Made by a program: the position numbers and the translations under genes. Shown one piece after another: positions 1-64,000 of a DNA stretch of 64,000 nucleotides. Location of the stretch: contig JAGWBB010000001.1 in assembly GCA_021296095.1 (NCBI GenBank), forward strand, positions 20,116 to 84,115, written 5' to 3'. Below the pieces are notes generated by a model that worked only from the letters and a program-made list of their open reading frames with translations, was not told the origin of the DNA and made no database searches. How positions within the stretch are numbered: position 1 is the first letter of the stretch; each line of letters begins with the position of its first letter. This stretch comes from Desulfurellaceae bacterium (GTDB taxonomy: Bacteria; Desulfobacterota; Binatia; Bin18).

Positions 1-222
1 ACCTGCCCCTCGTTTCCCCGTCCCTCCCCACGCCATCCTCCCCGGCCGATATCAAACACCGGGGTCTGAGGCGATCCCCATTCGGCACAAATGGTGCGTC
101 GAGAGGCGGTTCGGCGCGCCGCCGGTCCGTCACCCCCTTGTTTCTGTGCGGCTGAGAGATTAAGAAAACGCTAGGAGACAGCGTAGGTTGGGAACGACGG
201 AAGGTCGAGATCGGAGGATACG

Positions 223-1272
223 ATGCTGAGGACGATTTCGCTGTGCAGTGGAAAAGGCGGTGTAGGGAAAACCTTGCTGGCGTCTAGTCTGGCCCGGATC
301 ATTCAACGCGAAGAAAACTGTAAGGTCTTGCTGGCTGATTTAGACCTATCGGTCAGCGGGCTGACCCTCATGGCGTTTCGCAATAAAATCGAACTTGATC
401 AAGTTCCCTTTTCACTCTTCGACTACCTGACCGGTGATGACAACACCCAGACCGCGCTGTTCGAGACCCTGCAAGCCGCGCTGACGCCCAAGAGTGAGAG
501 CCAGGAGCACTCCGCGGCCGCGCTGTACCAGCGCCTGGATCGTCTTTTCGTGCTGCCCGCTTCCGTGGAAAGTGAGCGCCCGGACTGGCAGCAGTCGACG
601 CGGATCGAGCTCGACCTGGCGCTCGAAAAGGTCGCCCATCTGCGGCGTTTTGCCGACAAATCGCTGGACGCCACCTATCTGATCTTCGATACCCAGGCCG
701 GCCTGGGCAGCCTCAGCCTGGCCGCCGCAACGCTCAGCGATATGAACATCATCCTCATGGAAGAGGACGAGATCAGCTGGTCCACCTCGCTGCGCATGTT
801 CACCGAAGTGACCGAGCTGAACAAACGCCTCCAACACCGCTCGCGCAGCTATTTCCTGGCCAATAAAGTTCATGCCGGGATGATGGACATGGCCACCAAG
901 CTCAGGGCCTTTTCCTTTCTGCCCCCGCTTCCGTTCGACAGCTGGGCGCAGCGTCTGATGGCCGATTCCAGTTCGGCCGTTCTTGAGAAAGACTTCGAGA
1001 GCAGCGACTTCTTCCGTCATCTGCATACCCGGGTGTGGCAGGAAATCGCCCAGCTTTTCGGCCTCAATCCGAGCCCGGTCAAAAACAGCTCGTTTGCCTG
1101 GTGGCGGCTGTACAAAGGCAGGGACGAATCAGCCCCCAAGACTGGGACAGCGACCGCACCGCGTCGTCTCACGCCGCTCATTCAGCTCGACGGTCCAGCC
1201 CAGGACCGACCCGACCCGGCTCGGCCTACAGCCCAGGCCCAGCCGGCCAAGGCCGTCGCGTCGTCCCACTAG
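223..1272 (+). CDS. ParA/MinD-family P-loop ATPase with low-complexity Pro/Ala/Gln-rich C-terminal tail
   Basis: Deviant Walker A 'CSGKGGVGKT' near N-terminus; GGAGGA RBS just upstream of ATG; last ~80 aa are P/A/Q-rich low complexity. Confidence 0.7.
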   Translation: MLRTISLCSGKGGVGKTLLASSLARIIQREENCKVLLADLDLSVSGLTLMAFRNKIELDQVPFSLFDYLTGDDNTQTALFETLQAALTPKSESQEHSAAALYQRLDRLFVLPASVESERPDWQQSTRIELDLALEKVAHLRRFADKSLDATYLIFDTQAGLGSLSLAAATLSDMNIILMEEDEISWSTSLRMFTEVTELNKRLQHRSRSYFLANKVHAGMMDMATKLRAFSFLPPLPFDSWAQRLMADSSSAVLEKDFESSDFFRHLHTRVWQEIAQLFGLNPSPVKNSSFAWWRLYKGRDESAPKTGTATAPRRLTPLIQLDGPAQDRPDPARPTAQAQPAKAVASSH

Positions 1273-1319
1273 GCATAGGCATCCGCCGGGCGAGACAGGG
1301 CGAAGGCGGCCGGGCGCGG

Positions 1320-2291
1320 CTAGGGAATCAAAACAACTTTCCCCATTGTACGCCGGGCGGCCAGATACCGATGGGCATCGGCCGCCCGGGCGAGCGGAAA
1401 CGTCCGGTCAAGGACCGGCCTGAGGGTGCCGGCGTGGACCATGGCCAGCAACTCCTGCATCGGCTGGCGGTGGAGGGCGGCGTGCCACGGCGGCAGGCCC
1501 AGATGCAGCCCGCTGACCGTCAGATTACGGGTCAGAATCTGCGCAGCATCGAGCAGAGGCAGGGAGCCGCTGGCCCGACCATACACGACCAGCCGGCCCA
1601 TCGGCACCAGACAGTCCAAACTCCGTGTCAACACGTCGCCGCCGACACACTCCAGCACGACATCGACCCCGCGTCGGTCGGTCATGCGCAGCACCTCGGA
1701 CACAAAGTCGTGCTCGGTGTAGTTGATGACTTCCTCGACGCCCAGCTGACGTAAGCGTTGCAGTTTTTGCTCGCTCGACGCCGTGGCAAACACACGGGCG
1801 CCCCACAGCTTGGCCAGTTGGACGGCGACCGTGCCGACCCCGCTGGCCGCAGCCTGGACCAGGACAAAATCCTGGGGCTGGACACGCGCGCTGGTTTTCA
1901 GAATGTGATAGGCGGTCGCAAAGACGACCGGCATGCCGGCCGCAGCCTCAACACTCAGGGAATCGGGTACAGGGTAGACCGCGTCTGGCGCTGCGGTGGC
2001 ATACTCGGCATAACCGCCACCGCCGACCCAGGCCATGACCCGCTCGCCGACCCGCAGCGTGCTGACCTCAGCGCCGACCTGAACGACTTGGCCGGCCACC
2101 TCCAGACCGGGCGTCAGCGGCAGTGGGAAGGCTGACGGATAGCGCCCCTGGCGCCGACCGAGGTCAGAATAGTTCACTCCGGCCGCAGCCACCTTGATCA
2201 GAACCTGCTCGTCTCCAACGGCCGGCTCAGCCACCTCCTCGTAGCGCAACACCTCGGGCCCGCCGAACTGATGAAAACGAATGGCTCGCAT
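1320..2291 (-). CDS. NADPH:quinone oxidoreductase / zinc-binding alcohol dehydrogenase (MDR) family
   Basis: N-terminus 'MRAIRFHQFGGPEVLRYEEV...IKVAAAGVNYSD' is typical of Qor-like MDR enzymes; Rossmann 'AAASGVGT' motif. Confidence 0.8.
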   Translation of the reverse strand: MRAIRFHQFGGPEVLRYEEVAEPAVGDEQVLIKVAAAGVNYSDLGRRQGRYPSAFPLPLTPGLEVAGQVVQVGAEVSTLRVGERVMAWVGGGGYAEYATAAPDAVYPVPDSLSVEAAAGMPVVFATAYHILKTSARVQPQDFVLVQAAASGVGTVAVQLAKLWGARVFATASSEQKLQRLRQLGVEEVINYTEHDFVSEVLRMTDRRGVDVVLECVGGDVLTRSLDCLVPMGRLVVYGRASGSLPLLDAAQILTRNLTVSGLHLGLPPWHAALHRQPMQELLAMVHAGTLRPVLDRTFPLARAADAHRYLAARRTMGKVVLIP

Positions 2292-2321
2292 GGCCCGTTG
2301 TAGACGCCGGGGACGGGGGTC

Positions 2322-3287
2322 TTAAAATACGGCCAGCGGATTCACCGGCGAAGCGGTTCCCTTGACCAGCACCAGCGGAGCAATGACCGACAGAAACGTC
2401 CAGCGCGAGCGCTGGGCGCAGGCCAGGGCGACAGCCTCAAGGTCGCAGTTGTCTATCAGGTGCAGGCCCATGGCTACAATCGTGACGGCATGGATGGGCA
2501 GCAGCAGCTTTTCATAGCCGCTGGGCAGCACATCGCTGGCGCCGTCGCCGGCCATGGCGGCCACTTCGCGGGCGTGCAGCCACGGCAAACAGGCCGCCCC
2601 AAGCCCAGCCATGCCGTCGTTGAACGAGTCCCACGGCCCGGTGGCTTTCAGCCGCGCGTGGCGTCCGGTGCGGACAAACAGCACGTCCCCGCTCTCGACC
2701 CGAAAGCCGCCGGCCTGTTCGGCCTGGTCAAGATCGGCCGGGGTGATTTCCTCTCCGGGTTCGAGCCACTCCTTGCCCTTCAAGCGGGGAATGTCGATCA
2801 GCACGCCCCGAGACACGATCCCGTCTTTGAGCGCGTCGATAGCGCCGTTCTGGGCGCCCTTGGCCCCGACATCCTCTGACGGATAGCCGTTATACATCTG
2901 GCCCTTGTGGAAGACGTGGCACAGCGCGTCGAGGTGGGTGTTGGCCAGGCCGTGGGGGGCAATCGCAAAGTAGTCGGCGCTGTACGGAATCGGCGCGGCA
3001 CTACTCTCTTCTTTGGACCCGGTCTGCATCATGAGGTGCATCACCGGGGTCGGATTATCAGGACCAGGTTCGGTCGCCAGGGGCAGCGACATGGACACGG
3101 CCTGCCCGTCCTGGATGAGGGCCGCGGCCTGGGCCCGCTTTTGCGGCGTAATATAGTTGAGCGCCCCCAGCTGGTCGCCCTGACCCCATTTGCCCCAGTT
3201 GCTGAGGCTGGTGAAAAACTCGTTGACTTGTGCTTCGCTCAGATCACGGTTGGCTGCCATAGCCGTCCCTCCTTTGGCCGGCATCAT
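2322..3287 (-). CDS. putative cyclase-family protein (arylformamidase/kynurenine formamidase-like)
   Basis: Sequence similarity pattern to cyclase family (PF04199-like); exact start uncertain (internal Met possible). Confidence 0.55.
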   Translation of the reverse strand: MMPAKGGTAMAANRDLSEAQVNEFFTSLSNWGKWGQGDQLGALNYITPQKRAQAAALIQDGQAVSMSLPLATEPGPDNPTPVMHLMMQTGSKEESSAAPIPYSADYFAIAPHGLANTHLDALCHVFHKGQMYNGYPSEDVGAKGAQNGAIDALKDGIVSRGVLIDIPRLKGKEWLEPGEEITPADLDQAEQAGGFRVESGDVLFVRTGRHARLKATGPWDSFNDGMAGLGAACLPWLHAREVAAMAGDGASDVLPSGYEKLLLPIHAVTIVAMGLHLIDNCDLEAVALACAQRSRWTFLSVIAPLVLVKGTASPVNPLAVF

Positions 3288-3389
3288 AGGCAGCGCCCAT
3301 CAGAGCTGTCAAGAAAAACAGGCTGGCCAGCCGGCGGACGGCTGTGCTACACCTGGACGGGCTCTGAACACGGGCTGAGCAAACTGAAG

Positions 3390-4124
3390 ATGGATCTGTT
3401 GACTCGACTCACGGACGCGCTGGCCGCCTACGGACTGAACCTGATCGGCACGACGAGCCGGGCGGCCTACGAGGCGCTCGTGCCCGCCACCTACGGCCTG
3501 GAGCCGCTCCTGGCGCAGACCCGAAGCGTTATCGTCATCGGCAACGGAGGGGGCGCTTTCTGGACCGGCTTCCGCCCCTATGCGACCCGTCATGCGGACG
3601 ACCCGCACCCGCTGGATGACTACACGGTCGAAGTCGTCGAACGCAGCCTGACGCCGATTCTGGCATCCTCGGGTGCGCGGTACCGGTATGCCTATCCGTT
3701 TCGTTTTTGGACCGAGCCGGTCTCGTTCATGCACCTGGCTCAGGCCGCAGGTCTGGCCGGGCCAAGCCGGCTGGGCATCATGCTTCACCCGGTCTACGGT
3801 CCGTGGCTGGCTCTGCGCGCTGCGGTGCTGCTTGACCGAGACCTCCACCTCCCGCCCCCGGCAGCGGGCTTTGATCCCTGCCCTGACTGCGCCGAAAAGC
3901 CCTGCATCCAGGCCTGCCCGGCGGGTGCGGTCAGCGCCGGGCGCGGCTGGGATATTCAGGGCTGCGTTCAATATCGGCTGACGGCCAGCCAGGACTGTGC
4001 GGACGCATGTCACGCCCGCTACCAGTGCGTGTACGGCCGGCAGCACCGCTATCCGCCAGACGCCCTGCGCTACCACCAGGCCCACAGCCTGGCCACCATG
4101 CGAAAGTATAGGGAAGACACGTAG
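3390..4124 (+). CDS. hypothetical protein with C-terminal Cys cluster (C-x2-C-x4-C-x3-C-P, Fe-S-like)
   Basis: ORF 2907..4124 is trimmed to the in-frame ATG at 3390 (MDLLTRL...) to avoid overlap with the convergent cyclase gene; motif 'CPDCAEKPCIQACP'; the antisense ORF 3309..4085 is judged spurious. Confidence 0.4.
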   Translation: MDLLTRLTDALAAYGLNLIGTTSRAAYEALVPATYGLEPLLAQTRSVIVIGNGGGAFWTGFRPYATRHADDPHPLDDYTVEVVERSLTPILASSGARYRYAYPFRFWTEPVSFMHLAQAAGLAGPSRLGIMLHPVYGPWLALRAAVLLDRDLHLPPPAAGFDPCPDCAEKPCIQACPAGAVSAGRGWDIQGCVQYRLTASQDCADACHARYQCVYGRQHRYPPDALRYHQAHSLATMRKYREDT

Positions 4125-4169
4125 GGACGAAAAATCCTTCGCTCCTACATTTGCCCTGTGACTTCTTGC

Positions 4170-4778
4170 CTAGGCCTTGGCGCTGGGCCGTGCCGACACG
4201 GCTTCATGCCAGCGGGCCAGATTTTTCTGCTCCGGAGCAATGCCGATCTTCGACACCCGCCCGAAATCAACCGCGCACAGGGCGGTAATATCGGCCACGC
4301 TGAAGCGTTCGCCGGCGACAAACTGCCGGTCGGCCAGGACCTCATCGAGCCAGGCCAGATTTTGGACGGCCCGCCGCTTGGCCACCTCGGCATACTCTGG
4401 GCACTGCTCGATGCGACCCTTGAAAAACGCGTGGTGTTGACGGAACGAATCGGCAATCGGCAGCAGGAGTTCAAACTCCATGCGGCGGTCCCACATGGCC
4501 ACCACGGCCCGGTCGGTGGCATCAACGCCCAATAGCGGCGGCTCGGGCTGGATTTCTTCAAAATAGCGGCAGATGGCGGCGCTTTCTGCAATACAGGTGC
4601 CGTCGTCCAGCTCCAGCACCGGCACCGTGCCCATGGGGTTTTTCTGCCGGAACTCAGCCTGACGGTTGACCGCGTTCATAATATCAACTTCCTCGAACGG
4701 GACATCGAGCCCTTTTTCGGCCACAAAGATGCGGACCCGGCGCGGGTTGGGGGCGGCTTTGCTGTCGTGAACTTTCAT
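4170..4778 (-). CDS. glutathione S-transferase family protein
   Basis: GST N-terminal thioredoxin-like fold pattern 'RVRIFVAEKGLDVPFEEVDI...NPMGTVPVLELDDGTCIAES'; start set at MKVHDS, preceded by AAGGAGGA RBS. Confidence 0.75.
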   Translation of the reverse strand: MKVHDSKAAPNPRRVRIFVAEKGLDVPFEEVDIMNAVNRQAEFRQKNPMGTVPVLELDDGTCIAESAAICRYFEEIQPEPPLLGVDATDRAVVAMWDRRMEFELLLPIADSFRQHHAFFKGRIEQCPEYAEVAKRRAVQNLAWLDEVLADRQFVAGERFSVADITALCAVDFGRVSKIGIAPEQKNLARWHEAVSARPSAKA

Positions 4779-4903
4779 ACCATCCTCCTTGCTGAAGTCT
4801 GGGCTCAACCTATACCAGCCGATACACCGGAGCTAGACGGGCGGGCTGAGACCGCTTCCGACGGAGCCCGATGTAGGCTATGCTTCGCCCCAGGAGACAT
4901 CCT

Positions 4904-5965
4904 ATGCCCCTGCCCGACCCGATCCTGCAATCCGAAGCCTTTGAGTTGAGCGACGCCGTCCAGGTCAACGAGTTCTACCAAGACAAGGGCTGGACCGATG
5001 GCTTGCCTATTGTCCCGCCCACCGCCTACGGGGTAAGCGCCTGTCTGCGGGCGGCGGGACTCAGCCCAGACACGATCATCGGCATCGAACGCGTCCGGCA
5101 GCGGCCCCTGACGGCCGAAAAAGTGGCCATCAACGCCGTCATGGCGGGCTGTCTGCCCAGCTACATGCCGGTCCTGGTCGCCGTCCTGCAAGCCATGTGC
5201 GAGGAGCCGTTCAACCTGCACGGCAGCACGGCCAGTACCGGCGGCAGCGCCCAGTGCATTGTGGTCAACGGTCCCATCCGCCAGACCCTGGGCATGAACG
5301 CCACCCATAATGTGCTGAGCACCGGCAATCGGGCCAATGCGACGATTGGCCGGGCGGTGCGCCTGGTGCTGATCAATGTCCTGGGCTGCGTGCCCGGCCA
5401 GTTGGACCGCTCCACCCTGGGCCATCCGGGCAAGTATTCGCTGTGTCTCGCCGAAGACGAGGAGGACAGCCCGTGGCTGCCGCTGGCCCAACAGCGCGGC
5501 GTGGCCGAGGGCATGTCAGCCGTCACCGTCATGGCCTGCGAATCGCCCCGCCAGACCATGAACGAGTGGACCCACGACCCCGAGGAAATCGTCGAGACCT
5601 TTGCCGCTGAGATGCGTCACAATATGCTGACCTACTCGATCTGGCCGGGCAACTACGGGCTGGTCATTCCCAAACAGCTGCGCGAGTTGCTGGCTGCGGC
5701 CGGTTGGCAGAAACACGACATCCAGGAGTATGTGTACCGCCGCGCCCGGGTCAGGCGGAGCGACTGGGCCGGCGTCGGCAAGGCCGCTATCGTCAACCGG
5801 GGCGGCGGACCGGACCAGGAATTTTGCGCCTTGCGCACCCCAGAGGATCTGCTGGTGGTTGCCGCAGGCGGGCCGGCGGGCGGCTTTGGCGCGGTCGTGC
5901 CGCCCTGGCTGGGGTCCAAGGCGCTGGCGGTGACCAGGCCGGTCACACCGTCGGGAGGAGAATAG
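4904..5965 (+). CDS. conserved hypothetical protein (first gene of selenoprotein operon)
   Basis: Start set at MPLPDP with AGGAGA RBS 7 nt upstream; ends 5 nt before the selenoprotein gene; no family recognised by eye. Confidence 0.5.
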   Translation: MPLPDPILQSEAFELSDAVQVNEFYQDKGWTDGLPIVPPTAYGVSACLRAAGLSPDTIIGIERVRQRPLTAEKVAINAVMAGCLPSYMPVLVAVLQAMCEEPFNLHGSTASTGGSAQCIVVNGPIRQTLGMNATHNVLSTGNRANATIGRAVRLVLINVLGCVPGQLDRSTLGHPGKYSLCLAEDEEDSPWLPLAQQRGVAEGMSAVTVMACESPRQTMNEWTHDPEEIVETFAAEMRHNMLTYSIWPGNYGLVIPKQLRELLAAAGWQKHDIQEYVYRRARVRRSDWAGVGKAAIVNRGGGPDQEFCALRTPEDLLVVAAGGPAGGFGAVVPPWLGSKALAVTRPVTPSGGE

Positions 5966-5969
5966 GCGT

Positions 5970-6494
5970 ATGAGTATCCGCGTTCTGAGTCCGACCTTTG
6001 AGCAAGCCGTGGACCAAAACGGACGGGTGCCGCGTCTGACCTCGTTGCACGGCTGCACCCTGGGGCTGTTGGACAACAGCAAAATCAAAGTCCGCGAGCT
6101 GCTCGACCATGTGGAGGAGCTGCTGCGGACCGAGTATGGCGTGGCCCATGTCGTGCGGCTCAGAAAGCCCGACGCCAGCCGGCCCGCCCCCCCAGAGCTG
6201 GTGACCGAGATGGCGCGCTGTGAGGCCGTCATCTCGGCCGTCGGCGATTGAGGCAGCTGCTCGTCGTGCAGTTTGCACGACGCCCTGAGCGCTGAAAAAG
6301 CCGGCGTGGCGGCCACCGCCATCATCACCGACCGCTTTGTCCAAACCGCCCAGGTCATGGCCCGGGTTTCGGGCATGGCGGATTATCCGTTCGCCGTGAT
6401 TGCCCACCCGATCGCCAATAACAGCCAGACCGTGCTGCGCGACAAGGCCCAACAGGCGCTGCGCCAGTGTGTGGAGCAGCTGGTGCAGGGCTAG
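5970..6494 (+). CDS. UGSC-motif selenoprotein (in-frame UGA at 6249-6251 read as selenocysteine)
   Basis: ORFs 5970..6251 and 6273..6494 are in the same frame, separated only by TGA; readthrough gives '...AVISAVGD-U-GSCSSCSLHDAL...'; a SECIS-like hairpin lies immediately 3' of the TGA; GGGAGGAG RBS upstream of the 5970 ATG. Confidence 0.75.
6249..6282 (+). promoter_or_regulatory. Sec-UGA codon plus bacterial SECIS-like hairpin (CGTCGTGCA-GTT-TGCACGACG)
   Basis: Perfect 9-bp inverted repeat at 6262-6270/6274-6282, starting 11 nt after the UGA; the apical loop contains G-U; this geometry matches the bSECIS placement requirement. Confidence 0.6.
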
Positions 6495-6497
6495 GCC

Positions 6498-7205
6498 ATG
6501 GCTTTGAAGAAAGTGCCCGCCAAGAGCGGTAAACACGCCCTGCGGGAGGAATCCATCCTCCAGGCTGCGGCCGCCTGCTTTGGCGAGCACGGCTACCGTG
6601 CCACCACCCTGGAGATGGTCGCCGAGCGGCTCGACATCTCGCGGGTGACCCTGTACCGCTACTGTCCGAGCAAAGAAGAACTGCTGATTCGGGTCTTTGA
6701 GCGCTCCATCGCCATCTTCCAACGCGGCCTGCGCCACATCTGCGAACAAGACATTCCGCCGGCCGAAAAACTGCGCCAGATCATCCGCCATCAAGTCCGT
6801 CTGATGGCCGATCACCGCAATTTTCTGACCGTCTACTTCAGCGAAGAGGGCAATCTGCCGCCCGACATGGCCGAGCGCTCGCGGGCCGAGCGACGGGTCT
6901 ACGATGGGCTGATCGAGGGGGTGATTCGCCAGGGCGTGGAATCCGGCCAGTTTGCCCGCCTGCCGGTCAAGCTGCTGTCGTTCGCCATCCTGGGCATGTG
7001 CAACTGGCTGTACCAGTGGTACCAGCCCGACGGTCCGCTGGCTGCGGATGAGGTGGCGCGGATCTTTATTGACCTCGTCGAGCACGGCTATCTGCGCGAT
7101 GACCCGCAGCACGAACTGTTGTCCGGCCTGGAGCGGGTCGAAAAAACCCTGAGTTCCCTCCAGCAGCAGCTCCAGCCCGCCTCCCGTTCCGACCCACCCG
7201 CCTGA
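6498..7205 (+). CDS. TetR/AcrR-family transcriptional regulator
   Basis: N-terminal HTH 'TTLEMVAERLDISRVTLYRYCPSKEELL'; starts 4 nt after the selenoprotein stop. Confidence 0.85.
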   Translation: MALKKVPAKSGKHALREESILQAAAACFGEHGYRATTLEMVAERLDISRVTLYRYCPSKEELLIRVFERSIAIFQRGLRHICEQDIPPAEKLRQIIRHQVRLMADHRNFLTVYFSEEGNLPPDMAERSRAERRVYDGLIEGVIRQGVESGQFARLPVKLLSFAILGMCNWLYQWYQPDGPLAADEVARIFIDLVEHGYLRDDPQHELLSGLERVEKTLSSLQQQLQPASRSDPPA

Positions 7206-7241
7206 CACGGACCGCTCCGGCCTTGGCCGCTGGCCGGTCGT

Positions 7242-7271
7242 GTAACCCAAACGCCTGTCTCAGGGGTCTAA
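7242..7271 (+). promoter_or_regulatory. candidate ECF-type autoregulated promoter (GTAACC...N18...GTCTAA)
   Basis: AAC-containing -35-like and GTCTAA -10-like elements resemble sigma-E-type promoters; lies just upstream of the ECF sigma ORF; the spacing is slightly long, so confidence is low. Confidence 0.2.
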
Positions 7272-7277
7272 AGAAGT

Positions 7278-7892
7278 ATGCACGGAGCCGGGGGAGTGGA
7301 AACCGTTGAAGCCCGGGTCGAGCGGCCAGACGCCGGGCAGCTGGAGCTGGAACACCGCTTCGGGCTGCTGGTCGGCTCCCATCGGGAACGCGCCAGACGC
7401 CTGGCTTGGCGGCTAGTCGGCGGCGACGCCGAGGCGGCCGAGGACATCACCCAGGACGCCTTTGTCAGGGCCTATCAGCGGCTTGGCACGTTTCGGCACC
7501 AGGCCCGCCTCGAGACCTGGTTTTATCGCATCCTGGTCCGCCAGGCTCAGACCTACCGTCGCTGGCGTGCGGTGCGCGACCGCTGGCAGCAGGTGTGGAA
7601 TCCGTCCGTCCCCGAACACGCTCCACAGCCGAGCGGGACGGCTCCGGAGGACACTGATCCTTTTGTCAGGCAACGCATAGCCGCAGCGCTGGAACATCTG
7701 AGCCGCAGTCAGCGCGAGGCGTTTGTCCTGGTCCATCTGGAAGGATTCACCGTTCGTGAATGTGCCGAGCTGATGGGCAAGCCCAGCGGGACGGTCAAGA
7801 GCCATCTGCACCGCGCCCTCGGCCGTTTACGGACCGAGCTGGCCGACCTCAGCCCGTTGGAGGCTGGGCCGGCCACGGAGCACGACCGATGA
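7278..7892 (+). CDS. RNA polymerase ECF-type sigma-70 factor
   Basis: Region 2 'AEDITQDAFVRAYQRL' and region 4 HTH 'LSRSQREAFVLVHLEGFTVRECAELMGKPSGTVKSHLHRALGRLR'. Confidence 0.85.
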   Translation: MHGAGGVETVEARVERPDAGQLELEHRFGLLVGSHRERARRLAWRLVGGDAEAAEDITQDAFVRAYQRLGTFRHQARLETWFYRILVRQAQTYRRWRAVRDRWQQVWNPSVPEHAPQPSGTAPEDTDPFVRQRIAAALEHLSRSQREAFVLVHLEGFTVRECAELMGKPSGTVKSHLHRALGRLRTELADLSPLEAGPATEHDR

Positions 7893-8332
7893 GTACAGCG
7901 TCCACACACCGGTCGCCCGGGCAGACAGACACGGAGTTTGTCACACGCCTGGCCGACCACTATGCCCCGCCCCCCCTCAGCCCAGGCCAGCGGGCCGCCT
8001 GGGACGCGAGGCTCGCCGCCCGGCTTGAAACGCGACGCCGGGCGGCGCTCCTTCCCGGGCTGGCAACGGCCGCGCTCGCCACCGCGCTGGTGTTCGGTCT
8101 GGGCGGGTGGTTTGGGTTTGAGTCGGGCGACCCGCCGGTCCGCCCTGCCCCGGTGGTGTCGGCCACACAAACGCGGACACTTGTCGTGTCTGCGGAAGAT
8201 TCGGTATCTGACCTCCCGGACGACTGGGAGTATCTGCTGGCCTTGCAGCCGGCCGACGAAGAAGAGGCTGAGCAGCCCGGGCTGCTACCGGACGACTATG
8301 CGGCGATCGCAAGCATTTTTTTGGAAAGCTGA
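7889..8332 (+). CDS. putative anti-sigma factor (single-pass membrane protein)
   Basis: ATGA start/stop overlap with the sigma gene; one hydrophobic helix 'LLPGLATAALATALVFGLGGWFGF'; positional logic for sigma/anti-sigma pairs. Confidence 0.55.
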   Translation: MSTASTHRSPGQTDTEFVTRLADHYAPPPLSPGQRAAWDARLAARLETRRRAALLPGLATAALATALVFGLGGWFGFESGDPPVRPAPVVSATQTRTLVVSAEDSVSDLPDDWEYLLALQPADEEEAEQPGLLPDDYAAIASIFLES

Positions 8333-8348
8333 AGTGAAAGGAGAGAAT

Positions 8349-8957
8349 ATGTATCGTGTTGTGTGTGTGTGCGTACTGCTGCTCGGGCTGAGTGTCCCCG
8401 AGGCCAGCGGCGAACAGCCGGGACGGTCTCGGCACGCCGGTCCTCCGGCCGCGCGTTTTATCGAAAAACACGCCGAGCAGCTCGGGATTGACGAAACCAC
8501 CCGGCAGGCCATCCAGAGCCTGGTCGAGGAGGCGCGGGCCAGGGGGCGGGAAATCCGCACTTCCCTGAAGCAGGCGCGGACCGAGATGCGCGGGCTGCTG
8601 GAGCAGGACAGCCCGGACGAAGCCGCGGTCATGCAGCACGCCGAACGGATCGGCGCGCTGCGAACCGAGATCCGCAAAAACCGCCTGCGGGCGATGTTGC
8701 AGATTCGGGCTCTACTCAGCTCGGAACAACGTCAAGCCCTGACCGCACTACGCCAGGAAAAACGCCCCGGTCGCCGGCGAGGGGGACGGTTTGGCGCGTG
8801 TCGGACCAATCTTGCCGAGCTGTGCCCCGAGGCCGGGCCGGGCCGGGCCTCGCTGCAATGTCTCAGCGACAACTGGGCTGCCCTGTCCCCGGGCTGTCAG
8901 GCCGTGTTTGAACGCGGCCGGCATCGGGGCAAACGCAGATCGGAACGGCCGGACTGA
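8349..8957 (+). CDS. periplasmic Spy/CpxP/ZraP-like (LTxxQ) protein with Cys-rich C-terminal domain
   Basis: GAAAGGAGAG RBS; signal-peptide-like N-terminus 'MYRVVCVCVLLLGLSVPEASG'; helical 'LTALRQE' LTxxQ-like repeats; C-terminal 'C...LC...C...C' cluster. Confidence 0.55.
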   Translation: MYRVVCVCVLLLGLSVPEASGEQPGRSRHAGPPAARFIEKHAEQLGIDETTRQAIQSLVEEARARGREIRTSLKQARTEMRGLLEQDSPDEAAVMQHAERIGALRTEIRKNRLRAMLQIRALLSSEQRQALTALRQEKRPGRRRGGRFGACRTNLAELCPEAGPGRASLQCLSDNWAALSPGCQAVFERGRHRGKRRSERPD

Positions 8958-8968
8958 GCCGCGCCAGC

Positions 8969-10450
8969 CTATTGCCCGGACTGCTCCGGCGGCGTAGCGG
9001 ACGACGCGGTGTGGCGGCCGGCCGTCCCGGACGGATTGGTATAGATATCGTTGAGCTGTTGGACGCAGCGGTCGGCCTCGGCCCGGACCTTATCGACGGT
9101 CGCCCGGGTCTGGGCATTCCAGGTCGCCGGTTCGGTGCGAAAAATACTCCGATACCAGCGCGTGCTGTGCTGAAAGGCCTCGACCAGATTGTCTACATGC
9201 TGGTCGGCCTGGTCTCGACGCAAGGCGGTGATGATCCGCTCACGCACCCGGCGGCGAACCTGCCAGTGTCCATAACCGGCCACGACAGCCACCACACCCA
9301 GGCCCCCGCCCCCCAGGCCGAGGAGCAGCTCGCCAAGGCCGAACCAAGCCAGCAGCCCGAGCAAGACCAGCCCCCCTCCGAGCAGTAACCCGTCCCGCCA
9401 CACGACCCCTGTCCGCCAGCCGCGCAGCATGGCCCGCAATTGGGGAATCAGCTGTCGCTCCAGCTCGTTCGCCGAGCGCTCCAGGGTTCCCACCACACGG
9501 TAGGCCTGGGCGGTCCGCACCTGCTGAATACGGGCCTGGATTTCGGCGTGGTCGTGTTCGCGCAGCGCCTCGTACCGGGCCCGGACCTGGGGGTCGGCAA
9601 TCGGGGGCGCCGCCGAGCGGCTGTAGGTGTGATAAAAACGCCCGGCGGTCAGGCCCTTCTGGGCCAGGCCGCGCTGCCAGGCGGCCACCACCTGTTCGGC
9701 GTTGTCATCCTGGGCGGTCGCATCCAGGTGGTTCAGTATGTACAGAAATTTGCTGGAATCCGCCCGCCGGATCGTCTTCTCGACCAGATGCTCAAGCGTA
9801 TCCCGCATCGAGCCCGCTTCTGGGTGGCGGGCATCAAAAAAAACCAGCACCAGGTCGGACAGGGCGACGATGTGGTCGGTCAGACGCAGCACCGCGGTGC
9901 GTTGCTCGTCCGCGTCAAAGCCGGGGCTGTCAATAAAAATCCGGCCCCGAACCACCTGGCTGGGGCAGGTTTTGAGCTGGAGATAGGCGTCCATGCGCTC
10001 GCCCTCGCCCGGTGCCGAGGCCTCAAGCTCGCGGCTGATTTTGTAAAACGGGAAGCGTGGGTCGGCGTCCAGCGCCAGGGCTGGGAGCGCCCGGACCTGG
10101 GCGTCCTGGCCGTAACACACGACGGTAAACTTGTCGTCAACAGCCTGGTTGCCGGTCAGCTGTAAGGGATAGTCGAGATAGTCGTTGAGGAAGGTCGATT
10201 TACCGGCCGAATACGTCCCCAGAACAGCGATGATCGGCCACCACGGCACCTGACGGGTGTAGGACTCGGCGGGCGAGAAAAATCCCAGCCGGCGGGCGAC
10301 GCCATCCAGTTTGCGCAGGCCGGCCACCACGGCCAGAAAGACCGCTCCCTCCTCTTCCAGTTCGTTCTGGATATGTGTCTCAAGAGCCGCCTCAAGACGG
10401 TCCGGGTGAGCGGTCTTGCGTCCAAACAGCACGCGGGCTTCCCCTGCCAC
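8969..10450 (-). CDS. dynamin-like / HSR1-type GTPase with C-terminal transmembrane segment
   Basis: G1 'GTYSAGKST', G3 'DSPGF', G4 'NHLD'; hydrophobic stretch 'LLLGGGLVLLGLLAWFG'; start placed at an in-frame GTG downstream of the RND stop (the ORF-track start at 10612 would overlap the RND gene by ~100 nt). Confidence 0.5.
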   Translation of the reverse strand: MAGEARVLFGRKTAHPDRLEAALETHIQNELEEEGAVFLAVVAGLRKLDGVARRLGFFSPAESYTRQVPWWPIIAVLGTYSAGKSTFLNDYLDYPLQLTGNQAVDDKFTVVCYGQDAQVRALPALALDADPRFPFYKISRELEASAPGEGERMDAYLQLKTCPSQVVRGRIFIDSPGFDADEQRTAVLRLTDHIVALSDLVLVFFDARHPEAGSMRDTLEHLVEKTIRRADSSKFLYILNHLDATAQDDNAEQVVAAWQRGLAQKGLTAGRFYHTYSRSAAPPIADPQVRARYEALREHDHAEIQARIQQVRTAQAYRVVGTLERSANELERQLIPQLRAMLRGWRTGVVWRDGLLLGGGLVLLGLLAWFGLGELLLGLGGGGLGVVAVVAGYGHWQVRRRVRERIITALRRDQADQHVDNLVEAFQHSTRWYRSIFRTEPATWNAQTRATVDKVRAEADRCVQQLNDIYTNPSGTAGRHTASSATPPEQSGQ

Positions 10451-10506
10451 TGAGACACCAGAGCGGTGTGGTGTGCGCCTGCCCCGAGCGTCGCCTGCCT
10501 GGTGCC

Positions 10507-12933
10507 TCAGGCGGCGGCCTGGGCCAACCGCTTGGTGATAAAGCCCGGCTTGAACAGCGCGATCAACACCGGCAGCAGGGTCATCGTGGCCAGAAAACTC
10601 ACCCCCATCCACAGCGCCAGCAACAGCCCCATCTCGCCGCTGAAACGCAGGCTCGACATGGTCCAGAACAGGGTCCCAAGCACCATGGTCAGGGCGGTAA
10701 AGGTGACCGCCTTGCCCGAGGTGACCAGCGCCCGCAAGACGGCCGTGTCCAGCGTTTCTCCGGGCTGTTGTTCCTCGATAATCCGGCTGACGATGTACAA
10801 GGCATAGTCAATGCCAAAGCCGACCCCGACCGTGACGACCGGCAGGGTATGGATGTTGATGCCGATATCCCGCGCTCCCATGTAGGCGTTGATGATCGCG
10901 TTGGCGACCAACAGCGGCAGGATCATGTATACCCCCGCCAATAGCGACCGGTAGGTCACCACCAGGATGAGAAAGATCGTGCCAAAGCCGAGGATGTTGA
11001 CCAGAATGTCGTTTGTGAGCAGCTCCTCATTGGCCGCAGCCAGCACCCCGATCGGTCCGCCGGCCAGACGGAAGCGGGCGGTCTCCAGGGGGTTGGCGGC
11101 AATATACTCGCGGGCCCGCTGGATGATCCGACGCACGGTATCGCCCTTGTGGTCGGTCAGGTAAAAATGGATGGGCGCGTGGCGGAACTGATAGTCGATA
11201 ACCCGCGCGCTCTCGCTGTGCGAGACGCCAAAGAAGTAGCCCGAGATCGCCATCAGCACCTGGGTGCGGGACCGGGGCAGGACGTTCCACTTTGGATCGC
11301 CGGTGCCGTTGACCGCGCCCAGGATATCGACAAACGAGAAACTCGCGCCGACCGCCGGATCGCGCTCCAGATAGCGCTGGAAGCTCTCAATCCAGGGTAA
11401 GACCTCGGGGTTCATCAGCGACGGCTGCGAGTCGCGCCGCTCCAGGATTTCCCGGGCGCTCAAGCCTTCCTCAGACGCGCCGGTGTCTTGGGGCAGGGTG
11501 CGTTCGGCCATGACCATCAGGTTTTCCACCCCGCCAAAGGTTTCCTGAATGCGGGCATGGGCGGTGTTGTACGGAGAGTCGCGGTACAGCAGGGGCGAGA
11601 TCGCGCTGGGATCGCCGATGACGAGGTGTTGCCAGAAATAGACGCTGCCGACCATCAGTCCCAGCCAGGTGGCCAGGGTCAGGGCCTTGCCCGCCGGCGA
11701 CAGCAGGACTGCGGCCAGGCTGCTCAGGGTGCGCTTGAACACTCCCTCGTTGCGTTTGAGGACAATCCGCACGTCGGGTTCGCGCAGATAGTGATAGACG
11801 ATCGGATTGAGCAACAGCTCACTGATCGTAATGGCCAGGATCCACACCGCGGCACTGATGGCCAGCTTCTGGAGCAGCACGATGGGGACGAACAGGATGA
11901 CCAGCACCCCCAGTGCATCGGTTAGAATGCCCGACAGGGTCGGCACGAACAGCTGAGCAAAGGCGGCCACAATCGCCGGTTCCTTCTGCCAGTCGGCCTT
12001 CTGATATTCCTCGTAATAGCGCTCGTGCATCTGCACCGAGTGGCTGACCGCCCGGGCGGTAATGAAAAACGGGATGACCAGCGTCAGCGGGTCAAGGCTG
12101 AAGCCGATCATCTTGATAAAGCCCAGCCCCCAGATGGCCGACACCACCCCGGTGATAGTCGGCCGCAGGGCGCCCCGGATGTCGTGGAAATACAGATACA
12201 GACAGAGCCACATCAGGAAGGTGGTTGCCAAAAAGATCCAGTACACCTGCGTGGCGTAGTAGTACACCCAGCCGTACAGCGCCGGGTGGCCGGCAACGTG
12301 GATGGTCGTGTTGTCGTCGCTGAACGGCTCGACCACCGCGCCCATGACTTCGTCAAACAGCCGCCGATGATCGATCCGGCCCTCGATAAACGTGGCTTGC
12401 AGCAGGGTGGCTTTTTCGTCGAGCGATACCAACACCCCGTACAGATTGGGGGTGGTGTAGACGATCTCCCGCACCCGGCGCACATCGTTCTCGTTCTGCG
12501 GGGCGCGTTCCATGATCGGCTCGATCTCGGTCAGGCCGCCGCCCTTGAGCTGGATACGCCGGTTGGTTCGGTGGGCTAGAGAGTTAATCAGGTCGTGGTT
12601 GACGCCGTAGATCGTATCGAGCCGCTTGGTCATCTCAAAGACCTTGCCCAGCGTCTCACGGGTAAAGATGGTCCCTTCCTTGACCTCCAGCATGATCTGG
12701 AGTGTATTCGCTCCGCCGACCTCTTCGGCATATTCGTTATGGGTCTGGATGAACTCGTGATCCTGCGGCAGCTGTTCGTCAAAACGGGTGATCAGATCGA
12801 GTTGAAAGGCAAAGGCGGCAAATATCAACGTCGCCACCGCAACGCCGCTCAAGACGATCTTGCGCCGCGCGATCAGCTGTTCGCCGAGGCGGTACAGAAA
12901 AGCCTGGTCTGTGTTCTGCTCTGTTTCACTCAT
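10507..12933 (-). CDS. RND-superfamily exporter (MMPL/HpnN-like), 12 TM with two large periplasmic loops
   Basis: 808 aa; two repeats of (TM + large soluble loop + 5 TM), typical of RND/MMPL permeases. Confidence 0.75.
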   Translation of the reverse strand: MSETEQNTDQAFLYRLGEQLIARRKIVLSGVAVATLIFAAFAFQLDLITRFDEQLPQDHEFIQTHNEYAEEVGGANTLQIMLEVKEGTIFTRETLGKVFEMTKRLDTIYGVNHDLINSLAHRTNRRIQLKGGGLTEIEPIMERAPQNENDVRRVREIVYTTPNLYGVLVSLDEKATLLQATFIEGRIDHRRLFDEVMGAVVEPFSDDNTTIHVAGHPALYGWVYYYATQVYWIFLATTFLMWLCLYLYFHDIRGALRPTITGVVSAIWGLGFIKMIGFSLDPLTLVIPFFITARAVSHSVQMHERYYEEYQKADWQKEPAIVAAFAQLFVPTLSGILTDALGVLVILFVPIVLLQKLAISAAVWILAITISELLLNPIVYHYLREPDVRIVLKRNEGVFKRTLSSLAAVLLSPAGKALTLATWLGLMVGSVYFWQHLVIGDPSAISPLLYRDSPYNTAHARIQETFGGVENLMVMAERTLPQDTGASEEGLSAREILERRDSQPSLMNPEVLPWIESFQRYLERDPAVGASFSFVDILGAVNGTGDPKWNVLPRSRTQVLMAISGYFFGVSHSESARVIDYQFRHAPIHFYLTDHKGDTVRRIIQRAREYIAANPLETARFRLAGGPIGVLAAANEELLTNDILVNILGFGTIFLILVVTYRSLLAGVYMILPLLVANAIINAYMGARDIGINIHTLPVVTVGVGFGIDYALYIVSRIIEEQQPGETLDTAVLRALVTSGKAVTFTALTMVLGTLFWTMSSLRFSGEMGLLLALWMGVSFLATMTLLPVLIALFKPGFITKRLAQAAA

Positions 12934-13132
12934 GGCACGCTTCCTCCTGGCTGGTGTCGCTCAGCCCGCGGCCCTGACCATCCCATCCAAACCAAACCGC
13001 GTCAAGCACCGTTCAGGGTCGGCCCGCAACACGGGAGCGATCACGCCGAAGACCGCTGCCGCCTTGCAAAGCCCACAGCCAGGCTCTAGTCTCGGCAGAG
13101 ACGGTGTCACGGCGCAAAAATGGGGATCAGCT

Positions 13133-13741
13133 ATGTCACAGGCAATAGCACAGACGGTCTTGAATGTTCCGTTTCGGCTCAAGGTCGAGGCGGCTCGGTT
13201 GACCGAGCAGCAGTTCGTCGAGCTGTGCCGGGAGAACCGGGATTTGCGGTTTGAGCTGACTGCCGACAAGGAGCTGGTCATCATGGCGCCAACGGGCTCA
13301 GAAACCGGCCGGCAGAACAGTGAAATTGCCTACACGCTGACGGCTTGGGCCAAGCGAGATGGAACCGGACTGTCGTTTGACTCTTCGACCGGCTTTCGCC
13401 TGCCGAACGGGGCCATCCGCTCACCGGATGCCGCCTGGGTCAGGCGAGAGAGCTGGCACGCCCTCAGCCCGGAGCAGAGACGAGGCTTTGCTCCCCTGTG
13501 CCCGGATTTTGTGCTGGAACTGCGCTCGCCGAGCGATCAGCTGTCAGCCTTACAGGACAAGATGCAGGAGTATATCGACAACGGCGCGCGCCTGGCCTGG
13601 CTGCTCGATCCGTCAGAAAAACGGGCGTATATCTATCGGCCCGGGCGACCGGTCGAACGGCGCGACGGTCCGCCCACGCTTCGCGGCGACCCGGTGCTGC
13701 CGGGCTTCGTGCTGCGCCTGGACGTGCTGAACTTGTCCTGA
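13133..13741 (+). CDS. Uma2-family (DUF820) PD-(D/E)xK endonuclease
   Basis: Family-typical sequence 'FRLKVEAARLTEQQFVELCRENRDLRFELTADKELVIMAPTGSETGRQNSEI...PDFVLELRSPSD'; trimmed to the ATG at 13133. Confidence 0.7.
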   Translation: MSQAIAQTVLNVPFRLKVEAARLTEQQFVELCRENRDLRFELTADKELVIMAPTGSETGRQNSEIAYTLTAWAKRDGTGLSFDSSTGFRLPNGAIRSPDAAWVRRESWHALSPEQRRGFAPLCPDFVLELRSPSDQLSALQDKMQEYIDNGARLAWLLDPSEKRAYIYRPGRPVERRDGPPTLRGDPVLPGFVLRLDVLNLS

Positions 13742-13787
13742 ACGAACCCTGACGAAGCCGGCTGGCAGTCATTTGATGTGGATGGGA

Positions 13788-14285
13788 TCAATCCGGTTTT
13801 CGGCATACGTTTCTTCTCAACAGTTCTCGATGGCTACGACGGAACTTCGTATTATCCAGTGCCTGAGGAGCGTTTTTATCCCTACGCGTCGTATAGACTC
13901 TTCCCTGCGGATTTTCGATTAATTTTCTATCTCTGAAATCGTCGCCGAGATCTCGGTCGTTAGAATATAATAGCCGAGCTCCGCTGACTTGGGCTAAGGC
14001 AAGAATATGAGGATCGTCTGACCTAATTGCCCCCTCGCGTTCGATTTGCCGTGTTCTCGTCTCAACTTCTCTCTCATTCACGGTTATCATTTTTCCAGCA
14101 AGCTGGGCCGCCACCCCCCAGCGTCTGAAGTCTGGCGAAGTCTCTTCAAGCTCCTTGAGCAATTTGCCGCCAACAATCAGCCTGCCCCCTCCACTTTCGA
14201 GCCACTCATAGAACTTCTCTGCTGGAGGTGATGGGCTATCTCCGAACACCTCGTGAGCCACGTTGACGTCAACAATTGCGCACAT
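13788..14285 (-). CDS. PIN-domain-like putative nuclease (partner of upstream ATPase)
   Basis: N-terminal 'AIVDVNV' and later acidic residues ('ELEET', 'SDDPH', 'SNDRDL') fit a PIN catalytic quartet; lies in the low-GC island 23 nt downstream of the ATPase. Confidence 0.45.
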   Translation of the reverse strand: MCAIVDVNVAHEVFGDSPSPPAEKFYEWLESGGGRLIVGGKLLKELEETSPDFRRWGVAAQLAGKMITVNEREVETRTRQIEREGAIRSDDPHILALAQVSGARLLYSNDRDLGDDFRDRKLIENPQGRVYTTRRDKNAPQALDNTKFRRSHRELLRRNVCRKPD

Positions 14286-14308
14286 TCTTCTTCAGGTCCA
14301 TGCGGATT

Positions 14309-15667
14309 TCATCTCTTCCATAAAGACCTTCGCATTTCTTCCATGAAGAACTGTCGGTAGCCTGGCGGGGCGTCCAAGACGTTTCCCTGTTCGTCAAATC
14401 GTAACGAATGAATGTGAACGTCCAGGTCCTCACGTTCAAAGTACAAGACGGAAACGTCCTCGGGCTTCAATTTCGTCTCTTCGTCGCGTACGTCCATACG
14501 CACTCGGTCCAGCAAGTGGTCGCTGTGTGTTTCGACTATCAATTGACGCTCCGGTCCGGCGACCTGGCAGAATAAGCTTCCAAGAGCGGCTTGGGCGCTG
14601 GGGTGAAGATGCACTTCTGGTTGCTGCAACAGAAACAGGGACGGCGCCTCTCGGCTCAGCAATTCGGTTATTACGGGTAGCACCTGACTGACGCCATAGC
14701 CGACATCAACGAGGTTGCGCTGAGGACCTTTTAGTCGGCGGCCAAACTTTCTGACCTGCACTTGGAAAGGTTCGCTATCTTTTTTCCCGAGTGGCCTAAT
14801 AGAGATTTCATCGAAAAGACCTGCATCTCGCCCGAAGTTCTCAAGCGCTTTTCTCAGTCTGGCCCACCCGTTCTGGTCGCTGAAGTACATGTTGGCGAGA
14901 TACATGGGAACGAAAACGCCTTCGGCATCCCGGATCAGACGAGTAGGGTCGTAGGTTCGGCGCGGGTAGGAGCGGACGGGTGCGCTGGCATAAGGTGGCG
15001 TCTCTTCGCGATAGCGATAACTGTCCCGGTCGAGAGTGAGGTTCAGTTGTTCGATGAGGTCAAAATCTTCATCGGTAGGCGAACTGGAGCCTTGTGGTGT
15101 GATTAGCTCTATATTTCTCCGATCTATGAACTCCTTCAATATCCGTGGAATAGAGAAAAAAACTGAAATCCGGTCGTCATAGGCATCTAATCGGACACGA
15201 CGAATATAGGGCGTCTTCAACCTCCAAGCGCCCCGTGGCGTCCCAAAGCTGACCTGACAGTGGTAGTTTCTCTCGAAAAGAACCTCGATCCAGCCACCTT
15301 CACGGGCAAGCCGTGCTCCCACAGGGATCGGCGCAGTCCCCGTCTTTCCGAAAGTCACCTCGAAACAATAGGACTGACCGTTGGGTTTCAGGCTTGGGGA
15401 AACGTTGAAGCCCGCCTCGAAGGTCTTAGCTCGGCCTCCTCTTGCGCCCCGGTGGTGGACGATCTCCTCATAACTTCCAAGATCATAGGGCTCTTCTTTA
15501 AAGTCTGGAATCTCATGCTCGTAAGCAATGTCCCACAGCGCCCGGATCAGCGCCATGAATGAGGTCTTGCCGGTGCTGTTCTCACCGACGAGCAGGGTCA
15601 GCGGAGCCAAATGGGCGGTCTGCCTCTCCCGGAAACAACGGAAATTTTCGAGTGTGATACTGTCCAT
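14309..15667 (-). CDS. AAA_21/OLD-type ABC ATPase (PtuA/AriA/GajA-N-like), no fused nuclease domain
   Basis: N-terminus 'MDSITLENFRCFRE...LTLLVGENSTGKTSF' (Walker A); C-terminal Walker B/D-loop 'LFLLQQPEVHLHP' and H-loop 'IVETHSDHLL'; GGAGAC RBS; ORF start trimmed from 15808 to the Met at 15667. Confidence 0.7.
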   Translation of the reverse strand: MDSITLENFRCFRERQTAHLAPLTLLVGENSTGKTSFMALIRALWDIAYEHEIPDFKEEPYDLGSYEEIVHHRGARGGRAKTFEAGFNVSPSLKPNGQSYCFEVTFGKTGTAPIPVGARLAREGGWIEVLFERNYHCQVSFGTPRGAWRLKTPYIRRVRLDAYDDRISVFFSIPRILKEFIDRRNIELITPQGSSSPTDEDFDLIEQLNLTLDRDSYRYREETPPYASAPVRSYPRRTYDPTRLIRDAEGVFVPMYLANMYFSDQNGWARLRKALENFGRDAGLFDEISIRPLGKKDSEPFQVQVRKFGRRLKGPQRNLVDVGYGVSQVLPVITELLSREAPSLFLLQQPEVHLHPSAQAALGSLFCQVAGPERQLIVETHSDHLLDRVRMDVRDEETKLKPEDVSVLYFEREDLDVHIHSLRFDEQGNVLDAPPGYRQFFMEEMRRSLWKR

Positions 15668-15842
15668 GACAGTGTCTCCATTCTTCGCCTCAACACCGAC
15701 AACAGCATAATAGCGGGCAGGCACTGCTCGTTGCACCCATGAGGACAAGGAGCCGAAGAACGTCGGCAAGTAGCAGAAAGTCCGTGATGTGATCCTGTTC
15801 GATGCCAATCAGCGCACACAATGCGTCGGCACGACCACCAGA

Positions 15843-16454
15843 CTAACGCTCCAGCTCGGTGTTCCAGTACGCCGCGTCGACCTCGCTCAGATACGGCAGC
15901 CACTCCCGGTAGCGCTTGAAGCTGAAGGTCTCGATCATGAACGGCGTCCACTCCGGCTGAACGGGCTTCTCGATCAGCCGCATGTGGGTCTCTTCGAGCA
16001 GCAGACCGCCTTTCTTGCGGTTGCAGGCAAAACACGAGCACACCACGTTGTCCCAGCCCGAGGTACCGCCCTTGGAGCGTGGAACGACATGGTCGAGGTT
16101 CAGCTCCGAGCGCGGCAGGCGCCGGCCGCAGTACTGACAGGTGTTCTTGTCGCGGGCAAAGACGTTGAAGCGCGAGAAACGCACCCGCCGCTTCGGCACC
16201 CGGTCGTAGGCAACCAGCAGGATGACGCGTGGGACCTTGATGGCTTGGCCGACCAGACCGATGGTTTCGTCGTTCAAGGATGCCGACAGGGCGCTCCAGC
16301 TGTTGAAATCGAAGGTCTGGTACTGATCATCAACGGCTTTGGCCACCCCCTGGTAGAGCAGGGAAAACGCGCGCCGCAGCGAGGTGACGTGGACAGGAAA
16401 GTAGGATCGGTTGAGCACCAGCACCTTGGTATTGAGTACACTCATGGCTGCCAT
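15843..16454 (-). CDS. HNH endonuclease (McrA-like, COG1403)
   Basis: 'CQYCGRR...LDHVVPRSKGG...NVVCSCFACNRKKG' HNH/zinc-finger motifs; N-terminal 'VLVLNRSYFPVHV' family-typical. Confidence 0.8.
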   Translation of the reverse strand: MAAMSVLNTKVLVLNRSYFPVHVTSLRRAFSLLYQGVAKAVDDQYQTFDFNSWSALSASLNDETIGLVGQAIKVPRVILLVAYDRVPKRRVRFSRFNVFARDKNTCQYCGRRLPRSELNLDHVVPRSKGGTSGWDNVVCSCFACNRKKGGLLLEETHMRLIEKPVQPEWTPFMIETFSFKRYREWLPYLSEVDAAYWNTELER

Positions 16455-16653
16455 GTCTTTCCCGAACGAGCCGTCTTTTCACGGCTCGTAAGTCCCTGAC
16501 GAACAAGAATTTTTCCCGCCACCGTAGCCGGAGGCCGGTGGGCTGTCAAGATTTTGGGGCCGGGCCGACCGGGCAAGAGAGACGAAAAATTCATGCCGGG
16601 CCGACCGTCGCCGGGCGCCGCTGGCCTTCACACTGGCGCCCGGCGGCTTCCTT

Positions 16654-19548
16654 GTGTATAGTTGCGTCTGTAAAGGCGACACCGTGAAGACATCCAGCCA
16701 TCTCCGAGATGCGTATGCCGATCTCCTGCCCCTGGTCAGCCAGCCGGCCCGCTATACCGGCGGAGAACGAGGGACGGTCGTCAAAGATTCGGCCCAGGTT
16801 CGGCTGCGTTTCGCCCTGGCTTTCCCGGAAGTCTACGAGGTGGCCCAGTCCCACCTCGGGCTCCAGATTCTGTACAACCTGCTGAACGAGCGTCCGCACC
16901 TGCAGGCCGAACGGGTATATGCACCGTGGGTGGATATGGAAGCCGCGCTGCGCCAGCGGGGACTGCCGCTCGTCTCGCTTGAGACCTATACCCCGCTGTC
17001 GGCCTTCGACATTGTCGGCTTCAGCCTCCAGTACGAACTGACGTATACCAACATCCTGATGATGCTGGACCTGGGCGGGATTCCGCTCCTGTCTGAGGAC
17101 CGGGACGAAACCCATCCGCTGATTATTGCCGGCGGACCGTGCGCCTTTCACCCCGAGCCGCTTGCCGCGTGCATCGACGCGTTTCTGCTGGGCGACGGAG
17201 AGGAAGCGATCTTTGATATCTGTGAGACGTATCTGGCCTGGGACGGGACAAACCGGACGGATCTGCTGACCGCCCTGAGCCGTATTCCCGGCGTCTACGT
17301 ACCGGCGTTTTTTCGGCCCGCCTACAACCAGGACGGTACGCTCAGCGACATTGCCGCCCAGTTCCCCGACCGGCCGCTCGTCCACAAGCGCGTTGTCACC
17401 GACCTCAACTCCATCCCCCAGCTCACCCGGCAGGTCGTGCCCAACGTCAACATCGTCCATGACCGGATTGCGGTCGAGGTCATGCGCGGCTGCGTGCGCG
17501 GCTGTCGTTTCTGTCAGGCCGGCTATATTTACCGTCCCCTGCGTGAGCGCGACCCGCGCGCCCTGCAGCAGCAGATCGACACCCTGGTCGAAGACAGCGG
17601 CTATGAAGAGGTCTCGCTGCTCAGCCTCAGTACCGGCGATTACAGCTGTGTGAACCCGCTGCTGCGCGAGATCATGAATCGCTTTTCTGGCCTCAAGGTG
17701 TCGGTGTCGCTGCCGTCTACCCGGGTTGACGCCCTCTCGCCGCATATCCTGGAAGAGATCCGCCGGGTGCGCAAAACCGGCTTTACCCTGGCCCCGGAAG
17801 CCGGCACTCAGCGGATGCGCGATGTCATCCAGAAAGAGTACAAAGAGGAGGAGTTGCTGGAGGCCGCCCGGGTGTTGTTCGGCCTCGGCTGGAAAAGCGT
17901 CAAACTCTACTTCATGCTCGGCCTGCCGGGCGAAACCGAAGAAGACCTGCGCGGCATTATCGACCTGAGCCGCAAGGTCTCGGCCGTGGGCAAACACCGC
18001 CGCCAGGTCACCGCCAGCGTCTCGACCTTTGTGCCCAAGCCGCATACCCCGTTCCAGTGGGCGGGCCAAGTCAGTCTGGAGGAAACTGAGGCGCGCCAGC
18101 AGCTGCTGCGCCGCGAACTGCGGCGGGCCGGCATTCAGTTCAAGTGGCACGAGGCCCGGCTGTCGTGGCTGGAGGGCGTGTTTGCACGGGGCGACCGAAG
18201 GCTGACCGGCCCCCTGATCAGCGCCTACCGGCTGGGCTGCCGGTTTGACGGCTGGACCGATCAGTTTCGGCTCGACCTGTGGCAGCAGGCTTTTGCCCAG
18301 CACGGTGTGGACCCGGACTGGTATCTGCGCCGGCGTCTTCTGGACGAAAGCCTGGCCTGGGATCACCTCGACAGCGGGGTGACCAAGAAATGGCTGCAAC
18401 GCGATCTGGCCAAGGCGTTTGAAGGCACGCTGACCCCGGATTGCAGCGTTGAGCGCTGCTCGTACTGCGGGGCGTGCGATTTTCAGACCGTCCGCAATGT
18501 GACCTACCATCTGAGTGGGGCAAAAGGGGCCGAACATCGCGGGCCGGACGTTGACGGCTGGGCCAGACGGGTGTTGCCGGAGCACAGCTTGTGGGGCACC
18601 CGGCAGTGGCAGGCGATGCAGGAGAAGCGGGCGGACACAGGGGAAAAGTCAAAGGGCAAAGGGCAGAGGGCAAAGGGCAAAGGGCCCTCCCTCAGCCCCC
18701 AGGGTGCAGGGCCGGTTTCAGACTCTCCCGTTCCCAGCGGCAATGCCGAGGAATGGCTGGCCGGCGATCCCAACACCATCGCGGTCAGCCAGGGCGACCA
18801 CAAGGCTGGCGTGGTGCGTATCCGGGTCGCCTACAGCCGGCTTGAGGAGGCCCGCTTTCTGGGTGCGCGGGAACTCATCACTGTGCTGACCCGGGCAGCC
18901 CGGCGGGCCAAACTGCCCGTCGCCTACAGCCAGGGCTTCCACCCCAGCCCACGGATGAGCTTTGGCCCTGCCCTGCCGCTCGGGATGGAGAGCGAGGAAG
19001 AGTTCTTTGATATTGTCCTGACCGAGGCGCTCGCTCCGGGCCAGCTGGCCGAACGACTACACACCCAGCTGCCGGCTGGCCTGGCTATTCAGCGGGCCGA
19101 AGCCATCGCCCTGAAGGCACCGAGTATCGAAGCCCGCATACAGGCCAGCCGCTACCGGGTGACACTCGACTCGCTGCCCGCCGACAAACGGACCGCCGCG
19201 TTCTGGACCCGGTGTTTCAACCGGTTTGCCGCCGCCCCGAGCTTTCCGCTTCAGAAACGCAACCGCCGGGGCGTCAAAACCCTGGACGCCAAGCGCTGCG
19301 TCCGCCAGCTCAGGCTGAGCACGCCCCACGCGCTGAGCCTTGAGATCGCCGTCACCCCAAAGGGAACACTCAATCCTCAGGAATTTCTCCGCGCCCTGGC
19401 AGACTTATCCGAGGAAGAGGCAAAAATCCTGCGGGTGACAAAAATTCAGACCGTATTTCATGCCCCCGTGGAGGTGGCAGTAGACCCGACAGAAGCGGAG
19501 CGGCCGCCAGCCTCGCCCACGCCGCCGGCTTCTGCACGAAATGGATAG
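16654..19548 (+). CDS. B12-binding-like radical SAM protein (TIGR03960-like) fused to DUF2344 (TIGR03936-like) domain
   Basis: 'MRGCVRGCRFCQAGYIYRP' radical SAM Cys triad; Lys/Gly-rich linker then a C-terminal ~200-aa domain; adjacent to RNase E/G; the true start may be the GTG at 16684 (VKTSSHL). Confidence 0.8.
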   Translation: MYSCVCKGDTVKTSSHLRDAYADLLPLVSQPARYTGGERGTVVKDSAQVRLRFALAFPEVYEVAQSHLGLQILYNLLNERPHLQAERVYAPWVDMEAALRQRGLPLVSLETYTPLSAFDIVGFSLQYELTYTNILMMLDLGGIPLLSEDRDETHPLIIAGGPCAFHPEPLAACIDAFLLGDGEEAIFDICETYLAWDGTNRTDLLTALSRIPGVYVPAFFRPAYNQDGTLSDIAAQFPDRPLVHKRVVTDLNSIPQLTRQVVPNVNIVHDRIAVEVMRGCVRGCRFCQAGYIYRPLRERDPRALQQQIDTLVEDSGYEEVSLLSLSTGDYSCVNPLLREIMNRFSGLKVSVSLPSTRVDALSPHILEEIRRVRKTGFTLAPEAGTQRMRDVIQKEYKEEELLEAARVLFGLGWKSVKLYFMLGLPGETEEDLRGIIDLSRKVSAVGKHRRQVTASVSTFVPKPHTPFQWAGQVSLEETEARQQLLRRELRRAGIQFKWHEARLSWLEGVFARGDRRLTGPLISAYRLGCRFDGWTDQFRLDLWQQAFAQHGVDPDWYLRRRLLDESLAWDHLDSGVTKKWLQRDLAKAFEGTLTPDCSVERCSYCGACDFQTVRNVTYHLSGAKGAEHRGPDVDGWARRVLPEHSLWGTRQWQAMQEKRADTGEKSKGKGQRAKGKGPSLSPQGAGPVSDSPVPSGNAEEWLAGDPNTIAVSQGDHKAGVVRIRVAYSRLEEARFLGARELITVLTRAARRAKLPVAYSQGFHPSPRMSFGPALPLGMESEEEFFDIVLTEALAPGQLAERLHTQLPAGLAIQRAEAIALKAPSIEARIQASRYRVTLDSLPADKRTAAFWTRCFNRFAAAPSFPLQKRNRRGVKTLDAKRCVRQLRLSTPHALSLEIAVTPKGTLNPQEFLRALADLSEEEAKILRVTKIQTVFHAPVEVAVDPTEAERPPASPTPPASARNG

Positions 19549-19550
19549 AC

Positions 19551-21323
19551 GTGCCGCAGAAAATCATTATTAACTCAACCCCCTATGAGGCCAGGGTGGC
19601 CCTCCTGGAGAACAACGCCCTGGTCGAAATTCACATCGAACGAACCCAACAGCGCAATGTCGCCGGCAATATCTATCTCGGCCGCGTCACCCGGGTGCTG
19701 CCCGGCATGCAGGCCGCTTTTGTCGATATCGGCCTGGAAAAGGCCGGCTTCATCCACGCCTCGGATCTGTTTGGCGGGACGCTTCCGGCCGGCTACGCCG
19801 AGGATGAGGACGAGGACGCCGCCGGGGCGGACGACGGAGAACTGGACACCGCCGCGCTGAGCGCCGCCTACCGGCAGTATGGAGCGGAAGACCCGGACGA
19901 ACTCGCCGAGGCCGACGCGGACGACGAACCGGACGACACGCCTGAGGACTCGTCCGACCAGACCAAACGGAGCCCCTCGGCCAAGACCGGTTCGGGTGGG
20001 CGCGGGCGACGCCGGCGCGCCTCAGCGCCGCTGCTGCCGCTGGAAGAGAAGATCAAAAAAAATCAGGAAATCCTGGTCCAGGTCGCCAAAGAGTCGATCG
20101 GCACCAAGGGGCCGCGACTGACCTCTCACATCTCCCTGCCCGGGCGCCATCTGGTGTATACCCCGACGGCCGGTCATATCGGCGTCTCGCGCCGCATTGC
20201 CGACCCTAAAGAGCGCAAGCGTTTGCGCGAAATCGTCGCCGACATGAAGGCCGAGGGCGGCTTCATCGTCCGCACCGCATGTGAGGGCCTGACCAAGAAA
20301 GAGATTCAGGGCGACATGCGATTTTTGCTCAGGCTGTGGAGTGGTCTCAGCAAAAAACGCGAGACCAGCTCTGCCCCCGCGCTGCTGCACGAGGACATGG
20401 ATGTCACGCTGCGCATTATTCGGGATCTGCTGACCGCCGAGGTGGATCAGGTGGTGGTCGACAATCCCGACGACTATGAACGGCTCAAGGAGTTTGCGGC
20501 CACCTTCCTGCCCCGCTCGCGAAGCCGCATCCAGCACTATGACCGGCCGGAGCCGATCTTCGATCACTACAAGGTCGAGCCCCAGGTCGCCAAAGCTCTG
20601 GAGCGCCGGGTGGAACTCAAATCGGGTGGCCACATCGTGGTCGATCAGACCGAGGCGCTGACCGCCATCGATGTCAACACCGGTCGCTTTGTGGGCAAGC
20701 GTGACCAGGAAGAGACCATGCTGCGCACCAACCTGGAGGCCAGCCAGGTTATTGTGGAACAGCTCCGCCTGCGCAATCTGGGCGGGTTGATCATCGTGGA
20801 TTTCATCGACATGGAGCGGGCGGCCAACCGCAACAAGCTGACCGAAACCATGCGGGCGGCGCTGAAAAAAGACAAGACGCGCAGCAATATGCGCAAGATC
20901 AGCGAACTGGGGCTGGTCCAGATGACGCGCAAGCGTACCCGTGAGAACCTCAAGCAGCAGCTGTGTGACCCGTGTCCGTACTGTAACGGCAACGGCGTCT
21001 TGCGCTCGGTGCCAACCCTGGCCTATACGATCTTTCGCCATCTACCCAAGGCCGCGGCCTCACATCCGCATGCCTCGACGCTGATGATTAAAGCCCATCC
21101 CGAGGTCGTCACCTTTTTGTACGACGAAGAGAGTGCGCACCTTGAGGACCTGGAACGGCGCCTGGGCAAGCGTTTCTTTTTGCGGGCAACGCCCAGCATG
21201 CATCTCGAAGAGTACACCGTCGAAGCCGTCGGGCCCGAGCCGGCTCCGCCGTCGCCGAGCAAGACCGGCAAGCGCGGAACACGCTCGCGTAGCCGTCGGG
21301 CCGCAGCGTCAGACAGCGGCTGA
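19551..21323 (+). CDS. rng: Rne/Rng-family ribonuclease (RNase E/G) with acidic insertion in the S1 region
   Basis: S1 domain 'GNIYLGRVTRVLPGMQAAFVDIG'; catalytic core 'GGLIIVDFIDM'; zinc-link 'CPYCNGNG'; ~85-aa D/E-rich insertion. Confidence 0.85.
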   Translation: MPQKIIINSTPYEARVALLENNALVEIHIERTQQRNVAGNIYLGRVTRVLPGMQAAFVDIGLEKAGFIHASDLFGGTLPAGYAEDEDEDAAGADDGELDTAALSAAYRQYGAEDPDELAEADADDEPDDTPEDSSDQTKRSPSAKTGSGGRGRRRRASAPLLPLEEKIKKNQEILVQVAKESIGTKGPRLTSHISLPGRHLVYTPTAGHIGVSRRIADPKERKRLREIVADMKAEGGFIVRTACEGLTKKEIQGDMRFLLRLWSGLSKKRETSSAPALLHEDMDVTLRIIRDLLTAEVDQVVVDNPDDYERLKEFAATFLPRSRSRIQHYDRPEPIFDHYKVEPQVAKALERRVELKSGGHIVVDQTEALTAIDVNTGRFVGKRDQEETMLRTNLEASQVIVEQLRLRNLGGLIIVDFIDMERAANRNKLTETMRAALKKDKTRSNMRKISELGLVQMTRKRTRENLKQQLCDPCPYCNGNGVLRSVPTLAYTIFRHLPKAAASHPHASTLMIKAHPEVVTFLYDEESAHLEDLERRLGKRFFLRATPSMHLEEYTVEAVGPEPAPPSPSKTGKRGTRSRSRRAAASDSG

Positions 21324-21352
21324 GCCGGACCACATGTGCTTGTGCTCCACGC

Positions 21353-23128
21353 CTACCAAGCCACGGCGTAGCCTGGGCGACGTGGGTCGGCGCCGGCCGC
21401 CAAGACGCCGCTATGTGGGTCACGCTGTGTGACTACTGCTCCGATGCCGCACGCGCCAACACGGTGAATGGTGTGCCCCCGGGCAGCCAGAGCCTCGGCC
21501 ACCATGTCTGGAAAACCCGCTTCGAGGTTGAGGACACCCGGGTAGTAGACACGCGGGTAAAATGAGTTGGGCATGCTCTGGGTCGAAAAGCGGGGAGCTT
21601 CCACCGCCTGTTGTGGATTCATGCCAAAGACCAGAACGTTAAGCATCAGCTGCAGATTGGCCTGAGTCTGGTCGTCGCCGCCCGGGCAGCCGAAGGTCAT
21701 GATCGGCTGGCCATCGCGACAGACCAGATAGTTCACCAGGGTTGTGCGGGGTCGCTTGCCGGGTTGCAGTCCGTTGGCGTGCGTGTCGTCGAGAAAAAAC
21801 ATCTCACTGCGGGTGCTCAGCGTACAGCCGAGTTCCGGCACGAAAACCGATTTGCGGAACACGCCGCCGCTTGGGGTGAGACAGACGATATTGCCGTCGC
21901 GATCAATCACCGCCAGATGGGTCGTGCCCTCTTCCGAGGCGGGCGGACTGCCGGCCGCCGCTGCCTGCGGCGCGCGGGACGGTGGGCTCGACGCTCCGGG
22001 TGGCATCCCACACGCGGGCAGTTCCGGGCAGGCCCGCGTGCCAACGCCTGTCACGCGCCCTGCGGCGTAGTTCTTGTCGAGCAGACCTTCAAGCGGCACG
22101 GCGGCGAACAGAGGGTCGCCATAGTAGCGTTCGCGGTCGGCAAAGGCGAGTTTGAGTACCTCGGTGAGAGTATGCACGTAGGCTGGAGAATTATGCCCCA
22201 GGGCGGGGAGGTCGACGTGCTCCAGCATGTTGAGCGCTTGCAGCAGGACGGCGGCCTGGGTCCAGGTCGATTGGGTATGGATGGTGCAGCCGGCAAAGGC
22301 GGTGTGGATGGGCGTCTCGAAGCGCGCCCGATATTGCGCCAGGTCGCCAGGCTGCAAGAACCCGCCGACACGTTCAGAGAAGGCGACCATGCGCCGGGCG
22401 ATTTCTCCCTCATAGAACACCGCCCGTGCCGCCCGCAGGCCGTCCCGACGTGAGCCCGGCGTTTTGCCCTCGGCTTCAACCAGCAAACGCAGAGTTTGGC
22501 CGAGTTGGGGCTGGACGAACAGACTGCCCACGGCCGGCACCTGCCCGCCGGGATAAAACACCGCCGTGCCGCCAGGCGGGTAGAGCTGGAATTGCGCCAG
22601 GGTCTCTGGCCCCTGGAGCATGCGGTGCATGTATTCGTACATGGGAAAGCCACGCTCGGCATAGTCGATGGCCGGGGCCAAAACCTCCCCGAGCGTTTTG
22701 GTGCCGTAGTGCTCCAAGAGGAGCAGATAGGCATCAACCACCCCTGGGACGGTGAAAGACAGGTGGGCCTGGGCGCCCGGACCGGTTGGAATCTTGTCCA
22801 GACCACGGGCGCGAAAGGCGTCTACGGTGGCGGCGTGCGGCGCCACGCCTTGTCCGCTCAGGGCGCGCAGCTCGCCGCTGGCGGCGTGGTACAGCATGCC
22901 GACCCCTTCGGCGGCCAGGGAATAGGACGCCGTCGGCTCGATCACGGCCGCAGCCAGACCGGCGGCCGCAGCCGCGTCAAAGGCATTGCCGCCGCTCAGC
23001 AACAGGCGCATGGCGGCCATAGAGGTGAGCGCATGGCCGCTGGACACGATACCATGGGTGCCGTGTATCACCGGCCGGCTCGTGGTGCGGGTCACGTCGG
23101 TATGTTCACGATCATGGGCTATGGCCAC
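21353..23128 (-). CDS. ggt: gamma-glutamyltransferase family protein
   Basis: GGT N-terminal pattern plus the autoprocessing/catalytic Thr context 'GTTHLAVIDRDGN'; contains a P/S/A-rich insertion. Confidence 0.85.
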   Translation of the reverse strand: MAIAHDREHTDVTRTTSRPVIHGTHGIVSSGHALTSMAAMRLLLSGGNAFDAAAAAGLAAAVIEPTASYSLAAEGVGMLYHAASGELRALSGQGVAPHAATVDAFRARGLDKIPTGPGAQAHLSFTVPGVVDAYLLLLEHYGTKTLGEVLAPAIDYAERGFPMYEYMHRMLQGPETLAQFQLYPPGGTAVFYPGGQVPAVGSLFVQPQLGQTLRLLVEAEGKTPGSRRDGLRAARAVFYEGEIARRMVAFSERVGGFLQPGDLAQYRARFETPIHTAFAGCTIHTQSTWTQAAVLLQALNMLEHVDLPALGHNSPAYVHTLTEVLKLAFADRERYYGDPLFAAVPLEGLLDKNYAAGRVTGVGTRACPELPACGMPPGASSPPSRAPQAAAAGSPPASEEGTTHLAVIDRDGNIVCLTPSGGVFRKSVFVPELGCTLSTRSEMFFLDDTHANGLQPGKRPRTTLVNYLVCRDGQPIMTFGCPGGDDQTQANLQLMLNVLVFGMNPQQAVEAPRFSTQSMPNSFYPRVYYPGVLNLEAGFPDMVAEALAARGHTIHRVGACGIGAVVTQRDPHSGVLAAGADPRRPGYAVAW

Positions 23129-23266
23129 ACGTCACCTCCTTGGCAACAGAGCCCGGAGCTGACCTTCGCCCCGCACACTGCTGCGCCTCGATGATGCAGA
23201 GGCTGCCTGCTCGGCAGCGTTGATATGAACAGAGAGAAACATACGGTGTTGTGACCATACGGTCTG

Positions 23267-23551
23267 CTAAGACGGAGCGCCGGGTTTCGCAAAAAGGCGC
23301 CGATACCACGGGACGCCGGCCGCCTTGAGGCGCGCCCGTTCCTGCTGGAGCCGCTCTCTGTCCCGTTCCTTGGCGATCTTGGCCAGGTAGCGCTCACCCG
23401 TGGCCGCATGGCAGGCTTTGTATTTCTTGCCGCTCCCGCACGGACACGGATCGTTCCGACCGACCTGCGGGACGGAACGCGGCCGGGTTTCGACCGGCTT
23501 GCGGTTCGGCAAGGCCGAAGACAGCCTGATCCCGTGACGTTTTCTGGCCAT
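23267..23551 (-). CDS. SEC-C motif domain protein
   Basis: '[16 protein letters not shown]' SEC-C metal-binding motif; trimmed to MARKRHG. Confidence 0.65.
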
Positions 23552-23579
23552 ACCCCACCCTCCTGGGCCTGACGGCCGT

Positions 23580-24350
23580 CTAGGCGAGCGTGACCCCGCC
23601 GTCAACAATAATATTCTGGCCGGTCACAAAATCCGAGGCGGGCGCGGCAAGAAAAATAGCCGTCCCGAGCAGATCCTGCGGTTCACCCACCCGGCGCAGC
23701 GGAGTTTGACGAACCATCTCCTGCTCGACCTCGGGCCGGGTCAGATGCGGAGCGGTCATGCCCGTCCGAATATAGCCGGGGCTGAAACAGTTGACATACA
23801 CCCGATGTCTGGCCCAGCGCATGGCCAGCACCCGGGTGAGTTGGATCACTCCGGCCTTGGCAACCGAGTAGGTCAGGCCCGAGTTGACGACCAGACCCGA
23901 GATGGAGGCGGTGTTGATGATCTTGCCCCCACCGTGGGCGATCATGTACCGCCCGGCCGCCTGGGCACACAGGAAGACCCCGGTCATATCGACATCCAGC
24001 TCGGCGTGCCAGTCCTCCAGACTGAGGTTTTCGGGCTTCACGATCTTAAGGATGCCAGCATTATTGAACGCAAAATCGAGTCCGCCGAGCTGCTCGACGG
24101 TAAAGTTGACCAGCTCCTCGACCGCGGCCGCCTGAGCGACATCGGTCTGAAGCGGACAGGCCTGCTGGCCGCTGGCGCTGCGAATCTCGTCCGCAACCTG
24201 GTGGGCGGCGTCCGGGTTGATATCGCTGACCACGACCGACGCCCCGGCTTCGGCCAGACCGCACGCTATAGCCCGGCCGAGCCCCGAGCCCGCTCCGGTG
24301 ACATAGCCCCGTTTGCCCGACAGATCGAAGAGAGGGTGTCCGCTCATATC
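23580..24350 (-). CDS. SDR-family oxidoreductase
   Basis: '[16 protein letters not shown]' Rossmann motif; catalytic 'YSVAKAG'; start trimmed to MSGHPLF. Confidence 0.8.
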
Positions 24351-24505
24351 GCATCCTTTCCCCCTCCTCTTGTATCCAGCCGTCGGGGGCGAGGCAAGAC
24401 AGCGGCCAAGCCGGTCCGGCAGGGTAATCTGGATTGCACCCATACGGCCCGTATGGCATAGCTGAGGCGATTTGCCTCAGCCGGACATGCGACCGAGGAG
24501 TGATC

Positions 24506-24760
24506 GTGCGTCAGGAATTACTCGACATCTTGGTATGCCCCGAAACCCGGCAACCTGTCTACCTGGCCGACGCGCCACTCCTCGACCGGCTCAACCGGCG
24601 TATCGGTCAAGGGAGACTGGCCAACCGGGGCGGCACCCCCATCACGACTCCGCTGGAAGCCGCGCTCGTCCGTGAAGACCGTCGGTACTGCTATCCTATC
24701 CGGGCTGATATCCCGGTCATGCTGATTGACGAGGCCATCCCGCTGAGCGATCTCTGCTGA
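24506..24760 (+). CDS. Trm112-family (UPF0434/YcaR-like) protein
   Basis: 'LLDILVCPETRQPV...IPVMLIDEA' family signature; GTG start 5 nt after a GAGGAG RBS. Confidence 0.6.
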   Translation: MRQELLDILVCPETRQPVYLADAPLLDRLNRRIGQGRLANRGGTPITTPLEAALVREDRRYCYPIRADIPVMLIDEAIPLSDLC

Positions 24761-24930
24761 TGGGACTGCAGAATCCCCAAAGCCTCTCCCGAGTTGCATG
24801 GCTGTCCGGTCGTCTGGTAGAGTGGGATGTCTTGAGGCAGATGGAGATGAGGAAGCGGATGGACGCGGGAATGCCTCTCGGATGGGGATGGTCATACCCC
24901 ACATCTTCCCGCCCTCGGTCGCGGGATCGT

Positions 24931-26079
24931 ATGCAAGGTCTGAGCGGTTTACGTCTGGTGACGCTGGTGGTCAGCTTGGGCCTGCTGCTGGGCAGGGCCG
25001 ACGCGGCCGATCTGCGCGTCCTTGAGCGCATCCATTATACCTCAGTCCGGGAATACACCCGGGTGGTCATCACCCTGTCTGGAGAAGCCCGCCATCGCCT
25101 GTTCACCCTGCCGGCCGATCCGGCCAGTCGGCGGCCGCCGCGTATTGTCATCGACTTCTCCTCCGCCGGACTCGGCGCGCGCACCCCGCGGACCATCCCG
25201 ATCCATCAGGGCCTGCTCAAACAGGTGCGCACCGGGCAATTTGATCCGAGCACGGTCCGGGTTGTCCTGGATGTCGAGCGGCTCGACGAACACCGCGCCT
25301 TTGCCCTGTATGCGCCCTACCGTCTGGTTATTGATATACGCGGGCGTCAGCCTCAACCGGCCCCGCCGGCGGACCGGCAGGTCGAGCGTCAGAAGATCAT
25401 GATTGACCCGGGCCACGGCGGCAAAGACCCGGGAGCCCTGGGACGCGGTCGCGTCAGAGAAAAAGATGTGGTGCTGTCGCTGAGCAAACACCTGGCTCGC
25501 AAACTCGAAGCCCGTCTGCCGGTTGAGGTCCTGTTTACACGGACAAACGACACCTTCATTCCCCTGGAGGAGCGAACCGCCCGGGCCAATGCGGCCGGAG
25601 CCAGCTTATTCGTCTCGGTGCACGCCAACGCCAGTAAGAACTCCAAGGCCCAGGGGATCGAGACCTACTATCTCAACAACACCAACGACCGGGCGGCCAG
25701 ACGGCTGGCCGCCTTTGAGAACGGCCTGCTCCACCTGGCGAATCCGGTTCCGGCCAGGACCTACGTCTCGAATCTGGTCAGCGCGCTGCTGCAAAACGGC
25801 AAAGCAGACCCCTCGATCGACCTGGCCCGGCATCTCCAAACGGCCCTAGTCGCCCAGGCCAAAAAGCGCAACCCGCAGGTCCGGAATCTTGGCGTCAAAA
25901 AAGGGCCGTTTTACGTCCTGGTCGGGGCGGATATGCCCTGTGTGCTGGTCGAGGCCGGGTTTCTGACCAACTCAAAAGAACGCCGCCTGCTGCTGTCCCC
26001 CGCCTACCAGAACGACCTAGCCGAAGGCATGTACCAGGGTATTGCCAAATTCCTCAGCCAACCGGACAAAAACCTGTAG
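24931..26079 (+). CDS. amiC: N-acetylmuramoyl-L-alanine amidase (AMIN + Amidase_3 domains)
   Basis: Signal peptide 'MQGLSGLRLVTLVVSLGLLLG'; AMIN-like N-terminal domain; 'IMIDPGHGGKDPGA...LFVSVHANAS' Amidase_3 motifs. Confidence 0.8.
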   Translation: MQGLSGLRLVTLVVSLGLLLGRADAADLRVLERIHYTSVREYTRVVITLSGEARHRLFTLPADPASRRPPRIVIDFSSAGLGARTPRTIPIHQGLLKQVRTGQFDPSTVRVVLDVERLDEHRAFALYAPYRLVIDIRGRQPQPAPPADRQVERQKIMIDPGHGGKDPGALGRGRVREKDVVLSLSKHLARKLEARLPVEVLFTRTNDTFIPLEERTARANAAGASLFVSVHANASKNSKAQGIETYYLNNTNDRAARRLAAFENGLLHLANPVPARTYVSNLVSALLQNGKADPSIDLARHLQTALVAQAKKRNPQVRNLGVKKGPFYVLVGADMPCVLVEAGFLTNSKERRLLLSPAYQNDLAEGMYQGIAKFLSQPDKNL

Positions 26080-26092
26080 GCCGGGTTGTCGA

Positions 26093-26704
26093 TCAGGGCG
26101 TGTCGGCCTGCCGACCGCCCAGAACAATGAGCAAACAGGCCAGCCCACAGCCGAGGCCGAGCACCAGGACGAGCCAAACGGGCTGAAACGGAATGGACGG
26201 CGCGTGGCCCGACCCAGCCAGCATGGTAAACACGAGCGGCACCGACAGCACGGTGTTGACGCGCGCGGCCAGGAGGGCAGTCCTGGCGCGTGGCGGCCGT
26301 TCCGTCTCAGCGCCCTCCCCCGTCCGACCGAGGACAGCCTGGTAGATCGGCCAGATCACAAACCACACGTTCCACCACATGATCGTGCCCAGGACCACCC
26401 CACAGCTGATCCACAACCCGGCACTTGACCCCAGCAAACCGCCCGCACCGCTCAGGCCGCTGCCGAGCAAGAAATACTTCCACAGCAGCAATACGCAGCC
26501 CGACAAAAAGGTCAGCATCGCCCCCCACCGCAACCACACCAGGGTGGGCAGCATGAGCTGGGGGATGAGCTGGCCACGGAGCGCGGGAGTGAGCTGGACA
26601 TGGATAAAAGTCAAGAAATACAGCAGACCGATCCACGTCACCCCAGCCAGGATATGCAGCCAGCGAAACAGCGCCTGGACGAGATCATGGCCATCAACCA
26701 GCAT
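26093..26704 (-). CDS. HemJ-like membrane protein (protoporphyrinogen oxidase HemJ / CopD-like TIGR00701 family), tentative
   Basis: 'LFRWLHILAGVTWIGLLYFLTFIHV' resembles the conserved His-containing first helix of HemJ; 4-5 predicted TM helices. Confidence 0.4.
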   Translation of the reverse strand: MLVDGHDLVQALFRWLHILAGVTWIGLLYFLTFIHVQLTPALRGQLIPQLMLPTLVWLRWGAMLTFLSGCVLLLWKYFLLGSGLSGAGGLLGSSAGLWISCGVVLGTIMWWNVWFVIWPIYQAVLGRTGEGAETERPPRARTALLAARVNTVLSVPLVFTMLAGSGHAPSIPFQPVWLVLVLGLGCGLACLLIVLGGRQADTP

Positions 26705-26841
26705 GGGCCTGTTGTGTCACACCCGGTCACGGTGTGACAAGGACCACGCCACCCGTCGGCAAGCGAGGCGGGCGGGCTTGGCAGACAGGGCCGAGATGCG
26801 TATGCTGGGGTAGTCCGTACCCGGACCTCAGGAGGAAGCCC

Positions 26842-27015
26842 ATGGCCGAAAGAGGAAGAGGCGCCAGGAAAGAAAAAAGTTCGCAGCACAAACGTCCCTG
26901 TCCGGTGTGTGGAGAAAGCGCTCGGGTTGTCCAGTACGCGGGTTTTGGTTCGAAGAAGGGCTTCTACTGGGCGTGCGAGAGCAAATCGTGCGATTACACC
27001 GCCCGGACCCGCTGA
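26842..27015 (+). CDS. small C4 zinc-ribbon protein (topoisomerase-type zinc finger-like)
   Basis: 'CPVCG...FYWACESKSCDY' four Cys; AGGAGGA RBS; ORF trimmed from 26734. Confidence 0.4.
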   Translation: MAERGRGARKEKSSQHKRPCPVCGESARVVQYAGFGSKKGFYWACESKSCDYTARTR

Positions 27016-27067
27016 GCCGCGTCAGTCCGTGACATACCCGGCTAAAGTACCCGATACAACCTCCCCC

Positions 27068-28096
27068 ATGCGACGCGTAAACAGCCCCGAATCCAGCCCT
27101 CCATGCGTCTATATCGTCAGTCACGGTCCGGGCTGCCTGGATGGTGTGGCCGCAGCCGTGGCGGTTGCCCGCTACCGGGCTGGGGCCAGACTGATTCCCC
27201 GCTTCGCCTCAAATAGCCGTATTGACCAGGTGCTGCGCTCGATCAGCCCGGAGCACACCCCTGCGGGCAGCGAGGTGTGGATCACCGACATCTCGTGGAC
27301 TGAGGAAGCGACTAACACCCACCTGCGGCAACTCGCGGACAGGGGCGTCAAGCTGTACTGGTTCGACCACCACCGGACGGCTCTCGCCCGGCATGCCAGT
27401 GGGGCAATCCACGCCCCCTTCACCGACTATGAGCTGAGCGAAGCCGTGTCAGGCGCCCGCCTGGTGTACGAATATCTGGAGCGGCGGCTGGCCGCCAGCG
27501 ACCAAGCCAACGAGGCGTTTCGGGCCTTTGCGCCGGTTGTGGCCCAGGCCGATGACAACGACCGCTGGATCCACGCCATCCCCGGTTCGCGTGAGCTGGC
27601 CTTAACCGTCAGCACCCTGGCCGGCACCGATGATGACAATCTCGACGCCTACCACGCCCTGCTCGATATTGATGCCGATATCACCTACAGCCCGGCCATG
27701 CGGGCGGCCTACGAACAATCGACCCGCGAGATCAAAGACAGTTTCGCCCTGGCCCAGCGCAGCAGAGTCCGGCGGGCAGGACCGGACGGCAGCAGCCTGG
27801 TCTGCGCGGTGTGTGACGGCTATCCGAGCGAAATCGGGGACAGCTGGGGCAAACAGGCGACCAACACCGTCTTTGTCCTCTATGACCGCAAACATGGGGG
27901 GGTCAGTCTGCGCCGCTCCCCGGACTGCCAGGTTGACCTGTCCAAGCTGGCCCAGATGTTCGACGGCGGTGGCCATCCTGCGGCGTCCGGCTGTCGGCCG
28001 CACGAGCTGCCCGAGCTGATCGCCCGCAGCGTGGCTGGGCTGTTCGCCTCGGGTTTGCAGGACCTGTTTGATGCGGACCGCACGGAATCGGACTAG
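27068..28096 (+). CDS. DHH-family phosphoesterase with DHHA1 domain (NrnA-like)
   Basis: 'WFDHHRTA' DHH motif; 'GGGHPAASG' DHHA1 motif; trimmed to MRRVNSP. Confidence 0.7.
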   Translation: MRRVNSPESSPPCVYIVSHGPGCLDGVAAAVAVARYRAGARLIPRFASNSRIDQVLRSISPEHTPAGSEVWITDISWTEEATNTHLRQLADRGVKLYWFDHHRTALARHASGAIHAPFTDYELSEAVSGARLVYEYLERRLAASDQANEAFRAFAPVVAQADDNDRWIHAIPGSRELALTVSTLAGTDDDNLDAYHALLDIDADITYSPAMRAAYEQSTREIKDSFALAQRSRVRRAGPDGSSLVCAVCDGYPSEIGDSWGKQATNTVFVLYDRKHGGVSLRRSPDCQVDLSKLAQMFDGGGHPAASGCRPHELPELIARSVAGLFASGLQDLFDADRTESD

Positions 28097-28902
28097 GCCG
28101 CCCGGCCAGCCCGCTTTTTGCGAGCCGGGGCAAGCTCGTAGGCGTAATCAATAGTCAGCGGCGCATGATCGGAAAAGCGCTGGTCTTTATAAATCCACGT
28201 CCGGCGAGCCTTGGCCGCCAAGCCAGGGGTGGCAATCTGGTAGTCCAGCCGCCAGCCAACGTTCTTGGCCCAGGCCTGCCCCCGATTTGACCACCAGGTA
28301 TACTGCTCAGGTTCGCGATTCAGGCGTCGGAACACGTCGACAAAGCCGATCTCGTCAAAGACGCGGCTCAGCCACTCCTGTTCCTGGGGCAAAAAACCCG
28401 AATTTTTCTGATTCGAGCGCCAGTTCTTCAGATCCTTCTGGGTATGGGCGATATTCCAATCTCCGCACACCACCACATGTCTACGACTGGTCCGCAGCGC
28501 GCGCAGCTCGGGCGCCAGACGTTCCATGAACGCATACTTGGCCGCCTGGCGCTGCTCCGAACTTGAGCCCGACGGCAGGTACAGCGACACCAAGCTCAAC
28601 CGGCCGAAGTCGGCCCGCAGATAGCGTCCCTCGGCATCAATATCGGCGTGCCCCAAGCCGCACCGCAGGGCGTCTGGCGGGCGCCGGGCATACACCCCGA
28701 CCCCGGAATAGCCACGTTTCTCGGCCGGATGGAAATATCCGCTCAGCCCCGGGGGTTGGCGCAGAGCGGGAGACAGATCGGCCTCCTGGGCTTTCAGCTC
28801 CTGAACGCACACCAGATCGGGCTGCTGGTCTGCTAGCCAGACAAAAAATCCCTTGCGGGCGGCCGAGCGGATACCGTTGAGATTGCACGAGATAATGCGC
28901 AT
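28093..28902 (-). CDS. xthA: exodeoxyribonuclease III
   Basis: 'MRIISCNLNGIRSA...LVCVQELK' and C-terminal 'SDHAPL' motifs of the ExoIII/APE family. Confidence 0.85.
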   Translation of the reverse strand: MRIISCNLNGIRSAARKGFFVWLADQQPDLVCVQELKAQEADLSPALRQPPGLSGYFHPAEKRGYSGVGVYARRPPDALRCGLGHADIDAEGRYLRADFGRLSLVSLYLPSGSSSEQRQAAKYAFMERLAPELRALRTSRRHVVVCGDWNIAHTQKDLKNWRSNQKNSGFLPQEQEWLSRVFDEIGFVDVFRRLNREPEQYTWWSNRGQAWAKNVGWRLDYQIATPGLAAKARRTWIYKDQRFSDHAPLTIDYAYELAPARKKRAGRAA

Positions 28903-28917
28903 GAAGCCTTCCTGCGA

Positions 28918-29163
28918 TTAGCGGAGGCGCGGTCGGGGAACTGGATCGCAGCCGCCAGCACACCAGGGGTGACAGCGGCCGAGGCGTTTGAGGGTCAGAC
29001 CCAGGGCCCGGAAAAAGGAGTGAAGCTGAAAACACTCGATGGCGTACTGGGAACAGCTGGGCAGAAACCGGCAGCCGGCCTGCGGGCCGAACACGGCCGG
29101 CAGGAGCGGCGACACCAGGCGCTGATAGACGCGCAGCAGCCCGATCAGACTCCGGCACCCCAT
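28918..29163 (-). CDS. yidD: membrane protein insertion efficiency factor YidD
   Basis: 'CRFLPSCSQYAIECFQ...RLGRCHPWCAGGCDPVP' is the YidD signature. Confidence 0.7.
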   Translation of the reverse strand: MGCRSLIGLLRVYQRLVSPLLPAVFGPQAGCRFLPSCSQYAIECFQLHSFFRALGLTLKRLGRCHPWCAGGCDPVPRPRLR

Positions 29164-29222
29164 CGCGCCGAGGCCGGCCCGGATGCCGCAGGCTGCTGTG
29201 TCGTGCCGATCCATGCACCCAA

Positions 29223-29308
29223 TCTATCCCAGCCGCAGCCAAAAGGACACCGGCGGCCAGGCTGGGATAGGCGACTAATCTTGACAGTCCCTGCCGGGCT
29301 GGATAAGA
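29223..29308 (+). promoter_or_regulatory. 11-bp perfect inverted repeat (CTATCCCAGCC-N25-GGCTGGGATAG) abutting a TTGACA-N17-TAAGAC promoter-like element upstream of the DyP peroxidase gene
   Basis: Perfect TTGACA at 29280-29285; -10-like TAAGAC 17 nt later; GAGGAGGA RBS before the ATG at 29342; the IR sits where an operator would. Confidence 0.3.
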
Positions 29309-29341
29309 CGGGGAGTAGCAAATTCTAGAGAGGAGGATTAC

Positions 29342-30265
29342 ATGGCAACACCTCAACCTGCCGTACTGAACAGGGATATGGGTCAGCATCAATGGTACGT
29401 CCATCTGAGCCGGCTGGACGGCGCGGATATGGGTCGGATCAAGTCTGCTGTCTCCCAGCTCCGTAAAGACTGCGACGATCAGGGTATCAACCTGACCATC
29501 GGCGTCGGTCCGAGCCTATTGTCAGACCTGACGGATGACGTGCCCAGCGATTTTCAGCCCTACGAAACCTTTCGGTCTGTTGATGGCAGCGGCAAAGAGG
29601 CCAAGGGGACCCAAGAAGAGCTGCTGTTCTGGCTGAACCACGACGACAAAGACAAGGTCTGGAAGACGCAGTTTGACGCCCGCCGGGCGCTCAGGGAGGA
29701 CATGCGCGTCGCCCGCGAGACCATGACCTTCATCTATGGCAACTCCTTTGACATGACCGGCTTCAAAGACGGGACCGGCAACCCCGACCCCGAGCGCGAT
29801 GTCGAGGTGGCTATTGTTCCGGACGGGGAACCCGGAGCGGGCGGCAGCTTTATCATCGCCCAGCGCTGGATCCATGACCTTGAGGCCTGGAATCTGCTGC
29901 CGGTTGATGAACAGGAAAAAGTCTTTGGCCGGACCAAGGGGGAAGAATCCGCCAAGCTGTCCCCCCTGCCCCCCCACTCGCACCTGGCGCACCACGAGCT
30001 ACGTGAGGGCAAAACGGGCGATGAGAGCACGCCCAAACGTGACGAGATCTCCCGCCGTTCGACGCCGTATGCCTTCCACGATGGAACGGTCGGCCTGTAT
30101 TTCATGGCCTTCTGCAAGTCTCAGGCGCCGCTACGCGAGCGCATGCGGGCCATGTATGGGATGGATGGCCAGCTACGCGACCGGCTGACATCGTACAGCA
30201 ACCCGGCGTCGGGCTCGTTCTATTTTGCCCCGTCGGTCGAGACGCTGGACAAGGCGCTGTCGTAA
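29342..30265 (+). CDS. Dyp-type (dye-decolorizing) peroxidase family protein
   Basis: 'FDMTGFKDGTGNP' GxxDG motif and overall DyP pattern. Confidence 0.8.
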   Translation: MATPQPAVLNRDMGQHQWYVHLSRLDGADMGRIKSAVSQLRKDCDDQGINLTIGVGPSLLSDLTDDVPSDFQPYETFRSVDGSGKEAKGTQEELLFWLNHDDKDKVWKTQFDARRALREDMRVARETMTFIYGNSFDMTGFKDGTGNPDPERDVEVAIVPDGEPGAGGSFIIAQRWIHDLEAWNLLPVDEQEKVFGRTKGEESAKLSPLPPHSHLAHHELREGKTGDESTPKRDEISRRSTPYAFHDGTVGLYFMAFCKSQAPLRERMRAMYGMDGQLRDRLTSYSNPASGSFYFAPSVETLDKALS

Positions 30266-30287
30266 GGCAGCCCTCTGCCTCGCAGCA

Positions 30288-30321
30288 AACGGGGTCTCCT
30301 TGGGGGAGGCCCCGTTTTTTT
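30288..30321 (+). terminator. Rho-independent terminator (GC-rich hairpin + T8)
   Basis: AAACGGGGTCTCC-TTGG-GGGAGGCCCCGTTTTTTTT directly after the DyP stop. Confidence 0.7.
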
Positions 30322-30324
30322 GGC

Positions 30325-30927
30325 TCAGCATTTTTCCAGGCTGAACACCGCCGTCGTCGCCCGCAGATTTTTATAGCGGACGTTCTTCAGGCGCCGCGTG
30401 TGGGCCAGATAGCGCTCCTGCGCGATGCGGACTTCCAGCCGCTGGCAGAAGTCGCCAAAGTCGGCCACCGTAAAGGCCTGCCAGCGGGGCGCCTGATGCC
30501 AGCGTTCGGGCAGGTCAGAGGCGTGCGGGATGCGCCCGGTCAGCAGCAGCTCAAACCGACACCGCCAATAGCCCCAGTTGGGAAAACTGACAATCGCCTG
30601 TTTGCCGACCCGCAGCATCTCCTCGACGATCATGGCCGGATCGTCCAGAAACGGCAGCGTCTGGCTCAGGATCACATAGTCGAAACTGGCCGCCGGATAA
30701 TCGGCCAACCCCTCTTCGAGGTTGCCCTGGCGCACGCTCAAACCGCGCCGGACACAGGTCAGAATCCCATCCTCGCCCAACTCGATGCCCCGTCCGGTCA
30801 CCTGTTTCTCGCGGACGAGGTACTCGAGCAGGGCGCCGTCCCCACACCCCAGGTCAAGAATACGGACCTGGGGGGGCACCAGATCGGCGATGACGAGTAG
30901 GTCGGAACGCAGGCTGACAGGGCTCAC
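30325..30927 (-). CDS. metW: methionine biosynthesis protein MetW
   Basis: 'SDLLVIADLVPPQVRILDLGCGDGALLEYL' MetW signature; start placed at the GTG just downstream of the metX stop (the ORF-track N-terminus overlaps metX by ~100 nt). Confidence 0.8.
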   Translation of the reverse strand: MSPVSLRSDLLVIADLVPPQVRILDLGCGDGALLEYLVREKQVTGRGIELGEDGILTCVRRGLSVRQGNLEEGLADYPAASFDYVILSQTLPFLDDPAMIVEEMLRVGKQAIVSFPNWGYWRCRFELLLTGRIPHASDLPERWHQAPRWQAFTVADFGDFCQRLEVRIAQERYLAHTRRLKNVRYKNLRATTAVFSLEKC

Positions 30928-30943
30928 AGCGTGGTCTGCCCGC

Positions 30944-32164
30944 TCATGCAGCCACCCCGGTCTTCCGCCCCTTTTGATTGCGGGTCGGCGGATGGGACGA
31001 GGGGCCGGCGGGCACAGTGATACCCTCATCGTGGACCAGGCGGTCAAGAAAACTGCCGAGTAAACTGGTCATGGTCTCGACTTCGAGCAGAAACGCGTCG
31101 TGCCCCCACGAACTCTGTACGTCGAGATAGGTCACATCGGCCCCGGCGGCGGTCAACGCGCTGACCAGCTCTTTGCTGTGATAGCTCGGATACAGCCAGT
31201 CGCTGGTAAAGCTGACGACCAGATATTTGAGCCCAGCCGAGTTGGCAAACGCGGCGGCCAGGGAACCGGTCGTGGCGCTCAGGTCGAAATAGTCCATCGC
31301 CTTGGTGATATACAGATAGCTATTGGCGTCAAACCGGCGAGTAAAGTTATTGCCCTTGTATTTCAGATAGCTTTCGACCTGAAACTCGGTCCGAAATTCA
31401 TAGCCGTAGCGGACGCGACCCTGCAAACGACGGCCGAACTTCTGCTGCATGGACTCTTCGCTCAGATAGGTGATATGGCCGACCATCCGCGCCACGGCCA
31501 GCCCGGCGTCGGGTTTGGCCTCGGCGCTGTAATAATCACCGTTATTCCAGGCCGGGTCTGCGTAAATGGCCTGGCGACCGACCTCACTCAGCGCGATCAG
31601 CATCGGGCTGTGGTGGGCCGTGGTGGCGACCGGGATGGCCGCCCGGACGCGCTTCGGATGCGCGGCTGCCCACTCCAGGGCCTGCATGCCGCCCATTGAG
31701 CCGCCGGCCACGCACAGCAACCGGTCAATCTCCAGGTGATCCACCAGCCGAACCTGGGCGCGGACCATATCGCCGATAGTCACGACCGGGAAACGCATGC
31801 CGTACGGCGTCTGGGTGGCCGGGTCGAGATGGGCCGGACCGGTCGAGCCGTAACAGCCGCCCAGGACGTTGCTGCAGATGACAAAGAAGCGGTCGGTATC
31901 AAAGGCCTTGCCCGGTCCGATGCAGTCGTCCCACCAGCCCAGACGCCCGTCCTCGGGCTCGTAGTGGCCGGCGGCGTGGGCACTCCCGCTCAGCGCATGG
32001 GTGATCAGAATGGCGTTCGAGCGGTCCGCGTTCAGCTGCCCGTAGGTCTCATAGGCGAGGCTGACCGGGCTCAGCGTTGTCCCGCTGTCAAGCGGAAACG
32101 GCTGCTGCTGGGCAAAGGTGAGTTGGTGCGGCTGGACAATGCCGACATCGCCAGTACTGCTCAT
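30944..32164 (-). CDS. metX: homoserine O-acetyltransferase
   Basis: 'ILITHALSGSAHAAG' and alpha/beta hydrolase pattern typical of MetX. Confidence 0.9.
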   Translation of the reverse strand: MSSTGDVGIVQPHQLTFAQQQPFPLDSGTTLSPVSLAYETYGQLNADRSNAILITHALSGSAHAAGHYEPEDGRLGWWDDCIGPGKAFDTDRFFVICSNVLGGCYGSTGPAHLDPATQTPYGMRFPVVTIGDMVRAQVRLVDHLEIDRLLCVAGGSMGGMQALEWAAAHPKRVRAAIPVATTAHHSPMLIALSEVGRQAIYADPAWNNGDYYSAEAKPDAGLAVARMVGHITYLSEESMQQKFGRRLQGRVRYGYEFRTEFQVESYLKYKGNNFTRRFDANSYLYITKAMDYFDLSATTGSLAAAFANSAGLKYLVVSFTSDWLYPSYHSKELVSALTAAGADVTYLDVQSSWGHDAFLLEVETMTSLLGSFLDRLVHDEGITVPAGPSSHPPTRNQKGRKTGVAA

Positions 32165-32195
32165 GGGTTGTCTCGGTCAGCTCTCCGCCGGAGCG

Positions 32196-33494
32196 CTAGC
32201 TGCTGGCCGCCCTGAGGGCCTGGTCCAGGTCCCACACAATGTCATCGGCGTCTTCTATGCCGACACTCAGCCGGACGAAATCGGGCGATACCCCGGCACT
32301 CAGCAACTCGTCCTCGTTGAGCTGGCTGTGGGTCGTGCTGGCCGGGTGGATAGCCAGACTCTTGGCGTCCCCGACATTGGCCACATGGCTGTGAAGTCTG
32401 AGGCTGTTGATAAAGGTCTCGCCCGCCGCACGCCCGCCCTTGATCCGAAAGCCCAGGATCGATCCGGCGCCGCGGGGCAGATATTTCTGGGCTCTGGCGT
32501 GGTCCGGGTGCTGGGCCAGGCCGGGAAAGGCGACCGATTCGACCCCGGGATGGGTGTCGAGAAACTCGGCCACCTGCTGAGCGTTTTCGACATGGCGCTG
32601 CATACGCAGACTCAGCGTCTCAACTCCCAGCAGGGTGGTGAAGCTGTCAAACGGCGCCTGACAGCCGCCCACGTCGCGCAGGATCTGCACCCGAGACTTG
32701 AGAATCATGGCCGGGGCGCCCAGGTCGGCGTACACCAAGCCGTGATAGGACGGGTCCGGTTCGGTGAAATTGGGAAAGCGGCCGCTTCGCCAGTCAAAAT
32801 TGCCGCCATCAATAATCGCCCCCCCAATCGCCGTGCCGTGCCCGCTCAGAAACTTGGTTGTGCTGTGAGTCACAATGTGCGCCCCCCAGTCAAACGGCCG
32901 GCACAGGTAGGGCGTGGCAAAAGTGTTGTCGATCATGATCGGAATATGGTGGGCCCGCGACACCTCGGACACCTCGTCAAACGGAAAAACTGTAATGTCC
33001 GGGTTTCCCAGGGTCTCACCGTAGAGAATCTTGGTGTTGGGCTGGACCGCGGCGGCAAACTCCTCGGGTTTGGTCGGATCGACAAAGGTCGTCGTAATCC
33101 CCATGCGCGGAAAGGTGTGGGTGAACTGGTTATACGTCCCGCCATACAGGCGGCTGCTGCTGACGATATGATCGCCCTGCCCGCACAGGGCCATGATGGC
33201 CATCATCTGGGCCGCGTGGCCGCTGCTGGAAACCAGGGCGCCGACCCCGCCTTCGAGCGAGGCCAGGCGCTGTTCCAGGACATCGTTGGTCGGATTCATG
33301 ATGCGGGTATAGATATTGCCGGGCTCTTTGAGGGCAAACAGGTCGGCCGCGTGCCCGGTGTCTTTGAACTGATAGCTGGTGGTGTGGTAGATCGGCACCG
33401 CCCGACTGCCGGTGGTCGGATCGGGCTGTTGGCCGGCGTGCAGCTGACGGGTGCTGAATCCGTATTGGCGCTCATGCGTCTGGTTGGCGCTCAT
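32196..33494 (-). CDS. metY: O-acetylhomoserine aminocarboxypropyltransferase (sulfhydrylase)
   Basis: PLP-dependent Cys/Met metabolism family; 'MSANQTHERQYGFSTRQLHAGQ' MetY-typical N-terminus. Confidence 0.9.
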   Translation of the reverse strand: MSANQTHERQYGFSTRQLHAGQQPDPTTGSRAVPIYHTTSYQFKDTGHAADLFALKEPGNIYTRIMNPTNDVLEQRLASLEGGVGALVSSSGHAAQMMAIMALCGQGDHIVSSSRLYGGTYNQFTHTFPRMGITTTFVDPTKPEEFAAAVQPNTKILYGETLGNPDITVFPFDEVSEVSRAHHIPIMIDNTFATPYLCRPFDWGAHIVTHSTTKFLSGHGTAIGGAIIDGGNFDWRSGRFPNFTEPDPSYHGLVYADLGAPAMILKSRVQILRDVGGCQAPFDSFTTLLGVETLSLRMQRHVENAQQVAEFLDTHPGVESVAFPGLAQHPDHARAQKYLPRGAGSILGFRIKGGRAAGETFINSLRLHSHVANVGDAKSLAIHPASTTHSQLNEDELLSAGVSPDFVRLSVGIEDADDIVWDLDQALRAASS

Positions 33495-33563
33495 GCGTTA
33501 TTCTCCCTCGTGATGCCAGGTTCGGCCTCGTCCCTCTTGCCAAGGTGGCTGGCGTTCGTCCGA

Positions 33564-33594
33564 GTATAGCGGGAGAAGACGTGGGGCAGCAAGA
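33564..33594 (-). promoter_or_regulatory. candidate sigma-70 promoter of metYXW (TTGCTG-N18-TATACT)
   Basis: Read on the minus strand in the 190-nt divergent intergenic region; -10 is ~70 nt upstream of the metY ATG; coordinates are approximate. Confidence 0.25.
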
Positions 33595-33684
33595 CGCTGA
33601 GTGTTGCGGCCCGCGTTGCAGGACCCGGTACGGCTGGCTATGATGCCCCCATCGGCCTGTCACCAACAGGCGAAGGAGGATCCC

Positions 33685-34047
33685 ATGCCAGGTAAATTCT
33701 GTGTTTCTCTCACCCACGCCAAAGACAACCCGGATAAAGCCACCGTCGCCTTTGTGATTGCCAATGCCGCGGTCGGCTCCGATCAGGAAACCCTGGTATT
33801 TTTGAGTACCGAAGGCGTGCGCTTGGCCGTCAGCGGCTATGCCGACGATATCCGTGAAGACGGATTTCTGCCCCTCAAAGAGCTGATGACAAACTACGCC
33901 GAAGCCGGCGGGACGATCTATGTGTGCTCGCCGTGCTTCAAGAGACGGGGCCTGGACGAAAACAGTCTGGTGCCGGGGGCGAAGATCGTAGGCGGAGCCA
34001 AGCTGATCGAGTATCTGGCCGACGGCACACCGTGTGTGTCGTACTGA
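33685..34047 (+). CDS. DsrE/DsrF-like family protein
   Basis: ~120 aa; conserved Cys context 'YVCSPCF'; GAAGGAGGA RBS; trimmed to MPGKFCVS. Confidence 0.65.
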   Translation: MPGKFCVSLTHAKDNPDKATVAFVIANAAVGSDQETLVFLSTEGVRLAVSGYADDIREDGFLPLKELMTNYAEAGGTIYVCSPCFKRRGLDENSLVPGAKIVGGAKLIEYLADGTPCVSY

Positions 34048-34101
34048 TCCGAATCGTTCTCCCGCTTGTCGCTGCAGCTCAGAGACGAGAGCGCAGGAGT
34101 C

Positions 34102-35679
34102 ATGGCAATGGATGAGCACCCGTATCAGCCGCACGACAGTTTTGACGGTGGCGATCTCGACTGCGGAAACGGTCTGCTGTTGCTGATCCGCAAACATATC
34201 GATCCGCTCACTCTAGGCCAGCTGCTCGAGATTCTGTCAACCGAATCCTCCGTCGTCGAAGACCTGCCGGCCTGGTGCCGTCTGACCAAGAATGAGCTGG
34301 TCTCCCATATCCGGCGCGGCCAGCAGAACAGTTTTCTGGTCTCCAAAGGGCCGCATCACAAGCCGGCCGACCGGGTGCCAACGCCGTCACCTGTCCAGAA
34401 GCATCGGCACAAAAAAACGCGAACGCCGCGCACGGACAGGGAACCGGCGCCGATCACCCAGCCAATCAAAGAGGTGGTCATTCCCGACCAGTTGCCGGCC
34501 CCTCAGCCCGCCTCGGCTATTGCCCCGCTGTCGGTCATGAACATCGGCAGCTGGCCGCGTCCGCCGTGGTTGCTGCGGGCGCTGAACGACCATCTCGAAG
34601 GACGGATGCCGGACGACGAGTTTTCACGCACGGCCGAAGACGCGGTGCGTCTGGCGGTTGCCGCCCAGCAGCGGGCCGGGGTCCAGGTCGTGACCGACGG
34701 TGAGCAGCACCGCGACAACTATGCCAGCTTTGTGGGCGGCCTGCTCGACAACTGTCAGCTGATCCCCATCACCGACCTGCTGCCCTATGTTGACGACCCG
34801 CACGAATTTGAGCGCGAACTGCGCGCCCTGGACGTGCCGGCCGGTAAAGTCCGCCATCCCGCAGTGTTCGGTCCCCTGGGGCGCAGCCGTTCGCTCACCG
34901 TTCACGAGGCCGAGTTCTTGCGGGGTCTGACCCCGGCGCCGCTGAAAGTCGCCCTGCCCGGCCCCTACCTGTTGACCCGGACGATGTGGATGGAATGTAT
35001 CTCAGACCGGGCCTACGACACCCGTGAAGACCTCGCCACCGACATTGTCCGGGTGCTGCGCGAGGAGGTGCATCATCTGCTGGCCGCCGGCGTGTCCCTG
35101 GTCCAGCTTGACGAGCCGGTTCTGACCGAGGTCGTCTTCAGCGGCACGATCACCAACCGCACCTTCATGTGCGGCGCCCTGGGAGAAAAACGCGAACCCG
35201 CAGCCGAACTCGCCTTGGCCGCATCGCTCATTCAACAGGTCGTCGCAGGTCTGCCACGCGAACGCCTGGGCCTACACATCTGCCGCGGCAACTGGACCCC
35301 GGACGAGAGCGTTGCCCTGGCCGGCGACTATGTGCCACTCATCCCGCTCCTGCAAAAGCTGCCGGTGGGGACGTTTTTCCTCGAGCTGTGTACCCCGCGG
35401 GCCGGCGATATGGAGGTCCTGGCCGCGCTGCCGGCCGAGGCGCGTATCGGCGTCGGTGTGGTCAACCAGAAGCATCAGGCCACGGAAAGCCTTGAGGAGG
35501 TTTTGGCCAGGGCCGAGCGCGCCGTCGCCCTGTTCGGACCGGAACGGGTCCTGCTCAACCCGGACTGTGGCTTTGCCACCTTTGCCGACAACCCCATCGT
35601 TTCGGCCCAGCAGGCCGAGCACAAGCTGGCGGTCATGGTCGAAGCCGCCGCCCGGCTACGGGAGCGCTATCCACTGTAG
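34102..35679 (+). CDS. fusion protein: N-terminal TusA-like domain + C-terminal core-MetE-like (cobalamin-independent methionine synthase C-terminal/UROD-MetE superfamily) zinc methyltransferase domain
   Basis: N-terminus 'DLDCGNGLLLLIRKHIDPLTLGQLLEILSTE...DLPAWCRLTKNELV' parallels TusA 'LDxRGLxCPxP...ipaWcr..gh.l'; C-terminus has 'LVQLDEP', zinc ligands 'LHICRGN' (H-x-C) and 'NPDCGF'. Confidence 0.6.
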   Translation: MAMDEHPYQPHDSFDGGDLDCGNGLLLLIRKHIDPLTLGQLLEILSTESSVVEDLPAWCRLTKNELVSHIRRGQQNSFLVSKGPHHKPADRVPTPSPVQKHRHKKTRTPRTDREPAPITQPIKEVVIPDQLPAPQPASAIAPLSVMNIGSWPRPPWLLRALNDHLEGRMPDDEFSRTAEDAVRLAVAAQQRAGVQVVTDGEQHRDNYASFVGGLLDNCQLIPITDLLPYVDDPHEFERELRALDVPAGKVRHPAVFGPLGRSRSLTVHEAEFLRGLTPAPLKVALPGPYLLTRTMWMECISDRAYDTREDLATDIVRVLREEVHHLLAAGVSLVQLDEPVLTEVVFSGTITNRTFMCGALGEKREPAAELALAASLIQQVVAGLPRERLGLHICRGNWTPDESVALAGDYVPLIPLLQKLPVGTFFLELCTPRAGDMEVLAALPAEARIGVGVVNQKHQATESLEEVLARAERAVALFGPERVLLNPDCGFATFADNPIVSAQQAEHKLAVMVEAAARLRERYPL

Positions 35680-35772
35680 ACCCGCTGATACCGACACAGT
35701 ATGGCCTTTCTTTGGGGACCGTCTGCTGCTACAAGCCGTCCATAAACCCCCAGACCTTCAGGAGACGAAAAC

Positions 35773-36258
35773 ATGACACAGCTCCGCATAGAGGGTGAGG
35801 TTTCCACTCCCCAGGCTTTCAGCTTCAGCGACCTGACTCGGCTGCCCGGCCAGATCGCCGATGTCGGGCAGTTTATTCCCGGCCGTGACGGCGGCGGTGT
35901 TCGCCTGCGGTCTCTGCTCGAGCGGGTCAGCCCCGCGGACAGCGCTCGGTATATGACCCTCGAATCCAGCGATGGAAAATTTTCGGCCAGCCTGCCCATC
36001 ACAGCCGTGCAGGACGCCATTGTGGCCTATCGGCTGGGGGATGCACCGCTGCCGACCAAAAAAGGCGGCCCATTTCGCTTTTTTATTCCCAATGTCGAGG
36101 AGTGTGCGGTTGGCGAGGTTGACGCGTGTGCCAACGTCAAATTTCTGGGGCGCCTGCACCTGAGCCACGAACCCGGTCGGGATGTCCGTCCGACCAGCCC
36201 GGTATCGCACCAAGCTCACCACGAACAACCGGGCCATGAGCACCTGCCCAAAGACTAG
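35773..36258 (+). CDS. sulfite-oxidase-like molybdopterin-binding (Oxidored_molyb) domain protein
   Basis: 'AIVAYRLGDAPLPTKKGGPFRFFIPNVE' matches the 'LAyemNGepLp.dHGaPlRlvvPg' core of SO-family Moco domains; CAGGAGA RBS. Confidence 0.5.
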   Translation: MTQLRIEGEVSTPQAFSFSDLTRLPGQIADVGQFIPGRDGGGVRLRSLLERVSPADSARYMTLESSDGKFSASLPITAVQDAIVAYRLGDAPLPTKKGGPFRFFIPNVEECAVGEVDACANVKFLGRLHLSHEPGRDVRPTSPVSHQAHHEQPGHEHLPKD

Positions 36259-36261
36259 GTC

Positions 36262-36702
36262 ATGCCCCTCGATATACCGCCAGCCAAAGCCGGTGTTGTG
36301 GCCACCCGCCCCACGGCCACAGCCGAGCCTGAGGTGTTGCTGATCACCAGCCGCAAACATCCCCACAGCTGGATTTTTCCGGTCGGCACGGTTGAGCCGG
36401 GAGAAAATCTGGAGCGGGCAGCCGCCCGGGAGTGTGCCGAGGAGAGTGGCTATACGGTTGAGGTCGGACGCCTGTTAGCCACGCTCAGGTTGGCGGGTGA
36501 GGCTGGCGGAGCGGCGCAGCCATTTTTTTTCTTTGCCGCCAGCGTCGCCGGCGAGTGTACGACGTATGAAACCGACCGCCAGCGGTGCTGGGTCGGGCTG
36601 TCACAGCTCGTCGAGGCTGTGGCCGAGGTGTTCAGCCCGGTGGCCCGGGCCGCGGTGGAACACTGGACTTCAGACAGACCGTCCGTCGCTCGCACGCCCT
36701 AG
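36262..36702 (+). CDS. NUDIX hydrolase
   Basis: Nudix box 'GTVEPGENLERAAARECAEESG'. Confidence 0.8.
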   Translation: MPLDIPPAKAGVVATRPTATAEPEVLLITSRKHPHSWIFPVGTVEPGENLERAAARECAEESGYTVEVGRLLATLRLAGEAGGAAQPFFFFAASVAGECTTYETDRQRCWVGLSQLVEAVAEVFSPVARAAVEHWTSDRPSVARTP

Positions 36703-36737
36703 CTTCAGACCCGCCCCCGTCCGTGTGACGGACTCGC

Positions 36738-38438
36738 CTATTCTTGGGTCACCCGCAGGACTTCGGCCACCGTTGTCAGGCCCTGACTCACCGTCCGCCA
36801 GCCGTCGTCGCGCAGGACGCGCATGCCTTGGGCGGCAGTGGACCGGTTCTTAATTATGTCGGCCGAGGCGCGTTTGAGAATCAGCGGGCGGATGTCTTCA
36901 TCGACAGACATCAGCTCAAAGATGCCCCGCCGACCGTGATAGCCGGTGTTGGCGCAGGCCTCACAGCCGACCGCTTCATAGGTCAGAGACGGAGCGGACG
37001 ACACGCCGTTGGCAACGCCGTTTGACCCGAGCCCATGCCCCTCAAACCCCACCCCGCTATGGCTGGGACGGCGGCACTGGCGGCATAATGAGCGGACCAG
37101 GCGCTGGGCCATCACCCCCAGCAGCGAGGAGGCCAACAGATAGTCCTCAACCCCCATCTCCAGGAGCCGGGTGATAGCCCCAGCGGCATCGTTGGTGTGC
37201 AGGGTCGAGAACACCAGATGACCGGTCAGCGCGGACTGGATGGCAATCTCAGCGGTTTCATAGTCACGAATCTCACCGATCATAATGACGTCCGGGTCCT
37301 GGCGCACGATGGAACGCAGCCCCGAGGCAAAGCTGAGGCCGATTTGGGGTTTGACGTGGACCTGGTTGACACCGCTCAGCTGGTACTCGACCGGGTCCTC
37401 GATGGTAATGATCTTTTTGTCTGGAGAGTTGATTTTGTCCAAAGCCCCGTACAGCGTAGTCGTTTTTCCGCTCCCGGTCGGTCCCGTCACCAGGATCATG
37501 CCGTAGGGCTTGGCAATCAGGGCCTCGAACAACTCCAGGGTATCGGCCGGAAAGCCTAAGGATTCGAGGCTGAGCGTAATACTGGAGCGGTCGAGAATAC
37601 GCAGGACAACGCTCTCTCCGTACAGCGTCGGCAGGGTCGAGACCCGCAGGTCCACCTCACGGCCGAGCATGCGCAGCTTGATCCGCCCGTCCTGGGGCAG
37701 GCGGCGTTCGGCGATATTCAGCTTGGCCATCAGCTTGACGCGCGAGATGAGGGCGGCCTGCATCCAGCGCGGCGGAGACTCGATATCGTGCAAGATGCCG
37801 TCAATGCGGTAGCGGACCCGCAGTTCCTTTTCAAACGGCTCAATGTGGATATCTGAGGCGCGCTGTTCCATGGCCCGAGAGATCATGACGTTGACGAGGC
37901 GGATGACCGGGGCCTCGCTGGCCAGGTCGCGCAGGTGGGCGACAACGTCCTGATCCTCTTCGAGATAGCCGCCCTCCCCGTTGTTCGCTTCCAGACCGTC
38001 GGGCGACCCGTCTCCCTCGGTGTCGTAGGCGCTCAGTGCGTCAAGCAGCTCACGTTCGCGCGCCAGCCGGCGCACCACACGCAGACCGGTCGCCTTCTCC
38101 AGGGCTTCGATCGTGTCGACATCCCCCGGATCGGCCATGGCAGCGACGAGCTGGCCGTCCTCGACACGCAGCGGGCAGATGCGTGCCTGACGAAAATAGG
38201 CCGGGTTAATAGAGTCGAGGGCGGGAGGATCTTGCGGAAAGTCGCGCACTCCGATCAGCGGCGCCCGGTAGTAGTCGGCCAGCACGGGCAGCAGATCGTC
38301 CTCGGACATGAAACCGAGTTCGAGCAGCAGACGTTCCATGGGTTCGCCACGTTGCTGCTGGACCAGCTGGACCCGACGCAGATCGTCGGAGGACAGCTTG
38401 CCGGTCGCCAGTAGCAACTCATCGAGCCGACTCATCAC
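36738..38438 (-). CDS. type II secretion / type IV pilus assembly ATPase (GspE/PilB family)
   Basis: N-terminal GSPII_E_N domain; Walker A 'LVTGPTGSGKTTT'; tetracysteine 'CRQCRRP...CEACANTGYHGRRG'. Confidence 0.85.
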   Translation of the reverse strand: MMSRLDELLLATGKLSSDDLRRVQLVQQQRGEPMERLLLELGFMSEDDLLPVLADYYRAPLIGVRDFPQDPPALDSINPAYFRQARICPLRVEDGQLVAAMADPGDVDTIEALEKATGLRVVRRLARERELLDALSAYDTEGDGSPDGLEANNGEGGYLEEDQDVVAHLRDLASEAPVIRLVNVMISRAMEQRASDIHIEPFEKELRVRYRIDGILHDIESPPRWMQAALISRVKLMAKLNIAERRLPQDGRIKLRMLGREVDLRVSTLPTLYGESVVLRILDRSSITLSLESLGFPADTLELFEALIAKPYGMILVTGPTGSGKTTTLYGALDKINSPDKKIITIEDPVEYQLSGVNQVHVKPQIGLSFASGLRSIVRQDPDVIMIGEIRDYETAEIAIQSALTGHLVFSTLHTNDAAGAITRLLEMGVEDYLLASSLLGVMAQRLVRSLCRQCRRPSHSGVGFEGHGLGSNGVANGVSSAPSLTYEAVGCEACANTGYHGRRGIFELMSVDEDIRPLILKRASADIIKNRSTAAQGMRVLRDDGWRTVSQGLTTVAEVLRVTQE

Positions 38439-38446
38439 GCACCGCC

Positions 38447-39142
38447 CTAGTCAATCAGCGATCCCAGGCGCTCCCAGCGCACCCAGCGGTCGGTCCCGTC
38501 CCAGGACCAGTAGATCAGAAAGGCTTTGCCCTTGACATCGTGCACATCGACGAAGCCCCAAAACCGGCTGTCGTGGCTGTGGTCGCGGTTATCACCCATC
38601 ACAAACAGCCGGTTGGCCGGGACGCGAATCGGCCCAACGTTATCGCGTGGCCCCGGCCGTTCCTGATCGGCTTCGGCGAAGGTGGCGTACGGCTCGTCGG
38701 CCGGCCGGCCGTTGATGAGCAGTTGTTTATGCCGGATCTCGACCGTATCTCCACCAACCGCCACCACCCGTTTGATGAAGTCTTTGCTGCTGTCTTTGGG
38801 GTAGACAAAGACAATGACGTCACCGCGCCGGGGTTGCCCCCACAGGACGAGGGGCAGATCGAGAGGGTACGGCAGACGCAGCCCGTACAGAAACTTGTTG
38901 ACCAGGATGTGATCGCCGACCTGGAGGGTTGTCAGCATCGAACCCGAGGGGATTTTAAAGGCTTGGACGATGAAGCTGCGGATGAATAGGGCCAGCAGCA
39001 GGGCCACCAGCAGGGCTTCGGTATATTCCCGGACAACGGATTTTTGCCTGAGCTTGGCCCGCGAGGCGGCCACCGGCTTGTCTCCGGCAGTCGGAGGGTC
39101 CGGCTCGAAGGCGACCCGTGCGGACGGTTTGTGCTTGGCCAT
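38447..39142 (-). CDS. lepB: signal peptidase I
   Basis: 'IPSGSMLTTLQVGDHILVNKF' catalytic Ser box and 'GDNRDHSHDSR' box E. Confidence 0.85.
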   Translation of the reverse strand: MAKHKPSARVAFEPDPPTAGDKPVAASRAKLRQKSVVREYTEALLVALLLALFIRSFIVQAFKIPSGSMLTTLQVGDHILVNKFLYGLRLPYPLDLPLVLWGQPRRGDVIVFVYPKDSSKDFIKRVVAVGGDTVEIRHKQLLINGRPADEPYATFAEADQERPGPRDNVGPIRVPANRLFVMGDNRDHSHDSRFWGFVDVHDVKGKAFLIYWSWDGTDRWVRWERLGSLID

Positions 39143-39183
39143 AGCCCGCCTAGCGCCCCCGGCACAGACCGTTGGCAAAAGGT

Positions 39184-39223
39184 AAACGAGGATCTCTGCT
39201 CGACGCGGTGGTCATCATCGTTC
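39184..39223. repeat. degenerate copy of GTGAACGATGATC-type palindromic intergenic element at the lepA/lepB junction
   Basis: AAACGAGGATCTCT ... GGTCATCATCGTTCC, followed by a T-run; compare the copies at 46205-46307 and 49963-50008. Confidence 0.3.
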
Positions 39224-41026
39224 CCCTTTTTCGCCAACCCGCAGCAGAGCCAGAAAAGCGTCCTGGGGAATCTCAACCCGTCCGACTTGCTTCATACGCC
39301 GCTTCCCCTCTTTTTGCTTTTCTAGCAGTTTTCGCTTACGGGTAATATCCCCTCCGTAGCACTTGGCGGTGACGTTTTTGCGCAGGGCTTTGACGCTTTC
39401 ACGGGCGATGACCTTGTTGCCGATGGCCGCCTGGACCGCCACCTCAAACATCTGGCGCGGAATCAGCTGGCGCATTTTCTGGACCAGCTCACGCCCCCGG
39501 CTGTAGGCTTGATCGCGGTGGACGATCAGCGACAGGGCATCCACGATGTCGCCGTTGATGCGCACGTCGAGCTTGACCAGATCGGCCGGCCGGAGGTCAA
39601 GCAACTCGTAGTCGAGCGACGCATAGCCCCGGGTGACCGACTTGAGGCGGTCGTGGAAGTCAACCACGACCTCATTGAGCGGCAGCTCGTACAGCACCAT
39701 GACGCGTTGGGGGGCTGGGTATTTCAGCTCGCGCTGGACGCCACGCCGTTCCTGACACAGCTGCAGGACGTTGCCGAGATAATCGGTCGGGACGTGGATG
39801 GTGGCCAGAATGAACGGCTCTTCAAGCGCCGCAATCTCCTGGACCGGGGGCAATAGCGCCGGATTATCGACGAGCAGCGAGTCGCCGTCCAGCGTCCGCA
39901 CCCGGTATTCAACCGTCGGCGTGGTGGTGATCAGATCCAGACCAAACTCACGTTCCACGCGCTCCTGGACGATTTCCATGTGCAGCAGGCCCAAAAAACC
40001 GCACCGGAAGCCAAACCCGAGCGCCAAAGAACTCTCTTTTTCATAGCTCAGCGAGGAGTCGTTCAGCCGGAGTTTTTCCATGGCATCGCGTAGCGCGTCA
40101 TACTGGTGGGACTCGACCGGATAGAGGCCGCTGAACACCATCGGCTTGACCTCCTTGAAGCCGGGCAAGGGCTGTCGGGTCGGTCGCTCAGCGTCGGTAA
40201 TCGTATCCCCGACCCGGGCCTCGGTCACCGTCTTGATGTTGGCCATCACAAAGCCCACCTCGCCGGGCCCCAGCGCGGACACGGCCAGCGGCCGCGGGGC
40301 AAACACGCCGATCTGGCCGACCTCGTAGACCATGCCGGTTGATACGAACTGGATGCGCATCCCGGCCCGCAGCACGCCGTCAAAGACACGCACCTGGACC
40401 ACCGCTCCCTGGTAGGGGTCAAACCAGCTATCGAACACCAGGGCGCTGAGCGGCCGCCGGGCGTTGCCCTGAGGCGGGGGAACCGTCTGGACAATCCCTT
40501 CCAGCACGTCGAGAATCCCGCGTCCGTGTTTGGCGCTGGCCAGAACGGCCTCGCTGCCGTCCAGACCGATCACGTCCTCCAATTCGGCTCGCACGCGCTC
40601 GGGGTCGGCGCTAGGCAGGTCTATTTTGTTGATGACCGGCAGAATTTCCAGCGAGTGGTCCAGGGCCAGATAGGTATTGGCCAGGGTCTGGGCTTCCACC
40701 CCCTGGACGGCATCAACAACCAGAACGGCGCCCTCGCACGCCGACAGGCTACGCGAGACCTCATAGGAAAAGTCAACATGGCCGGGGGTATCGATCAGAT
40801 TCAGGCAGTAGGTCTCGCCGTCCTGGGCCTGGTAGCCGAGGCGCACCGTCCGCGCCTTAATCGTAATCCCCCGCTCCTGCTCCAGATCCATGGTATCCAG
40901 AAACTGGGTCGCCTCTTCGCGTTCGCTGATTGAGCCCGAATATGACAGCAGCTTGTCGGCCAGCGTCGATTTGCCGTGATCGATGTGGGCGACAATGCTG
41001 AAGTTGCGAATCAGGCTGCTGTTCAT
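39215..41026 (-). CDS. lepA: translation elongation factor 4
   Basis: '[22 protein letters not shown]' and full-length LepA pattern. Confidence 0.95.
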
Positions 41027-41035
41027 GGAATCCCG

Positions 41036-41962
41036 CTATCCGTCCTGGCGGTCTCGAAAGAAGGCCACCGTCCGCTCCAGCCCATCGACAACCGCGACCT
41101 GCGGACGCCAGCCCAGTATCTGCGCGGCGCGATCCCCGGCCAGGACACTCCGGCGTTGCTCTCCGGCTTGGGCTGGTCCGTGTTGCTCGGCGGCGTCGGC
41201 CCCGGTCAGGCGACGCAACTGCCGAAACAGCGTGTTAACGCTGGTCTCCCGTCCAGTACCAATATTCAGCGCGCCCGTATAGTCCACTCCCAGCGCCGCC
41301 ACGTTCGCCCGCGCAACGTCGTGGACAAACACGTAGTCGCGCGTCTGCTCGCCGTCGCCATGAATCACCGGCTGTTCTCCGGCCAGCAGGCGCTGGCTGA
41401 AAATCGCCACCACCCCGGCCTCGCCGTGCGGGTCCTGGCGCGGTCCGTAGATGTTGGCGTAGCGCAGCGCAACATACGGCAGCCCGTATGCGGCATGATA
41501 AAAAGACAAATACTGCTCGCCGCTGAGCTTGCTCACGCCGTAGGGGCTGATCGGCCGGGTAGGATGACTCTCATCGGCCGGAAACACCTGCTGCTCACCG
41601 TACACCGTTCCGCCCGATGAGGCAAAGATGATCTTGCCCACCCCGGCCTGGCGGGCTCCTTCGAGCACGTTCAGCAGGCCGAGGATATTCACCCGGGCGT
41701 CAAACAGCGGATCGGCCACCGAACGCCGCACGTCCATCTGCGCGGCGTGGTGGTTGACGACCTCGACTTTTTCTTCACGCAGCAGGCGCCGCACGTCCGG
41801 GTCTTGAATGGCGGCTCGGACAAAATGCGCCCGGGGGTGGAGGTTTTCGCGCTTGCCGGTCGATAGGTCGTCAACCACAACAACCGCATGGCCGGCCGCA
41901 ATATAGGCGTCCACAACATGGGAGCCGATGAACCCCGCCCCCCCGGTCACCAGAATCCGCAT
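41036..41962 (-). CDS. NAD-dependent nucleotide-sugar 4-epimerase (GalE/UDP-GlcA or UDP-Xyl 4-epimerase family)
   Basis: '[17 protein letters not shown]' Rossmann motif; catalytic 'YGVSKL'; trimmed to MRILV. Confidence 0.75.
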   Translation of the reverse strand: MRILVTGGAGFIGSHVVDAYIAAGHAVVVVDDLSTGKRENLHPRAHFVRAAIQDPDVRRLLREEKVEVVNHHAAQMDVRRSVADPLFDARVNILGLLNVLEGARQAGVGKIIFASSGGTVYGEQQVFPADESHPTRPISPYGVSKLSGEQYLSFYHAAYGLPYVALRYANIYGPRQDPHGEAGVVAIFSQRLLAGEQPVIHGDGEQTRDYVFVHDVARANVAALGVDYTGALNIGTGRETSVNTLFRQLRRLTGADAAEQHGPAQAGEQRRSVLAGDRAAQILGWRPQVAVVDGLERTVAFFRDRQDG

Positions 41963-41988
41963 ACCTGCTCCTCCTGTCCCGCCCCCGC

Positions 41989-42930
<942 letters not shown>

Positions 42931-42937
42931 GGCCGCC

Positions 42938-44278
42938 TCAGGCTGCGGACGCCGTATCCGGGGAGGTATGGCCGACGGCCCGGCGGCCGACCGCATAGTA
43001 GCGAAAGCCCGCCTGGGCCATCATCCTCGGCTCGTACAGGTTGCGGCCGTCAAAAATGATCGGCGTCTTCATCACCGCCCGCATACGGGCAAAGTCCGGC
43101 CGCCGAAACTCGTTCCACTCGGTGACAATCAGCAGGGCATCCGCCCCGTCCAGAGCCTCGTAATTGCCCCGGTGGTAGGACACACGCGCGCCAAACAGCT
43201 GACGCGCCCGGTCGAGCGCCTCCGGGTCGTGCACCGCCAGGCTGGCCCCGGCGGCCAACAGCGCCTCAATGATGACCAGCGACGGGGCTTCGCGCATATC
43301 GTCGGTGCGGGGCTTGAAGGCCAAGCCCCAGATGGCCAGCTTGCGTCCGCTGAGATCGGAGCCGAAGGTCTGCTGGACCTTGTCCACCAACAGCCGCTTC
43401 TGCCGAGCATTGACCGCCTCAACGGCCTTCAGCAACGAGAAGTCCACGCCGTGGTGTTCAGCCGTCCGGATGACGGCCTGCACGTCTTTGGGAAAGCACG
43501 AGCCACCGTAGCCGACGCCGGGAAACAGAAAGGCGTGCCCAATCCGCCGATCAGATCCCATGCCGCGCCGCACCTCGGCCACGTCGGCCCCGATTTCTTC
43601 GCATAGCCGAGCGATTTCGTTAATAAACGAAATGCGGGTGGCCAGAAACGCGTTGGCCGCGTACTTGGTCATTTCTGCGCTGCGGTTATCCATGACCAGG
43701 ATCGGATTGTCGGTGCGGACAAACGGAGCGTACAGCTCTTGCAGAACGGACAGGGCGCGCTCGTCGGCGCCGCCCAGGACAACCCGGTCGGGCTTCATGA
43801 AGTCTTCAACGGCCGCCCCTTCCTTGAGAAACTCGGGATTCGAGATAATGTCAAACGGATGCTCGGTGAGCGCCGCCATCGTCTGCTGGACCGTCTGAGC
43901 CGTCCCAACCGGGACCGTACTCTTGAGGACGATAATCCGATAGCCCGGCATGGCACCGGCAATGCTCCGAGCGGCCTCGACCACCATCTGGACATCGGCC
44001 GACCCGTCGCCATCAGACGGCGTGCCCACGGCGATAAAGCACACCAGACTGTCCTTGACCGCCGCAGCCAGGTCGGTCGAAAACCGCAGCCGGCCGTCCG
44101 CAGCGTTGCGTCGCAGCAGCTCGGCCAGACCGGGTTCGTAGATCGGCACCTGGCCGGCGTTCAGCTCGGCGATCTTGTGCCGGTCGATATCCACACACAC
44201 CACCTCATTGCCGCTCTCGGCAAAACAGGTTCCCGCCACCAGTCCCACATAGCCGGTCCCAATAACACACAGCCGCAT
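42938..44278 (-). CDS. ugd: UDP-glucose 6-dehydrogenase
   Basis: '[32 protein letters not shown]' and catalytic 'GGSCFPKD'. Confidence 0.9.
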
Positions 44279-44315
44279 AGTCTCTCCTGCTCCCGGAGCC
44301 GCTGACTCCCGGTTC

Positions 44316-45323
44316 TCATTCCAACACGTCTTTAATCCAGTAGATGGGCTTCTCCTGGCTCTCGTGATAGGTGCGAACCAGCATCTCGCCGATCAACCCC
44401 ATGGTCAGGAACTGGACACCGGTCACGATCAGCAGCAGACCGAGCAGCAGCAGGGGACGGTTGGACAGCTCAACCGCGAAAAACAGACGCTGCACCCCCA
44501 AGACGGTCGTAATGAGGCCGCCGACCACCAGCGACACAAAGCCCAGCAAGCCGAACAAATGGCTCGGGCGGGTGGCATAGCTCGAAAGAAACTTGACCGT
44601 CAAGAGATCCAGGATCACCCACAGGGTCCGCGCCAGACCGTACTTGGAAGTGCCACGGGTGCGCGGATGATGGGTGACCGGCATCTCGGTAATCGTCGCC
44701 CCCAGATCGCGGGCCAGGGCTGGGATGAAGCGGTGCATCTCGCCGTACAGCTTCAGGTCTTTGGCGATATGACGACGGAAGGCTTTGAGGGTACAGCCGT
44801 AGTCGTGCAACTTGACCTGGGTCAGCAGCGAGATCACCCAGTTGGCAATCTGGGACGGCAGGCGGCGCTGCCAAAACGGATCCTGCCGATCAACCCGCCA
44901 GCCGTTGACCAGATCGTAGCCCTCGTTGAGCTTGGCCACGAGCCTGGGGATATCGGCCGGATCGTTTTGCAGGTCGCCGTCCAGCGACACAATCACCTCG
45001 CCCCGGGCATGGGCGAAGGCGGCCGCCAAGGCGGCCGTTTGGCCAAAATTTCGCCGAAAGCGCACGACTTTCAGCCAGCTGTAGGCCTGATGCAACTCAA
45101 CCAGGATGTCGGCACTGCCATCGCTGCTGCCGTCATCGACCATGATCACCTCGTGGCTCCAGCTGCTTGCCGACAAGACCTCGGACAGGGTCTGACACAG
45201 CGGCCGCAGATTCTCGGCCTCGTTGTAGATCGGCACGACCACCGACAGATATGGCTCTGGGTCGGGGGTGACGGCTGGCGGAGCCGGGGCTGCGGGCTGG
45301 GGCGTCGACGTGTCATGCCTCAT
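44316..45323 (-). CDS. GT2-family polyprenyl-phosphate glycosyltransferase (ArnC/GtrB/DPM1-like) with C-terminal TM helices
   Basis: 'LSVVVPIYNEAENL...MVDDGSSDGS' GT-A DxD region; two C-terminal hydrophobic helices. Confidence 0.75.
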   Translation of the reverse strand: MRHDTSTPQPAAPAPPAVTPDPEPYLSVVVPIYNEAENLRPLCQTLSEVLSASSWSHEVIMVDDGSSDGSADILVELHQAYSWLKVVRFRRNFGQTAALAAAFAHARGEVIVSLDGDLQNDPADIPRLVAKLNEGYDLVNGWRVDRQDPFWQRRLPSQIANWVISLLTQVKLHDYGCTLKAFRRHIAKDLKLYGEMHRFIPALARDLGATITEMPVTHHPRTRGTSKYGLARTLWVILDLLTVKFLSSYATRPSHLFGLLGFVSLVVGGLITTVLGVQRLFFAVELSNRPLLLLGLLLIVTGVQFLTMGLIGEMLVRTYHESQEKPIYWIKDVLE

Positions 45324-45334
45324 GGCTGAGCCGC

Positions 45335-46189
45335 TCAGAGATACTTGCCGATCAAGGGCTCAAGCTCGTGCTTCAACTCGGCCGGAATCAGGCTGCGGTC
45401 GGTGATAATGGCGTCTTTCAGCGCCTGGGCGCAGGCACAGGCCTGACGGTCCGGGAGTTGGGCCGCTGCCTCGCGGACGATCTGCTGGGCGGTCGTGACA
45501 TTCGTGTTGAGAATCGCCAACACCTCCTCAATCACCACGTCACCAGCCTCGGTGTTCCAGCAGTCGTAGTCGGTGGCCAGGGCCAGGTTGGCAAAACACA
45601 ACTCGGCCTCGCGCGCCAGCTTGGCCTCCTGAAGACTGGTCATGCCAATCACATCGGCCCCCCAACTCCGGTACAGAAAAGACTCGGCCCGGGTCGAAAA
45701 CTGGGGCCCCTCCATGCACACATAGGTCCCGCCGACGTGGATCGTCGCCCCGAGTCCGCGGCCGACCTCGGCCAACAGCCCCGACAGCGACGCGCACACC
45801 GGATCGGCAAAAGACACATGGGCAACAAGGCCGCGGCCAAAAAAGGTCCCGATCCGACTCCGGGTCCGATCAATGAACTGATCGGGGATGACCAGATGGC
45901 CGGGCGCAATGTCCTGCTTGAGACTGCCCACCGCCCCGACTCCGACCAGATATTCCACGCCGAGCTTCTTCATTCCGTAGATATTGGCTCTGAAGTTCAA
46001 CTCCGAGGGCAGGATCCGATGGCCCCGACCGTGACGGGGCAGGAAGACCAGCCGCACGTCGCCAAGCTCGCCCACAAAGTAGTCGTCCGAGGGCGCGCCG
46101 AACGGGGTCTCAACCGACACCCAGTGGCCGTTGTTGAGCCCGGTCATCTGGTACAGCCCACTGCCGCCGATTACACCGAGTGTTGCCAT
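45335..46189 (-). CDS. mtnP: S-methyl-5'-thioadenosine phosphorylase / purine nucleoside phosphorylase (PNP-UDP family)
   Basis: 'LGVIGGSGLY...LPRHGRGHRILPSELNFRANI' MTAP-typical; trimmed to MATLGVIGG. Confidence 0.8.
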   Translation of the reverse strand: MATLGVIGGSGLYQMTGLNNGHWVSVETPFGAPSDDYFVGELGDVRLVFLPRHGRGHRILPSELNFRANIYGMKKLGVEYLVGVGAVGSLKQDIAPGHLVIPDQFIDRTRSRIGTFFGRGLVAHVSFADPVCASLSGLLAEVGRGLGATIHVGGTYVCMEGPQFSTRAESFLYRSWGADVIGMTSLQEAKLAREAELCFANLALATDYDCWNTEAGDVVIEEVLAILNTNVTTAQQIVREAAAQLPDRQACACAQALKDAIITDRSLIPAELKHELEPLIGKYL

Positions 46190-46204
46190 GCCTGTGTCCT
46201 CGCA

Positions 46205-46307
46205 AAGTGGACGATGATCTCTTCTCATCAATTGGTTATCACAGTGAACGCTGATATCATTTCGCTCAGAAGGTCATCATCGTTCACTGTGTCATTGTTC
46301 ACTGTGT
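46205..46307. repeat. palindromic intergenic repeat element (GTGGACGATGATCTCTTC ... GGTCATCATCGTTCACTGTG, plus a nested 11-bp IR CACAGTGAACG/CGTTCACTGTG and a direct repeat TTCACTGTG)
   Basis: AT-richer 134-nt spacer between the rlmN stop and mtnP start; shares its core with the copies at 49963-50008 and 39184-39223. Confidence 0.5.
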
Positions 46308-46323
46308 TGTTCCGGACGCGCTA

Positions 46324-47346
46324 TCAGCCCTGGGTCGCCAGCTGGCCGCACGCGGCCAGGACATCTTGGCCGCGGCTTTCGCGTATCGTCGCCAGCACGC
46401 CTTTATCCAACAGGAGCTGGCGAAAACGGTCGATGTGGAGGCGCGGGCTTGACGCAAAATTCGAGCCGGGAAAAGTGTTAAAGGGGATGAGGTTGACCTT
46501 GGCGGGGATGCCGTGCAGCAGTTTGACCAGCCGCCGGGCGTCGGCCAGACCGTCGTTCACCCCGGCCAGCATGGTGTAGGCAAAGGTCAGACGCCGCCGC
46601 GAGCGGGCCGGCAGGCTGCGGCACGCGTCGAGCAGCTGTCCGAGGGGATAGCGGGTGTTGACCGGCATCAGTCTGGTACGCAGTTCATCGGTGGTCGCGC
46701 TCAGCGAGACGGTCAGATTGACCCGGGTCTCGTCCAGCAGACGCTGCATCTGCGGCACCAGCCCGACCGTGGAGACCGTGACGCGGCGGGGAGAAAAACT
46801 GAGTCCCCACTCGGCGGTCAGTACCTCAATGGCTTTCACCACCTGATCGTAGTTGGCCAGCGGTTCGCCCATGCCCATGAACACCACATTGGTCAGTTGC
46901 TGGTCAGCATCCAGCTCGCGCTGGATCTCCCACACCTGAGCGACGATCTCCCCGGCGGTCAGATTCCGCACCGGCCGCATCCGAGCCGTAGCGCAGAACG
47001 CACACCCCATCGCACAGCCAAACTGGGACGAGATGCACAAGGTTTGACGGCCCGGAGCGGGAATCAGGACGCTCTCGATCCGCCGTCCATCGGCCAGACC
47101 AAACAGATATTTGCGGGTCCCGTCGGCAGCCACCGAGGTTCGCACACGGGCCAGACGGCCAATCGAAAAGACCGTGCTCAGGTGCTCCCGCAGGGCGACC
47201 GACACATCGCTCATGTCGGCAAAACTGGCGGTCCCGTGCCGATAGAGCCAGCGCAGGACTTGCCGAGCCCGAAAGGCGGTGTGACCGTTGTCGAGGCACC
47301 ACTGTTCAAGCTCGGCTCGGCTGAGTTCTTTAATGTCGTGTGACAT
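46324..47346 (-). CDS. rlmN: 23S rRNA/tRNA dual-specificity radical SAM methyltransferase RlmN
   Basis: 'CISSQFGCAMGCAFCATA' radical SAM motif and RlmN-typical flanks. Confidence 0.9.
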   Translation of the reverse strand: MSHDIKELSRAELEQWCLDNGHTAFRARQVLRWLYRHGTASFADMSDVSVALREHLSTVFSIGRLARVRTSVAADGTRKYLFGLADGRRIESVLIPAPGRQTLCISSQFGCAMGCAFCATARMRPVRNLTAGEIVAQVWEIQRELDADQQLTNVVFMGMGEPLANYDQVVKAIEVLTAEWGLSFSPRRVTVSTVGLVPQMQRLLDETRVNLTVSLSATTDELRTRLMPVNTRYPLGQLLDACRSLPARSRRRLTFAYTMLAGVNDGLADARRLVKLLHGIPAKVNLIPFNTFPGSNFASSPRLHIDRFRQLLLDKGVLATIRESRGQDVLAACGQLATQG

Positions 47347-47768
47347 TAAGACGTGTGGAGCTCCATCGCACCGAAGAAATAGGCGATTTCCTGACGGGCG
47401 GTGTCCGGCCCGTCGGAGCCGTGGACGGCATTCTTCTCGATATCGGTCGCAAAGTCCTTGCGAATCGTCCCCGGCTCGGCCTCGGCCGGGTTGGTCGCGC
47501 CCATCAGCCGCCGGTTGGTTTGGATAGCGTCCTGACCTTCGAGCACCGAGACCAGAATGGGTCCGGACGACATGAACGTTGTCAGGCTGTCAAAAAAAGG
47601 GCGTTCCTTATGGACGGCGTAAAATCCCTGGGCCTCGGCCTTGCTGAGCTGTAACAGCTTGGCCGCAATGATCTTGAGACCGGCGCGTTCAAACCGACCC
47701 AGAATCTCACCCACAACATTCTTTTGCACGGCGTCCGGCTTGATGATCGACAGGGTACGTTCTTGCAT
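47346..47768 (-). CDS. ndk: nucleoside-diphosphate kinase
   Basis: '[35 protein letters not shown]' and catalytic 'NAVHGSD'. Confidence 0.95.
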
Positions 47769-47794
47769 GCTGGTCCTTTCTTCAGCGTCGGGTC

Positions 47795-47823
47795 AGTGTA
47801 GCGGGAGGGCAAAAGGGGGTCAA
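47795..47823 (-). promoter_or_regulatory. candidate sigma-70 promoter for ndk (TTGACC-N17-TACACT)
   Basis: Read on the minus strand: GCGCGTTGACCCCCTTTTGCCCTCCCGCTACACT, then a ~25-nt leader with GAAAGGA RBS before the ndk ATG. Confidence 0.35.
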
Positions 47824-47966
47824 CGCGCGGTGCTGTCCTATTTTGAACTGTAAGCCACTGTTTCTGTTGAGGGAAAAACCTCAAATTAGGACAGTACCCA
47901 ACGCGCCGTCCGTTTCGGAGTCCACCCGTCCGTGCCGTCCCGTTCAGGACAGCGTTCAGGACGGAT

Positions 47967-49055
47967 TCAGGGCAGATTCAAGGGCGGCGGCGGCGGGGTG
48001 AAGTGCAGGCCGCACCGACGGTGGGATTTTTTGACCGCAGCCCAGTCGGGCGTATCGTCGAGCAGGGCCAGCCCGGTCCGGGCGTGGCACGCTTCGGCGT
48101 GGTAGCCGAGTTGCTCGGCCCTTTCCAGACAGCGGCTGAAAGCGGTGCGGGCGGTTTTGTATCTGCCCCGCAGCAGCGCCAACTCACCCGTCCCCAGCCG
48201 ACAGTAGATGCCGCCACGGGCATCCCGGGTTTTCCGGAACAGATCCCGAGCCCGGGCAAAGGTCTGGGCGCTGAGGGGATAGTCACCACGCATCTTGTGG
48301 ACGGTGGCCATCGCCCAGACGGTATAGGCAAAGCTGGCGGTGTCACCAATACGGGCGTAGAGCTTCTCGGCCCGGGCAAACAGCCGCATGGCCGTCGTGT
48401 AGTCGCCGCGCATCCGTGCGGCATTGCCCAGCCCGCAGTAGGAGTAGGCGCGCCCATAGGTGTCTTTTTCGGCCTCGAACAGCGCGTTTGCCCGCTGATA
48501 GTAGTCCTGGGTCTCGGCAAAGCGACCCATCAGGCGCGAAGCGCCGCCCAAACCACACAGGGCATAGCCGGTGCCGGGTCCATCGCCCTGCTGCTGGGCC
48601 AGGGCTAAGGCGTTTGTGAAATACCTGATCGCTTTGCGCAAGTCGCCACAAAAGCGGTAGGTGCTGCCGAGCGCCCATAGAATGAAACCCTCGCCCTGGG
48701 CAGCCTGGGCGCGACGGTACAGCCGACGGGCGTGCTGGAGATAGGGCAAAGCGCGTTCGGGATTGCCCTGGGCGCGCAGACTGAGACCGAAACCGGCCTG
48801 GCTCTCGGCCAAGCCTTCCGGGTCGTGCAGCGCCTCGGACAGGCCGACCGCCCTGGCATAGGCCCGTTTGGCCAGACCGAAGCGGCCTAGCATACGCAGA
48901 CAGTCACCGATGCCGATGCAGGCATCGCGCTCTCCGTCAGGATCCCCCTCATCGGCGTAGGCGATCCGGGCCTGCCGGTAGAGGTCAAGGGCGGGGGCAA
49001 AGCGACTAGCGTGGCGGGCGCGCTCGGCGCGCTCAAACAGACGCTCGGGATTCAC
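47967..49055 (-). CDS. tetratricopeptide-repeat protein
   Basis: Multiple ~34-aa repeats with TPR consensus (W-LG-Y...A...F..A..). Confidence 0.7.
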
Positions 49056-49948
49056 GAACCGGCCGGCTCCTCGACCGCAATGCCCATCGCCCTGGCCATG
49101 GTCACTCCCATCTCGGCTGGGCTGGGAATCGTGTGCACGCCGGCCTGCTCAAAGGCCCAAATTTTTTCTGCGGCCGTGCCCGAGCCCCCGGCAATGATCG
49201 CCCCGGCGTGGCCCATGCGCTTGCCCTTGGGCGCGGTCTGCCCAGCGATAAAGGCAGCCACGGGTTTGGTCATATGAGCCTGGATGAAGGCGGCTGCGTC
49301 TTCTTCGGCGCTCCCCCCGATTTCACCGATCAGCACCACCCCTTCGGTCTGTGGATCGTCCTGGAACAGGCGCAACACATCGACAAAGCCGGTTCCGTTG
49401 ACCGGATCGCCGCCGATACCGACACAGCTGGACTGCCCGATCCCGAGCTGGGTCAGCTGATGAACTGCCTCGTAGGTCAGCGTCCCGCTACGCGACACCA
49501 CCCCGATGTTGCCCGCCTTGTGAATATAGCCCGGCATGATGCCAATCTTGCACTCCCCCGGCGTAATGACGCCGGGACAGTTGGGCCCGATCAGACGGGA
49601 CGCCTTGCCGGCCATATAGCGCTTGACCCGGACCATGTCCAAAATAGGAATGCCCTCGGTGATGCAGATCACCAATGGGAGTTCGGCATCAACCGCCTCA
49701 AGAATCGCGTCCGCGGCAAACGGCGGGGGCACATAGATCACCGAGGCGTTGGCGCCGGTTGCGGCCACCGACTCGGCAACGGTGTTGAAAATGGGAATGC
49801 CCTCAAAATCGGTCCCCCCCCGGCCCGGGGTCACGCCGGCCACCATCTGGGTGCCGTATTCCCGGCAGGCCCGGGTGTGGAGCTGACCGGTTGAACCGGT
49901 AATGCCCTGGGTAACCACTCTGGTGTCTTTATTCACAAGAATACTCAC
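49052..49948 (-). CDS. sucD: succinate--CoA ligase subunit alpha
   Basis: '[35 protein letters not shown]' and phosphohistidine loop 'MGHAGAII'. Confidence 0.95.
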
Positions 49949-49962
49949 GCGACTTCTCCAGA

Positions 49963-50008
49963 GGTGAACGATGATCTCTTCCTGATGAGGTGATCATCAT
50001 CGTTCACC
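49963..50008. repeat. near-perfect palindromic intercistronic element GGTGAACGATGATC-N15-GATCATCATCGTTCACC between sucC and sucD
   Basis: 14-nt arms (3-nt bulge in the 3' arm) around the loop TCTTCCTGATGAGGT; same core as the 46205-46307 element. Confidence 0.55.
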
Positions 50009-50027
50009 TTTCTCGTCGGTAGGCTGC

Positions 50028-51197
50028 TCAGCCCGCCGCCCTGACCGCCTCAACCGCCTTCTTGGCGCCGTCGGCCAGATCGCTGGCCGGGATGATATTG
50101 AGTCCAGACTGGGCCAGGATCTGCTTGCCCTGTTCAACGTTGGTGCCCTCAAGCCGAACCACCAGGGGCACCGACAGCTTGACCTGTTTGGCCGCTTCGA
50201 CTACGCCATCGGCCACCACGTCGCAGCGCATGATGCCGCCGAAGATGTTGACCAAAACGCCCTTGACCTTGGGATCGGACAGAATGATCTTGAACGCTTC
50301 GGTCACTTTTTCGGTCGTCGCCCCGCCCCCGACATCCAGAAAGTTGGCCGGCTCGGCGCCGTAGTGCTTGATGATGTCCATGGTGGCCATGGCCAGCCCG
50401 GCGCCGTTGACCATACAGCCGATATCGCCGTCGAGCGCGATGTAACTGAGGTCAAACTTGGAGGCCGCGATTTCCTTTTCGTTCTCTTCCGATACGTCTC
50501 GCAGATCGCGAACCTCGGCCTGACGGTACAGCGCGTTATCGTCAAAGCCCATCTTGGCGTCCAGGGCAACCAGATCGTTGTCCTGGGTCAGCACCAGAGG
50601 ATTGATCTCGACCAGCGAAGCGTCGGTTTCGATAAAGGCCCGGTACAGGGCTGTCACAAAGGCGACCGCTTTTGGAATGGCCTCCTTGGGCAGGCCCAGA
50701 CCGTAGGCGATTTTTCGGCCCTGAAAGGCGCCGACGCCAAGCGCCGGGTCCACCGCTTCGCGCAAAATTTTTTCGGGCGAGCGGGCGGCGACCTCTTCGA
50801 TCTCGACCCCGCCCTCAGAGCTGGCCATGACGGTGACACGCGACGTTGCCCGATCAAGAACCATGCCCAGATAGAACTCTTTGGCAATGGCGCAGCCCTG
50901 CTCAACAAAGACCTTTTGGACCTCCTTGCCCTCGGGGCCGGTCTGGTGGGTGACCAGGTTTTTGCCCAGCAGGCTGGCCGCGATGTCCCGCGCCTCTTGG
51001 GGCGTCTTGGCCAGCTTCACCCCACCCGCCTTGCCCCGACCGCCGGCGTGGATCTGAGCCTTGACCACACACAGCTGGCCGCCCAACTCCTCGGCCGCCA
51101 CCTGTGCCGCCTCGGGCGTGGTGGCCATTTTACCGTTCAGGACGGCTACGCCGTACTGCCGCAACAGGTCTTTTGCCTGATACTCATGAATATTCAT
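50028..51197 (-). CDS. sucC: succinate--CoA ligase (ADP-forming) subunit beta
   Basis: '[19 protein letters not shown]' ATP-grasp N-terminus; full-length SucC pattern. Confidence 0.95.
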
Positions 51198-51254
51198 ACG
51201 TCCTCACTCTCACGCTCAAAACGCTGGCAAAATGCCAAAATTCGCCTAGCCTGT

Positions 51255-51974
51255 CTAGGGCTTGGCCGGTCCGGACGGTGCTGACCGGGCCTGACGTCGC
51301 TTCCGCTCAGCCTCCGACAGGCGTACATAGCGCGGCACCAGTGTTGCGGCATCGTCCGACTCGCCGGCCCGCAGCCTCGACAGCGCCAAACGGGCCACCG
51401 CCACGCCGCTGGAATGACAGTCGGCCCACGGCACAAACCGGGCCGCGTCACCGTAGCGGTCTCGAATCAGTTCCTGATACGCCTCGGCTCCGTCGCCGAT
51501 AAACAGGCAGGGAGGCGTAATATGCGGCCACAGTTCATCCGGCGCCATCACCATATCGGGGCTCAGCCGTCGCAACCCACGGTGTTGGTCGCGAGTGAAC
51601 ACAGCCGCGTAGACTTCTTTTCTCCGGGCGTCAAGCAGGGCACACAGCCGCCCCTGCCAACCGTCCACGGTCGTCGCCAGCGCCTCCAGGGTGGACACGC
51701 CGACCAGACCCAGCCCGAGTGCGTAACACAGTCCCTTGGCCGTGCTCAGGCCGACCCGCAGGCCGGAGAAAGAGCCGGGTCCGATTGACACCCCAATCCC
51801 GTCCAGCTCGCTCAGCCCCACGCCGGCCCGCGACACGAGCTGGTGGACGAGCGGCAACAGGATATCCGTGTGCCCGGTCCGGACTTGACGCGACTCCTCG
51901 GCCAGGACCCTCCCGTCACGCATCAAGCCGACACTGGTCAGCCAGGTTGCCGTGTCCAGGCCGAGGACGAGCAC
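51255..51974 (-). CDS. tsaB: tRNA threonylcarbamoyladenosine biosynthesis protein TsaB
   Basis: 'MLVLGLDTATWLTSVGLMRDGRVL' inactive-Kae1/YeaZ-family N-terminus. Confidence 0.8.
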   Translation of the reverse strand: MLVLGLDTATWLTSVGLMRDGRVLAEESRQVRTGHTDILLPLVHQLVSRAGVGLSELDGIGVSIGPGSFSGLRVGLSTAKGLCYALGLGLVGVSTLEALATTVDGWQGRLCALLDARRKEVYAAVFTRDQHRGLRRLSPDMVMAPDELWPHITPPCLFIGDGAEAYQELIRDRYGDAARFVPWADCHSSGVAVARLALSRLRAGESDDAATLVPRYVRLSEAERKRRQARSAPSGPAKP

Positions 51975-52026
51975 GCTTGCGTCTCCCCTTCTTCAGCCAT
52001 GCAGTTGTCCGTCTGGGGTGACACAG

Positions 52027-53103
52027 CTAGCGTACCAGTCGTGCAATATCGTTGTAGAAGACCAACACGACCAGCGAGATGATCACCACGAAGCCGACGC
52101 GAAAGGCCATCTCGCGCGAGCGCAGGCTGGGAGGACGGCCGATGAGCAGCTCGATGAACAGAAAGAGCAGATGGCCGCCGTCCAGAATCGGAATCGGCAG
52201 GAGATTGAAGATGGCCAGATTCACATTAATGACGGCGGTGAAGTGCAGGAGGTAGCTCAGCCCGCGCTGGGCCTGCTGGCCGGCCACCTGGGCAATGAGA
52301 ATCGGTCCGCCCAACTCTTTGGTCGAGACCTCCCCGTGGAGGAGTTGGCCCACGGTCTGCACGATCAGGACGCTGATGGCCCAGGTTTGCTCAGCCCCCA
52401 GTACCACGGCGCGGCCGACCGATACCGGTTCCAGACGCGTGGCCGGCATAATGCCAATCGCGTATCGCTCGCGTCCCTCTTGATCCATCCCCTGGCGCAA
52501 CTCCGGGCTGACGACCACCTCAAGCGGCTGGGGGCCGTCCGCTCGCCCGACCTGCAGGCTGAGTTCTGCCCCACCACTGCTGCGGATATGTTCGGCCATT
52601 TCCTCCCAGGTCTGCACCCGGCTGCCCGCAATGCTCATAATCTCGTCCCCGGGCTGCAGCCCGGCCCGCTGGGCCGGCGAATCAGGGACGATTCCGCCGA
52701 CCCTGGCCTCGTCTATCGCAACCGGAATGCCAAAGCTGGCAAAGGCCAGGCCAAACAGGAGAAAGGCGGTCACAATATTGGCGCACGGCCCGGCCGCGAC
52801 AATCAGGAAACGACTCATCAACGACTGATGGGGAAAGGAACGCGGGATATCTTCCGGGGCGATTTCCTCGCCCGTTTCTTCTCCGACCATCTTGACATAG
52901 CCGCCCAGCGGCACGGCACTGATCAGGTATTCCGTCTCACCAACCGTGCGTCCGACGAGCTTGGGTCCAAAGCCGAGCGAGAACCGCTCAACGCCAACGC
53001 CGACCAGCTTGGCCAGGCTGAAATGGCCGAGTTCGTGCACGAACACAATCAGGCCAAAGACCAGGACGACTTTCCAAATCACATCCAGAGTTGACAGATC
53101 CAT
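52027..53103 (-). CDS. rseP: RIP zinc metalloprotease (site-2 protease)
   Basis: 'VHELGHFSLAKL' HExxH in TM1; PDZ region; C-terminal 'LLPIPILDGGHLLF' LDG motif. Confidence 0.85.
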   Translation of the reverse strand: MDLSTLDVIWKVVLVFGLIVFVHELGHFSLAKLVGVGVERFSLGFGPKLVGRTVGETEYLISAVPLGGYVKMVGEETGEEIAPEDIPRSFPHQSLMSRFLIVAAGPCANIVTAFLLFGLAFASFGIPVAIDEARVGGIVPDSPAQRAGLQPGDEIMSIAGSRVQTWEEMAEHIRSSGGAELSLQVGRADGPQPLEVVVSPELRQGMDQEGRERYAIGIMPATRLEPVSVGRAVVLGAEQTWAISVLIVQTVGQLLHGEVSTKELGGPILIAQVAGQQAQRGLSYLLHFTAVINVNLAIFNLLPIPILDGGHLLFLFIELLIGRPPSLRSREMAFRVGFVVIISLVVLVFYNDIARLVR

Positions 53104-53130
53104 ACGGCTTCCTCAATCGCAAGTCACAAG

Positions 53131-53922
53131 CTAGGCCCACAGGGCACCATAGTAATAGATAAAGGCGGCCGGGAAAAGCAAACTATCGGCCCGATCCAGC
53201 AGACCACCGTGGCCGGGGAACAGCCGGCCCGAATCCTTTGCCCCGCACGCCCGCTTGACCGCCGACTCGCATAAATCTCCAATCTGGGCCAGGATCGCCA
53301 GGACGGCCGCCAGCACGCCCAACTCGGTCCAGCTCCGCTCCGGCAGCAGCCACACCCAGCCAACCCAGGCCGCCCCCAGACTGCCGAGCAGTGCCCCTGC
53401 GCTGCCCTCAAGGGTTTTACCGGGGCTGATGTGAGGGATGAGCTTACGGGTGCCCCACAGCCGCCCAACGGCATACCCGCCGGTATCGCCCAGCATAGCA
53501 ACCAGCAGCAGGAAAAACACCCAGCCGACGCCGTCCGGGAGCTGCCGGACCCAGACGAGGTGGGGCAGCAAAAAACCGACGTACACAACCCCCAACAGGG
53601 TCAGACTGACTCCGGCCAGCCCCCTGTCGGGCTGGGGCGTGCGCAAAGCCCATGCAAAGGTGAGAAAAAATCCGGCGGTCAGCACCGCGCCGACCAGCGC
53701 GCCGGGCCCGACACACATGGCTGCCGCCAAGCCGCCGCCCCAGCCGAGTCCCAGACCGCAGGGGAGCGGATTGTGGTCCCGTGTCAGCGAAAAGAATTCG
53801 TACAGCCCGAGACAGGTCAACAGAAAAACGGTCGCGGAGAAGACCCAGACCGGGGCGCAGCAGATACAGACGACGAGGAGTGGCAGGGCAAGGGCTGCGG
53901 TCAAGAGTCGGTCGCGGAGCAC
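53131..53922 (-). CDS. cdsA: phosphatidate cytidylyltransferase
   Basis: Multi-TM protein with C-terminal CdsA signature 'GKTLEGSAGALLGS...GHGGLLDRADSLLF'. Confidence 0.8.
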   Translation of the reverse strand: MLRDRLLTAALALPLLVVCICCAPVWVFSATVFLLTCLGLYEFFSLTRDHNPLPCGLGLGWGGGLAAAMCVGPGALVGAVLTAGFFLTFAWALRTPQPDRGLAGVSLTLLGVVYVGFLLPHLVWVRQLPDGVGWVFFLLLVAMLGDTGGYAVGRLWGTRKLIPHISPGKTLEGSAGALLGSLGAAWVGWVWLLPERSWTELGVLAAVLAILAQIGDLCESAVKRACGAKDSGRLFPGHGGLLDRADSLLFPAAFIYYYGALWA

Positions 53923-53930
53923 ACCTGCGC

Positions 53931-54794
53931 CTAGCCTACCGCCCGCCGGAGACCTTTCAGGGTCTGCTGTTCGGCGGTTCGTCCAAAACGCCGCTGGCGA
54001 CGCTGATATTCGAGCAGGGAGCGGAAAAAATGCTCACGGTCAAAGTCCGGCCACAGGGTATCCGTCACGTACAGCTCGGTATAGGCCAGCTGCCACAGCA
54101 GAAAATTGCTGATCCGCATCTCTTTTCCAGTCCGAATCAGAAAATCGGGATCGGGGATATCCGCCGTCCACAAATACCGGGCAACAGTCTGTTCATCAAT
54201 CTCGTCAGGTCGCAGGCGGCCCTCCTGAACGGCCCGGGCCAGGGCCCGGGCCGCAGAGACAATCTCTTCACGCGCCCCATAGCTGACCGCTAAGACAACG
54301 GTCAGACCGGTGTTGTGTCGAGTTGTAGAGATCGCCTCGTCAAAAGCCGAACGGACCGGCCCGGGCAGACGGGCCAGATCGCCGAGGGCCAGCAGCCTGA
54401 TATTGTAGTCCATCAGACGGTCGAGTTCGCTGCGCAAATAACGACGAAAGAGGCTCATCAGAACGCGGATTTCAGCGCTGGGACGCTGCCAATTTTCTGA
54501 CGAGAAGGCGTACAGGGTGAGATACGAGAGGCCGAGTTCGTGGCTGGTTTCGACGATTGTACGGACGGTTTCTTTGGCCCGCTTGTGGCCTTCGGTCCGG
54601 GGCAGACCACGCTGCTGAGCCCAGCGACCGTTGCCGTCCATGATGATGGCGACGTGTCGGGGGAGCCGGTCCAGCCGCAGGTGCTGAAGCTCCTGCGGGA
54701 CAGGCCCCGGTCCAGCCGGCCCTTCACCGGCCAGCCTGAGTTGAAGACTGCCGTTTTGCATCGGTCGGTTCTGCTTTATCACTCGCGTCCACAC
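53931..54794 (-). CDS. uppS: isoprenyl transferase (undecaprenyl-diphosphate synthase)
   Basis: 'PRHVAIIMDGNGRWAQQRGLPRTEGH' and 'SYGAREEI'; exact start uncertain. Confidence 0.85.
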   Translation of the reverse strand: MWTRVIKQNRPMQNGSLQLRLAGEGPAGPGPVPQELQHLRLDRLPRHVAIIMDGNGRWAQQRGLPRTEGHKRAKETVRTIVETSHELGLSYLTLYAFSSENWQRPSAEIRVLMSLFRRYLRSELDRLMDYNIRLLALGDLARLPGPVRSAFDEAISTTRHNTGLTVVLAVSYGAREEIVSAARALARAVQEGRLRPDEIDEQTVARYLWTADIPDPDFLIRTGKEMRISNFLLWQLAYTELYVTDTLWPDFDREHFFRSLLEYQRRQRRFGRTAEQQTLKGLRRAVG

Positions 54795-54838
54795 CCCACC
54801 GGGTAAGGCACGCCGCTCAACGGCACGCTTTTCCGGCT

Positions 54839-55396
54839 CTACACCGACAGCAAATCCTCTTCCTTGACCCGCAAAATCTGCTCAATCTTGTCGATCGACT
54901 CGTTGGTCACTTTCTGGACTTGGTCTTGCGTGGCCCGCGCTTCGTCTTCAGGCATTTCTTTGCTCTTCTGCATTTTTTTGATCCGGTCATTGATGCTGCG
55001 GCGATGATTGCGCATCGACACTCGATAGTCTTCGGCTATTTTCCGAATATGGCGCACGAGTTCCTTGCGGCGCTCCTCGGTCAATTCGGGTAGCGGCACC
55101 CGGATGACCTTGCCGTCGTTGACCGGTGTCAGCCCCAGGTCGGCTTTATAGATCGCCTTTTCGATATCGCCGATAATATGCTGGTCGTAGGGCTGGGCCA
55201 GCAGCAGACGGGGCTCAGGTGCCGACAGGGCGGCCACTTGGTTCAGAGGCGTCGGGGCTCCATAGCAGTCAACCATCACCCCTTCGATAAGAGCCACCGA
55301 GGCTCGGCCGGTGCGCACCTTGAGAAATTCTTTGTTGAGAGACTCGATGGTATGGTCCGCCTCTTTCTTCAACTCGTTCAGTAGCTGCGCATTCAT
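54839..55396 (-). CDS. frr: ribosome recycling factor
   Basis: '[33 protein letters not shown]'; ATGA overlap with the pyrH stop. Confidence 0.9.
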
Positions 55397-56130
55397 ACTG
55401 CCCCTCCATGGACCAGGGTTCCGACCTGCTCCCCGAGCACGGCTCGCTTGATATTGCCCGTCTCCAGCATGCTGAACACCAGAATCGGCAGGCGGTTGTC
55501 CATACACAGAGAAATCGCGGTCGAATCCATGACTTTGAGGTTTTTTTGCAAGACCTCGATGTAACTGACCTCGTGATAGCGCTTGGCGTCGGCGACGTGG
55601 ACCGGGTCGGCATCGTAGATGCCGTCAACCTTGGTGGCTTTAAAAATGATCTGCGCCCCGATCTCCATGGCCCGCAAACTGGCCGCCGTATCCGTCGTGA
55701 AGTACGGATTGCCGGTGCCCGCCGCAAAAATCACCACCCGGCCCTTTTCCAGATGGCGGGTCGCCCGGCGCCGGATATACGGCTCGGCCACCTGCGACAC
55801 GCTCAGGGCCGACAGCACCCGGGTCTGGACCTCAACCGTTTCCAGCGCCTCCTGCATGGCCAAGCTATTGATCAGGGTGGCCAGCATGCCCATGTAATCG
55901 GCCGTTGCCCGGGCCATGCCGCGGGTGCTGGCGGCCAGGCCCCGAAAGATATTCCCGCCGCCGATTACCAGGGCGATTTCACAGCCGAGGTCGTGGACCT
56001 CCCTGACCTCGTTGGCCATCCGCGACATGACCGCCGCGTCAATCCCATATCCGGCGTCTCCGGCCAGCGCTTCGCCGCCGATTTTCAGTAATACCCGTTT
56101 GTAGGGCAGCGGACACGGATCGTCAGTCAT
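55393..56130 (-). CDS. pyrH: UMP kinase
   Basis: '[13 protein letters not shown]' and '[10 protein letters not shown]' amino-acid-kinase family motifs. Confidence 0.9.
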
Positions 56131-56163
56131 GATTCCGGCTGAACGTGGCTGGCCCGCCCCGCA

Positions 56164-56784
56164 CTACTCGGCGGCTTGTGCGGCCTCGCCAATCTGGAAG
56201 CGGGAAAAGCGGCGAACGACAATATTTTCTCCGGTGCGGGCGACCATCTCCTTGACCAGCTGTTCGACCGTCTTGGCCGTATCGCGGATAAAGCTCTGCT
56301 CGAGGAGGCAGTTCTCTCCGTAGTACTTCTCCAGGCGTCCATCGACAATACGATCAATGACCTTCTCGGGTTTGCCCTCGGCCAGCGTCTGGGTGCGGTA
56401 GATCCCCCGCTCTTTTTCCACCTCCTCGGCCGGGATATCGTCGCGCCGGACATAGCGCGGCTGAGCGGCGGCAATCTGCATGCCGAGGTCTTTGACCAAC
56501 TGCTGAAACTCCTCGGTGCGTGCTACAAAATCGGTTTCGCAGTTGACCTCGACCAACACCCCGATCTTGCCGCCAGCGTGAATGTATGAGCCGACAATTC
56601 CCTGGGCCGCAGCCCGGCCGGCTCGCTTGGCGGCTGCGGCAAGCCCCTTTTCACGCAAAAACGTGATCGCCTTGTCAATATCGCCACCGCTTTCGTTCAG
56701 GGCTTTCTTGCAATCAACGACTCCGGCTCCGGTCCGCTCGCGAACCTCCTTGAGCAGGGCCATGCTCGTGTTCTGGTTGCTCAC
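56164..56784 (-). CDS. tsf: translation elongation factor Ts
   Basis: '[39 protein letters not shown]' UBA-like N-terminus. Confidence 0.9.
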
Positions 56785-57683
56785 TCATCACCTCCGTCTG
56801 CCTCGGCCTCAGCAGCCTGCTCGGCCGAGGGGCTTGGAGCCGTCTGGGCTGCGGCGGGAGCGAGTTCCGGGGCGGTGTCGGCCGCTGGCTCGACAGCCGC
56901 TTCGGCGACCTCGGCCTCGCCTGCGCCAGCCGCGGGCTCAGCCACGGCCGTCTCTGTCTCAGCGGTGTCTTTTTCCTCGGCCTGCTGGCGCTCCTCAAGC
57001 TGGGCTTGGCCCTCAAGCGCCGCTTCAGCCACCGCGCTGGTAAACAGTCGGATGGCCCGGATCGCGTCATCGTTGCCCGGCACCTTGTGGCTGATCGTAT
57101 CCGGGTCGCAGTTGGTATCAACCGCAGCCACGACCGGAATTCCGAGCTTGTTCGCCTCCCGGACCGAAATTTCTTCTTTTTTGGTGTCCACGACAAACAT
57201 GGCGTCCGGCAGCTTGCGCATGTTCTTGATGCCGCCCAGGGTCACCATCAGCTTGTCTCGCTCGCGGCCGATACCCAACAGTTCCTTTTTGGTCAGCGCC
57301 TCGTTGATCGAGGGGGTGTCGAGCATTTCATCGAGCTTTTTCAGCCGTTCAATAGACTTCTTGATCGTCTGGAAATTGGTCAGCATCCCGCCCGGCCAGC
57401 GATTGTTGACGTAGTACATCCCGCATCGTTCGGCCTCTTCCCGCACAACGTCCTGGGCCTGTTTTTTCGTGCCGACAAACAGAATATGGCCGCCGTCGGC
57501 AACCAACCCCGAGACAAAGTTCGCCACCTCACGCAGCATGCCGACGGTCTGTTGCAGGTCAATGATGTGGATCCCGTTGCGGGCACCGAAAATATACGGC
57601 TTCATCTTGGGATTCCAGCGGCTGGTCTGGTGGCCAAAGTGGACCCCGGCCTCAAGCAGCTGCTTGATTGTGATATCGGTCAT
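56781..57683 (-). CDS. rpsB: 30S ribosomal protein S2 with ~70-aa acidic Ala/Glu-rich C-terminal extension
   Basis: '[27 protein letters not shown]'; trimmed from the ORF-track start at 57815. Confidence 0.9.
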
Positions 57684-57826
57684 GAATCCTACCTTCCTCT
57701 GACTGTGCGATCTGATGTCGCGCTCTGCGGTGCGAGAGTTGTAGCAAATGGGGGGGGGCTTTGCAACGCGCGCCCAGAGCCGATCGGGACGGAAAATCGC
57801 CCCCTCGGCGGGCACGAACGCAACGG

Positions 57827-59155
57827 CTACTGGTTCATCGATTCCAGAAATTCGACATTATCTTTCGTCCCCTCTATCTTGTCCATCAGGAATTCCATGG
57901 CCTCGACGGTATTGAGCTGCGAGAGCAGTTTGCGCAGAATCCAAATCCGGTTCAATACCTCTTTGGTCAGCAGCAGTTCCTCCTTGCGGGTGCCGGACCG
58001 ATTGATATCGACCGCCGGAAAAACGCGCTTGTCCATCAGGCGCCGGTCCAGGTGAATTTCCATATTCCCGGTGCCCTTGAACTCTTCAAAGATGACCTCA
58101 TCCATACGGCTGCCGGTATCAATCAGGGCGGTGCCGAGAATGGTCAGGCTGCCGCCGTCTTCGATATTCCGGGCCGCGCCAAAAAATTTCTTGGGACCGC
58201 GCAGGGCGTTGGCGTCCACCCCACCCGACAGCAGCTTGCCGCTGGGCGGAACGACCGAGTTGTAAGCCCGGGCCAGGCGGGTGATGCTATCGAGCAGAAT
58301 CACCACGTCTTTGCCGTGCTCGACGAGGCGCTTGGCCTTCTCAATCACCATCTCAGCCACCTGGACATGACGGGTGGCCGGCTCGTCAAACGTGGAGCTG
58401 ACGACCTCGGCGTGCACCGAGCGCTGCATATCGGTGACTTCTTCCGGCCGTTCGTCAATCAGCAGCACGATGAGGATGACTTCTTTCTGGTTGTTGACAA
58501 TGCCCTGGGCGATGTTCTGCAACATCATCGTCTTGCCGGTGCGCGGGGCGGCGACGATGAGGCCGCGCTGGCCCCTGCCGATCGGGGTTAGCAGATCAAT
58601 GATCCGTCCGGTATACGCCTCGGGGTCGTATTCGAGCCGCAAGGGCTCCTCAGGATAGAGGGGCGTCAAATTATCGAACAGGATTTTTTCGCGCGCGCGC
58701 TCCGGTTCCTCATAGTTGATGACCTCGACCTTGAGGAGGGCAAAGTAGCGCTCGCCCTCTTTGGGTGGACGAATCTGGCCGGAGACTACATCGCCGGTGC
58801 GCAGATTGAAGCGTCGAATCTGACTCGGGGAGACGTAGATATCGTCGGACCCAGGCAGATAGTTGTAATCCGGGGAGCGCAGGAAGCCAAACCCGTCGGA
58901 CAGAATTTCCAGCACGCCCTCACCGTAGATATACCCGCTCTGCTCGGCCTGGGCCTGCAGAATGGAGAAGATGAGGTCTTGCTTGCGTAAGCCCGAGGTG
59001 CCATCGACGCTGAAACCACGCGCGATTCTCGCCAACTCACTGATCTTCTTTTCCTTGAGCGTCTTCAGATTCAGCCCGCCATCCTCATCACCAACCTCGA
59101 TGCGGATATCCCGGGGCTCTTCCACTTCTTGTTGCCGAGCGGCCGACCGAGCCAT
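57827..59155 (-). CDS. rho: transcription termination factor Rho
   Basis: N-terminal insertion, CSD-like RNA-binding domain, RecA-type ATPase '[13 protein letters not shown]'. Confidence 0.95.
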
Positions 59156-59390
59156 GAAATTCTCCCTTTACTGCGTGCAATGTGCGATGTGTGAATCTAG
59201 AAAGCTGTCCTGCCCTTGGCGGGTCGTGACAGGTCCGCCGGGCGGACAGAAGCCGTGTGTGCCATGCGGGAAAGTTCTCAACCGGAAGGGATGGAGAAAG
59301 CGGCGAACGGGGGGTTTCTGCTGTGTGTCTCTCTGAACGAGTCTGGTGTGGGCTGAACTGTCCTCATCGTAATTGATCTTCAGCCTAGTG

Positions 59391-60386
59391 TCAATTCACG
59401 GGCCGCGTCTCCGAAACGCCCATCGCCCCCAGCAAGGCCCGCATATCCGGCGGATAGGGGGCGCGGATCGTCATCATCCGCCCCTGGACGGGATGGGAAA
59501 ACCGGATCGCCTCGGCGTGTAAGGCCTGACGCCCAAAGGTCTGCGCCACGGCCGGTGCTCCACGCAGTCTGGCCTGAGCCGGACCATACACCTGATCCCC
59601 GACGAGCGGATGGCCAAGCGCCGCCATATGCACCCGCAGCTGGTGGGTGCGGCCAGTTGTGGGGAACAGACGGACAAAGGACAGCCCCTGGGCCTCGGCC
59701 ACAACCTGGTAACGGCTCAGCGCAGCCCGACTGTGACGGGCATGCACGGACATCTTCTTCCGGTCGGTCGGGTGGCGGCCAATCGGCAGCTCGATCCGTC
59801 CGGTCTGGGCTCGGAAGCGTCCCACCGCGACAGCCCCATAGGTCTTGTGGACCTGACGCGCCCGGAACTGGCGGGCGAGGTGCTCGGCACTGCCCTCGTC
59901 CTTGGCCACGAGCAGGACCCCTGAGGTGTCTTTGTCCAGACGGTGCAGAATGCCGGGCCGCAGCGAGTGGCCGGAATCGCGCCAGCCCCAGCGGAACAAC
60001 AGCGCGTTCACGACCGTCCCCTGCCACTGTCCGGGCGCGGGATGGACGACCATGGCCGGAGGTTTGTTGATCGCCAGGAGAACCTCATCCTCATACAAGA
60101 CGTCCAGGGGAATAGCCTGGGGAGCCGCCAGCGGCGGCGCTGCGAGCAGGGGCTCAATACACAGCGTGTCGTCGACCCGGACGCAGTAGCCAGCTTTTTT
60201 TGGCTGGCCGTTGACCAGCACCCGGGCCTGATCGATCAACACCTTGGCCTGCGAGCGGGTAGCGGCGATGACGCTGGAGACAACCCGATCCAAACGCTGG
60301 CCGCCGTGCTCTGCCGAGATCACAAACCGTCGCGGCGAATCGACACCGCTCACCTGTCCCGGCCGGAATGCTGCTTGCCCAGCCAT
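59391..60386 (-). CDS. rluD: RluA-family 23S rRNA pseudouridine synthase (RluD-like, S4 + catalytic domain)
   Basis: S4 'RLDRVVSSVIA...'; catalytic 'HRLDKDTSGVLLVAKD'. Confidence 0.8.
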   Translation of the reverse strand: MAGQAAFRPGQVSGVDSPRRFVISAEHGGQRLDRVVSSVIAATRSQAKVLIDQARVLVNGQPKKAGYCVRVDDTLCIEPLLAAPPLAAPQAIPLDVLYEDEVLLAINKPPAMVVHPAPGQWQGTVVNALLFRWGWRDSGHSLRPGILHRLDKDTSGVLLVAKDEGSAEHLARQFRARQVHKTYGAVAVGRFRAQTGRIELPIGRHPTDRKKMSVHARHSRAALSRYQVVAEAQGLSFVRLFPTTGRTHQLRVHMAALGHPLVGDQVYGPAQARLRGAPAVAQTFGRQALHAEAIRFSHPVQGRMMTIRAPYPPDMRALLGAMGVSETRPVN

Positions 60387-60404
60387 GCGACCGTCTATAC
60401 CTCC

Positions 60405-61328
60405 TCACCGGCCCAAGAGGGTACGCGCACGCTCGGCATCCTCTCGGATTTGCCTGACCAAGTCTGGCACGGAGGGAAACTTTCTTTCTCCTCGCAGCCG
60501 GGCAACAAAGCCGACCCGCAGCCTCTGGCCGTAGATGTCCGCCGAGAAATCAAAGATATGGGCCTCAACCGTCCGCGCATTGTGGCCGAAGGTCGGGTTG
60601 ACTCCGACATTGGCTACGCCAGCCAGTCGGGTCTGCTGGCCCACCTCGATCCGTACCGCGTAGACGCCGTCAGGCAGCAGCAGATCGGCCCGGGGCCGGA
60701 GATTGGCGGTCGGAAAGCCGATCGTGCGTCCACGCCGAAAGCCTTGTTGGACACGGCCGCTGACGGTGTAGGGGCGGCTCAGGAGCGCGGTGGCCCCGTC
60801 CAAATCGCCCGCGCTCAGCAGCGACCGAATGGCCGAACTGCTCACCGCCCGGTCCAGCACCCGGACCGGCCCGACCACCTCAACCCCAAAATCATGGCGC
60901 TGGCCCAGTCGCTCAAGCGCCTCGGCGCTGCCGCTACGGTCCCGGCCGAAGCTGAAGTTATGGCCGATGATGACGTGTTCGACGCCTATGGCCCGAACCA
61001 GATACTGGTCGACGAACTCCTCCGGGCTGAGGCGCGAAAAGGCGCGCGAAAAACGCTGGAGCACCACCCGCTGTACCCCCTGCTGGGCGAGGGAGTCTAA
61101 TTTCTCGCGCAGGCTCAGAATCAACGGCAGCGGGCGGGCGGGCCGCAGGACCGAAAGCGGATGGGGATGAAAGGTCACAACGAGTGCCGTTCCCCGACGC
61201 CGCTCGGCCTCCTGGACCAAACGGCGCAGAATCGTCTGGTGGCCGAGATGCACTCCGTCGAAGTTTCCCAGGCTCACGACTGGGTGGGGCAGACGGGGCT
61301 GGCGCAGGATATGCCGGATGATCTCCAT
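60405..61328 (-). CDS. ribF: bifunctional riboflavin kinase / FAD synthetase
   Basis: 'VSLGNFDGVHLGHQ' FAD-synthetase HxGH; C-terminal riboflavin-kinase 'PTANL...GVY' region. Confidence 0.85.
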   Translation of the reverse strand: MEIIRHILRQPRLPHPVVSLGNFDGVHLGHQTILRRLVQEAERRRGTALVVTFHPHPLSVLRPARPLPLILSLREKLDSLAQQGVQRVVLQRFSRAFSRLSPEEFVDQYLVRAIGVEHVIIGHNFSFGRDRSGSAEALERLGQRHDFGVEVVGPVRVLDRAVSSSAIRSLLSAGDLDGATALLSRPYTVSGRVQQGFRRGRTIGFPTANLRPRADLLLPDGVYAVRIEVGQQTRLAGVANVGVNPTFGHNARTVEAHIFDFSADIYGQRLRVGFVARLRGERKFPSVPDLVRQIREDAERARTLLGR

Positions 61329-61362
61329 GGGTGCTCGGGCAAACGACGGTGGGAGGACGGTA

Positions 61363-62160
61363 CTAGGGTTCCAGGGACTGGAGCAGGGATCTGGCTTTGG
61401 AGATGGCTGCAGAATCGGGATAGTCGTCCATCACCTTGCGCAGAATCAGACGGGGAGAGTTCCGATCCCCGATTTCGAGAAAGGCCTCGGCCTGGCGGAC
61501 CAAGGCGTCCGGCCGCCTATCGCCCTTCTCGTACTGGAGCACGACATCGTTCAGCGCCAGAATCGCTCGGTTGTAATCGCGCTGCATGAAATAGATCTCG
61601 CCGATCCAGTACAAGGCGTCGTCGGCCATGTCCGAGGCCGGATAGGTCCGTTGAAACGTCCGGAACTGTTGGACCGCCTGCTCGTAGTCTTGGGCACGCA
61701 GCAACTCGAGAGCCAGGGTATACTCCTGCTGTTCGCGGAGCATTTCGGGCGGCCGTTCGACCTCGTGGGCCGAAACGGGTGGGATATCGGGGTCCGGCGG
61801 CACTTCGTCGGACTGCGACAGAGACGAGGTGGCGACCGGACCCTGAGGCGGAAACGAGGGGCGGTTCCGCTCCGCCTGTTCCAGCCTGGCGATACGTTCC
61901 TCCATCTCCTGCAGGTCCTGCCGATCCTGAACCTGAGGCGTCGGGCGCTCGCGGGCGACGCGCTCAAGACGGTGCTGGACCGTCTCAAGCGTTCCCCTCA
62001 ACTCAGCCACCTCTCGACGCACATCGGTCACCGAGGCTTCCACATTGGCAATGCCGGTCCTTAAAACCTGACTGCCCTCCTGGGCACGCTGCACGTCATA
62101 CTGCGTCGCACAAGCGCCCAGGAGCGGCAGCAGCACGACAGAAAATCTGAGTCCCTTCAC
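61363..62160 (-). CDS. cpoB: Tol-Pal system protein CpoB/YbgF (coiled-coil + TPR)
   Basis: Signal peptide, long coiled coil, C-terminal TPR 'YTLALELLRAQDYEQAVQQFRTFQRTYP'; positioned immediately downstream of pal. Confidence 0.7.
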   Translation of the reverse strand: MKGLRFSVVLLPLLGACATQYDVQRAQEGSQVLRTGIANVEASVTDVRREVAELRGTLETVQHRLERVARERPTPQVQDRQDLQEMEERIARLEQAERNRPSFPPQGPVATSSLSQSDEVPPDPDIPPVSAHEVERPPEMLREQQEYTLALELLRAQDYEQAVQQFRTFQRTYPASDMADDALYWIGEIYFMQRDYNRAILALNDVVLQYEKGDRRPDALVRQAEAFLEIGDRNSPRLILRKVMDDYPDSAAISKARSLLQSLEP

Positions 62161-62163
62161 GAG

Positions 62164-62730
62164 TCACCGGCTAATGATCAGAAAGTGAGCCCGGCGGTTT
62201 TGCCGCCAACACGCCTCTGAGTCCTCAGCGCACAGAGGAGCTTCCTCTCCATAGCTGATGGTCGACAGCCTATCCGAGGCAACGCCCAGAGAGACAAGGT
62301 AATCATAGGCCGACCGCGCCCGCTCGGAGCCGAGGGCCAGATTGTATTCCACGGTTCCCCGATTGTCACAGTGGCCCTCAATCTCAACCCGGGCCGTCGG
62401 ATTCCTGCGCAGCCAGTCTGCATTGGTCTGCAAGACTTCTCGGGCGGTCGGCGAGAGATCGAAGGCATCATAGTCAAAACGAATATCCTGCAACTCCCCG
62501 CCAGCCTGAGGTCCATCCGCAATCATCGTCTCCGTCCTCCTACCAGGGTCGGACAAGGGATCCTCGTCGGGTGCGGTGCCCATGTCAAATCCGGACTGTT
62601 GAGGAGACTGCGGGAGAGTTGGTGGAGAGTCGGGCGTGCGGGGGGACTGTCGAGCTGGACACGCGCTGAGGAACACTATAACAAGCAGGCTGCAACCCAC
62701 CCATCCACACCACCGAAAGAGGCTCTGCAT
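62164..62730 (-). CDS. pal: peptidoglycan-associated lipoprotein
   Basis: Lipobox 'FLSAC'; OmpA-like 'RVEIEGHCDNRGTVEYNLALGSERARS'. Confidence 0.85.
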   Translation of the reverse strand: MQSLFRWCGWVGCSLLVIVFLSACPARQSPRTPDSPPTLPQSPQQSGFDMGTAPDEDPLSDPGRRTETMIADGPQAGGELQDIRFDYDAFDLSPTAREVLQTNADWLRRNPTARVEIEGHCDNRGTVEYNLALGSERARSAYDYLVSLGVASDRLSTISYGEEAPLCAEDSEACWRQNRRAHFLIISR

Positions 62731-62782
62731 CGTTCTGCCCAGTCCTTATTGTTTGTTGCTGAATGTCACTGATTCGGTCCAC

Positions 62783-64000
62783 TCACTGGAGGCGAGCTGA
62801 CCATGTCGGACTAGTATCATCTCCCCCCCCAGCCGTCAATTGTTTGACGCTGCGGCCATCCTGACTGGCAATCCACAGCCGACCGTCCGCGCTCAACACC
62901 ACATAGCGCCCGTCTGGCGACCAGGAGGGATCCTCCCCAGCCGCCACAGTCCTCTCCCGGCCGGAGGCAATATCGGCGATTTTAACCCGCATCCCACGGG
63001 ATTGGCTCGTGTACGCAATCAGCCCACCCTTGGGCGACCAGGTCGGCGAGGTATTATACGCGCCCGAGAAAGTCACCCGCCGGATCTTTCCCGAAGCGAG
63101 ATCCAGCACATAAATTTGCGGTCCGCCGCTGCGACTCGAACAAAACGCCAGGCGACGTCCGTCTGGCGACCAGGCGGGCGAGACGTCAATGCCAGGGTTG
63201 GTCGTCAGACGGCGGAGCAGACGTCCCTGGGGAGAGAGGAGAAAAAGATCAATATTGCCGTTTCTTTCTCCGCTCACGGCGATGGTCTTCCCGTCTGGCG
63301 ACCACTGTCCGCTGTAGCCGATGGTTTGCGACAGCTGCCACTCCTTGCCGCTACGCAGTTCAAAGCGAAACGGATAGGGACCGCCCCGCTTGTACGAAAT
63401 ATAGAACAGATCGGTCGCTCCAGGATTCCAGTGCGGTGCCAGGATGAGGCTTCTCGCGTGAGTCAGCCGCTCGACCTCGGCTCCGGTCAAGTCGGTGACA
63501 TAGACTTCTTTGGCCCGCCCGCCGGCCCGGTTGGACACAAACGCGATTCTGGAGTTGAACGGACCTTCCTCACCGGTCAGGAGCAGCATCACATGGTCGG
63601 CGAAACGATGCGCCATTCTGCGTAGGTCCGCTCGCCGACCACGGTAGCGCTTGCCGCCCAGGTACCGACGCTGGGCAACGTCAAACAGACGCGCTTCGAC
63701 GGTCAGCGTGTCTCCTTCGAGCCACACGCTGCCCTTCATCAGGGCCAGCGCGCCCAGCACCGACCAGTGGCCAAAGTTGATCTCGGCCTCCACGACTCTG
63801 TCCGGCCCCTCAAGATAGGTCCCGCGGTCAATGACCCGGAACACGCCGGACAGGTCGAGGTCACGGGCAATGATATCAGAGAAGGCCACTCCCAGACCCT
63901 GGTCGGAACCCGCTGGCTGCGGGGACAGAGGCGAGAGCGCAATCGGCAGCCCTGCCCCGCCCGGTTCGGGTACAGTGATTTCGATCTGGGCCTGGATCGG
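62783..64000 (-). CDS. tolB: Tol-Pal system beta-propeller protein TolB (5' end beyond the window)
   Basis: WD-like 'SPDG' blades; the reading frame stays open upstream of the track's GTG (63889) to the window edge with a TolB-like N-terminal domain ('...IEITVPEPGGAGLPIALSP...AFSDIIARDLDLSGVF'). Confidence 0.85.
   Translation of the reverse strand, partial: PIQAQIEITVPEPGGAGLPIALSPLSPQPAGSDQGLGVAFSDIIARDLDLSGVFRVIDRGTYLEGPDRVVEAEINFGHWSVLGALALMKGSVWLEGDTLTVEARLFDVAQRRYLGGKRYRGRRADLRRMAHRFADHVMLLLTGEEGPFNSRIAFVSNRAGGRAKEVYVTDLTGAEVERLTHARSLILAPHWNPGATDLFYISYKRGGPYPFRFELRSGKEWQLSQTIGYSGQWSPDGKTIAVSGERNGNIDLFLLSPQGRLLRRLTTNPGIDVSPAWSPDGRRLAFCSSRSGGPQIYVLDLASGKIRRVTFSGAYNTSPTWSPKGGLIAYTSQSRGMRVKIADIASGRERTVAAGEDPSWSPDGRYVVLSADGRLWIASQDGRSVKQLTAGGGDDTSPTWSARLQ

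What the first reader, a model, noticed from the sequence alone, without database searches (positions are those of the whole stretch)
5970..6494. In-frame UGA selenoprotein with 'UGSC' motif and a textbook SECIS-like hairpin
Two same-frame ORFs (5970..6251, 6273..6494) are separated only by TGA. Readthrough gives a 174-aa protein whose centre reads ...SAVGD-U-GSCSSCS..., a Sec-Gly-Ser-Cys redox-like motif. A perfect 9-bp stem (CGTCGTGCA/TGCACGACG, loop GTT or AGTTT) begins 11 nt after the UGA. That is where bacterial SECIS elements sit, and the loop carries the required G-U. UGSC-type selenoproteins have been reported bioinformatically (including from marine metagenomes) but have no assigned function. 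No selA/selB/selD/tRNA-Sec gene is in this window.
Basis: partly seen in the sequence, partly recalled or inferred. Interest (0 to 1): 0.8.

Follow-up and report, generated by a model that had tools for sequence, protein, structure and literature searches.

The report
UGSC-family selenoprotein gene with partner
This is a genuine selenocysteine-encoding gene of the already catalogued "UGSC" family, whose function is unknown; it always travels with one uncharacterised neighbouring gene, which gives a concrete way to study what the family does.

Summary
One reading frame (5970-6494) is interrupted only by TGA at 6249-6251. A perfect 9-bp hairpin (6262-6282, loop GUU) follows it.

- The readthrough product matches Pfam PF24696 (178 bits) and NCBIfam NF041046 "UGSC family (seleno)protein" (133 bits; cut-off 125) over its full length.
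- Of 86 related loci, 56 have TGA at this codon and 30 have Cys (TGC/TGT).
- Sec forms keep the hairpin: 98.8% of cells paired, frozen synonymous sites, one compensatory pair. Cys forms lack it.
- The downstream half is under purifying selection (dN/dS about 0.15).
- TGA is an ordinary stop elsewhere in the window.
- The hairpin meets all four published bacterial SECIS criteria, although Rfam gives no call.
- Sec machinery is absent from the window and could not be checked genome-wide.

The family has been known since 2007-2008, so this is a routine member, probably from a Candidatus Binatia bacterium.

New leads from this work:
- The roughly 353-aa upstream gene (4904-5965) neighbours UGSC in 84 of 85 loci, and in either gene order. 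It has no Pfam or NCBIfam model and no solved structural relative.
- That partner is sometimes fused to UGSC. In other proteins it is fused to a peroxiredoxin-like domain at the same position.
- The predicted UGSC fold is flavodoxin/Rossmann-like, not thioredoxin-like.

The parts
5970..6494 (+). UGSC-family selenoprotein gene: 174 codons plus TAG stop at 6492-6494, with an in-frame UGA
   Evidence: Translation. Pfam PF24696 at 178 bits covering residues 5-172, and NCBIfam NF041046 at 133 bits against a cut-off of 125. GC3 is 0.82 and 0.84 on the two sides of the TGA.
6249..6251 (+). UGA codon read as selenocysteine (residue 94, the U of UGSC)
   Evidence: 56 of 86 related loci have TGA here and 30 have TGC or TGT. 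Gene callers truncate homologues exactly at ...VGD.
6262..6282 (+). Bacterial SECIS hairpin: 9-bp stem (6262-6270 / 6274-6282) with apical loop GUU (6271-6273), lying inside the codons for S-S-C-S-L-H-D
   Evidence: Fold. Frozen synonymous sites. 98.8% of cells paired, pair 21-39 GC 32 / AU 15 / GU 4, and 0 of 500 shuffles reach the observed values. RNAalifold finds the same stem. All four published bSECIS criteria are met.
4904..5965 (+). Conserved partner gene (about 353 aa; the ORF lister starts it at 4880). It ends 4 nt before the UGSC start. No Pfam or NCBIfam family.
   Evidence: Adjacent to UGSC in 84 of 85 loci, in either order and. At least 7,918 homologue clusters, none of the listed ones annotated. 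4,892 representatives at 50% clustering. Fusions to UGSC or to Redoxin domains. AF2 pLDDT 95.3 with no PDB relative. AGGAG at 4892-4896 precedes ATG 4904.
5953..5960 (+). Shine-Dalgarno-like GGGAGGAG upstream of the UGSC start codon, overlapping the end of the partner gene
   Evidence: Read directly from the sequence. The partner's TAG stop is at 5963-5965 and the UGSC ATG is at 5970, consistent with co-transcription.
6498..7205 (+). TetR-family regulator gene starting 3 nt after the UGSC stop. It is local context and is not conserved with the pair elsewhere.
   Evidence: Pfam TetR_N plus TetR_C_24. Absent from the equivalent position in L001, L003, L004 and L006.

Best explanation
Window 5970-6494 is one gene for a 174-residue selenoprotein of the UGSC family.

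Decoding. The UGA at 6249-6251 is decoded as selenocysteine by the standard bacterial route: SelB with Sec-tRNA(Sec) is recruited by the SECIS hairpin at 6262-6282, which lies inside the coding sequence. This follows from the anatomy and the comparative data; it has not been observed.

The protein. The predicted fold is a small flavodoxin/Rossmann-like (beta-alpha)5 domain. Sec94 sits at the end of strand 3 and the start of helix 3, three residues before the invariant Cys97, giving a UxxC motif. Sec-form proteins also carry Cys100.

Inferred mechanism. Sec94 and Cys97 cycle between selenol/thiol and selenenylsulfide. The protein acts as the dedicated redox subunit of the roughly 353-aa protein encoded immediately upstream (4904-5965), reducing or otherwise turning over that protein's two near-invariant cysteines (MAGC and CxAExEE motifs). 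The partner would be the catalytic, substrate-handling subunit. Operon contexts suggest catabolism of an imported small organic molecule.

What is shown and what is inferred. Shown: family membership, Sec/Cys alternation, a conserved and covarying SECIS, selection on the downstream half, obligate adjacency to the partner, and domain fusions. Inferred: actual Sec insertion, the redox relay, and the nature of the substrate.
For: Family membership.

Sec/Cys alternation at one codon: 56 TGA against 30 TGC/TGT, and truncated gene calls ending at ...VGD.

SECIS:
- 9-bp stem in 52 of 56 Sec forms and in no Cys form.
- Codon freeze inside the stem (Ser TCG 53/55, Cys TGC 54/55, Ser AGT 54/55, His CAC 54/55), while flanking invariant residues vary synonymously, e.g. 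Cys+3 TGC 27 / TGT 28.
- 98.8% of cells paired against at most 45% in slid registers; a compensatory G-C to A-U pair at two third-codon positions.
- All four published bSECIS criteria met (PMC13188914).

Translation past the UGA: dN/dS 0.15 downstream against 0.22 upstream, and 54 of 56 frames open.

TGA is a normal stop: 26 of 53 long ORFs in the window, and 17 of 56 UGSC genes end in TGA.

Partner link: adjacent in 84 of 85 loci, with gene order inverted in actinobacteria. Distant partner homologues are also adjacent to UGSC.

Fusions: UGSC-partner in P0352, P0399, P0391 and P0387; AhpC/Redoxin (CPTC)-partner in P0336, P0398 and P0333. The redoxin fusions are the main argument for a thiol/selenol redox role.

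Fold: pLDDT 89.5, Cys94 at the N-terminus of helix 95-110.

Partner cysteines C83 and C181 are at least 90% conserved in 76 diverse sequences.

Catabolic operon context.
Against: - No Sec machinery (selA, selB, selC, selD) lies in the 64-kb window, and the rest of the genome is not available.
- Rfam gives no SECIS hit, even at E <= 10.
- One close relative (L009) has loop AAC with no G, so the loop G may not be strictly required, or that copy is defective.
- The 15 A-U cells of the covarying pair come largely from one Binatia clade, so they represent few independent events.
- The structure was modelled on a Cys-form homologue 51% identical to the window protein, not on the window protein itself.
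- No coordinates were available to test whether Sec94/Cys97 can reach the partner's cysteines.
- Some UGSC-partner fusions (P0352: CGTS) lack the resolving Cys, which does not fit a simple UxxC selenenylsulfide cycle.
- No experiment exists for any member of the family.
Confidence: 0.8

Rival explanations
1. Sec94 (Cys in Cys forms) is not a redox-cycling residue. It is a ligand of a metal or Fe-S centre assembled at the UGSC-partner interface together with the partner's two conserved cysteines, as Sec ligates Ni in [NiFeSe] hydrogenases or Mo in formate dehydrogenase.
For: UGSC contributes 1-3 Cys/Sec and the partner 2 near-invariant Cys. Some fusions keep only the first Cys (P0352). The partner's weak structural echoes include Fe-S hydro-lyases: fumarate hydratase 7xky, L-serine dehydratase 4rqo and CyuA 9fsl.
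Confidence: 0.12
2. The TGA is a real stop. The locus is a split or decaying gene, or two small independent genes, and the hairpin is incidental or a transcription/translation attenuator.
For: Gene callers annotate two ORFs in the public data. There is no Sec machinery in the window.
Against: The same TGA occurs in 56 loci from at least five phyla or classes. The downstream half is open in 54 of 56 and under purifying selection. Cys-form homologues are continuous. The hairpin is present only when the codon is TGA. There is no start codon or ribosome-binding site for a second gene directly after the TGA.
Confidence: 0.03
3. UGA is read as a standard amino acid (Trp, Gly or Cys) because the organism uses an alternative genetic code or near-cognate suppression, not selenocysteine.
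For: One public homologue (P0001) is deposited with W at this position.
Against: TGA terminates 26 of 53 long ORFs in this window and 17 of 56 UGSC genes. Coding density under table 11 is normal. The position aligns with Cys, never Trp or Gly, in natural continuous homologues. A dedicated conserved hairpin is unnecessary for code reassignment.
Confidence: 0.02

Closest known systems
UGSC family (seleno)protein (Pfam PF24696; NCBIfam NF041046; 'UGSC-containing protein' of Zhang & Gladyshev, PMC1976440 in 2007 and PMC2398784 in 2008; prototype ABI76733.1 of Hyphomonas neptunium)
   Same: Full-length HMM match above the curated cut-off, the U/C-G-S-C motif at the same column, Sec/Cys alternation, a SECIS immediately downstream, and no known function. 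The window gene is a typical member.
   Different: Nothing essential differs. The host lineage (Candidatus Binatia) is not discussed in the selenoproteome papers found here. The 2008 paper's guess of a 'Trx-like fold' is not borne out by the AlphaFold model.
Bacterial SECIS elements (consensus model of bSECISearch, summarised in PMC13188914 Fig. 2A; archetype E. coli fdhF)
   Same: A hairpin inside the ORF just 3' of the UGA. The loop is 3 nt, starting with G followed by U. The upper stem is 9 bp, there are 19 nt between the UGA and the loop, and the hairpin MFE is -13.3 kcal/mol. All of these lie within the published ranges.
   Different: No Rfam covariance model recognises it. The UGSC SECIS is unusually invariant in sequence across phyla (GUGCA-GUN-UGCAC).
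Dedicated redoxin-plus-enzyme pairs and fusions (thioredoxin-fold or peroxiredoxin-like domains fused to the enzyme they reduce); also glycine reductase selenoprotein A as a small Sec-containing redox carrier
   Same: A small protein with a U/CxxC motif at a helix N-terminus, encoded next to or fused to a larger protein with conserved cysteines. It is interchangeable with an AhpC/Redoxin domain in the same architecture.
   Different: The UGSC fold is flavodoxin/Rossmann-like rather than thioredoxin-like. There is no sequence similarity to GrdA or to thioredoxins. The partner has no recognisable enzyme family.

Membership tests
UGSC family (PF24696 / NF041046) | Full-length match to the family profile above the curated threshold | tested here: met
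   Pfam 178.2 bits (gathering 25), residues 5-172 on profile positions 2-171 of 172. NCBIfam equivalog 133 bits against a cut-off of 125. U was replaced by C for the search.
UGSC family (PF24696 / NF041046) | U/C-G-S-C motif at the conserved position after a hydrophobic strand and G-D | tested here: met
   ...AVISAVGD-U-GSC.... G92, D93, G95, S96, C97 and S98 are invariant in 100-101 family sequences.
UGSC family (PF24696 / NF041046) | Cys-containing homologues align Cys to the UGA position | tested here: met
   30 loci have TGC or TGT at exactly this codon. Alignment A1.
Bacterial Sec-recoded gene | Coding sequence continues in frame beyond the UGA and is under protein-level selection | tested here: met
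   54 of 56 loci are open for at least 54 codons beyond the hairpin. Median dN/dS is 0.15 downstream against 0.22 upstream.
Bacterial Sec-recoded gene | SECIS hairpin meeting the published consensus: loop 3-9 nt, stem 4-16 bp, G in the first two loop positions, 16-37 nt from the UGA, MFE <= -7.5 kcal/mol | tested here: met
   Window: loop GUU, 9 bp, 19 nt, -13.3 kcal/mol. 52 of 54 distinct Sec-form sequences pass. Criteria are taken from PMC13188914.
Bacterial Sec-recoded gene | SECIS conserved beyond what the protein sequence requires, with covariation, and absent when the codon is Cys | tested here: met
Bacterial Sec-recoded gene | Recognition by a curated SECIS covariance model | tested here: not met
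   No Rfam hit at gathering score for the whole window, nor at E <= 10 for 6200-6340. This counts for little, because to my knowledge Rfam has no general bacterial SECIS model.
Bacterial Sec-recoded gene | selA, selB, selC (tRNA-Sec) and selD present in the same genome | not testable with these tools
   None are in the 64-kb window.
Bacterial Sec-recoded gene | Selenium demonstrably incorporated at the UGA | not testable with these tools
   This needs 75Se labelling or mass spectrometry.
Thioredoxin-fold oxidoreductases (the fold proposed for UGSC in PMC2398784) | Thioredoxin fold | tested here: not met
Thioredoxin-fold oxidoreductases (the fold proposed for UGSC in PMC2398784) | Redox motif (C/U)xxC at the N-terminus of a helix | tested here: met
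   Residue 94 directly follows strand 86-90 and opens helix 95-110 in the model. This is a functional resemblance only.

The most novel reading that the evidence does not exclude
UGSC and its roughly 353-aa neighbour form a widespread, undescribed two-subunit (seleno)enzyme. It would combine a catalytic subunit that has no Pfam or NCBIfam family and no relative among solved structures with a dedicated flavodoxin-fold Sec/Cys redox subunit, which is replaceable by a peroxiredoxin-like domain. The enzyme would act in the catabolism of an imported small molecule. That would assign a role to one of the most abundant aquatic selenoprotein families and define a new enzyme family with thousands of members.
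Probability: 0.4. Interest if true: 0.6.

Novelty: new member of a known kind. Interest (0 to 1): 0.35.

Why it matters
The gene itself is a routine member of a catalogued selenoprotein family, so it changes nothing in principle. Automated gene callers still split such genes in two, as in the public contigs examined here.

The follow-up is more useful. UGSC was among the most abundant selenoprotein families in the GOS survey (255 Sec forms), and nearly twenty years after its discovery it still has no function. This work shows that it is almost always encoded beside one particular large, unannotated protein family, or fused to it, and that a peroxiredoxin-like domain can take its place in those fusions.

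Cys-form pairs also occur in cultured actinobacteria (Microbacterium, Pseudonocardia, Georgenia, Solwaraspora), inside operons that look catabolic. The question of function therefore becomes testable with ordinary genetics and biochemistry.

Tried and rejected
- Rfam at gathering score on the whole window, and at E <= 10 on 6200-6340: no SECIS family, only noise hits.
The Cys-form homologue P0002 was modelled instead.
- Figure S1A of the GOS paper, to check whether 'Unknown_1' is the partner: held only as an image. A motif search of the truncated stored supplements found nothing. The identity is likely but unverified.
- Clustering of neighbouring ORFs across 86 loci: the apparent second universal neighbour (44 loci) was an artefact of antisense, low-complexity ORFs in GC-rich DNA. 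Only the partner is universal.
- Profile searches of UGSC and the partner against PDB sequences: nothing meaningful.
- The afdb50 library was unavailable.
- Scan of the window for other in-frame-TGA genes: no credible second selenoprotein.
- Literature search for Sec use in Binatia/Binatota: nothing.
- P0243 (Microbacterium sediminicola) was not on record for a context look-up.

Full report
**1. The observation**

The sequence is as described.
- A single frame runs from ATG 5970 to TAG 6492-6494. Its only interruption is TGA at 6249-6251; the ORF lister's end coordinate of 6251 includes the stop.
- The second "ORF" at 6273 is only where the lister finds a TTG. The frame is open from 6252.
- Readthrough gives 174 residues with ...AVISAVGD-U-GSCSSCSLHD...
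- The hairpin has arms at 6262-6270 and 6274-6282 with loop GUU at 6271-6273. It is a perfect 9-bp stem, and 19 nt separate the UGA from the loop.
- On its own the fold is only moderately unusual: -22.3 kcal/mol, z = -2.4.

**2. What it is**

With U replaced by C, the product matches two curated family models over essentially its whole length:

| Model | Score | Threshold |
|---|---|---|
| Pfam PF24696 "UGSC" | 178 bits | 25 |
| NCBIfam equivalog NF041046 "UGSC family (seleno)protein" | 133 bits | 125 |

Database homologues fall into two kinds:
- Continuous proteins of 174-186 aa with CGSC, many already named "UGSC family (seleno)protein" by NCBI.
- Fragments that end exactly at ...VGD or begin just after it. 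This is how gene callers treat a UGA-containing gene.

I fetched the DNA of 6 metagenomic and 80 genomic loci. The codon at this position is:
- TGA in 56 loci: Candidatus Binatia, Entotheonella, Burkholderiales and other Betaproteobacteria, one Dehalococcoidia and one Nitrospinota.
- TGC or TGT in 30 loci, mostly Actinomycetota.

The window's nearest relatives are Binatia MAGs at 93-95% protein identity, so the window most likely comes from that lineage.

**3. Is the hairpin a SECIS?**

- Occurrence. 52 of 56 Sec-form loci keep the 9-bp stem in the same register, and no Cys-form locus has it.
- Synonymous sites. Across 55 distinct Sec-form sequences, codons inside the stem are almost frozen: Ser+5 TCG 53/55, Cys+6 TGC 54/55, Ser+7 AGT 54/55 and His+9 CAC 54/55. 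Equally conserved residues just outside vary freely: Cys+3 TGC 27 / TGT 28, and Gly-2 uses four codons.
- Formal pair count on 54 distinct sequences. 98.8% of cells form standard pairs, against at most 45% in any slid register. No shuffle out of 500 reaches the observed pairing or covariation score. One pair switches G-C (32) to A-U (15), with G-U (4) as intermediates, and both of its members are third-codon positions.
- RNAalifold recovers the same stem.
- Caveat. The A-U cells come mostly from one Binatia clade, so they represent few independent events.
- Published criteria. The bacterial SECIS consensus requires a loop of 3-9 nt, a stem of 4-16 bp, a G in the first two loop positions, 16-37 nt between the UGA and the loop, and MFE <= -7.5 kcal/mol (PMC13188914). 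The window meets all of these, as do 52 of 54 Sec-form sequences.
- Rfam gives no SECIS call at gathering score or at E <= 10. I give this little weight because, to my knowledge, Rfam has no general bacterial SECIS model.

**4. Rival readings of the UGA**

- The region beyond the hairpin is open for at least 54 codons in 54 of 56 loci. It evolves under purifying selection (median dN/dS 0.15, against 0.22 upstream). It is therefore translated.
- TGA ends 26 of 53 long ORFs in the window and 17 of 56 UGSC genes, so the genetic code is standard.
- A real stop, a pseudogene or a reassigned codon are each very unlikely.
- Still open: the window has no tRNA and no SelA, SelB or SelD domain. The only EF-Tu-like GTPase is LepA. 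The rest of the genome could not be examined.

**5. How it probably works**

*The fold.* The AlphaFold model of the Cys-form homologue P0002 (51% identical to the window protein, 100-sequence alignment) is confident: pLDDT 89.5, pTM 0.84.
- It is a (beta-alpha)5 domain. The Sec/Cys position sits immediately after strand 3, at the N-terminus of helix 3, with invariant Cys97 one turn later. This is a typical setting for a redox-active pair.

*The partner.* The most informative result concerns the upstream gene. Its likely start is ATG 4904, behind an AGGAG, and it ends 4 nt before the UGSC start.
- A homologue lies next to UGSC in 84 of 85 loci. It is upstream in the Sec-form clades and immediately downstream in the actinobacterial Cys-form clade. 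The one exception runs off a contig end.
- Two distant partner homologues, chosen without regard to context, also had a split (Sec-type) UGSC gene beside them, again in either order.
- The family is large: at least 7,918 clusters at 90% identity and 4,892 representatives at 50%.
- It has no NCBIfam model and no Pfam model, even at E <= 10.
- It carries two near-invariant cysteines, in the MAGC and CxAExEE motifs.

*Fusions.* Single-chain fusions exist in which the partner domain follows a UGSC domain (P0352, P0399, P0391, P0387). In others it follows an AhpC/Redoxin thioredoxin-fold domain with a CPTC motif (P0336, P0398, P0333). The 2008 GOS paper mentions a "UGSC/Unknown_1" fusion. This is probably the same thing, but I could not verify it.

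*Inference.* Because a classical thiol-disulfide redoxin can occupy the UGSC position, I infer that UGSC is the dedicated selenol/thiol redox subunit of the partner enzyme. A metal-ligand role for Sec94 is the main rival.

*Context.* Genomic neighbourhoods suggest catabolism of an imported small molecule, but no substrate can be named:
- In actinobacteria: Opp/Dpp-type ABC importers, short-chain dehydrogenases, Amidohydro_2, a CoA-transferase and IclR regulators.
- Elsewhere: MaoC, Rieske dioxygenase, acyl-CoA synthetase, TctC and a Pyr_redox_2 reductase.

**6. Comparison with what is known, and verdict**

The UGSC-containing selenoprotein family was reported in 2007 (PMC1976440; Hyphomonas neptunium). 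It ranked among the most abundant GOS selenoprotein families in 2008 (255 Sec forms, 21 Cys forms; PMC2398784). Reviews from 2022 and 2026 still list it as uncharacterised (PMC9312934, PMC13188914).

The window gene meets every sequence-level membership criterion, so it is a new member of a known kind.

What this follow-up adds is a testable handle on the family's function: the obligate partner, the interchangeable redoxin fusions, the non-thioredoxin fold, and Cys-form operons in cultured actinobacteria.

Noticed in passing
window 4904-5965 (+), and loci L001-L091: The partner of UGSC belongs to a very large protein family (at least 4,892 representatives at 50% identity). It has no Pfam or NCBIfam model. 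Its AlphaFold model is very confident (pLDDT 95.3) but has no significant match among solved structures. Tandem double-domain versions of about 715 aa also exist (P0253, P0256).
   Followed up: partly
L009:3989-4060 (Candidatus Binatota MAG WTHE01000682.1): A close relative (93% aa identity) has Ser to Lys (AGT to AAA) in the hairpin loop, giving loop AAC with no G. This violates the published bacterial SECIS rule although the 9-bp stem is intact. It may be a defective copy, an assembly error, or evidence that the loop G is dispensable here.
   Followed up: no
P0001 (JGI metagenome protein, 174 aa): A public Sec-form homologue is deposited as a continuous protein with Trp at the UGA position (…VGDWGSC…). 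The gene caller apparently used a code in which UGA is sense.
   Followed up: no
L091:184-1879 and 8001-9804 (Georgenia alba JBHTCQ010000001.1): Two separate UGSC-partner pairs (Cys forms) lie within 8 kb of each other. The second is followed by genes for an SDR, a CoA-transferase, Amidohydro_2, an IclR regulator and an Opp-type ABC transporter.
   Followed up: partly
window 12860-16454: A block with lower GC3 (0.49-0.60, against about 0.75 elsewhere) encodes four proteins: a Uma2-family endonuclease, a 165-aa protein with no hit, an AAA_15/AAA_21 ATPase whose best PADLOC hit is NsnB (162 bits; AriA/PtuA/GajA-like) and an HNH nuclease (weakly PtuB-like). It looks like a horizontally acquired anti-phage defence islet.
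   Followed up: partly
window 5943-7250 (-): A 435-aa ORF runs antisense across the UGSC and TetR genes. It is a typical spurious long ORF of GC-rich DNA (GC3 0.69, no family hit expected) and could mislead automated annotation.
   Followed up: no
window 2907-4124 (+): A 405-aa ORF contains a ferredoxin-like CPDCAEKPCIQACPAG motif but has no Pfam hit at E <= 1e-8. Its true start is probably further downstream, because its 5' part overlaps the cyclase gene on the other strand.
   Followed up: no
Sec-form versus Cys-form alignments: All Sec forms carry a third cysteine (U-G-S-C-S-S-C), and its codon forms part of the SECIS stem. The actinobacterial Cys forms have lost it (C-G-S-C-S-A-A/S), whereas the proteobacterial-type Cys forms (P0002-P0005) keep it without the hairpin. 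Protein and RNA constraints overlap on these codons.
   Followed up: partly

Follow-up and report, generated by a model that had tools for sequence, protein, structure and literature searches.

A divergent HEC-03-like ABC ATPase-PIN gene pair, a probable two-gene anti-phage module

The gene pair and its setting

The window (the whole stretch of DNA that was analysed, 64,000 nucleotides) carries on its minus strand a gene for a 452-aa ABC ATPase followed by a gene for a 165-aa PIN-domain protein. As the initial annotation had described, the two are co-directional and 23 nt apart, and this short spacer implies an operon. The features of the locus are the following, in order of their coordinates.

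13788..14285 (-), PIN-domain protein gene: 165 aa, VapC-like, predicted RNase effector
14286..14308 (-), intergenic spacer between the ATPase and PIN genes: 23 nt
14309..15667 (-), ABC ATPase gene: 452-aa member of the OLD/NsnB/HEC-03 clade, AAA_15/AAA_21 followed by a DUF3696-like tail at the C-terminus
14312..14470 (-), C-terminal DUF3696-like tail, aa 400-452: weak Pfam DUF3696 match
14516..14533 (-), H-loop region 'ETHSDH': from the family alignment
14600..14638 (-), atypical Walker B 'LFLLQQPEVHLHP': Gln-Gln in the position of the Glu-Glu of OLD and GajA
14684..14701 (-), signature motif 'GYGVSQ': GxG in place of the SGG of ABC ATPases
14969..14983 (-), 'APVRS' motif, aa 229-233: R232 invariant
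14993..15427 (-), hypervariable insert cassette, aa 81-225: predicted sensor/specificity region
15560..15586 (-), Walker A G28-ENSTGKT-S36: fully or almost fully conserved across sets of 26 and 63 family members
15668..15842 (-), 5' leader of the ATPase gene: GGAGA ribosome-binding site at 15675-15679

The ATPase gene starts at the ATG at 15667, 8 nt downstream of the GGAGA ribosome-binding site, and its 452-aa product is 100% identical to P0001, 'AAA family ATPase [Desulfurellaceae bacterium]'. A longer reading frame from a TTG (14309-15808, 499 aa) was rejected because the homologues begin at MD.ITL and the ribosome-binding site precedes the ATG. The leader and the 5' part of the ATPase gene are replaced together in the allele of the related locus L001. 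An Rfam scan of positions 13000-16700 matched no family, and a simple scan for sigma-70 promoters and terminators, which is not informative for the host phylum, found sites no commoner than in shuffled sequence.

The pair is the lowest-GC 1.9-kb stretch within the 64 kb, with 52.9% GC against 62.7% for the whole window (z = -4.4) and 50.5% in its lowest 400-nt window. The drop in GC that had been noticed by eye is therefore real, although it is milder than the 45-52% against ~65% estimated at that time. Windowed GC and codon usage, the checks proposed for a foreign origin, both point the same way: GC3 is 0.49 in the PIN gene and 0.60 in the ATPase gene, against 0.75-0.83 in the six flanking genes, and in codon usage the pair is 2-3 times as far from the host genes as its neighbours are. 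Moreover, the GC of the module lies below that of its flanks in 59/59 other host loci.

The module is neighboured by HNH and Uma2 genes, with an RNase E/G gene among those nearby. The HNH gene (15843-16454) has the same orientation, and 175 nt separate its end from the ATPase start downstream. It is weakly matched by PtuB models (E 7e-8), while PtuA models match the N-terminus of the ATPase, and one could thus speculate that the three genes form a Septu-like unit, in which the HNH protein would be the PtuB-like nuclease partner of the ATPase. We find this scarcely credible, as the HNH gene behaves as part of the backbone: its GC3 is host-like (0.83), it stays 99-100% conserved in loci whose ATPase has been swapped, and among 80 module loci it occurs only in three syntenic relatives. 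In addition, it has >576 relatives in metagenomes, and the same gene is found in 44 other loci, beside the same radical-SAM gene, with no module downstream. The absence of the module behind the HNH gene in these 44 loci, together with the foreign GC and GC3 here and in the 59/59 other hosts, supports horizontal mobility of the pair. An exact empty site was also sought through the HNH gene, but the module-less radical-SAM-HNH relatives lack the downstream Uma2 and MMPL genes as well, so the exact insertion boundaries are not definable.

An atypical ATPase and a VapC-like PIN protein

The ATPase had been placed from its motifs in the ABC group of OLD, PARIS AriA, Septu PtuA and Gabija GajA, and all the motifs quoted for it and for the PIN protein are present. 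Profile searches agree with this placement: Pfam calls AAA_15 (1e-21) and AAA_21 (4e-19), the PDB profile matches are OLD (6p74), GajA and PtuA, and the PADLOC models that match include NsnB (161 bits), PDC-M55A (115), the HEC-03 ATPase (101) and AriA (84); a literature search turned up no paper on PDC-M55. At the C-terminus, Pfam gives a weak DUF3696 match (21.1 bits against a 22-bit cut-off), and the domain is called in the homologues P0062, P0067 and P0096. NCBIfam returned only sub-threshold N-terminal P-loop matches, PtuA among them with 31 bits against a cut-off of 500, and PHROGs only phrogs of unknown function.

One distinctive feature of this ATPase is its Walker B. All of 63 family members, and also the distant relatives on viral contigs (L084-L086), have QQPE in this motif, which aligns to the 'EEPE' of OLD 6p74 and GajA. 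Because the dyad is universally Gln-Gln, the ATPase probably binds ATP as a switch or clamp and hydrolyses little or none of it. The dyad could also point to a non-enzymatic scaffold, regulated unlike the known systems, which would count against a module of HEC-03 type. By analogy to NsnB, the 'APVRS' motif with its invariant R232 may occupy the Q-loop position.

Between the Walker A and 'APVRS' motifs lies the hypervariable insert. On average, two family members are 26% identical in the insert, compared with 68-77% in other parts of the ATPase (74% for the core). The identity of the insert falls below 30% in 83% of pairs, whereas the core always keeps at least 62%. The insert of the window cannot be aligned at the DNA level with that of L001 or L003, although the flanks are 95-99% identical, and the window and L001 alleles have different inserts with an essentially identical PIN protein. 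Cassettes are exchanged between near-identical genomes and between lineages, mosaic combinations are present (for example L010/L019/L005), and one metagenome-assembled genome (MAG) contains two paralogous copies with different inserts. We count this variability and swapping, which look like the signature of an arms race, in favour of defence. An AlphaFold2 model of the ATPase, built from 26 close homologues, was too poor for a fold search (mean pLDDT 56) and was used for secondary structure only; in this model of low overall confidence, the insert is beta-rich and has the best local pLDDT.

The opposite end of the protein follows a different pattern. Of the ATPase segments, the C-terminal one mirrors the divergence of the PIN protein most closely (rho 0.51), and for the insert rho is 0.28. 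The DUF3696-like tail may thus be the docking site for the PIN protein, but physical adjacency alone could be sufficient to explain both this covariation and the co-inheritance of the C-terminus and PIN in L001.

The small protein had been proposed to be a PIN nuclease on the basis of its N-terminus and acidic residues, and it has both the fold and the four conserved acidic residues of the PIN superfamily. It matches Pfam PF01850 above the cut-off (26 bits against 23.6), and its catalytic residues D6-E45-D91-D110 (plus D116) are intact in the window protein, with the acidic tetrad 98-100% conserved in 66 sequences and likewise in 64 diverse representatives. The top PDB matches of its AlphaFold2 model (pLDDT 84, pTM 0.80) found by Foldseek are VapC toxins, with probability 0.99-1.0 and TM 0.45-0.58. 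At the sequence level, no match was detected between the family profile and VapC chains (best E 0.45). PHROGs assigned the protein to no family, and tblastn against annotated plasmid (72,556 records) and phage collections found no match.

Spread of the family and a proposed mechanism

Across 81 loci, the ATPase and PIN genes are adjacent in 79, with PIN 10-30 nt downstream of the ATPase. No third conserved gene was found among these 81 loci, and no other gene occurs in more than 11 of them, in line with the claim that the island holds exactly two genes. The pair spans more than 10 phylum- or class-level lineages, and the family comprises at least 1,297 PIN clusters at 50% identity and >546 GTDB species. 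Its hosts are high-GC, mostly uncultured lineages, many of which resemble sponge symbionts. The distribution is patchy, across phyla at 55-70% identity, and some MAGs hold multiple divergent copies of the module.

Such a distribution is not what one would expect of a native housekeeping pair for RNA processing or repair, composed of a RecF/SMC-like ATPase and a PIN RNase. The weak RecF/SMC_N matches at the ATPase N-terminus and the neighbouring RNase E/G gene would suit this reading, but we regard it as extremely improbable: besides the patchy cross-phylum distribution and the multiple divergent copies, the composition and codon usage are foreign, the insert is hypervariable and the nearest HNH-anchored relatives do not carry the module.

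HmaB (374 bits) and HmaC (316 bits) enclose the pair in at least 8 loci, often with HEC-01A/B beside it. This embedding makes the defence role that had been suggested likely, and we infer that defence is the function of the pair. A point against it is that, with coarse clustering of neighbours within +/-6 kb, ~85% of the loci lie outside recognisable defence islands. The context that speaks for defence also includes a viral contig, where a distant family member has an SPP1-type portal gene as its neighbour (PF05133, 7.5e-24); on the other side, the terminase call is sub-threshold (20.4 bits against a cut-off of 22).

Could the pair instead be a selfish toxin-antitoxin or addiction module, with PIN as the toxin and the ATPase as a protein antitoxin, stabilising itself or its carrier DNA with no dedicated anti-phage role? 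The VapC toxins matched by the PIN fold belong to type II toxin-antitoxin systems, the operon is compact and spreads horizontally, most loci lie outside obvious defence islands, and the Pfam text for AAA_21 reads 'putative AbiEii toxin, Type IV TA system'. Several observations nevertheless make this explanation unlikely. The large ATPase is encoded first and the small PIN second, and a 452-aa ATPase is unlike VapB antitoxins; a hypervariable, recombining insert is expected of an arms-race sensor and not of an antitoxin; the pair sits inside Hma systems beside HEC-01; and a search of 72,556 plasmid records did not find PIN. Moreover, the HEC-03 system needs its ATPase for defence and not just as a neutraliser (bioRxiv 10.1101/2024.01.29.577857).

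We therefore return to defence, and the reading that we consider probable is that the two genes form a self-contained anti-phage module of HEC-03 type that moves horizontally. By analogy with GajA, AriA and NsnB, the ATPase is probably dimeric or tetrameric, and its DUF3696-like C-terminal tail probably holds the small VapC-like PIN RNase in a complex. The beta-rich hypervariable insert (aa 81-225) would be the likely sensor of a phage-derived trigger, upon which PIN would be released or activated. PIN would then cleave host and/or phage RNA (possibly tRNA, rRNA or mRNA), and this cleavage would halt the infection through abortive infection or growth arrest.

It is also tempting to speculate further that the QQ ATPase is a non-hydrolysing, ATP-loaded receptor, whose insert of ~140 residues is a swappable specificity module that binds the phage, with the conserved PIN being re-targeted to new phages by recombination, of the kind observed between the window and L001 or L003, and by paralogues with different inserts. 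This stronger version is possible but doubtful. If true, it would represent a modular innate immunity based on a repertoire of receptors, spread horizontally through sponge-symbiont communities.

Two features of the family offer natural experiments on how these ATPases sense phages. The first is the universal QQ Walker B, which looks impaired in hydrolysis, and the second is the sharply bounded insert, swapped among 95-99% identical genomes while PIN stays unchanged. The window and L001 alleles are in this respect a ready-made pair for asking whether the insert sets phage specificity.

Relation to known defence systems

PARIS (AriA-AriB), Septu (PtuA-PtuB), Gabija (GajA-GajB) and OLD each control a nuclease, bound or fused, through an ABC ATPase head of OLD type (AAA_15/AAA_21), and the likely common logic is that of a sensor ATPase restraining an effector. 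The pair described here differs from them in its effector, a PIN RNase in place of Toprim or HNH. Neither protein, nor the conserved neighbours, contains a Toprim or DUF4435 domain as in PARIS, OLD or Gabija. Sequence similarity to these systems does not extend beyond the regions of the two Walker motifs, A and B (E 1e-9 to 1e-3), and the Walker B dyad is QQ here, in contrast to EE in OLD and GajA. With VapBC the pair has in common the fold and catalytic tetrad of the effector, which match VapC toxins; however, there is no VapB-like antitoxin, and the partner gene, located upstream, encodes an ABC ATPase of 452 aa.

Menshen (NsnA-NsnB-NsnC; Millman et al. 2022; Li et al. 2025, PMC12065111) is closer. 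It couples the NsnB ATPase to the PIN-like domain of NsnC, to which its DUF3696 is predicted to bind. NsnB is characterised by a Q-to-R replacement, an SGG-to-GxG change and EN in Walker B, and NsnC consists of a PIN-like N-terminal domain without catalytic residues fused to a C-terminal toxin domain (PMC12065111). The ATPase studied here belongs to the same clade of DUF3696-type ABC ATPases, has NsnB as its best PADLOC match, and shares the SGG-to-GxG change and a Walker B that lacks the catalytic Glu; the invariant Arg of 'APVRS' may correspond to the Q-to-R change, its position being assigned by analogy only. As in Menshen, the partner of the ATPase has a PIN fold.

From these likenesses, one could propose that the pair is a degenerate or minimal Menshen, in which NsnB is kept with a truncated NsnC while NsnA and the C-terminal effector domain have been lost. 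The NsnB match, the GxG signature, the DUF3696-like tail and the PIN-like N-terminus of NsnC (PMC12065111) would all agree with such a loss. We nevertheless judge it very improbable. No DUF262/NsnA-like sensor or any other upstream or third gene is conserved in the 81 loci, and the neighbours in the window are HNH and Uma2. In contrast to the inactive PIN-like domain of NsnC with its appended toxin domain, the partner here is a standalone PIN of 165 aa with an intact D-E-D-D, at least 98% conserved. The variability also lies elsewhere, in the insert of the ATPase instead of NsnA-N or NsnC. Furthermore, its stability across more than 10 lineages and at least 1,297 PIN clusters indicates that the pair is not a sporadic remnant. 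Although the features of an NsnB-type ATPase (AAA_15 with DUF3696, the SGG-to-GxG change and a non-canonical Walker B, plus the Q-to-R change by analogy only) are found here, they define a clade and not Menshen, since the true HEC-03 ATPase has them too and matches the NsnB model with 177 bits.

The closest relative is HEC-03 (Hma-embedded candidate 03), a two-gene defence system of a DUF3696-type ABC ATPase and a PIN protein that was discovered through its 'embedded' context; for the system of Pseudomonas cichorii (WP_025259138 and WP_025259137), both genes were shown in E. coli to be required for phage defence (Payne et al. 2024 preprint, bioRxiv 10.1101/2024.01.29.577857). Its existence overturns one point of the initial annotation, namely that a split ATPase and PIN pairing is not among the named systems: HEC-03 is such a system, its ATPase is homologous to that of the window, and Menshen NsnB is coupled to a PIN-like domain as well (PMC12065111). 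PADLOC itself does not call the pair as any named system.

The family has the HEC-03 architecture, an adjacent, co-directional ABC ATPase and PIN with no further conserved component, in the same order and of similar size (461+157 aa in HEC-03, 452+165 aa here), and both occur inside Hma systems. The ATPases are homologous from end to end (24% identity to the P. cichorii protein, BLASTP E 8e-20) and have in common GxGVSQ (GFGVSQ in HEC-03), an xQPExHLHP Walker B region, ExHSxH and a DUF3696-type tail. Both carry an Arg motif ('APVRS' here, 'GPLRE' in HEC-03), assigned to the Q-loop by analogy only, and for both the second-tier PADLOC models rank identically (NsnB > PDC-M55A > AriA).

Other features differ. 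The Walker B dyad is EQ in HEC-03 and QQ here. With the models of PADLOC-DB v2.0.0, the HEC-03 ATPase model (PDLC04148) gives 101 bits here (E 1.9e-29, C-terminal part only, with the NsnB and PDC-M55A models scoring higher), against 765 bits for a true member, even truncated. The HEC-03 PIN model (PDLC04147) did not match the window PIN even at E<=10, nor any of the 64 diverse family PINs (0/64), whereas it gives 284 bits for the true HEC-03 PIN. Both PIN proteins are VapC-like, and hhalign between them gave 7% with a shallow profile (A2) and 80% (E 1.5e-5) with a deeper one (A4). The latter alignment is collinear from residue 1 to the D110 motif, with the catalytic residues matched. When the PIN of the distant relative L086 was tried as a bridge to the HEC-03 PIN family, no link was found. 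The two PIN families are thus probably, though not provably, related, and the alignment is suggestive. The conserved Cys/His residues are also different (C23, C27, C150 and H153 in HEC-03; C2 and C161 here), as are the hosts, Pseudomonas and Burkholderia for HEC-03 and uncultured, largely sponge-associated high-GC lineages for the family described here.

Taken together, these sequence comparisons identify the pair as a divergent HEC-03-like family that the PADLOC HEC-03 models miss. Given the precedents of HEC-03 and Menshen, the architecture itself is already known, and the novelty lies in a divergent family that had gone undetected. Though missed by current defence-finder models, this family is large and spread over many mostly uncultured lineages, and its inclusion would make the HEC-03/Menshen clade, with its DUF3696-type ABC ATPase systems, larger.

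Composition and neighbourhood of the gene pair

As the initial annotation described, two co-directional genes lie 23 nt apart; both are on the minus strand. They and their immediate neighbours are as follows.

14309-15808, minus strand: ATPase open reading frame, open from a TTG
14309-15667, minus strand: ATPase gene from its assigned start, the ATG at 15667 (452 aa)
13788-14285, minus strand: PIN gene (165 aa)
15843-16454, minus strand: HNH gene, upstream of the ATPase gene and co-directional with it (203 aa)
13130-13741, plus strand: Uma2 gene, convergent with the PIN gene (Pfam 6e-42)

We take the ATG at 15667 as the real start because GGAGA lies 8 nt 5' of it, the homologues all open with MD.ITL, and the resulting protein matches database entry P0001 ('AAA family ATPase [Desulfurellaceae bacterium]') at 100% identity across the 452 aa.

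The GC content of the module is 52.9% versus 62.7% for the window, making it the GC-poorest 1.9-kb stretch of the 64 kb (z = -4.4); the drop is thus real, although smaller than first estimated. The suspicion of atypical codon usage was borne out quantitatively, with GC3 values of 0.49 (PIN) and 0.60 (ATPase) versus 0.75-0.83 in six neighbouring genes, and a codon-usage distance to host genes that is 2-3 times larger for the module genes. Moreover, module GC lies below that of the flanks in all 59 hosts compared (mean gap 8.4 points) and correlates weakly with host GC (r = 0.33).

When one genome of each GTDB species was scanned, the ATPase had more than 546 relatives. Among the best 80, identity is 55-70% and the hosts belong to more than ten phylum- or class-level lineages, including Binatia, Latescibacterota, Nitrospirales, Nitrospinota, Gemmatimonadota, Dehalococcoidia and other Chloroflexota, Alphaproteobacteria, Gammaproteobacteria, Entotheonella, Acidimicrobiales, Rhodothermales, Bryobacterales and Spirochaetia. 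A PIN homologue sits 10-30 nt downstream of the ATPase in 79 of 81 loci; there is no third conserved gene, any other gene recurring in at most 11 of the 81. The module behaves as a mobile two-gene cassette, and a housekeeping role is less likely.

Judged from record titles, many of the host MAGs look sponge-associated: the titles for loci L002-L081 name Entotheonella, Candidatus Spongiisociaceae and Latescibacterota, and bins labelled SB, RHO or APA presumably come from sponge studies. Because the cross-phylum identities are 55-70%, this suggests a gene pool that may be common to sponge-type communities. In a few genomes the module has apparently decayed. At locus L055 (7366-8013) the downstream open reading frame begins as a PIN (MCAIIDANVAHEVFG) and then diverges in a frameshift-like manner, L015 (6001-7335) has no intact ATPase reading frame, and PIN matches in L052 and L035 (about 7400-7880) are only partial.

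The HNH and Uma2 genes are not part of the module. They flank it in three syntenic relatives only (L001, L003 and L035), the HNH gene has a host-like GC3 of 0.83, and 44 HNH-anchored metagenome loci carry HNH without the module, two of them retaining the radical-SAM-HNH synteny. Septu, with the adjacent HNH as the partner, is therefore a less likely identity for the pair. In the HNH protein itself the HNH domain is of IscB/Cas9-like type, with an NCBIfam IscB score of 52 bits that falls short of the cut-off. Metagenomes contain more than 576 relatives of this protein, and its gene adjoins a radical-SAM/DUF2344 gene in the near relatives L001, L082, L089 and L092. The Uma2-family putative endonuclease also matches PDC-S03, a single-gene candidate in PADLOC (E 6e-8), and keeps its position in the syntenic relatives at 77-95% identity. 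Its gene could be a defence or mobile gene in its own right.

The ATPase motifs and the PIN partner

In Pfam the ATPase matches AAA_15 (1e-21) and AAA_21 (4e-19), with DUF3696 just sub-threshold at its C-terminus. Its top PADLOC models are NsnB (161 bits), PDC-M55A (115), the HEC-03 ATPase model (101) and AriA (84), while PtuA, GajA and Old rank lower, with matches to the N-terminal P-loop. Against PDB, a profile of the family detects distant relatives and no others (OLD 6p74, GajA and PtuA). Motif conservation was scored in two sets of 26 and 63 family members, in which Walker A GENSTGKTS, 'APVRS', 'GYGVSQ', 'LLQQPEVHLHP' and 'ETHSDH' are invariant or nearly so.

According to Li et al. 2025 (PMC12065111), three deviations are specific to NsnB: an Arg in the Q-loop, GxG replacing SGG, and a missing catalytic Glu. 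Changes of the GxG and Walker B kind are directly visible here, and the invariant R232 of 'APVRS' can be placed at the Q-loop position by analogy. In the profile comparison with PDB, the invariant 'QQPE' falls at the position of the Walker B 'EEPE' in OLD and GajA. The dyad is Gln-Gln in every family member examined, in contrast to EQ in HEC-03, EN in NsnB and EE in OLD and GajA. Mutation of the catalytic Glu to Gln traps ABC ATPases in the ATP-bound state; taken with this established enzymology, the QQ dyad suggests that the protein binds ATP and hydrolyses little of it.

The expectation that the small protein is a PIN nuclease held: it scores above the Pfam cut-off, AlphaFold2 models it with confidence (pLDDT 84, pTM 0.80), and the closest PDB folds are the VapC toxins 3zvk, 7vwo, 5x3t and 5ecw (probability 0.99-1.0). 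Residues D6, E45, D91 and D110, together with D116, are 98-100% conserved, so that it looks like an active PIN. Clustering at 50% identity gives 1,887 PIN clusters at E<=1e-3 and 1,297 at E<=1e-10. Away from the active site, C2 and C161 are invariant in this family, as are C23, C27, C150 and H153 (in a 'CPxHGC' tail) in the HEC-03 PIN family; they could serve as metal or disulphide sites.

A hypervariable insert and allele replacement

Mean pairwise identity is 26% in an insert of the ATPase (residues 81-225), 68-77% in its other parts and 53% in the PIN; the insert falls below 30% in 83% of pairs, while the core minimum is 62%. Loci L010 and L019 are 91% identical in the core and 81% in the PIN but only 29% in the insert, whereas the inserts of L010 and L005 are 68% identical, although the L005 core is more distant. 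Insert cassettes are thus mosaic. Two module copies in one MAG likewise differ mostly in the insert: the paralogous modules L030 and L038 (CAZURU01) are 86% identical in the core, 50% in the insert and 68% in the PIN. Two further paralogous modules (P0025 and P0066) lie on one 4,895,696-bp chromosome.

At a single chromosomal site (window, L001, L003 and L035), ATPase alleles are 59-65% identical in genomes that are otherwise 95-100% identical. The tract examined for replacement was:

14285-15880 of the window versus 4460-5980 of L001: 5' leader and ATPase gene

Flanks and PIN are 97-100% identical between the two (PIN 99.6% at the DNA level), and the ATPase only 63%. Divergence is maximal in the insert and the unalignable 5' leader and falls towards the 3' end. 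The replaced tract spans the leader and most of the gene and ends within its conserved 3' part. L003 shows the same pattern. This indicates that ATPase alleles are replaced by recombination rather than drifting in place.

PIN divergence is best tracked by the ATPase C-terminal segment (rho 0.51 versus 0.28 for the insert), which fits the DUF3696-PIN interface predicted for NsnB-NsnC (PMC12065111), although physical linkage alone could give the same signal. In the mechanism that the data favour most, an ATP-loaded ABC ATPase oligomer would hold the PIN RNase via its DUF3696-like tail, the variable insert would detect a phage component, and detection would free or activate the PIN, which would cut RNA and abort the infection.

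Defence context and relation to HEC-03 and Menshen

In at least eight loci the pair lies between PADLOC-called HmaB (374 bits) and HmaC (316 bits), where a HEC-01A/B pair (395 and 216 bits) often adjoins it. HEC-01-type pairs (AAA_21 ATPase and DUF4276) stand directly beside the module in L006, L014, L024 and others (about 7850-9800), and therefore two different ABC-ATPase/nuclease cassettes are stacked per embedding site within one Hma system. A distant family member has a different setting:

4998-6919 of L086 (IMG/VR contig IMGVR_UViG_2548876984_000004): low-GC ATPase and PIN genes overlapping by 1 nt

Its ATPase is 33% identical and keeps QQPE and GYGVSQ, and its PIN opens MCIVVDTN. One neighbour is a portal gene of SPP1 type (PF05133, 7.5e-24); the one on the other side is tentatively a terminase, because its Terminase_6N match (20.4 bits) is under the Pfam cut-off of 22. 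The site resembles a moron-type cargo position. An addiction-only toxin-antitoxin module, a reading with which the VapC-like folds would agree, is less likely.

NsnB is the best-scoring model, but Menshen identity was rejected: the DUF262 protein NsnA is absent, and the partner is an intact PIN standing alone, whereas in Menshen the PIN is inactive and part of a fusion with a toxin. A Menshen remnant is likewise less likely. We read the pair as falling within the DUF3696-type ABC clade that includes NsnB. In L087 (4962-7414, IMGVR_UViG_3300047320_000250) the gene for a HEC-03-like ATPase of 'EQPE' type overlaps the next one, whose 306-aa product has no Pfam match; this product could be an alternative effector partner of the clade, NsnC-like or other.

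The initial annotation knew of no named system pairing such an ATPase with a PIN, but the two-gene system HEC-03 of Pseudomonas cichorii is one: its ATPase (461 aa) is a 'DUF3696 domain-containing protein' and its PIN has 157 aa; it was discovered embedded in Hma systems, and phage defence needs both genes (Payne et al., bioRxiv 10.1101/2024.01.29.577857, Supplementary Table 2). PADLOC-DB v2.0.0 gives the name 'HEC-03A' to its PIN model (PDLC04147, 159 positions) and 'HEC-03B' to its ATPase model (PDLC04148, 458 positions), opposite to the preprint, in which HEC-03A is the ATPase and HEC-03B the PIN. The two ATPases are 24% identical over their full length (E 8e-20) and share the second-tier PADLOC order NsnB > PDC-M55A > AriA, yet ours scores 101 bits on the HEC-03 ATPase model versus 765 for a true member. 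The HEC-03 PIN model gave no match to our PIN at E<=10 and matched 0 of 64 diverse family members. Profile-profile comparison of the PINs gave 7% with a shallow profile. A deeper one, made from representatives at 50% identity, gave 80% (E 1.5e-5) over 113 collinear columns, in which the catalytic residues match.

In our reading, the pair forms a distant sister family to HEC-03 and shares its architecture, and its embedding in Hma is the same 'guilt-by-embedding' context by which HEC-03 was found. The proposal of an uncharacterised defence module therefore stands in part: the pair is defence-type and unannotated by current tools, but its architecture has already been validated as HEC-03. Its main appeal lies in its QQ Walker B, in a putative specificity cassette that recombines and in the size of the unannotated family.

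Follow-up and report, generated by a model that had tools for sequence, protein, structure and literature searches.

The DsrE-like gene (33685-34047) and the gene for a TusA::core-MetE fusion protein (34102-35679) constitute a functional unit, which is the local Binatia version of a conserved cassette with the order small TusA - DsrE - TusA::MetE. The cassette occurs very widely, is highly conserved and has apparently not been studied; we found it described nowhere in the searched literature, in agreement with the earlier note, which had called a link between sulfur-carrier proteins and methionine/homocysteine synthesis undescribed. It suggests that sulfur or selenium is handled in an undescribed way at an active site that binds homocysteine, and we tentatively interpret it, with a probability of roughly 40%, as a cysteine persulfide (or perselenide) relay feeding a MetE-type zinc/homocysteine site. 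The window, i.e., the whole stretch of 64,000 nucleotides analysed, contains the following features at this locus.

30325..33494, minus strand: metW-metX-metY, encoding homoserine O-acetyltransferase with MetW and O-acetylhomoserine sulfhydrylase, transcribed away from the cassette
about 30325-30900, minus strand: metW
30944-32164, minus strand: metX
33495..33684, no strand: divergent intergenic region of 190 nt between metY and the DsrE-like gene
33616-33621 (TTGCAG) and 33639-33644 (TATGAT), plus strand: sigma70-like promoter with a 17-nt spacer, predicted from sequence
33673-33679, plus strand: ribosome-binding site AAGGAGG before the DsrE-like ATG, read from sequence
33685..34047, plus strand: DsrE-like protein, 120 residues (Pfam DsrE, E=9e-16), best start ATG 33685
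34102..35679, plus strand: TusA-like::MetE C-terminal-type fusion, 525 residues, best start ATG 34102 with AGGAG just 5' of it
34129..34356, plus strand: TusA-like domain, approximately residues 10-85 (Pfam TusA, PDB matches, AF2 secondary structure)
34522..35676, plus strand: core-MetE-like (beta/alpha)8 barrel (Pfam Meth_synt_2, E=4e-26; Foldseek; residue mapping)
35773..36258, plus strand: partial Oxidored_molyb domain protein, 161 residues (Pfam, E=4e-16)

We surveyed 159 unique related loci from Binatia, Actinomycetota, Planctomycetota, Burkholderiales, Rokubacteria, Methylomirabilota, Dehalococcoidia, Acidobacteriota and Paracoccus, with sub-counts given for the loci where a neighbour was testable (136 for DsrE, 122 for the small TusA). 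The TusA fusion is present in all 159 loci and has DsrE upstream in 131 of the 136, a pairing far beyond chance. A small stand-alone TusA carrying a CGEL/CGDL motif was found in 79 of the 122, and most non-Binatia loci have one. The proposed tie between a MetE-type enzyme and sulfur-carrier proteins is thus kept across phyla. The fusion has 5822 homologues in the database, the best 120 of which share 64-96% identity and are drawn from several phyla. The small TusA, together with the ABC importer and the selenium-gene association described below, had been missed by the earlier note.

The DsrE-like protein reaches 58.5 bits on the DsrE/DsrF family profile (PF02635; cut-off 22.7), and its closest solved structure is the DsrE/DsrF-like 3MC3. 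Its C81-S-P-C84 (CxxC) motif lies within YVCSPCFKRRG and is kept in 63 orthologues, bearing out both the initial assignment and the conserved cysteine before the RG pair. The fusion protein is composed of the TusA-like domain, a disordered Pro/Lys-rich linker and the MetE C-terminal-type zinc barrel (AF2 model with pLDDT 83.6 and pTM 0.76). The TusA-like domain scores 27.6 bits on Pfam TusA (PF01206), just below the gathering score of 28.6, a marginal shortfall that counts against a relay; PF01206 is precomputed on most fusion homologues, and PDB TusA/YhhP is matched at E=4e-3. The AF2 secondary structure (E12-15, H25-33, E41-46, H50-61, E65-72, E75-81; pLDDT around 90) has the order beta-alpha-beta-alpha-beta-beta, as in the two-layer alpha/beta fold of the TusA family with its active-site cysteine at the start of helix 1. 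This residue, Cys21, is located in the invariant FDGGDLDCGNGLLLLIR loop, where CGNG takes the place of CPxP, and a second cysteine, Cys59, lies within DLPAWCRL; among aligned loci, Cys21 is retained in 86/86 and Cys59 in 82/86. Judged by their motifs (CGNG for the fusion, CGEL/CGDL for the stand-alone protein), these domains probably represent a variant TusA subfamily. The domain assignments made from the sequence alone were right, and all the motifs quoted for them are essentially invariant across 64 homologues: DLDCGNG (Cys21), DLPAWCR (Cys59), VQxDEP (Asp337), HxCRGNW (His392/Cys394) and PDCGF (Cys489).

The zinc ligands of the barrel, as predicted by alignment, are His392/Cys394, Glu428 and Cys489. 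Glu428 and Cys489 align with Glu665 and Cys726 of E. coli MetE, and H-I-C(392-394) corresponds by motif to H-M-C(641-643), a segment that is shifted in the MAFFT alignment. The ligands are invariant in 64 homologues, with Cys394 and Cys489 retained in 95/95 loci. The residues aligning with the homocysteine-binding Ser433/Glu484/Asp599 of E. coli MetE, namely Ser150, Glu201 and Asp337, are identical in every sequence compared; we also mapped the barrel residues onto the MesD structure 3RPD, in which the Ser/Glu/Asp equivalents touch selenomethionine (PMC7857596). This invariant triad argues for an amino acid, and not a protein persulfide alone, in the active site. Additional conserved cysteines are Cys299 (MWMEC) and Cys357, the latter retained in 93/95 loci within a flexible R-T-F-M-C loop with a pLDDT below 50 at residues 358-360 of the AF2 model. 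Foldseek matched 3RPD with E=1.8e-21 and TM(target) 0.81 and MetE C-terminal domains with E around 1e-20, whereas UroD/MtaA reached only E around 1e-8 and TM around 0.5; the barrel is therefore of the MetE type, as first supposed, and a UroD/MtaA identity is ruled out. The folate-binding half is indeed missing, Meth_synt_1 matching nothing but one stretch of the catalytic domain, at 17 bits.

The barrel reaches no curated methionine-synthase cut-off, its NCBIfam scores lying 2.5- to 13-fold below them. The best is 162 bits against 406, and the top model is PRK04326 'methionine synthase'. The fusion is not a canonical MetE (TIGR01371/PRK05222): it shares with canonical MetE, the archaeal split MetE and MesA-C the Meth_synt_2 domain, the HxC...E...C zinc site and the homocysteine triad, but the cassette has no N-terminal folate barrel, either fused or neighbouring, and TIGR01371 gives 71 bits against 930. 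MesA, MesB and MesC are likewise rejected, as no corrinoid or Wood-Ljungdahl genes occur among the recurrent neighbours and PRK00957 (76 vs 258) and PRK01207 (39 vs 399) stay below cut-off. Nor is it MesD, since no DUF1852 (MesX) was found among Pfam-annotated or recurrent neighbours and PRK09121, which we take to be the MesD-type model, gives 102 bits against 392. The MesD/MesX pair (Acinetobacter ACIAD3523/3524; Shewanella 3RPD) is still the closest known system, as a single MetE-type barrel without the folate half, the best match to the fusion in sequence and fold (E=1.4e-24, TM 0.81), with the same zinc ligands and Ser/Glu/Asp amino-acid contacts and the need for a dedicated partner protein. 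However, the identity is about 25%, the partner is TusA/DsrE instead of DUF1852, and the fusion has the extra Cys-bearing RTFMC loop, the MWMEC motif and the N-terminal TusA. Price et al. place the family-level threshold for MesD at at least 560 bits to ACIAD3523.

The closest unfused clade shows 44% identity and shares the R-T/S-F-M-C loop by alignment. In five loci, its gene order is rhodanese - MetE-like - OsmC-like, an independent echo of the sulfur-carrier link.

Recurrent optional partners of the cassette are a phosphite/hypophosphite-type ABC importer, disulfide reductases and genes for selenium utilisation, the last of these in at least four lineages. The uptake genes sit inside the cassette in two different gene orders; in Burkholderiales the cassette lies within a transporter operon, and in other loci the membrane pair hyp168/hyp522 fills the slot of the importer. 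The SBP of the Burkholderiales loci shares about 50% identity with HtxB (E=1e-76), and the permease and ATPase match PhnE and PhnC models. As in HtxBCDE and PtxABC, the SBP retains Trp52 and the Asp206-Arg178 cap, but Asn128 and Phe158 are replaced by Ser and His, the PtxB-type ligands at the third-oxygen site; such a mixture corresponds to the 'hybrid' group of Bisson et al., which is uncharacterised. Unlike those systems, the importer has no htxA or ptxD nearby and is embedded in a TusA/DsrE/MetE cassette. From its residues, the SBP pocket would suit an XO3 anion whose fourth substituent is tiny, and the SBP scores 76 bits on the 'putative selenate ABC' SBP model. As for sulfur donors and reductants, a cysteine desulfurase and TrxB adjoin the cassette in Paracoccus, and we found Prx and TrxB (L145), a flavoprotein disulfide reductase (L038) or glutaredoxin (L080) near it elsewhere. 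Selenium genes lie within 10 kb in seven loci from at least four lineages: SelD in L038, L046, L051 and L113; in L145, a co-oriented gene for an NADH-dehydrogenase::SelD fusion, located a few genes upstream; SelA, tRNA-Sec and a UGSC selenoprotein in Paracoccus; and SelA, SelB, tRNA-Sec and UGSC in L080. Most cassette loci have no nearby selenium gene, and none of the first 94 loci checked carries Sec (TGA) at the conserved DsrE or fusion cysteines. A UGSC selenoprotein gene containing an in-frame TGA is also present in the window, 28 kb from the cassette.

The met genes are assigned by NCBIfam models (MetX 528 bits, MetW 217 bits, OAH sulfhydrylase 654 bits), with metY starting at 33494 on the minus strand, so that the region separating them from the plus-strand genes indeed spans the 190 nt supposed (33495-33684). 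Adjacency to metYXW was found in nine of the 88 loci with enough flank, all Binatia. The earlier note had named a cluster not conserved next to met genes in relatives as a refutation of its reading; this neighbourhood is specific to Binatia and outside the core cassette, and given the nine of 88, that refutation applies beyond the class. The molybdopterin-domain gene adjoins the cassette only in the two closest relatives (L001 and L002), lies about 7 kb off or is undetected in the 8-kb flanks of other Binatia and is absent elsewhere; neither its membership of the cluster nor the three-gene cluster as a unit holds across loci. The description of its product as sulfite-oxidase-type is valid only for a partial domain, because the Oxidored_molyb match covers just profile positions 73-163 of 169 and residues 1-110 of 161 contain no cysteine; in enzymes of this family, the Mo-ligand cysteine lies N-terminal of the matched part. 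We thus rejected a complete sulfite-oxidase-family molybdoenzyme; PDB matches are weak (best E=3.5e-4 over 66 residues). In an alignment of 10 Binatia loci, the TTG...N17...TATGAT block and the ribosome-binding site are kept about 35-45 nt 5' of the DsrE-like ATG, leaving no space for a riboswitch. No SAM or cobalamin riboswitch of the kind envisaged upstream was found: the Rfam search of 28000-40000 returned zero matches at E<=1, and across 24 related loci, drawn from many phyla, none reached the gathering score. The closest relatives also retain a TATAC/GAGTATAGCG element, possibly for metY.

In the proposed relay, sulfane sulfur would be captured as a protein persulfide, from cysteine via a desulfurase or from an imported XO3-type oxyanion (thiosulfate, sulfite); in hosts that use selenium, selenite would be the corresponding source. 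Cysteines of TusA and DsrE would relay the chalcogen to Cys21 in the fused TusA domain and/or to Cys357 in the mobile loop, and from there it would reach the zinc site, which would bind a homocysteine-type amino acid via Ser150/Glu201/Asp337; activated by zinc, the chalcogen could then enter C-S bond reactions of the MetE-family kind. In the version we prefer, activated homoserine, the MetX product, would alkylate the terminal persulfide sulfur, homocysteine would result as an enzyme-bound mixed disulfide, and the DsrE CxxC pair with a thioredoxin-type reductase would free it, which, if true, would provide a sulfide-independent route alongside MetY. We infer the carriage of sulfur or selenium, the direction of transfer, the amino-acid substrate, the product and the exact reaction from several lines of evidence: the near-universal pairing of the fusion with DsrE and often the small TusA; the conserved carrier and catalytic cysteines (Cys21, Cys357, the zinc cysteines and the DsrE CSPC); a MetE/MesD-like catalytic domain retaining all zinc and homocysteine residues; the independent convergence of the sister clade on a rhodanese/OsmC-like context; the recurrence of sulfur-donor and reductant genes; and the uptake genes embedded in two gene orders. 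The divergent metX/metW/metY adjacency kept throughout Binatia suggests the homoserine-activation part. To our knowledge, an O-acylhomoserine alkylating a zinc-bound persulfide has no precedent in the MetE fold; epoxyalkane:CoM transferase offers an analogy for such an alkylation. Against the alkylation version, homoserine esters vary by lineage (acetyl, succinyl, phospho) while the enzyme is 65-70% identical throughout, which would better fit a universal substrate such as homocysteine. DsrE and TusA homologues have been experimentally shown to be sulfur/thiosulfonate carriers (PMC4175335).

A somewhat doubtful, yet serious, alternative is that the fusion represents a fifth folate-independent 'core' methionine synthase family, producing methionine from homocysteine and a methyl donor, in which the TusA domain, DsrE and the small TusA replace the N-terminal barrel, corrinoid proteins or MesX. 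The carriers might then present the methyl donor or keep an oxidation-sensitive zinc/cysteine site reduced, a protective role that the OsmC, Prx, TrxB and Grx neighbours would suit. All the MetE/MesD zinc and homocysteine residues are invariant, no solved structure is closer than that of the MesD methionine synthase, and core families differ chiefly in the partner (PMC7857596). The Binatia locus, divergent from metX-metW-metY, would most simply be a full homoserine-to-methionine pathway, which speaks against a relay. However, a cysteine thiol or persulfide is chemically implausible as a methyl donor, the rhodanese, cysteine desulfurase, oxyanion importer and SelD neighbours are left unexplained, the met-gene adjacency is limited to one class, riboswitches are lacking in the region and the 24 loci searched, all curated models score far under cut-off, and the Burkholderiales transporter-operon setting is typical of nutrient scavenging.

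The selenium genes, unexplained by a purely sulfur-based homocysteine route and to that extent also an argument against a relay, raise an unlikely second alternative, a module primarily for handling selenium. Selenite would be imported via the HtxB-like ABC system or hyp168/hyp522, and its reduction on cysteines of TusA and DsrE would yield a protein perselenide for delivery to SelD. The MetE-like domain would work on a selenium species at the homocysteine site, for example by removing a methyl group from an intermediate that carries selenium or by alkylating it. The seven loci compare with a rough chance expectation of well under one, UxxC DsrE-like proteins are a known selenoprotein family (PMC2398784) and the cassette DsrE has CxxC, and the UGSC gene in the window, the XO3-suited pocket and the selenate-model score are in line with it. 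Yet most loci lack a nearby selenium gene, no Sec variant appeared in the first 94, delivery to SelD leaves a homocysteine-binding barrel without an obvious job, the metYXW and rhodanese contexts read equally well or better as sulfur, and the clustering may reflect nothing more than thiol-redox partners in common (the UGSC/hyp363 pair, TrxB). Far less probable is a reading that keeps the unit of the earlier note, with DsrE, the fusion and the molybdopterin-domain protein working together with metYXW and co-regulated through the 190-nt region; a persulfide would then accept the methyl group to give methanethiol and, via MetY, methionine. MetY-type enzymes can use methanethiol, the genes adjoin in the window and its two closest relatives, and Binatia retain the divergent arrangement; but beyond the restricted adjacency of the met genes and of a molybdopterin gene encoding half a domain, the two operons have separate promoter-like elements with no shared conserved operator or riboswitch seen, and a persulfide-only acceptor gives the invariant triad no role.

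The relay we favour resembles TusA-DsrE(FH)/TusBCD and DsrE3A-TusA in having TusA-like and DsrE-like genes side by side with conserved cysteines; for these families, persulfide or thiosulfonate transfer is demonstrated (PMC4175335, PMC11094781). In contrast, the cassette TusA motif is CG(N/E)G/L instead of CPxP, its DsrE is a single 120-residue CxxC protein, the proposed relay would end in a MetE-type enzyme and not in DsrC, sHdr or tRNA thiolation, and most hosts do not oxidise sulfur. YeeE/YeeD (TsuA/TsuB) likewise pairs sulfur-oxyanion uptake with a TusA-like protein (PMC11073785), whereas cassette loci that have a transporter carry either an ABC system whose SBP belongs to the phosphite/hypophosphite family or hyp168/hyp522. 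The B12-independent 'MetE-fusion' synthase of Phaeocystis also joins a core MetE to other domains, with a non-folate donor proposed (PMC10861871), but it is eukaryotic, its partners are PP-binding, CzcO/pyridine-nucleotide oxidoreductase and PKS domains with no TusA or DsrE, and it is unrelated in architecture to the cassette fusion.

The fusion protein, which joins a TusA-like domain to a MetE C-terminal-type zinc barrel, belongs to a family with 5822 database matches, whose members from Binatia, Actinomycetota, Planctomycetota, Burkholderiales, and other groups are 64–70% identical. We compared 159 unique loci, drawn from 80 loci of species-representative genomes, 80 of metagenomes, and a few others (L-numbers below denote these related loci), and identified the neighboring genes with tblastn and a home-made GC3-weighted ORF caller.

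Features of the sampled loci (denominators are the loci where the feature could be tested; loci are counted, not independent evolutionary events)
Fused TusA domain: 159/159
DsrE gene upstream of the fusion gene: 131/136, 109 of them directly adjacent
Small stand-alone TusA-like gene, upstream of DsrE: 79/122
HtxB-like binding protein (SBP) of an ABC importer: 22/88
MetY, in Binatia only: 9/88
Secreted transglutaminase-like protein: 9/88
hyp522, an uncharacterised gene of a membrane pair: 3/88
Selenium-utilisation genes: 7/159

The cassette thus comprises the fusion gene, DsrE, and frequently a small TusA with the motif WDAGDLGCGELV...DIPAWCRMTGH. The stand-alone small TusA is missing from the lineage of the window, and none was found elsewhere in the 64-kb window. 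The DsrE protein conserves a C-S-P-C motif. Among the cysteines of the fusion, Cys21 is conserved in 86/86 loci, Cys59 in 82/86, Cys299 in 88/95, Cys357 in 93/95, and the zinc cysteines in 95/95. De novo clustering of the neighbors revealed little that recurs outside this core, and the cassette behaves as a self-contained unit moving between contexts. A secreted transglutaminase-like protein is encoded just upstream in about 10% of the loci, mostly of the Planctomycetota type. The fusion ORF is broken by a stop codon in two MAG loci (L011, at about residue 306, and L033, at about residue 338), which could reflect a pseudogene or an assembly error.

The host of the window is a Candidatus Binatia bacterium, and the best relatives of the locus reside on chromosomes of Binatia MAGs (76–84% protein identity). 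Good ribosome-binding sites precede the chosen start codons of the DsrE-like and fusion genes.

Genes around the cassette (window coordinates)
About 30325-30900, minus strand: metW
30944-32164, minus strand: metX (NCBIfam MetX, 528 bits)
32196-33494, minus strand: metY, O-acetylhomoserine sulfhydrylase (654 bits)
33495-33684: intergenic gap of 190 nt
33685-34047, plus strand: DsrE-like gene, 120 aa (Pfam DsrE, E=9e-16)
34102-35679, plus strand: fusion gene, 525 aa
35773-36258, plus strand: 161-aa gene with a partial Oxidored_molyb match
After the 161-aa gene, plus strand: NUDIX gene

At 28093-28902 (minus), 29342-30265 (plus), and 36738-41026 (minus), the surroundings encode ordinary housekeeping proteins: a DyP-type peroxidase, what looks by eye like an exonuclease III-like nuclease, then a GspE-like ATPase, the signal peptidase LepB, and LepA. 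The GC content is flat at about 0.62–0.64, and nothing here points to a mobile island surrounding the cassette.

Every motif of the fusion quoted in an earlier note, made from the sequence alone, is indeed present in the protein. The N-terminal domain is TusA-like, scoring 27.6 bits (gathering score 28.6) and matching TusA structures in the PDB at E=4e-3; in an AlphaFold2 model of the fusion (pLDDT 83.6, pTM 0.76), it adopts a beta-alpha-beta-alpha-beta-beta order. A disordered, Pro/Lys-rich linker leads to the C-terminal domain (Pfam Meth_synt_2, E=4e-26). In a Foldseek comparison based on the same model, the MesD methionine synthase 3RPD (E=1.8e-21, TM 0.81) and MetE C-terminal barrels (E about 1e-20) rank far above UroD/MtaA-type proteins, which reach only E about 1e-8 and a TM of about 0.5. 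The barrel is therefore of the MetE type, as first proposed, and a grouping with UroD/MtaA-type methyltransferases, which would have spoken against that proposal, is ruled out. Alignment pairs Ser433, Glu484, Asp599, Glu665, and Cys726 of E. coli MetE with Ser150, Glu201, Asp337, Glu428, and Cys489 of the fusion, respectively; the H-M-C zinc motif, in a segment shifted by MAFFT, was matched by motif to H392-I-C394. All mapped zinc- and homocysteine-site residues are invariant among 64 homologues. The aligned residues and the modelled fold place the fusion enzyme in the MetE catalytic superfamily, and it is predicted to work alike.

Membership of a known family is another matter. The best curated methionine-synthase model, PRK04326, scores 162 bits against a cut-off of 406, followed by PRK09121 (102 against 392), PRK00957 (76 against 258), and TIGR01371 (71 against 930), so that the fusion reaches no cut-off among the models scored. 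With every curated model far under its cut-off, assignment to the MesA-D, MetE, or YxjG-type families was rejected. Judged from sequence, the fusion falls outside MetE proper, MesA-C, and MesD/MesX: for none of them do the model scores and the partner genes fit. The Phaeocystis ‘MetE-fusion’ was likewise ruled out because its architecture differs. Within the TusA and DsrE families, the carriers represent variant subfamilies, with CG(N/E)x in place of CPxP in TusA and a single DsrE with CxxC. Our literature search on TusA or DsrE together with MetE or methionine synthase turned up no account of either the fusion or the cassette. Since neither the MetE/Mes families nor the Phaeocystis fusion match, the carriers are variants, and the literature search found no description, we assign the cassette enzyme to a new family within the core MetE-like enzymes, whose defining trait is the cysteine-relay partner. 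In the source annotations, the homologues appear only as ‘5-methyltetrahydropteroyltriglutamate--homocysteine methyltransferase’ or ‘sulfurtransferase TusA family protein’. Searching exhaustively with a profile of the catalytic domain returned 3565 relatives, including more divergent TusA-fused members (48% identity), one again with DsrE directly upstream, and unfused proteins of 370–395 residues (33–46% identity). None of the 10 unfused representatives scanned reached a curated cut-off, and the gene contexts of P0137 and P0161, which represent more distant unfused relatives, gave no functional pointer.

The genes flanking the cassette in the window are far less constant. The divergent layout with metYXW, part of the picture in the earlier note, is stable inside Binatia (9 loci) and confined to them. 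The gene for a molybdopterin-domain protein, once counted as the third member of the cluster, adjoins the cassette only in the two closest relatives; neither it nor the NUDIX gene is conserved, and both were dropped as cassette members. The 161-aa product matches only the C-terminal half of Oxidored_molyb and, as residues 1–110 contain no cysteine, is probably not a canonical molybdoenzyme of the sulfite-oxidase type. Homologues of it are encoded a few kb from the cassette in three Binatia loci (L004, L005, and L042). The earlier note had also proposed looking for SAM or cobalamin riboswitches in 33495-33684. We found no Rfam riboswitch in the window region scanned, nor in 24 loci of the cassette and its sister clade from many phyla. 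The Binatia intergenic alignment revealed a conserved promoter-like element, TTG-N17-TATGAT, 35–45 nt before the DsrE start, which therefore leaves no space for a riboswitch; on both grounds we rejected riboswitch or leader control of the cassette. Considered as possible orthologues of MetR or CysB, the neighboring LysR proteins reached only 22–37% identity and gave no regulatory pointer.

Several lineages place sulfur-mobilizing and reducing enzymes beside the cassette. In Paracoccus, it is accompanied by a divergent cysteine desulfurase and a downstream TrxB; the operon of L145 contains a peroxiredoxin and TrxB, a flavoprotein disulfide reductase lies nearby in L038, and a glutaredoxin in L080. 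The nearest unfused relatives of the fusion, represented by P0129 (44% identity, mainly Chloroflexi), are named ‘cobalamin-independent methionine synthase II family’ and have the flexible-loop motif R-T/S-F-M-C, with the equivalent of Cys357, in common with the fusion. Five loci of this sister clade (L085, L089, L090, L091, and L092) show the order rhodanese, MetE-like, OsmC-like. The same enzyme clade has thus acquired a sulfurtransferase of another fold, which is the strongest indication that its link to sulfane-sulfur carriers is functional. The OsmC-like proteins have 177 residues, and both of the sequences inspected retain the first OsmC cysteine; because SPV replaces the motif of the second, peroxidatic-pair cysteine (TSPVHNC in L090, LSPVLN in L089), they are probably not ordinary hydroperoxide reductases.

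Uptake genes provide another type of partner. A Burkholderiales operon has the order DsrE-like2, TusA, DsrE, SBP, permease, ATPase, fusion, and in a second lineage SBP, permease, and ATPase lie immediately upstream of TusA, DsrE, and fusion. The cassette SBP and HtxB, which binds hypophosphite, are about 50% identical (E=1e-76). Compared with the published structure of HtxB, the SBP retains Trp52 and the Asp206-Arg178 cap, whereas Asn128 and Phe158 become Ser and His; in PtxB, which binds phosphite, these are the ligands of the third oxygen. The SBP corresponds to the uncharacterised ‘hybrid’ HtxB/PtxB group of Bisson et al. These substitutions suggest that the ligand is an XO3 anion whose fourth substituent is very small; phosphite, sulfite, and selenite are candidates, and perhaps thiosulfate. 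In the position of these uptake genes, Paracoccus, L055, L079, and L162 encode hyp168, a small membrane protein with a CVSC motif, and hyp522, which has a signal peptide.

Seven loci from at least four lineages carry selenium genes near the cassette. SelD lies 3–7 kb away in L038, L046, L051, and L113, and L145 encodes an NADH-dehydrogenase::SelD fusion a few genes upstream on the same strand. SelA, tRNA-Sec, and a UGSC-family selenoprotein surround the Paracoccus cassette, and L080 has SelA, SelB, tRNA-Sec, and a UGSC selenoprotein. By a rough estimate, chance would place three single-copy genes within 10 kb of the cassette in well under one locus. No in-frame TGA replaced any conserved cysteine in the first 94 loci, analyzed before the metagenome sample.

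The conserved parts are two to three small cysteine proteins, a CxxC redox pair, and an enzyme with a complete MetE zinc/homocysteine site and its own mobile cysteine loop. TusA and DsrE families carry persulfide or thiosulfonate sulfur (PMC4175335; PMC11094781). The simplest reading that covers the desulfurase, rhodanese, oxyanion importer, reductase, metX/metY, and SelD contexts is a chalcogen relay, to which we assign a rough probability of 0.4. Architecture and conservation are what the sequences show directly, whereas sulfur carriage, its direction, the substrate, and the product are our inferences. Sulfane sulfur, or selenium in selenium-using hosts, would move as a cysteine persulfide or perselenide, arrive at Cys21 of the fused TusA domain and/or at Cys357, and then react at the zinc site with an amino acid bound by the Ser/Glu/Asp triad. 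In the version we prefer, activated homoserine would alkylate the terminal persulfide sulfur, giving homocysteine in a mixed disulfide with the enzyme, which the DsrE CxxC pair and a thioredoxin-type system would resolve. Sulfur insertion is known to proceed in this way, by attack of a persulfide and subsequent resolution of a disulfide, as in ThiI. The homocysteine-forming step carries less weight than the general relay. We propose tentatively that the cassette represents a new enzyme class, in which a protein-bound persulfide or perselenide would be the substrate of a MetE-type zinc alkyl-transfer site fed by a dedicated TusA/DsrE relay.

A plain fifth ‘core’ methionine synthase would suit the intact homocysteine site, the similarity to MesD, and the Binatia locus, which reads as a tidy homoserine-to-methionine route. 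Such an enzyme leaves the rhodanese, desulfurase, importer, and SelD associations without explanation, and cysteine or persulfide is no credible methyl donor; moreover, met genes are adjacent in one class only, and the lineages scanned showed neither a B12 nor a SAM riboswitch. We consider this reading somewhat unlikely. A selenium-delivery module would account for the selenium-gene neighborhoods and the binding pocket of the SBP, which would fit selenite, and DsrE-like UxxC selenoproteins are a known family (PMC2398784). It is rather improbable, as it offers no clear job for the MetE barrel and no selenium gene is seen at most loci. The unit exactly as originally described, with the molybdopterin-domain protein included and persulfide as the methyl acceptor, finds no support from conservation and is very improbable.

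The cassette is abundant, with thousands of database sequences, and unusually conserved (65–70% identity between phyla). If the relay reading is true, it would provide a PLP-independent and free-sulfide-independent route from thiosulfate or cysteine sulfur to homocysteine and methionine, and the ‘hybrid’ HtxB/PtxB-type ABC importer would be a transporter of chalcogen oxyanions (selenite, sulfite, thiosulfate), not of phosphorus. The use of persulfide sulfur would be a new entry of sulfane sulfur into amino-acid synthesis. In selenium users, the relay would be the long-sought specific route from imported selenite to SelD, and a functional selenium link bears on how selenium enters specifically and reaches selenophosphate synthetase. 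Were the enzyme a methionine synthase, it would have the fifth partner type among core synthases and change predictions of methionine/B12 auxotrophy in those soil and freshwater lineages that are chiefly represented by metagenomes. Because culturable bacteria carry the cassette (Paracoccus versutus/ferrooxidans, Duganella, Massilia, Paraburkholderia sp. J67, and Burkholderia multivorans WS-FJ9), these readings are directly testable, e.g., by genetics.

The window itself contains a UGSC-family selenoprotein gene at 5970-6494 (plus strand), with an in-frame TGA at 6249-6251 in the motif ...AVGD-U-GSCSSC.... It is missing from the mechanical ORF list because the Sec codon splits the ORF. A GC-rich hairpin about 10–15 nt after the UGA fits a bacterial SECIS, with an unexceptional energy (z = -1.0). 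The gene with its in-frame TGA shows that selenocysteine is used by the Binatia host. In L093 (Paracoccus ferrooxidans pFER4), the neighboring entries E3U26_23345 and E3U26_23350, each named ‘hypothetical protein’, form one UGSC gene read through TGA (2154-2723, minus strand; …VGLAN-U-GSC…), which is also true of the UGSC gene of L080. An uncharacterised protein of about 360 residues without a Pfam match (hyp363) adjoins the UGSC gene in the window (4880-5965, plus), in L093 (1066-2157, minus), and in L080 (3755-4774, minus); the pair lies only 2–4 kb from the cassette in Paracoccus and L080. The other neighbors of the window copy, a GST and a sigma factor, gave no selenium-gene lead. UGSC proteins have an ‘Unknown_1’ partner or fusion domain (PMC2398784), to which hyp363 may correspond. 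In four Burkholderiales-type loci, a CBS-domain cysteine-synthase/CBS-like PLP enzyme is paired with SelD a few kb downstream of the cassette, directly adjoining SelD in L051 (11464-14265), L046, and L113, whereas in L038 two genes separate them.
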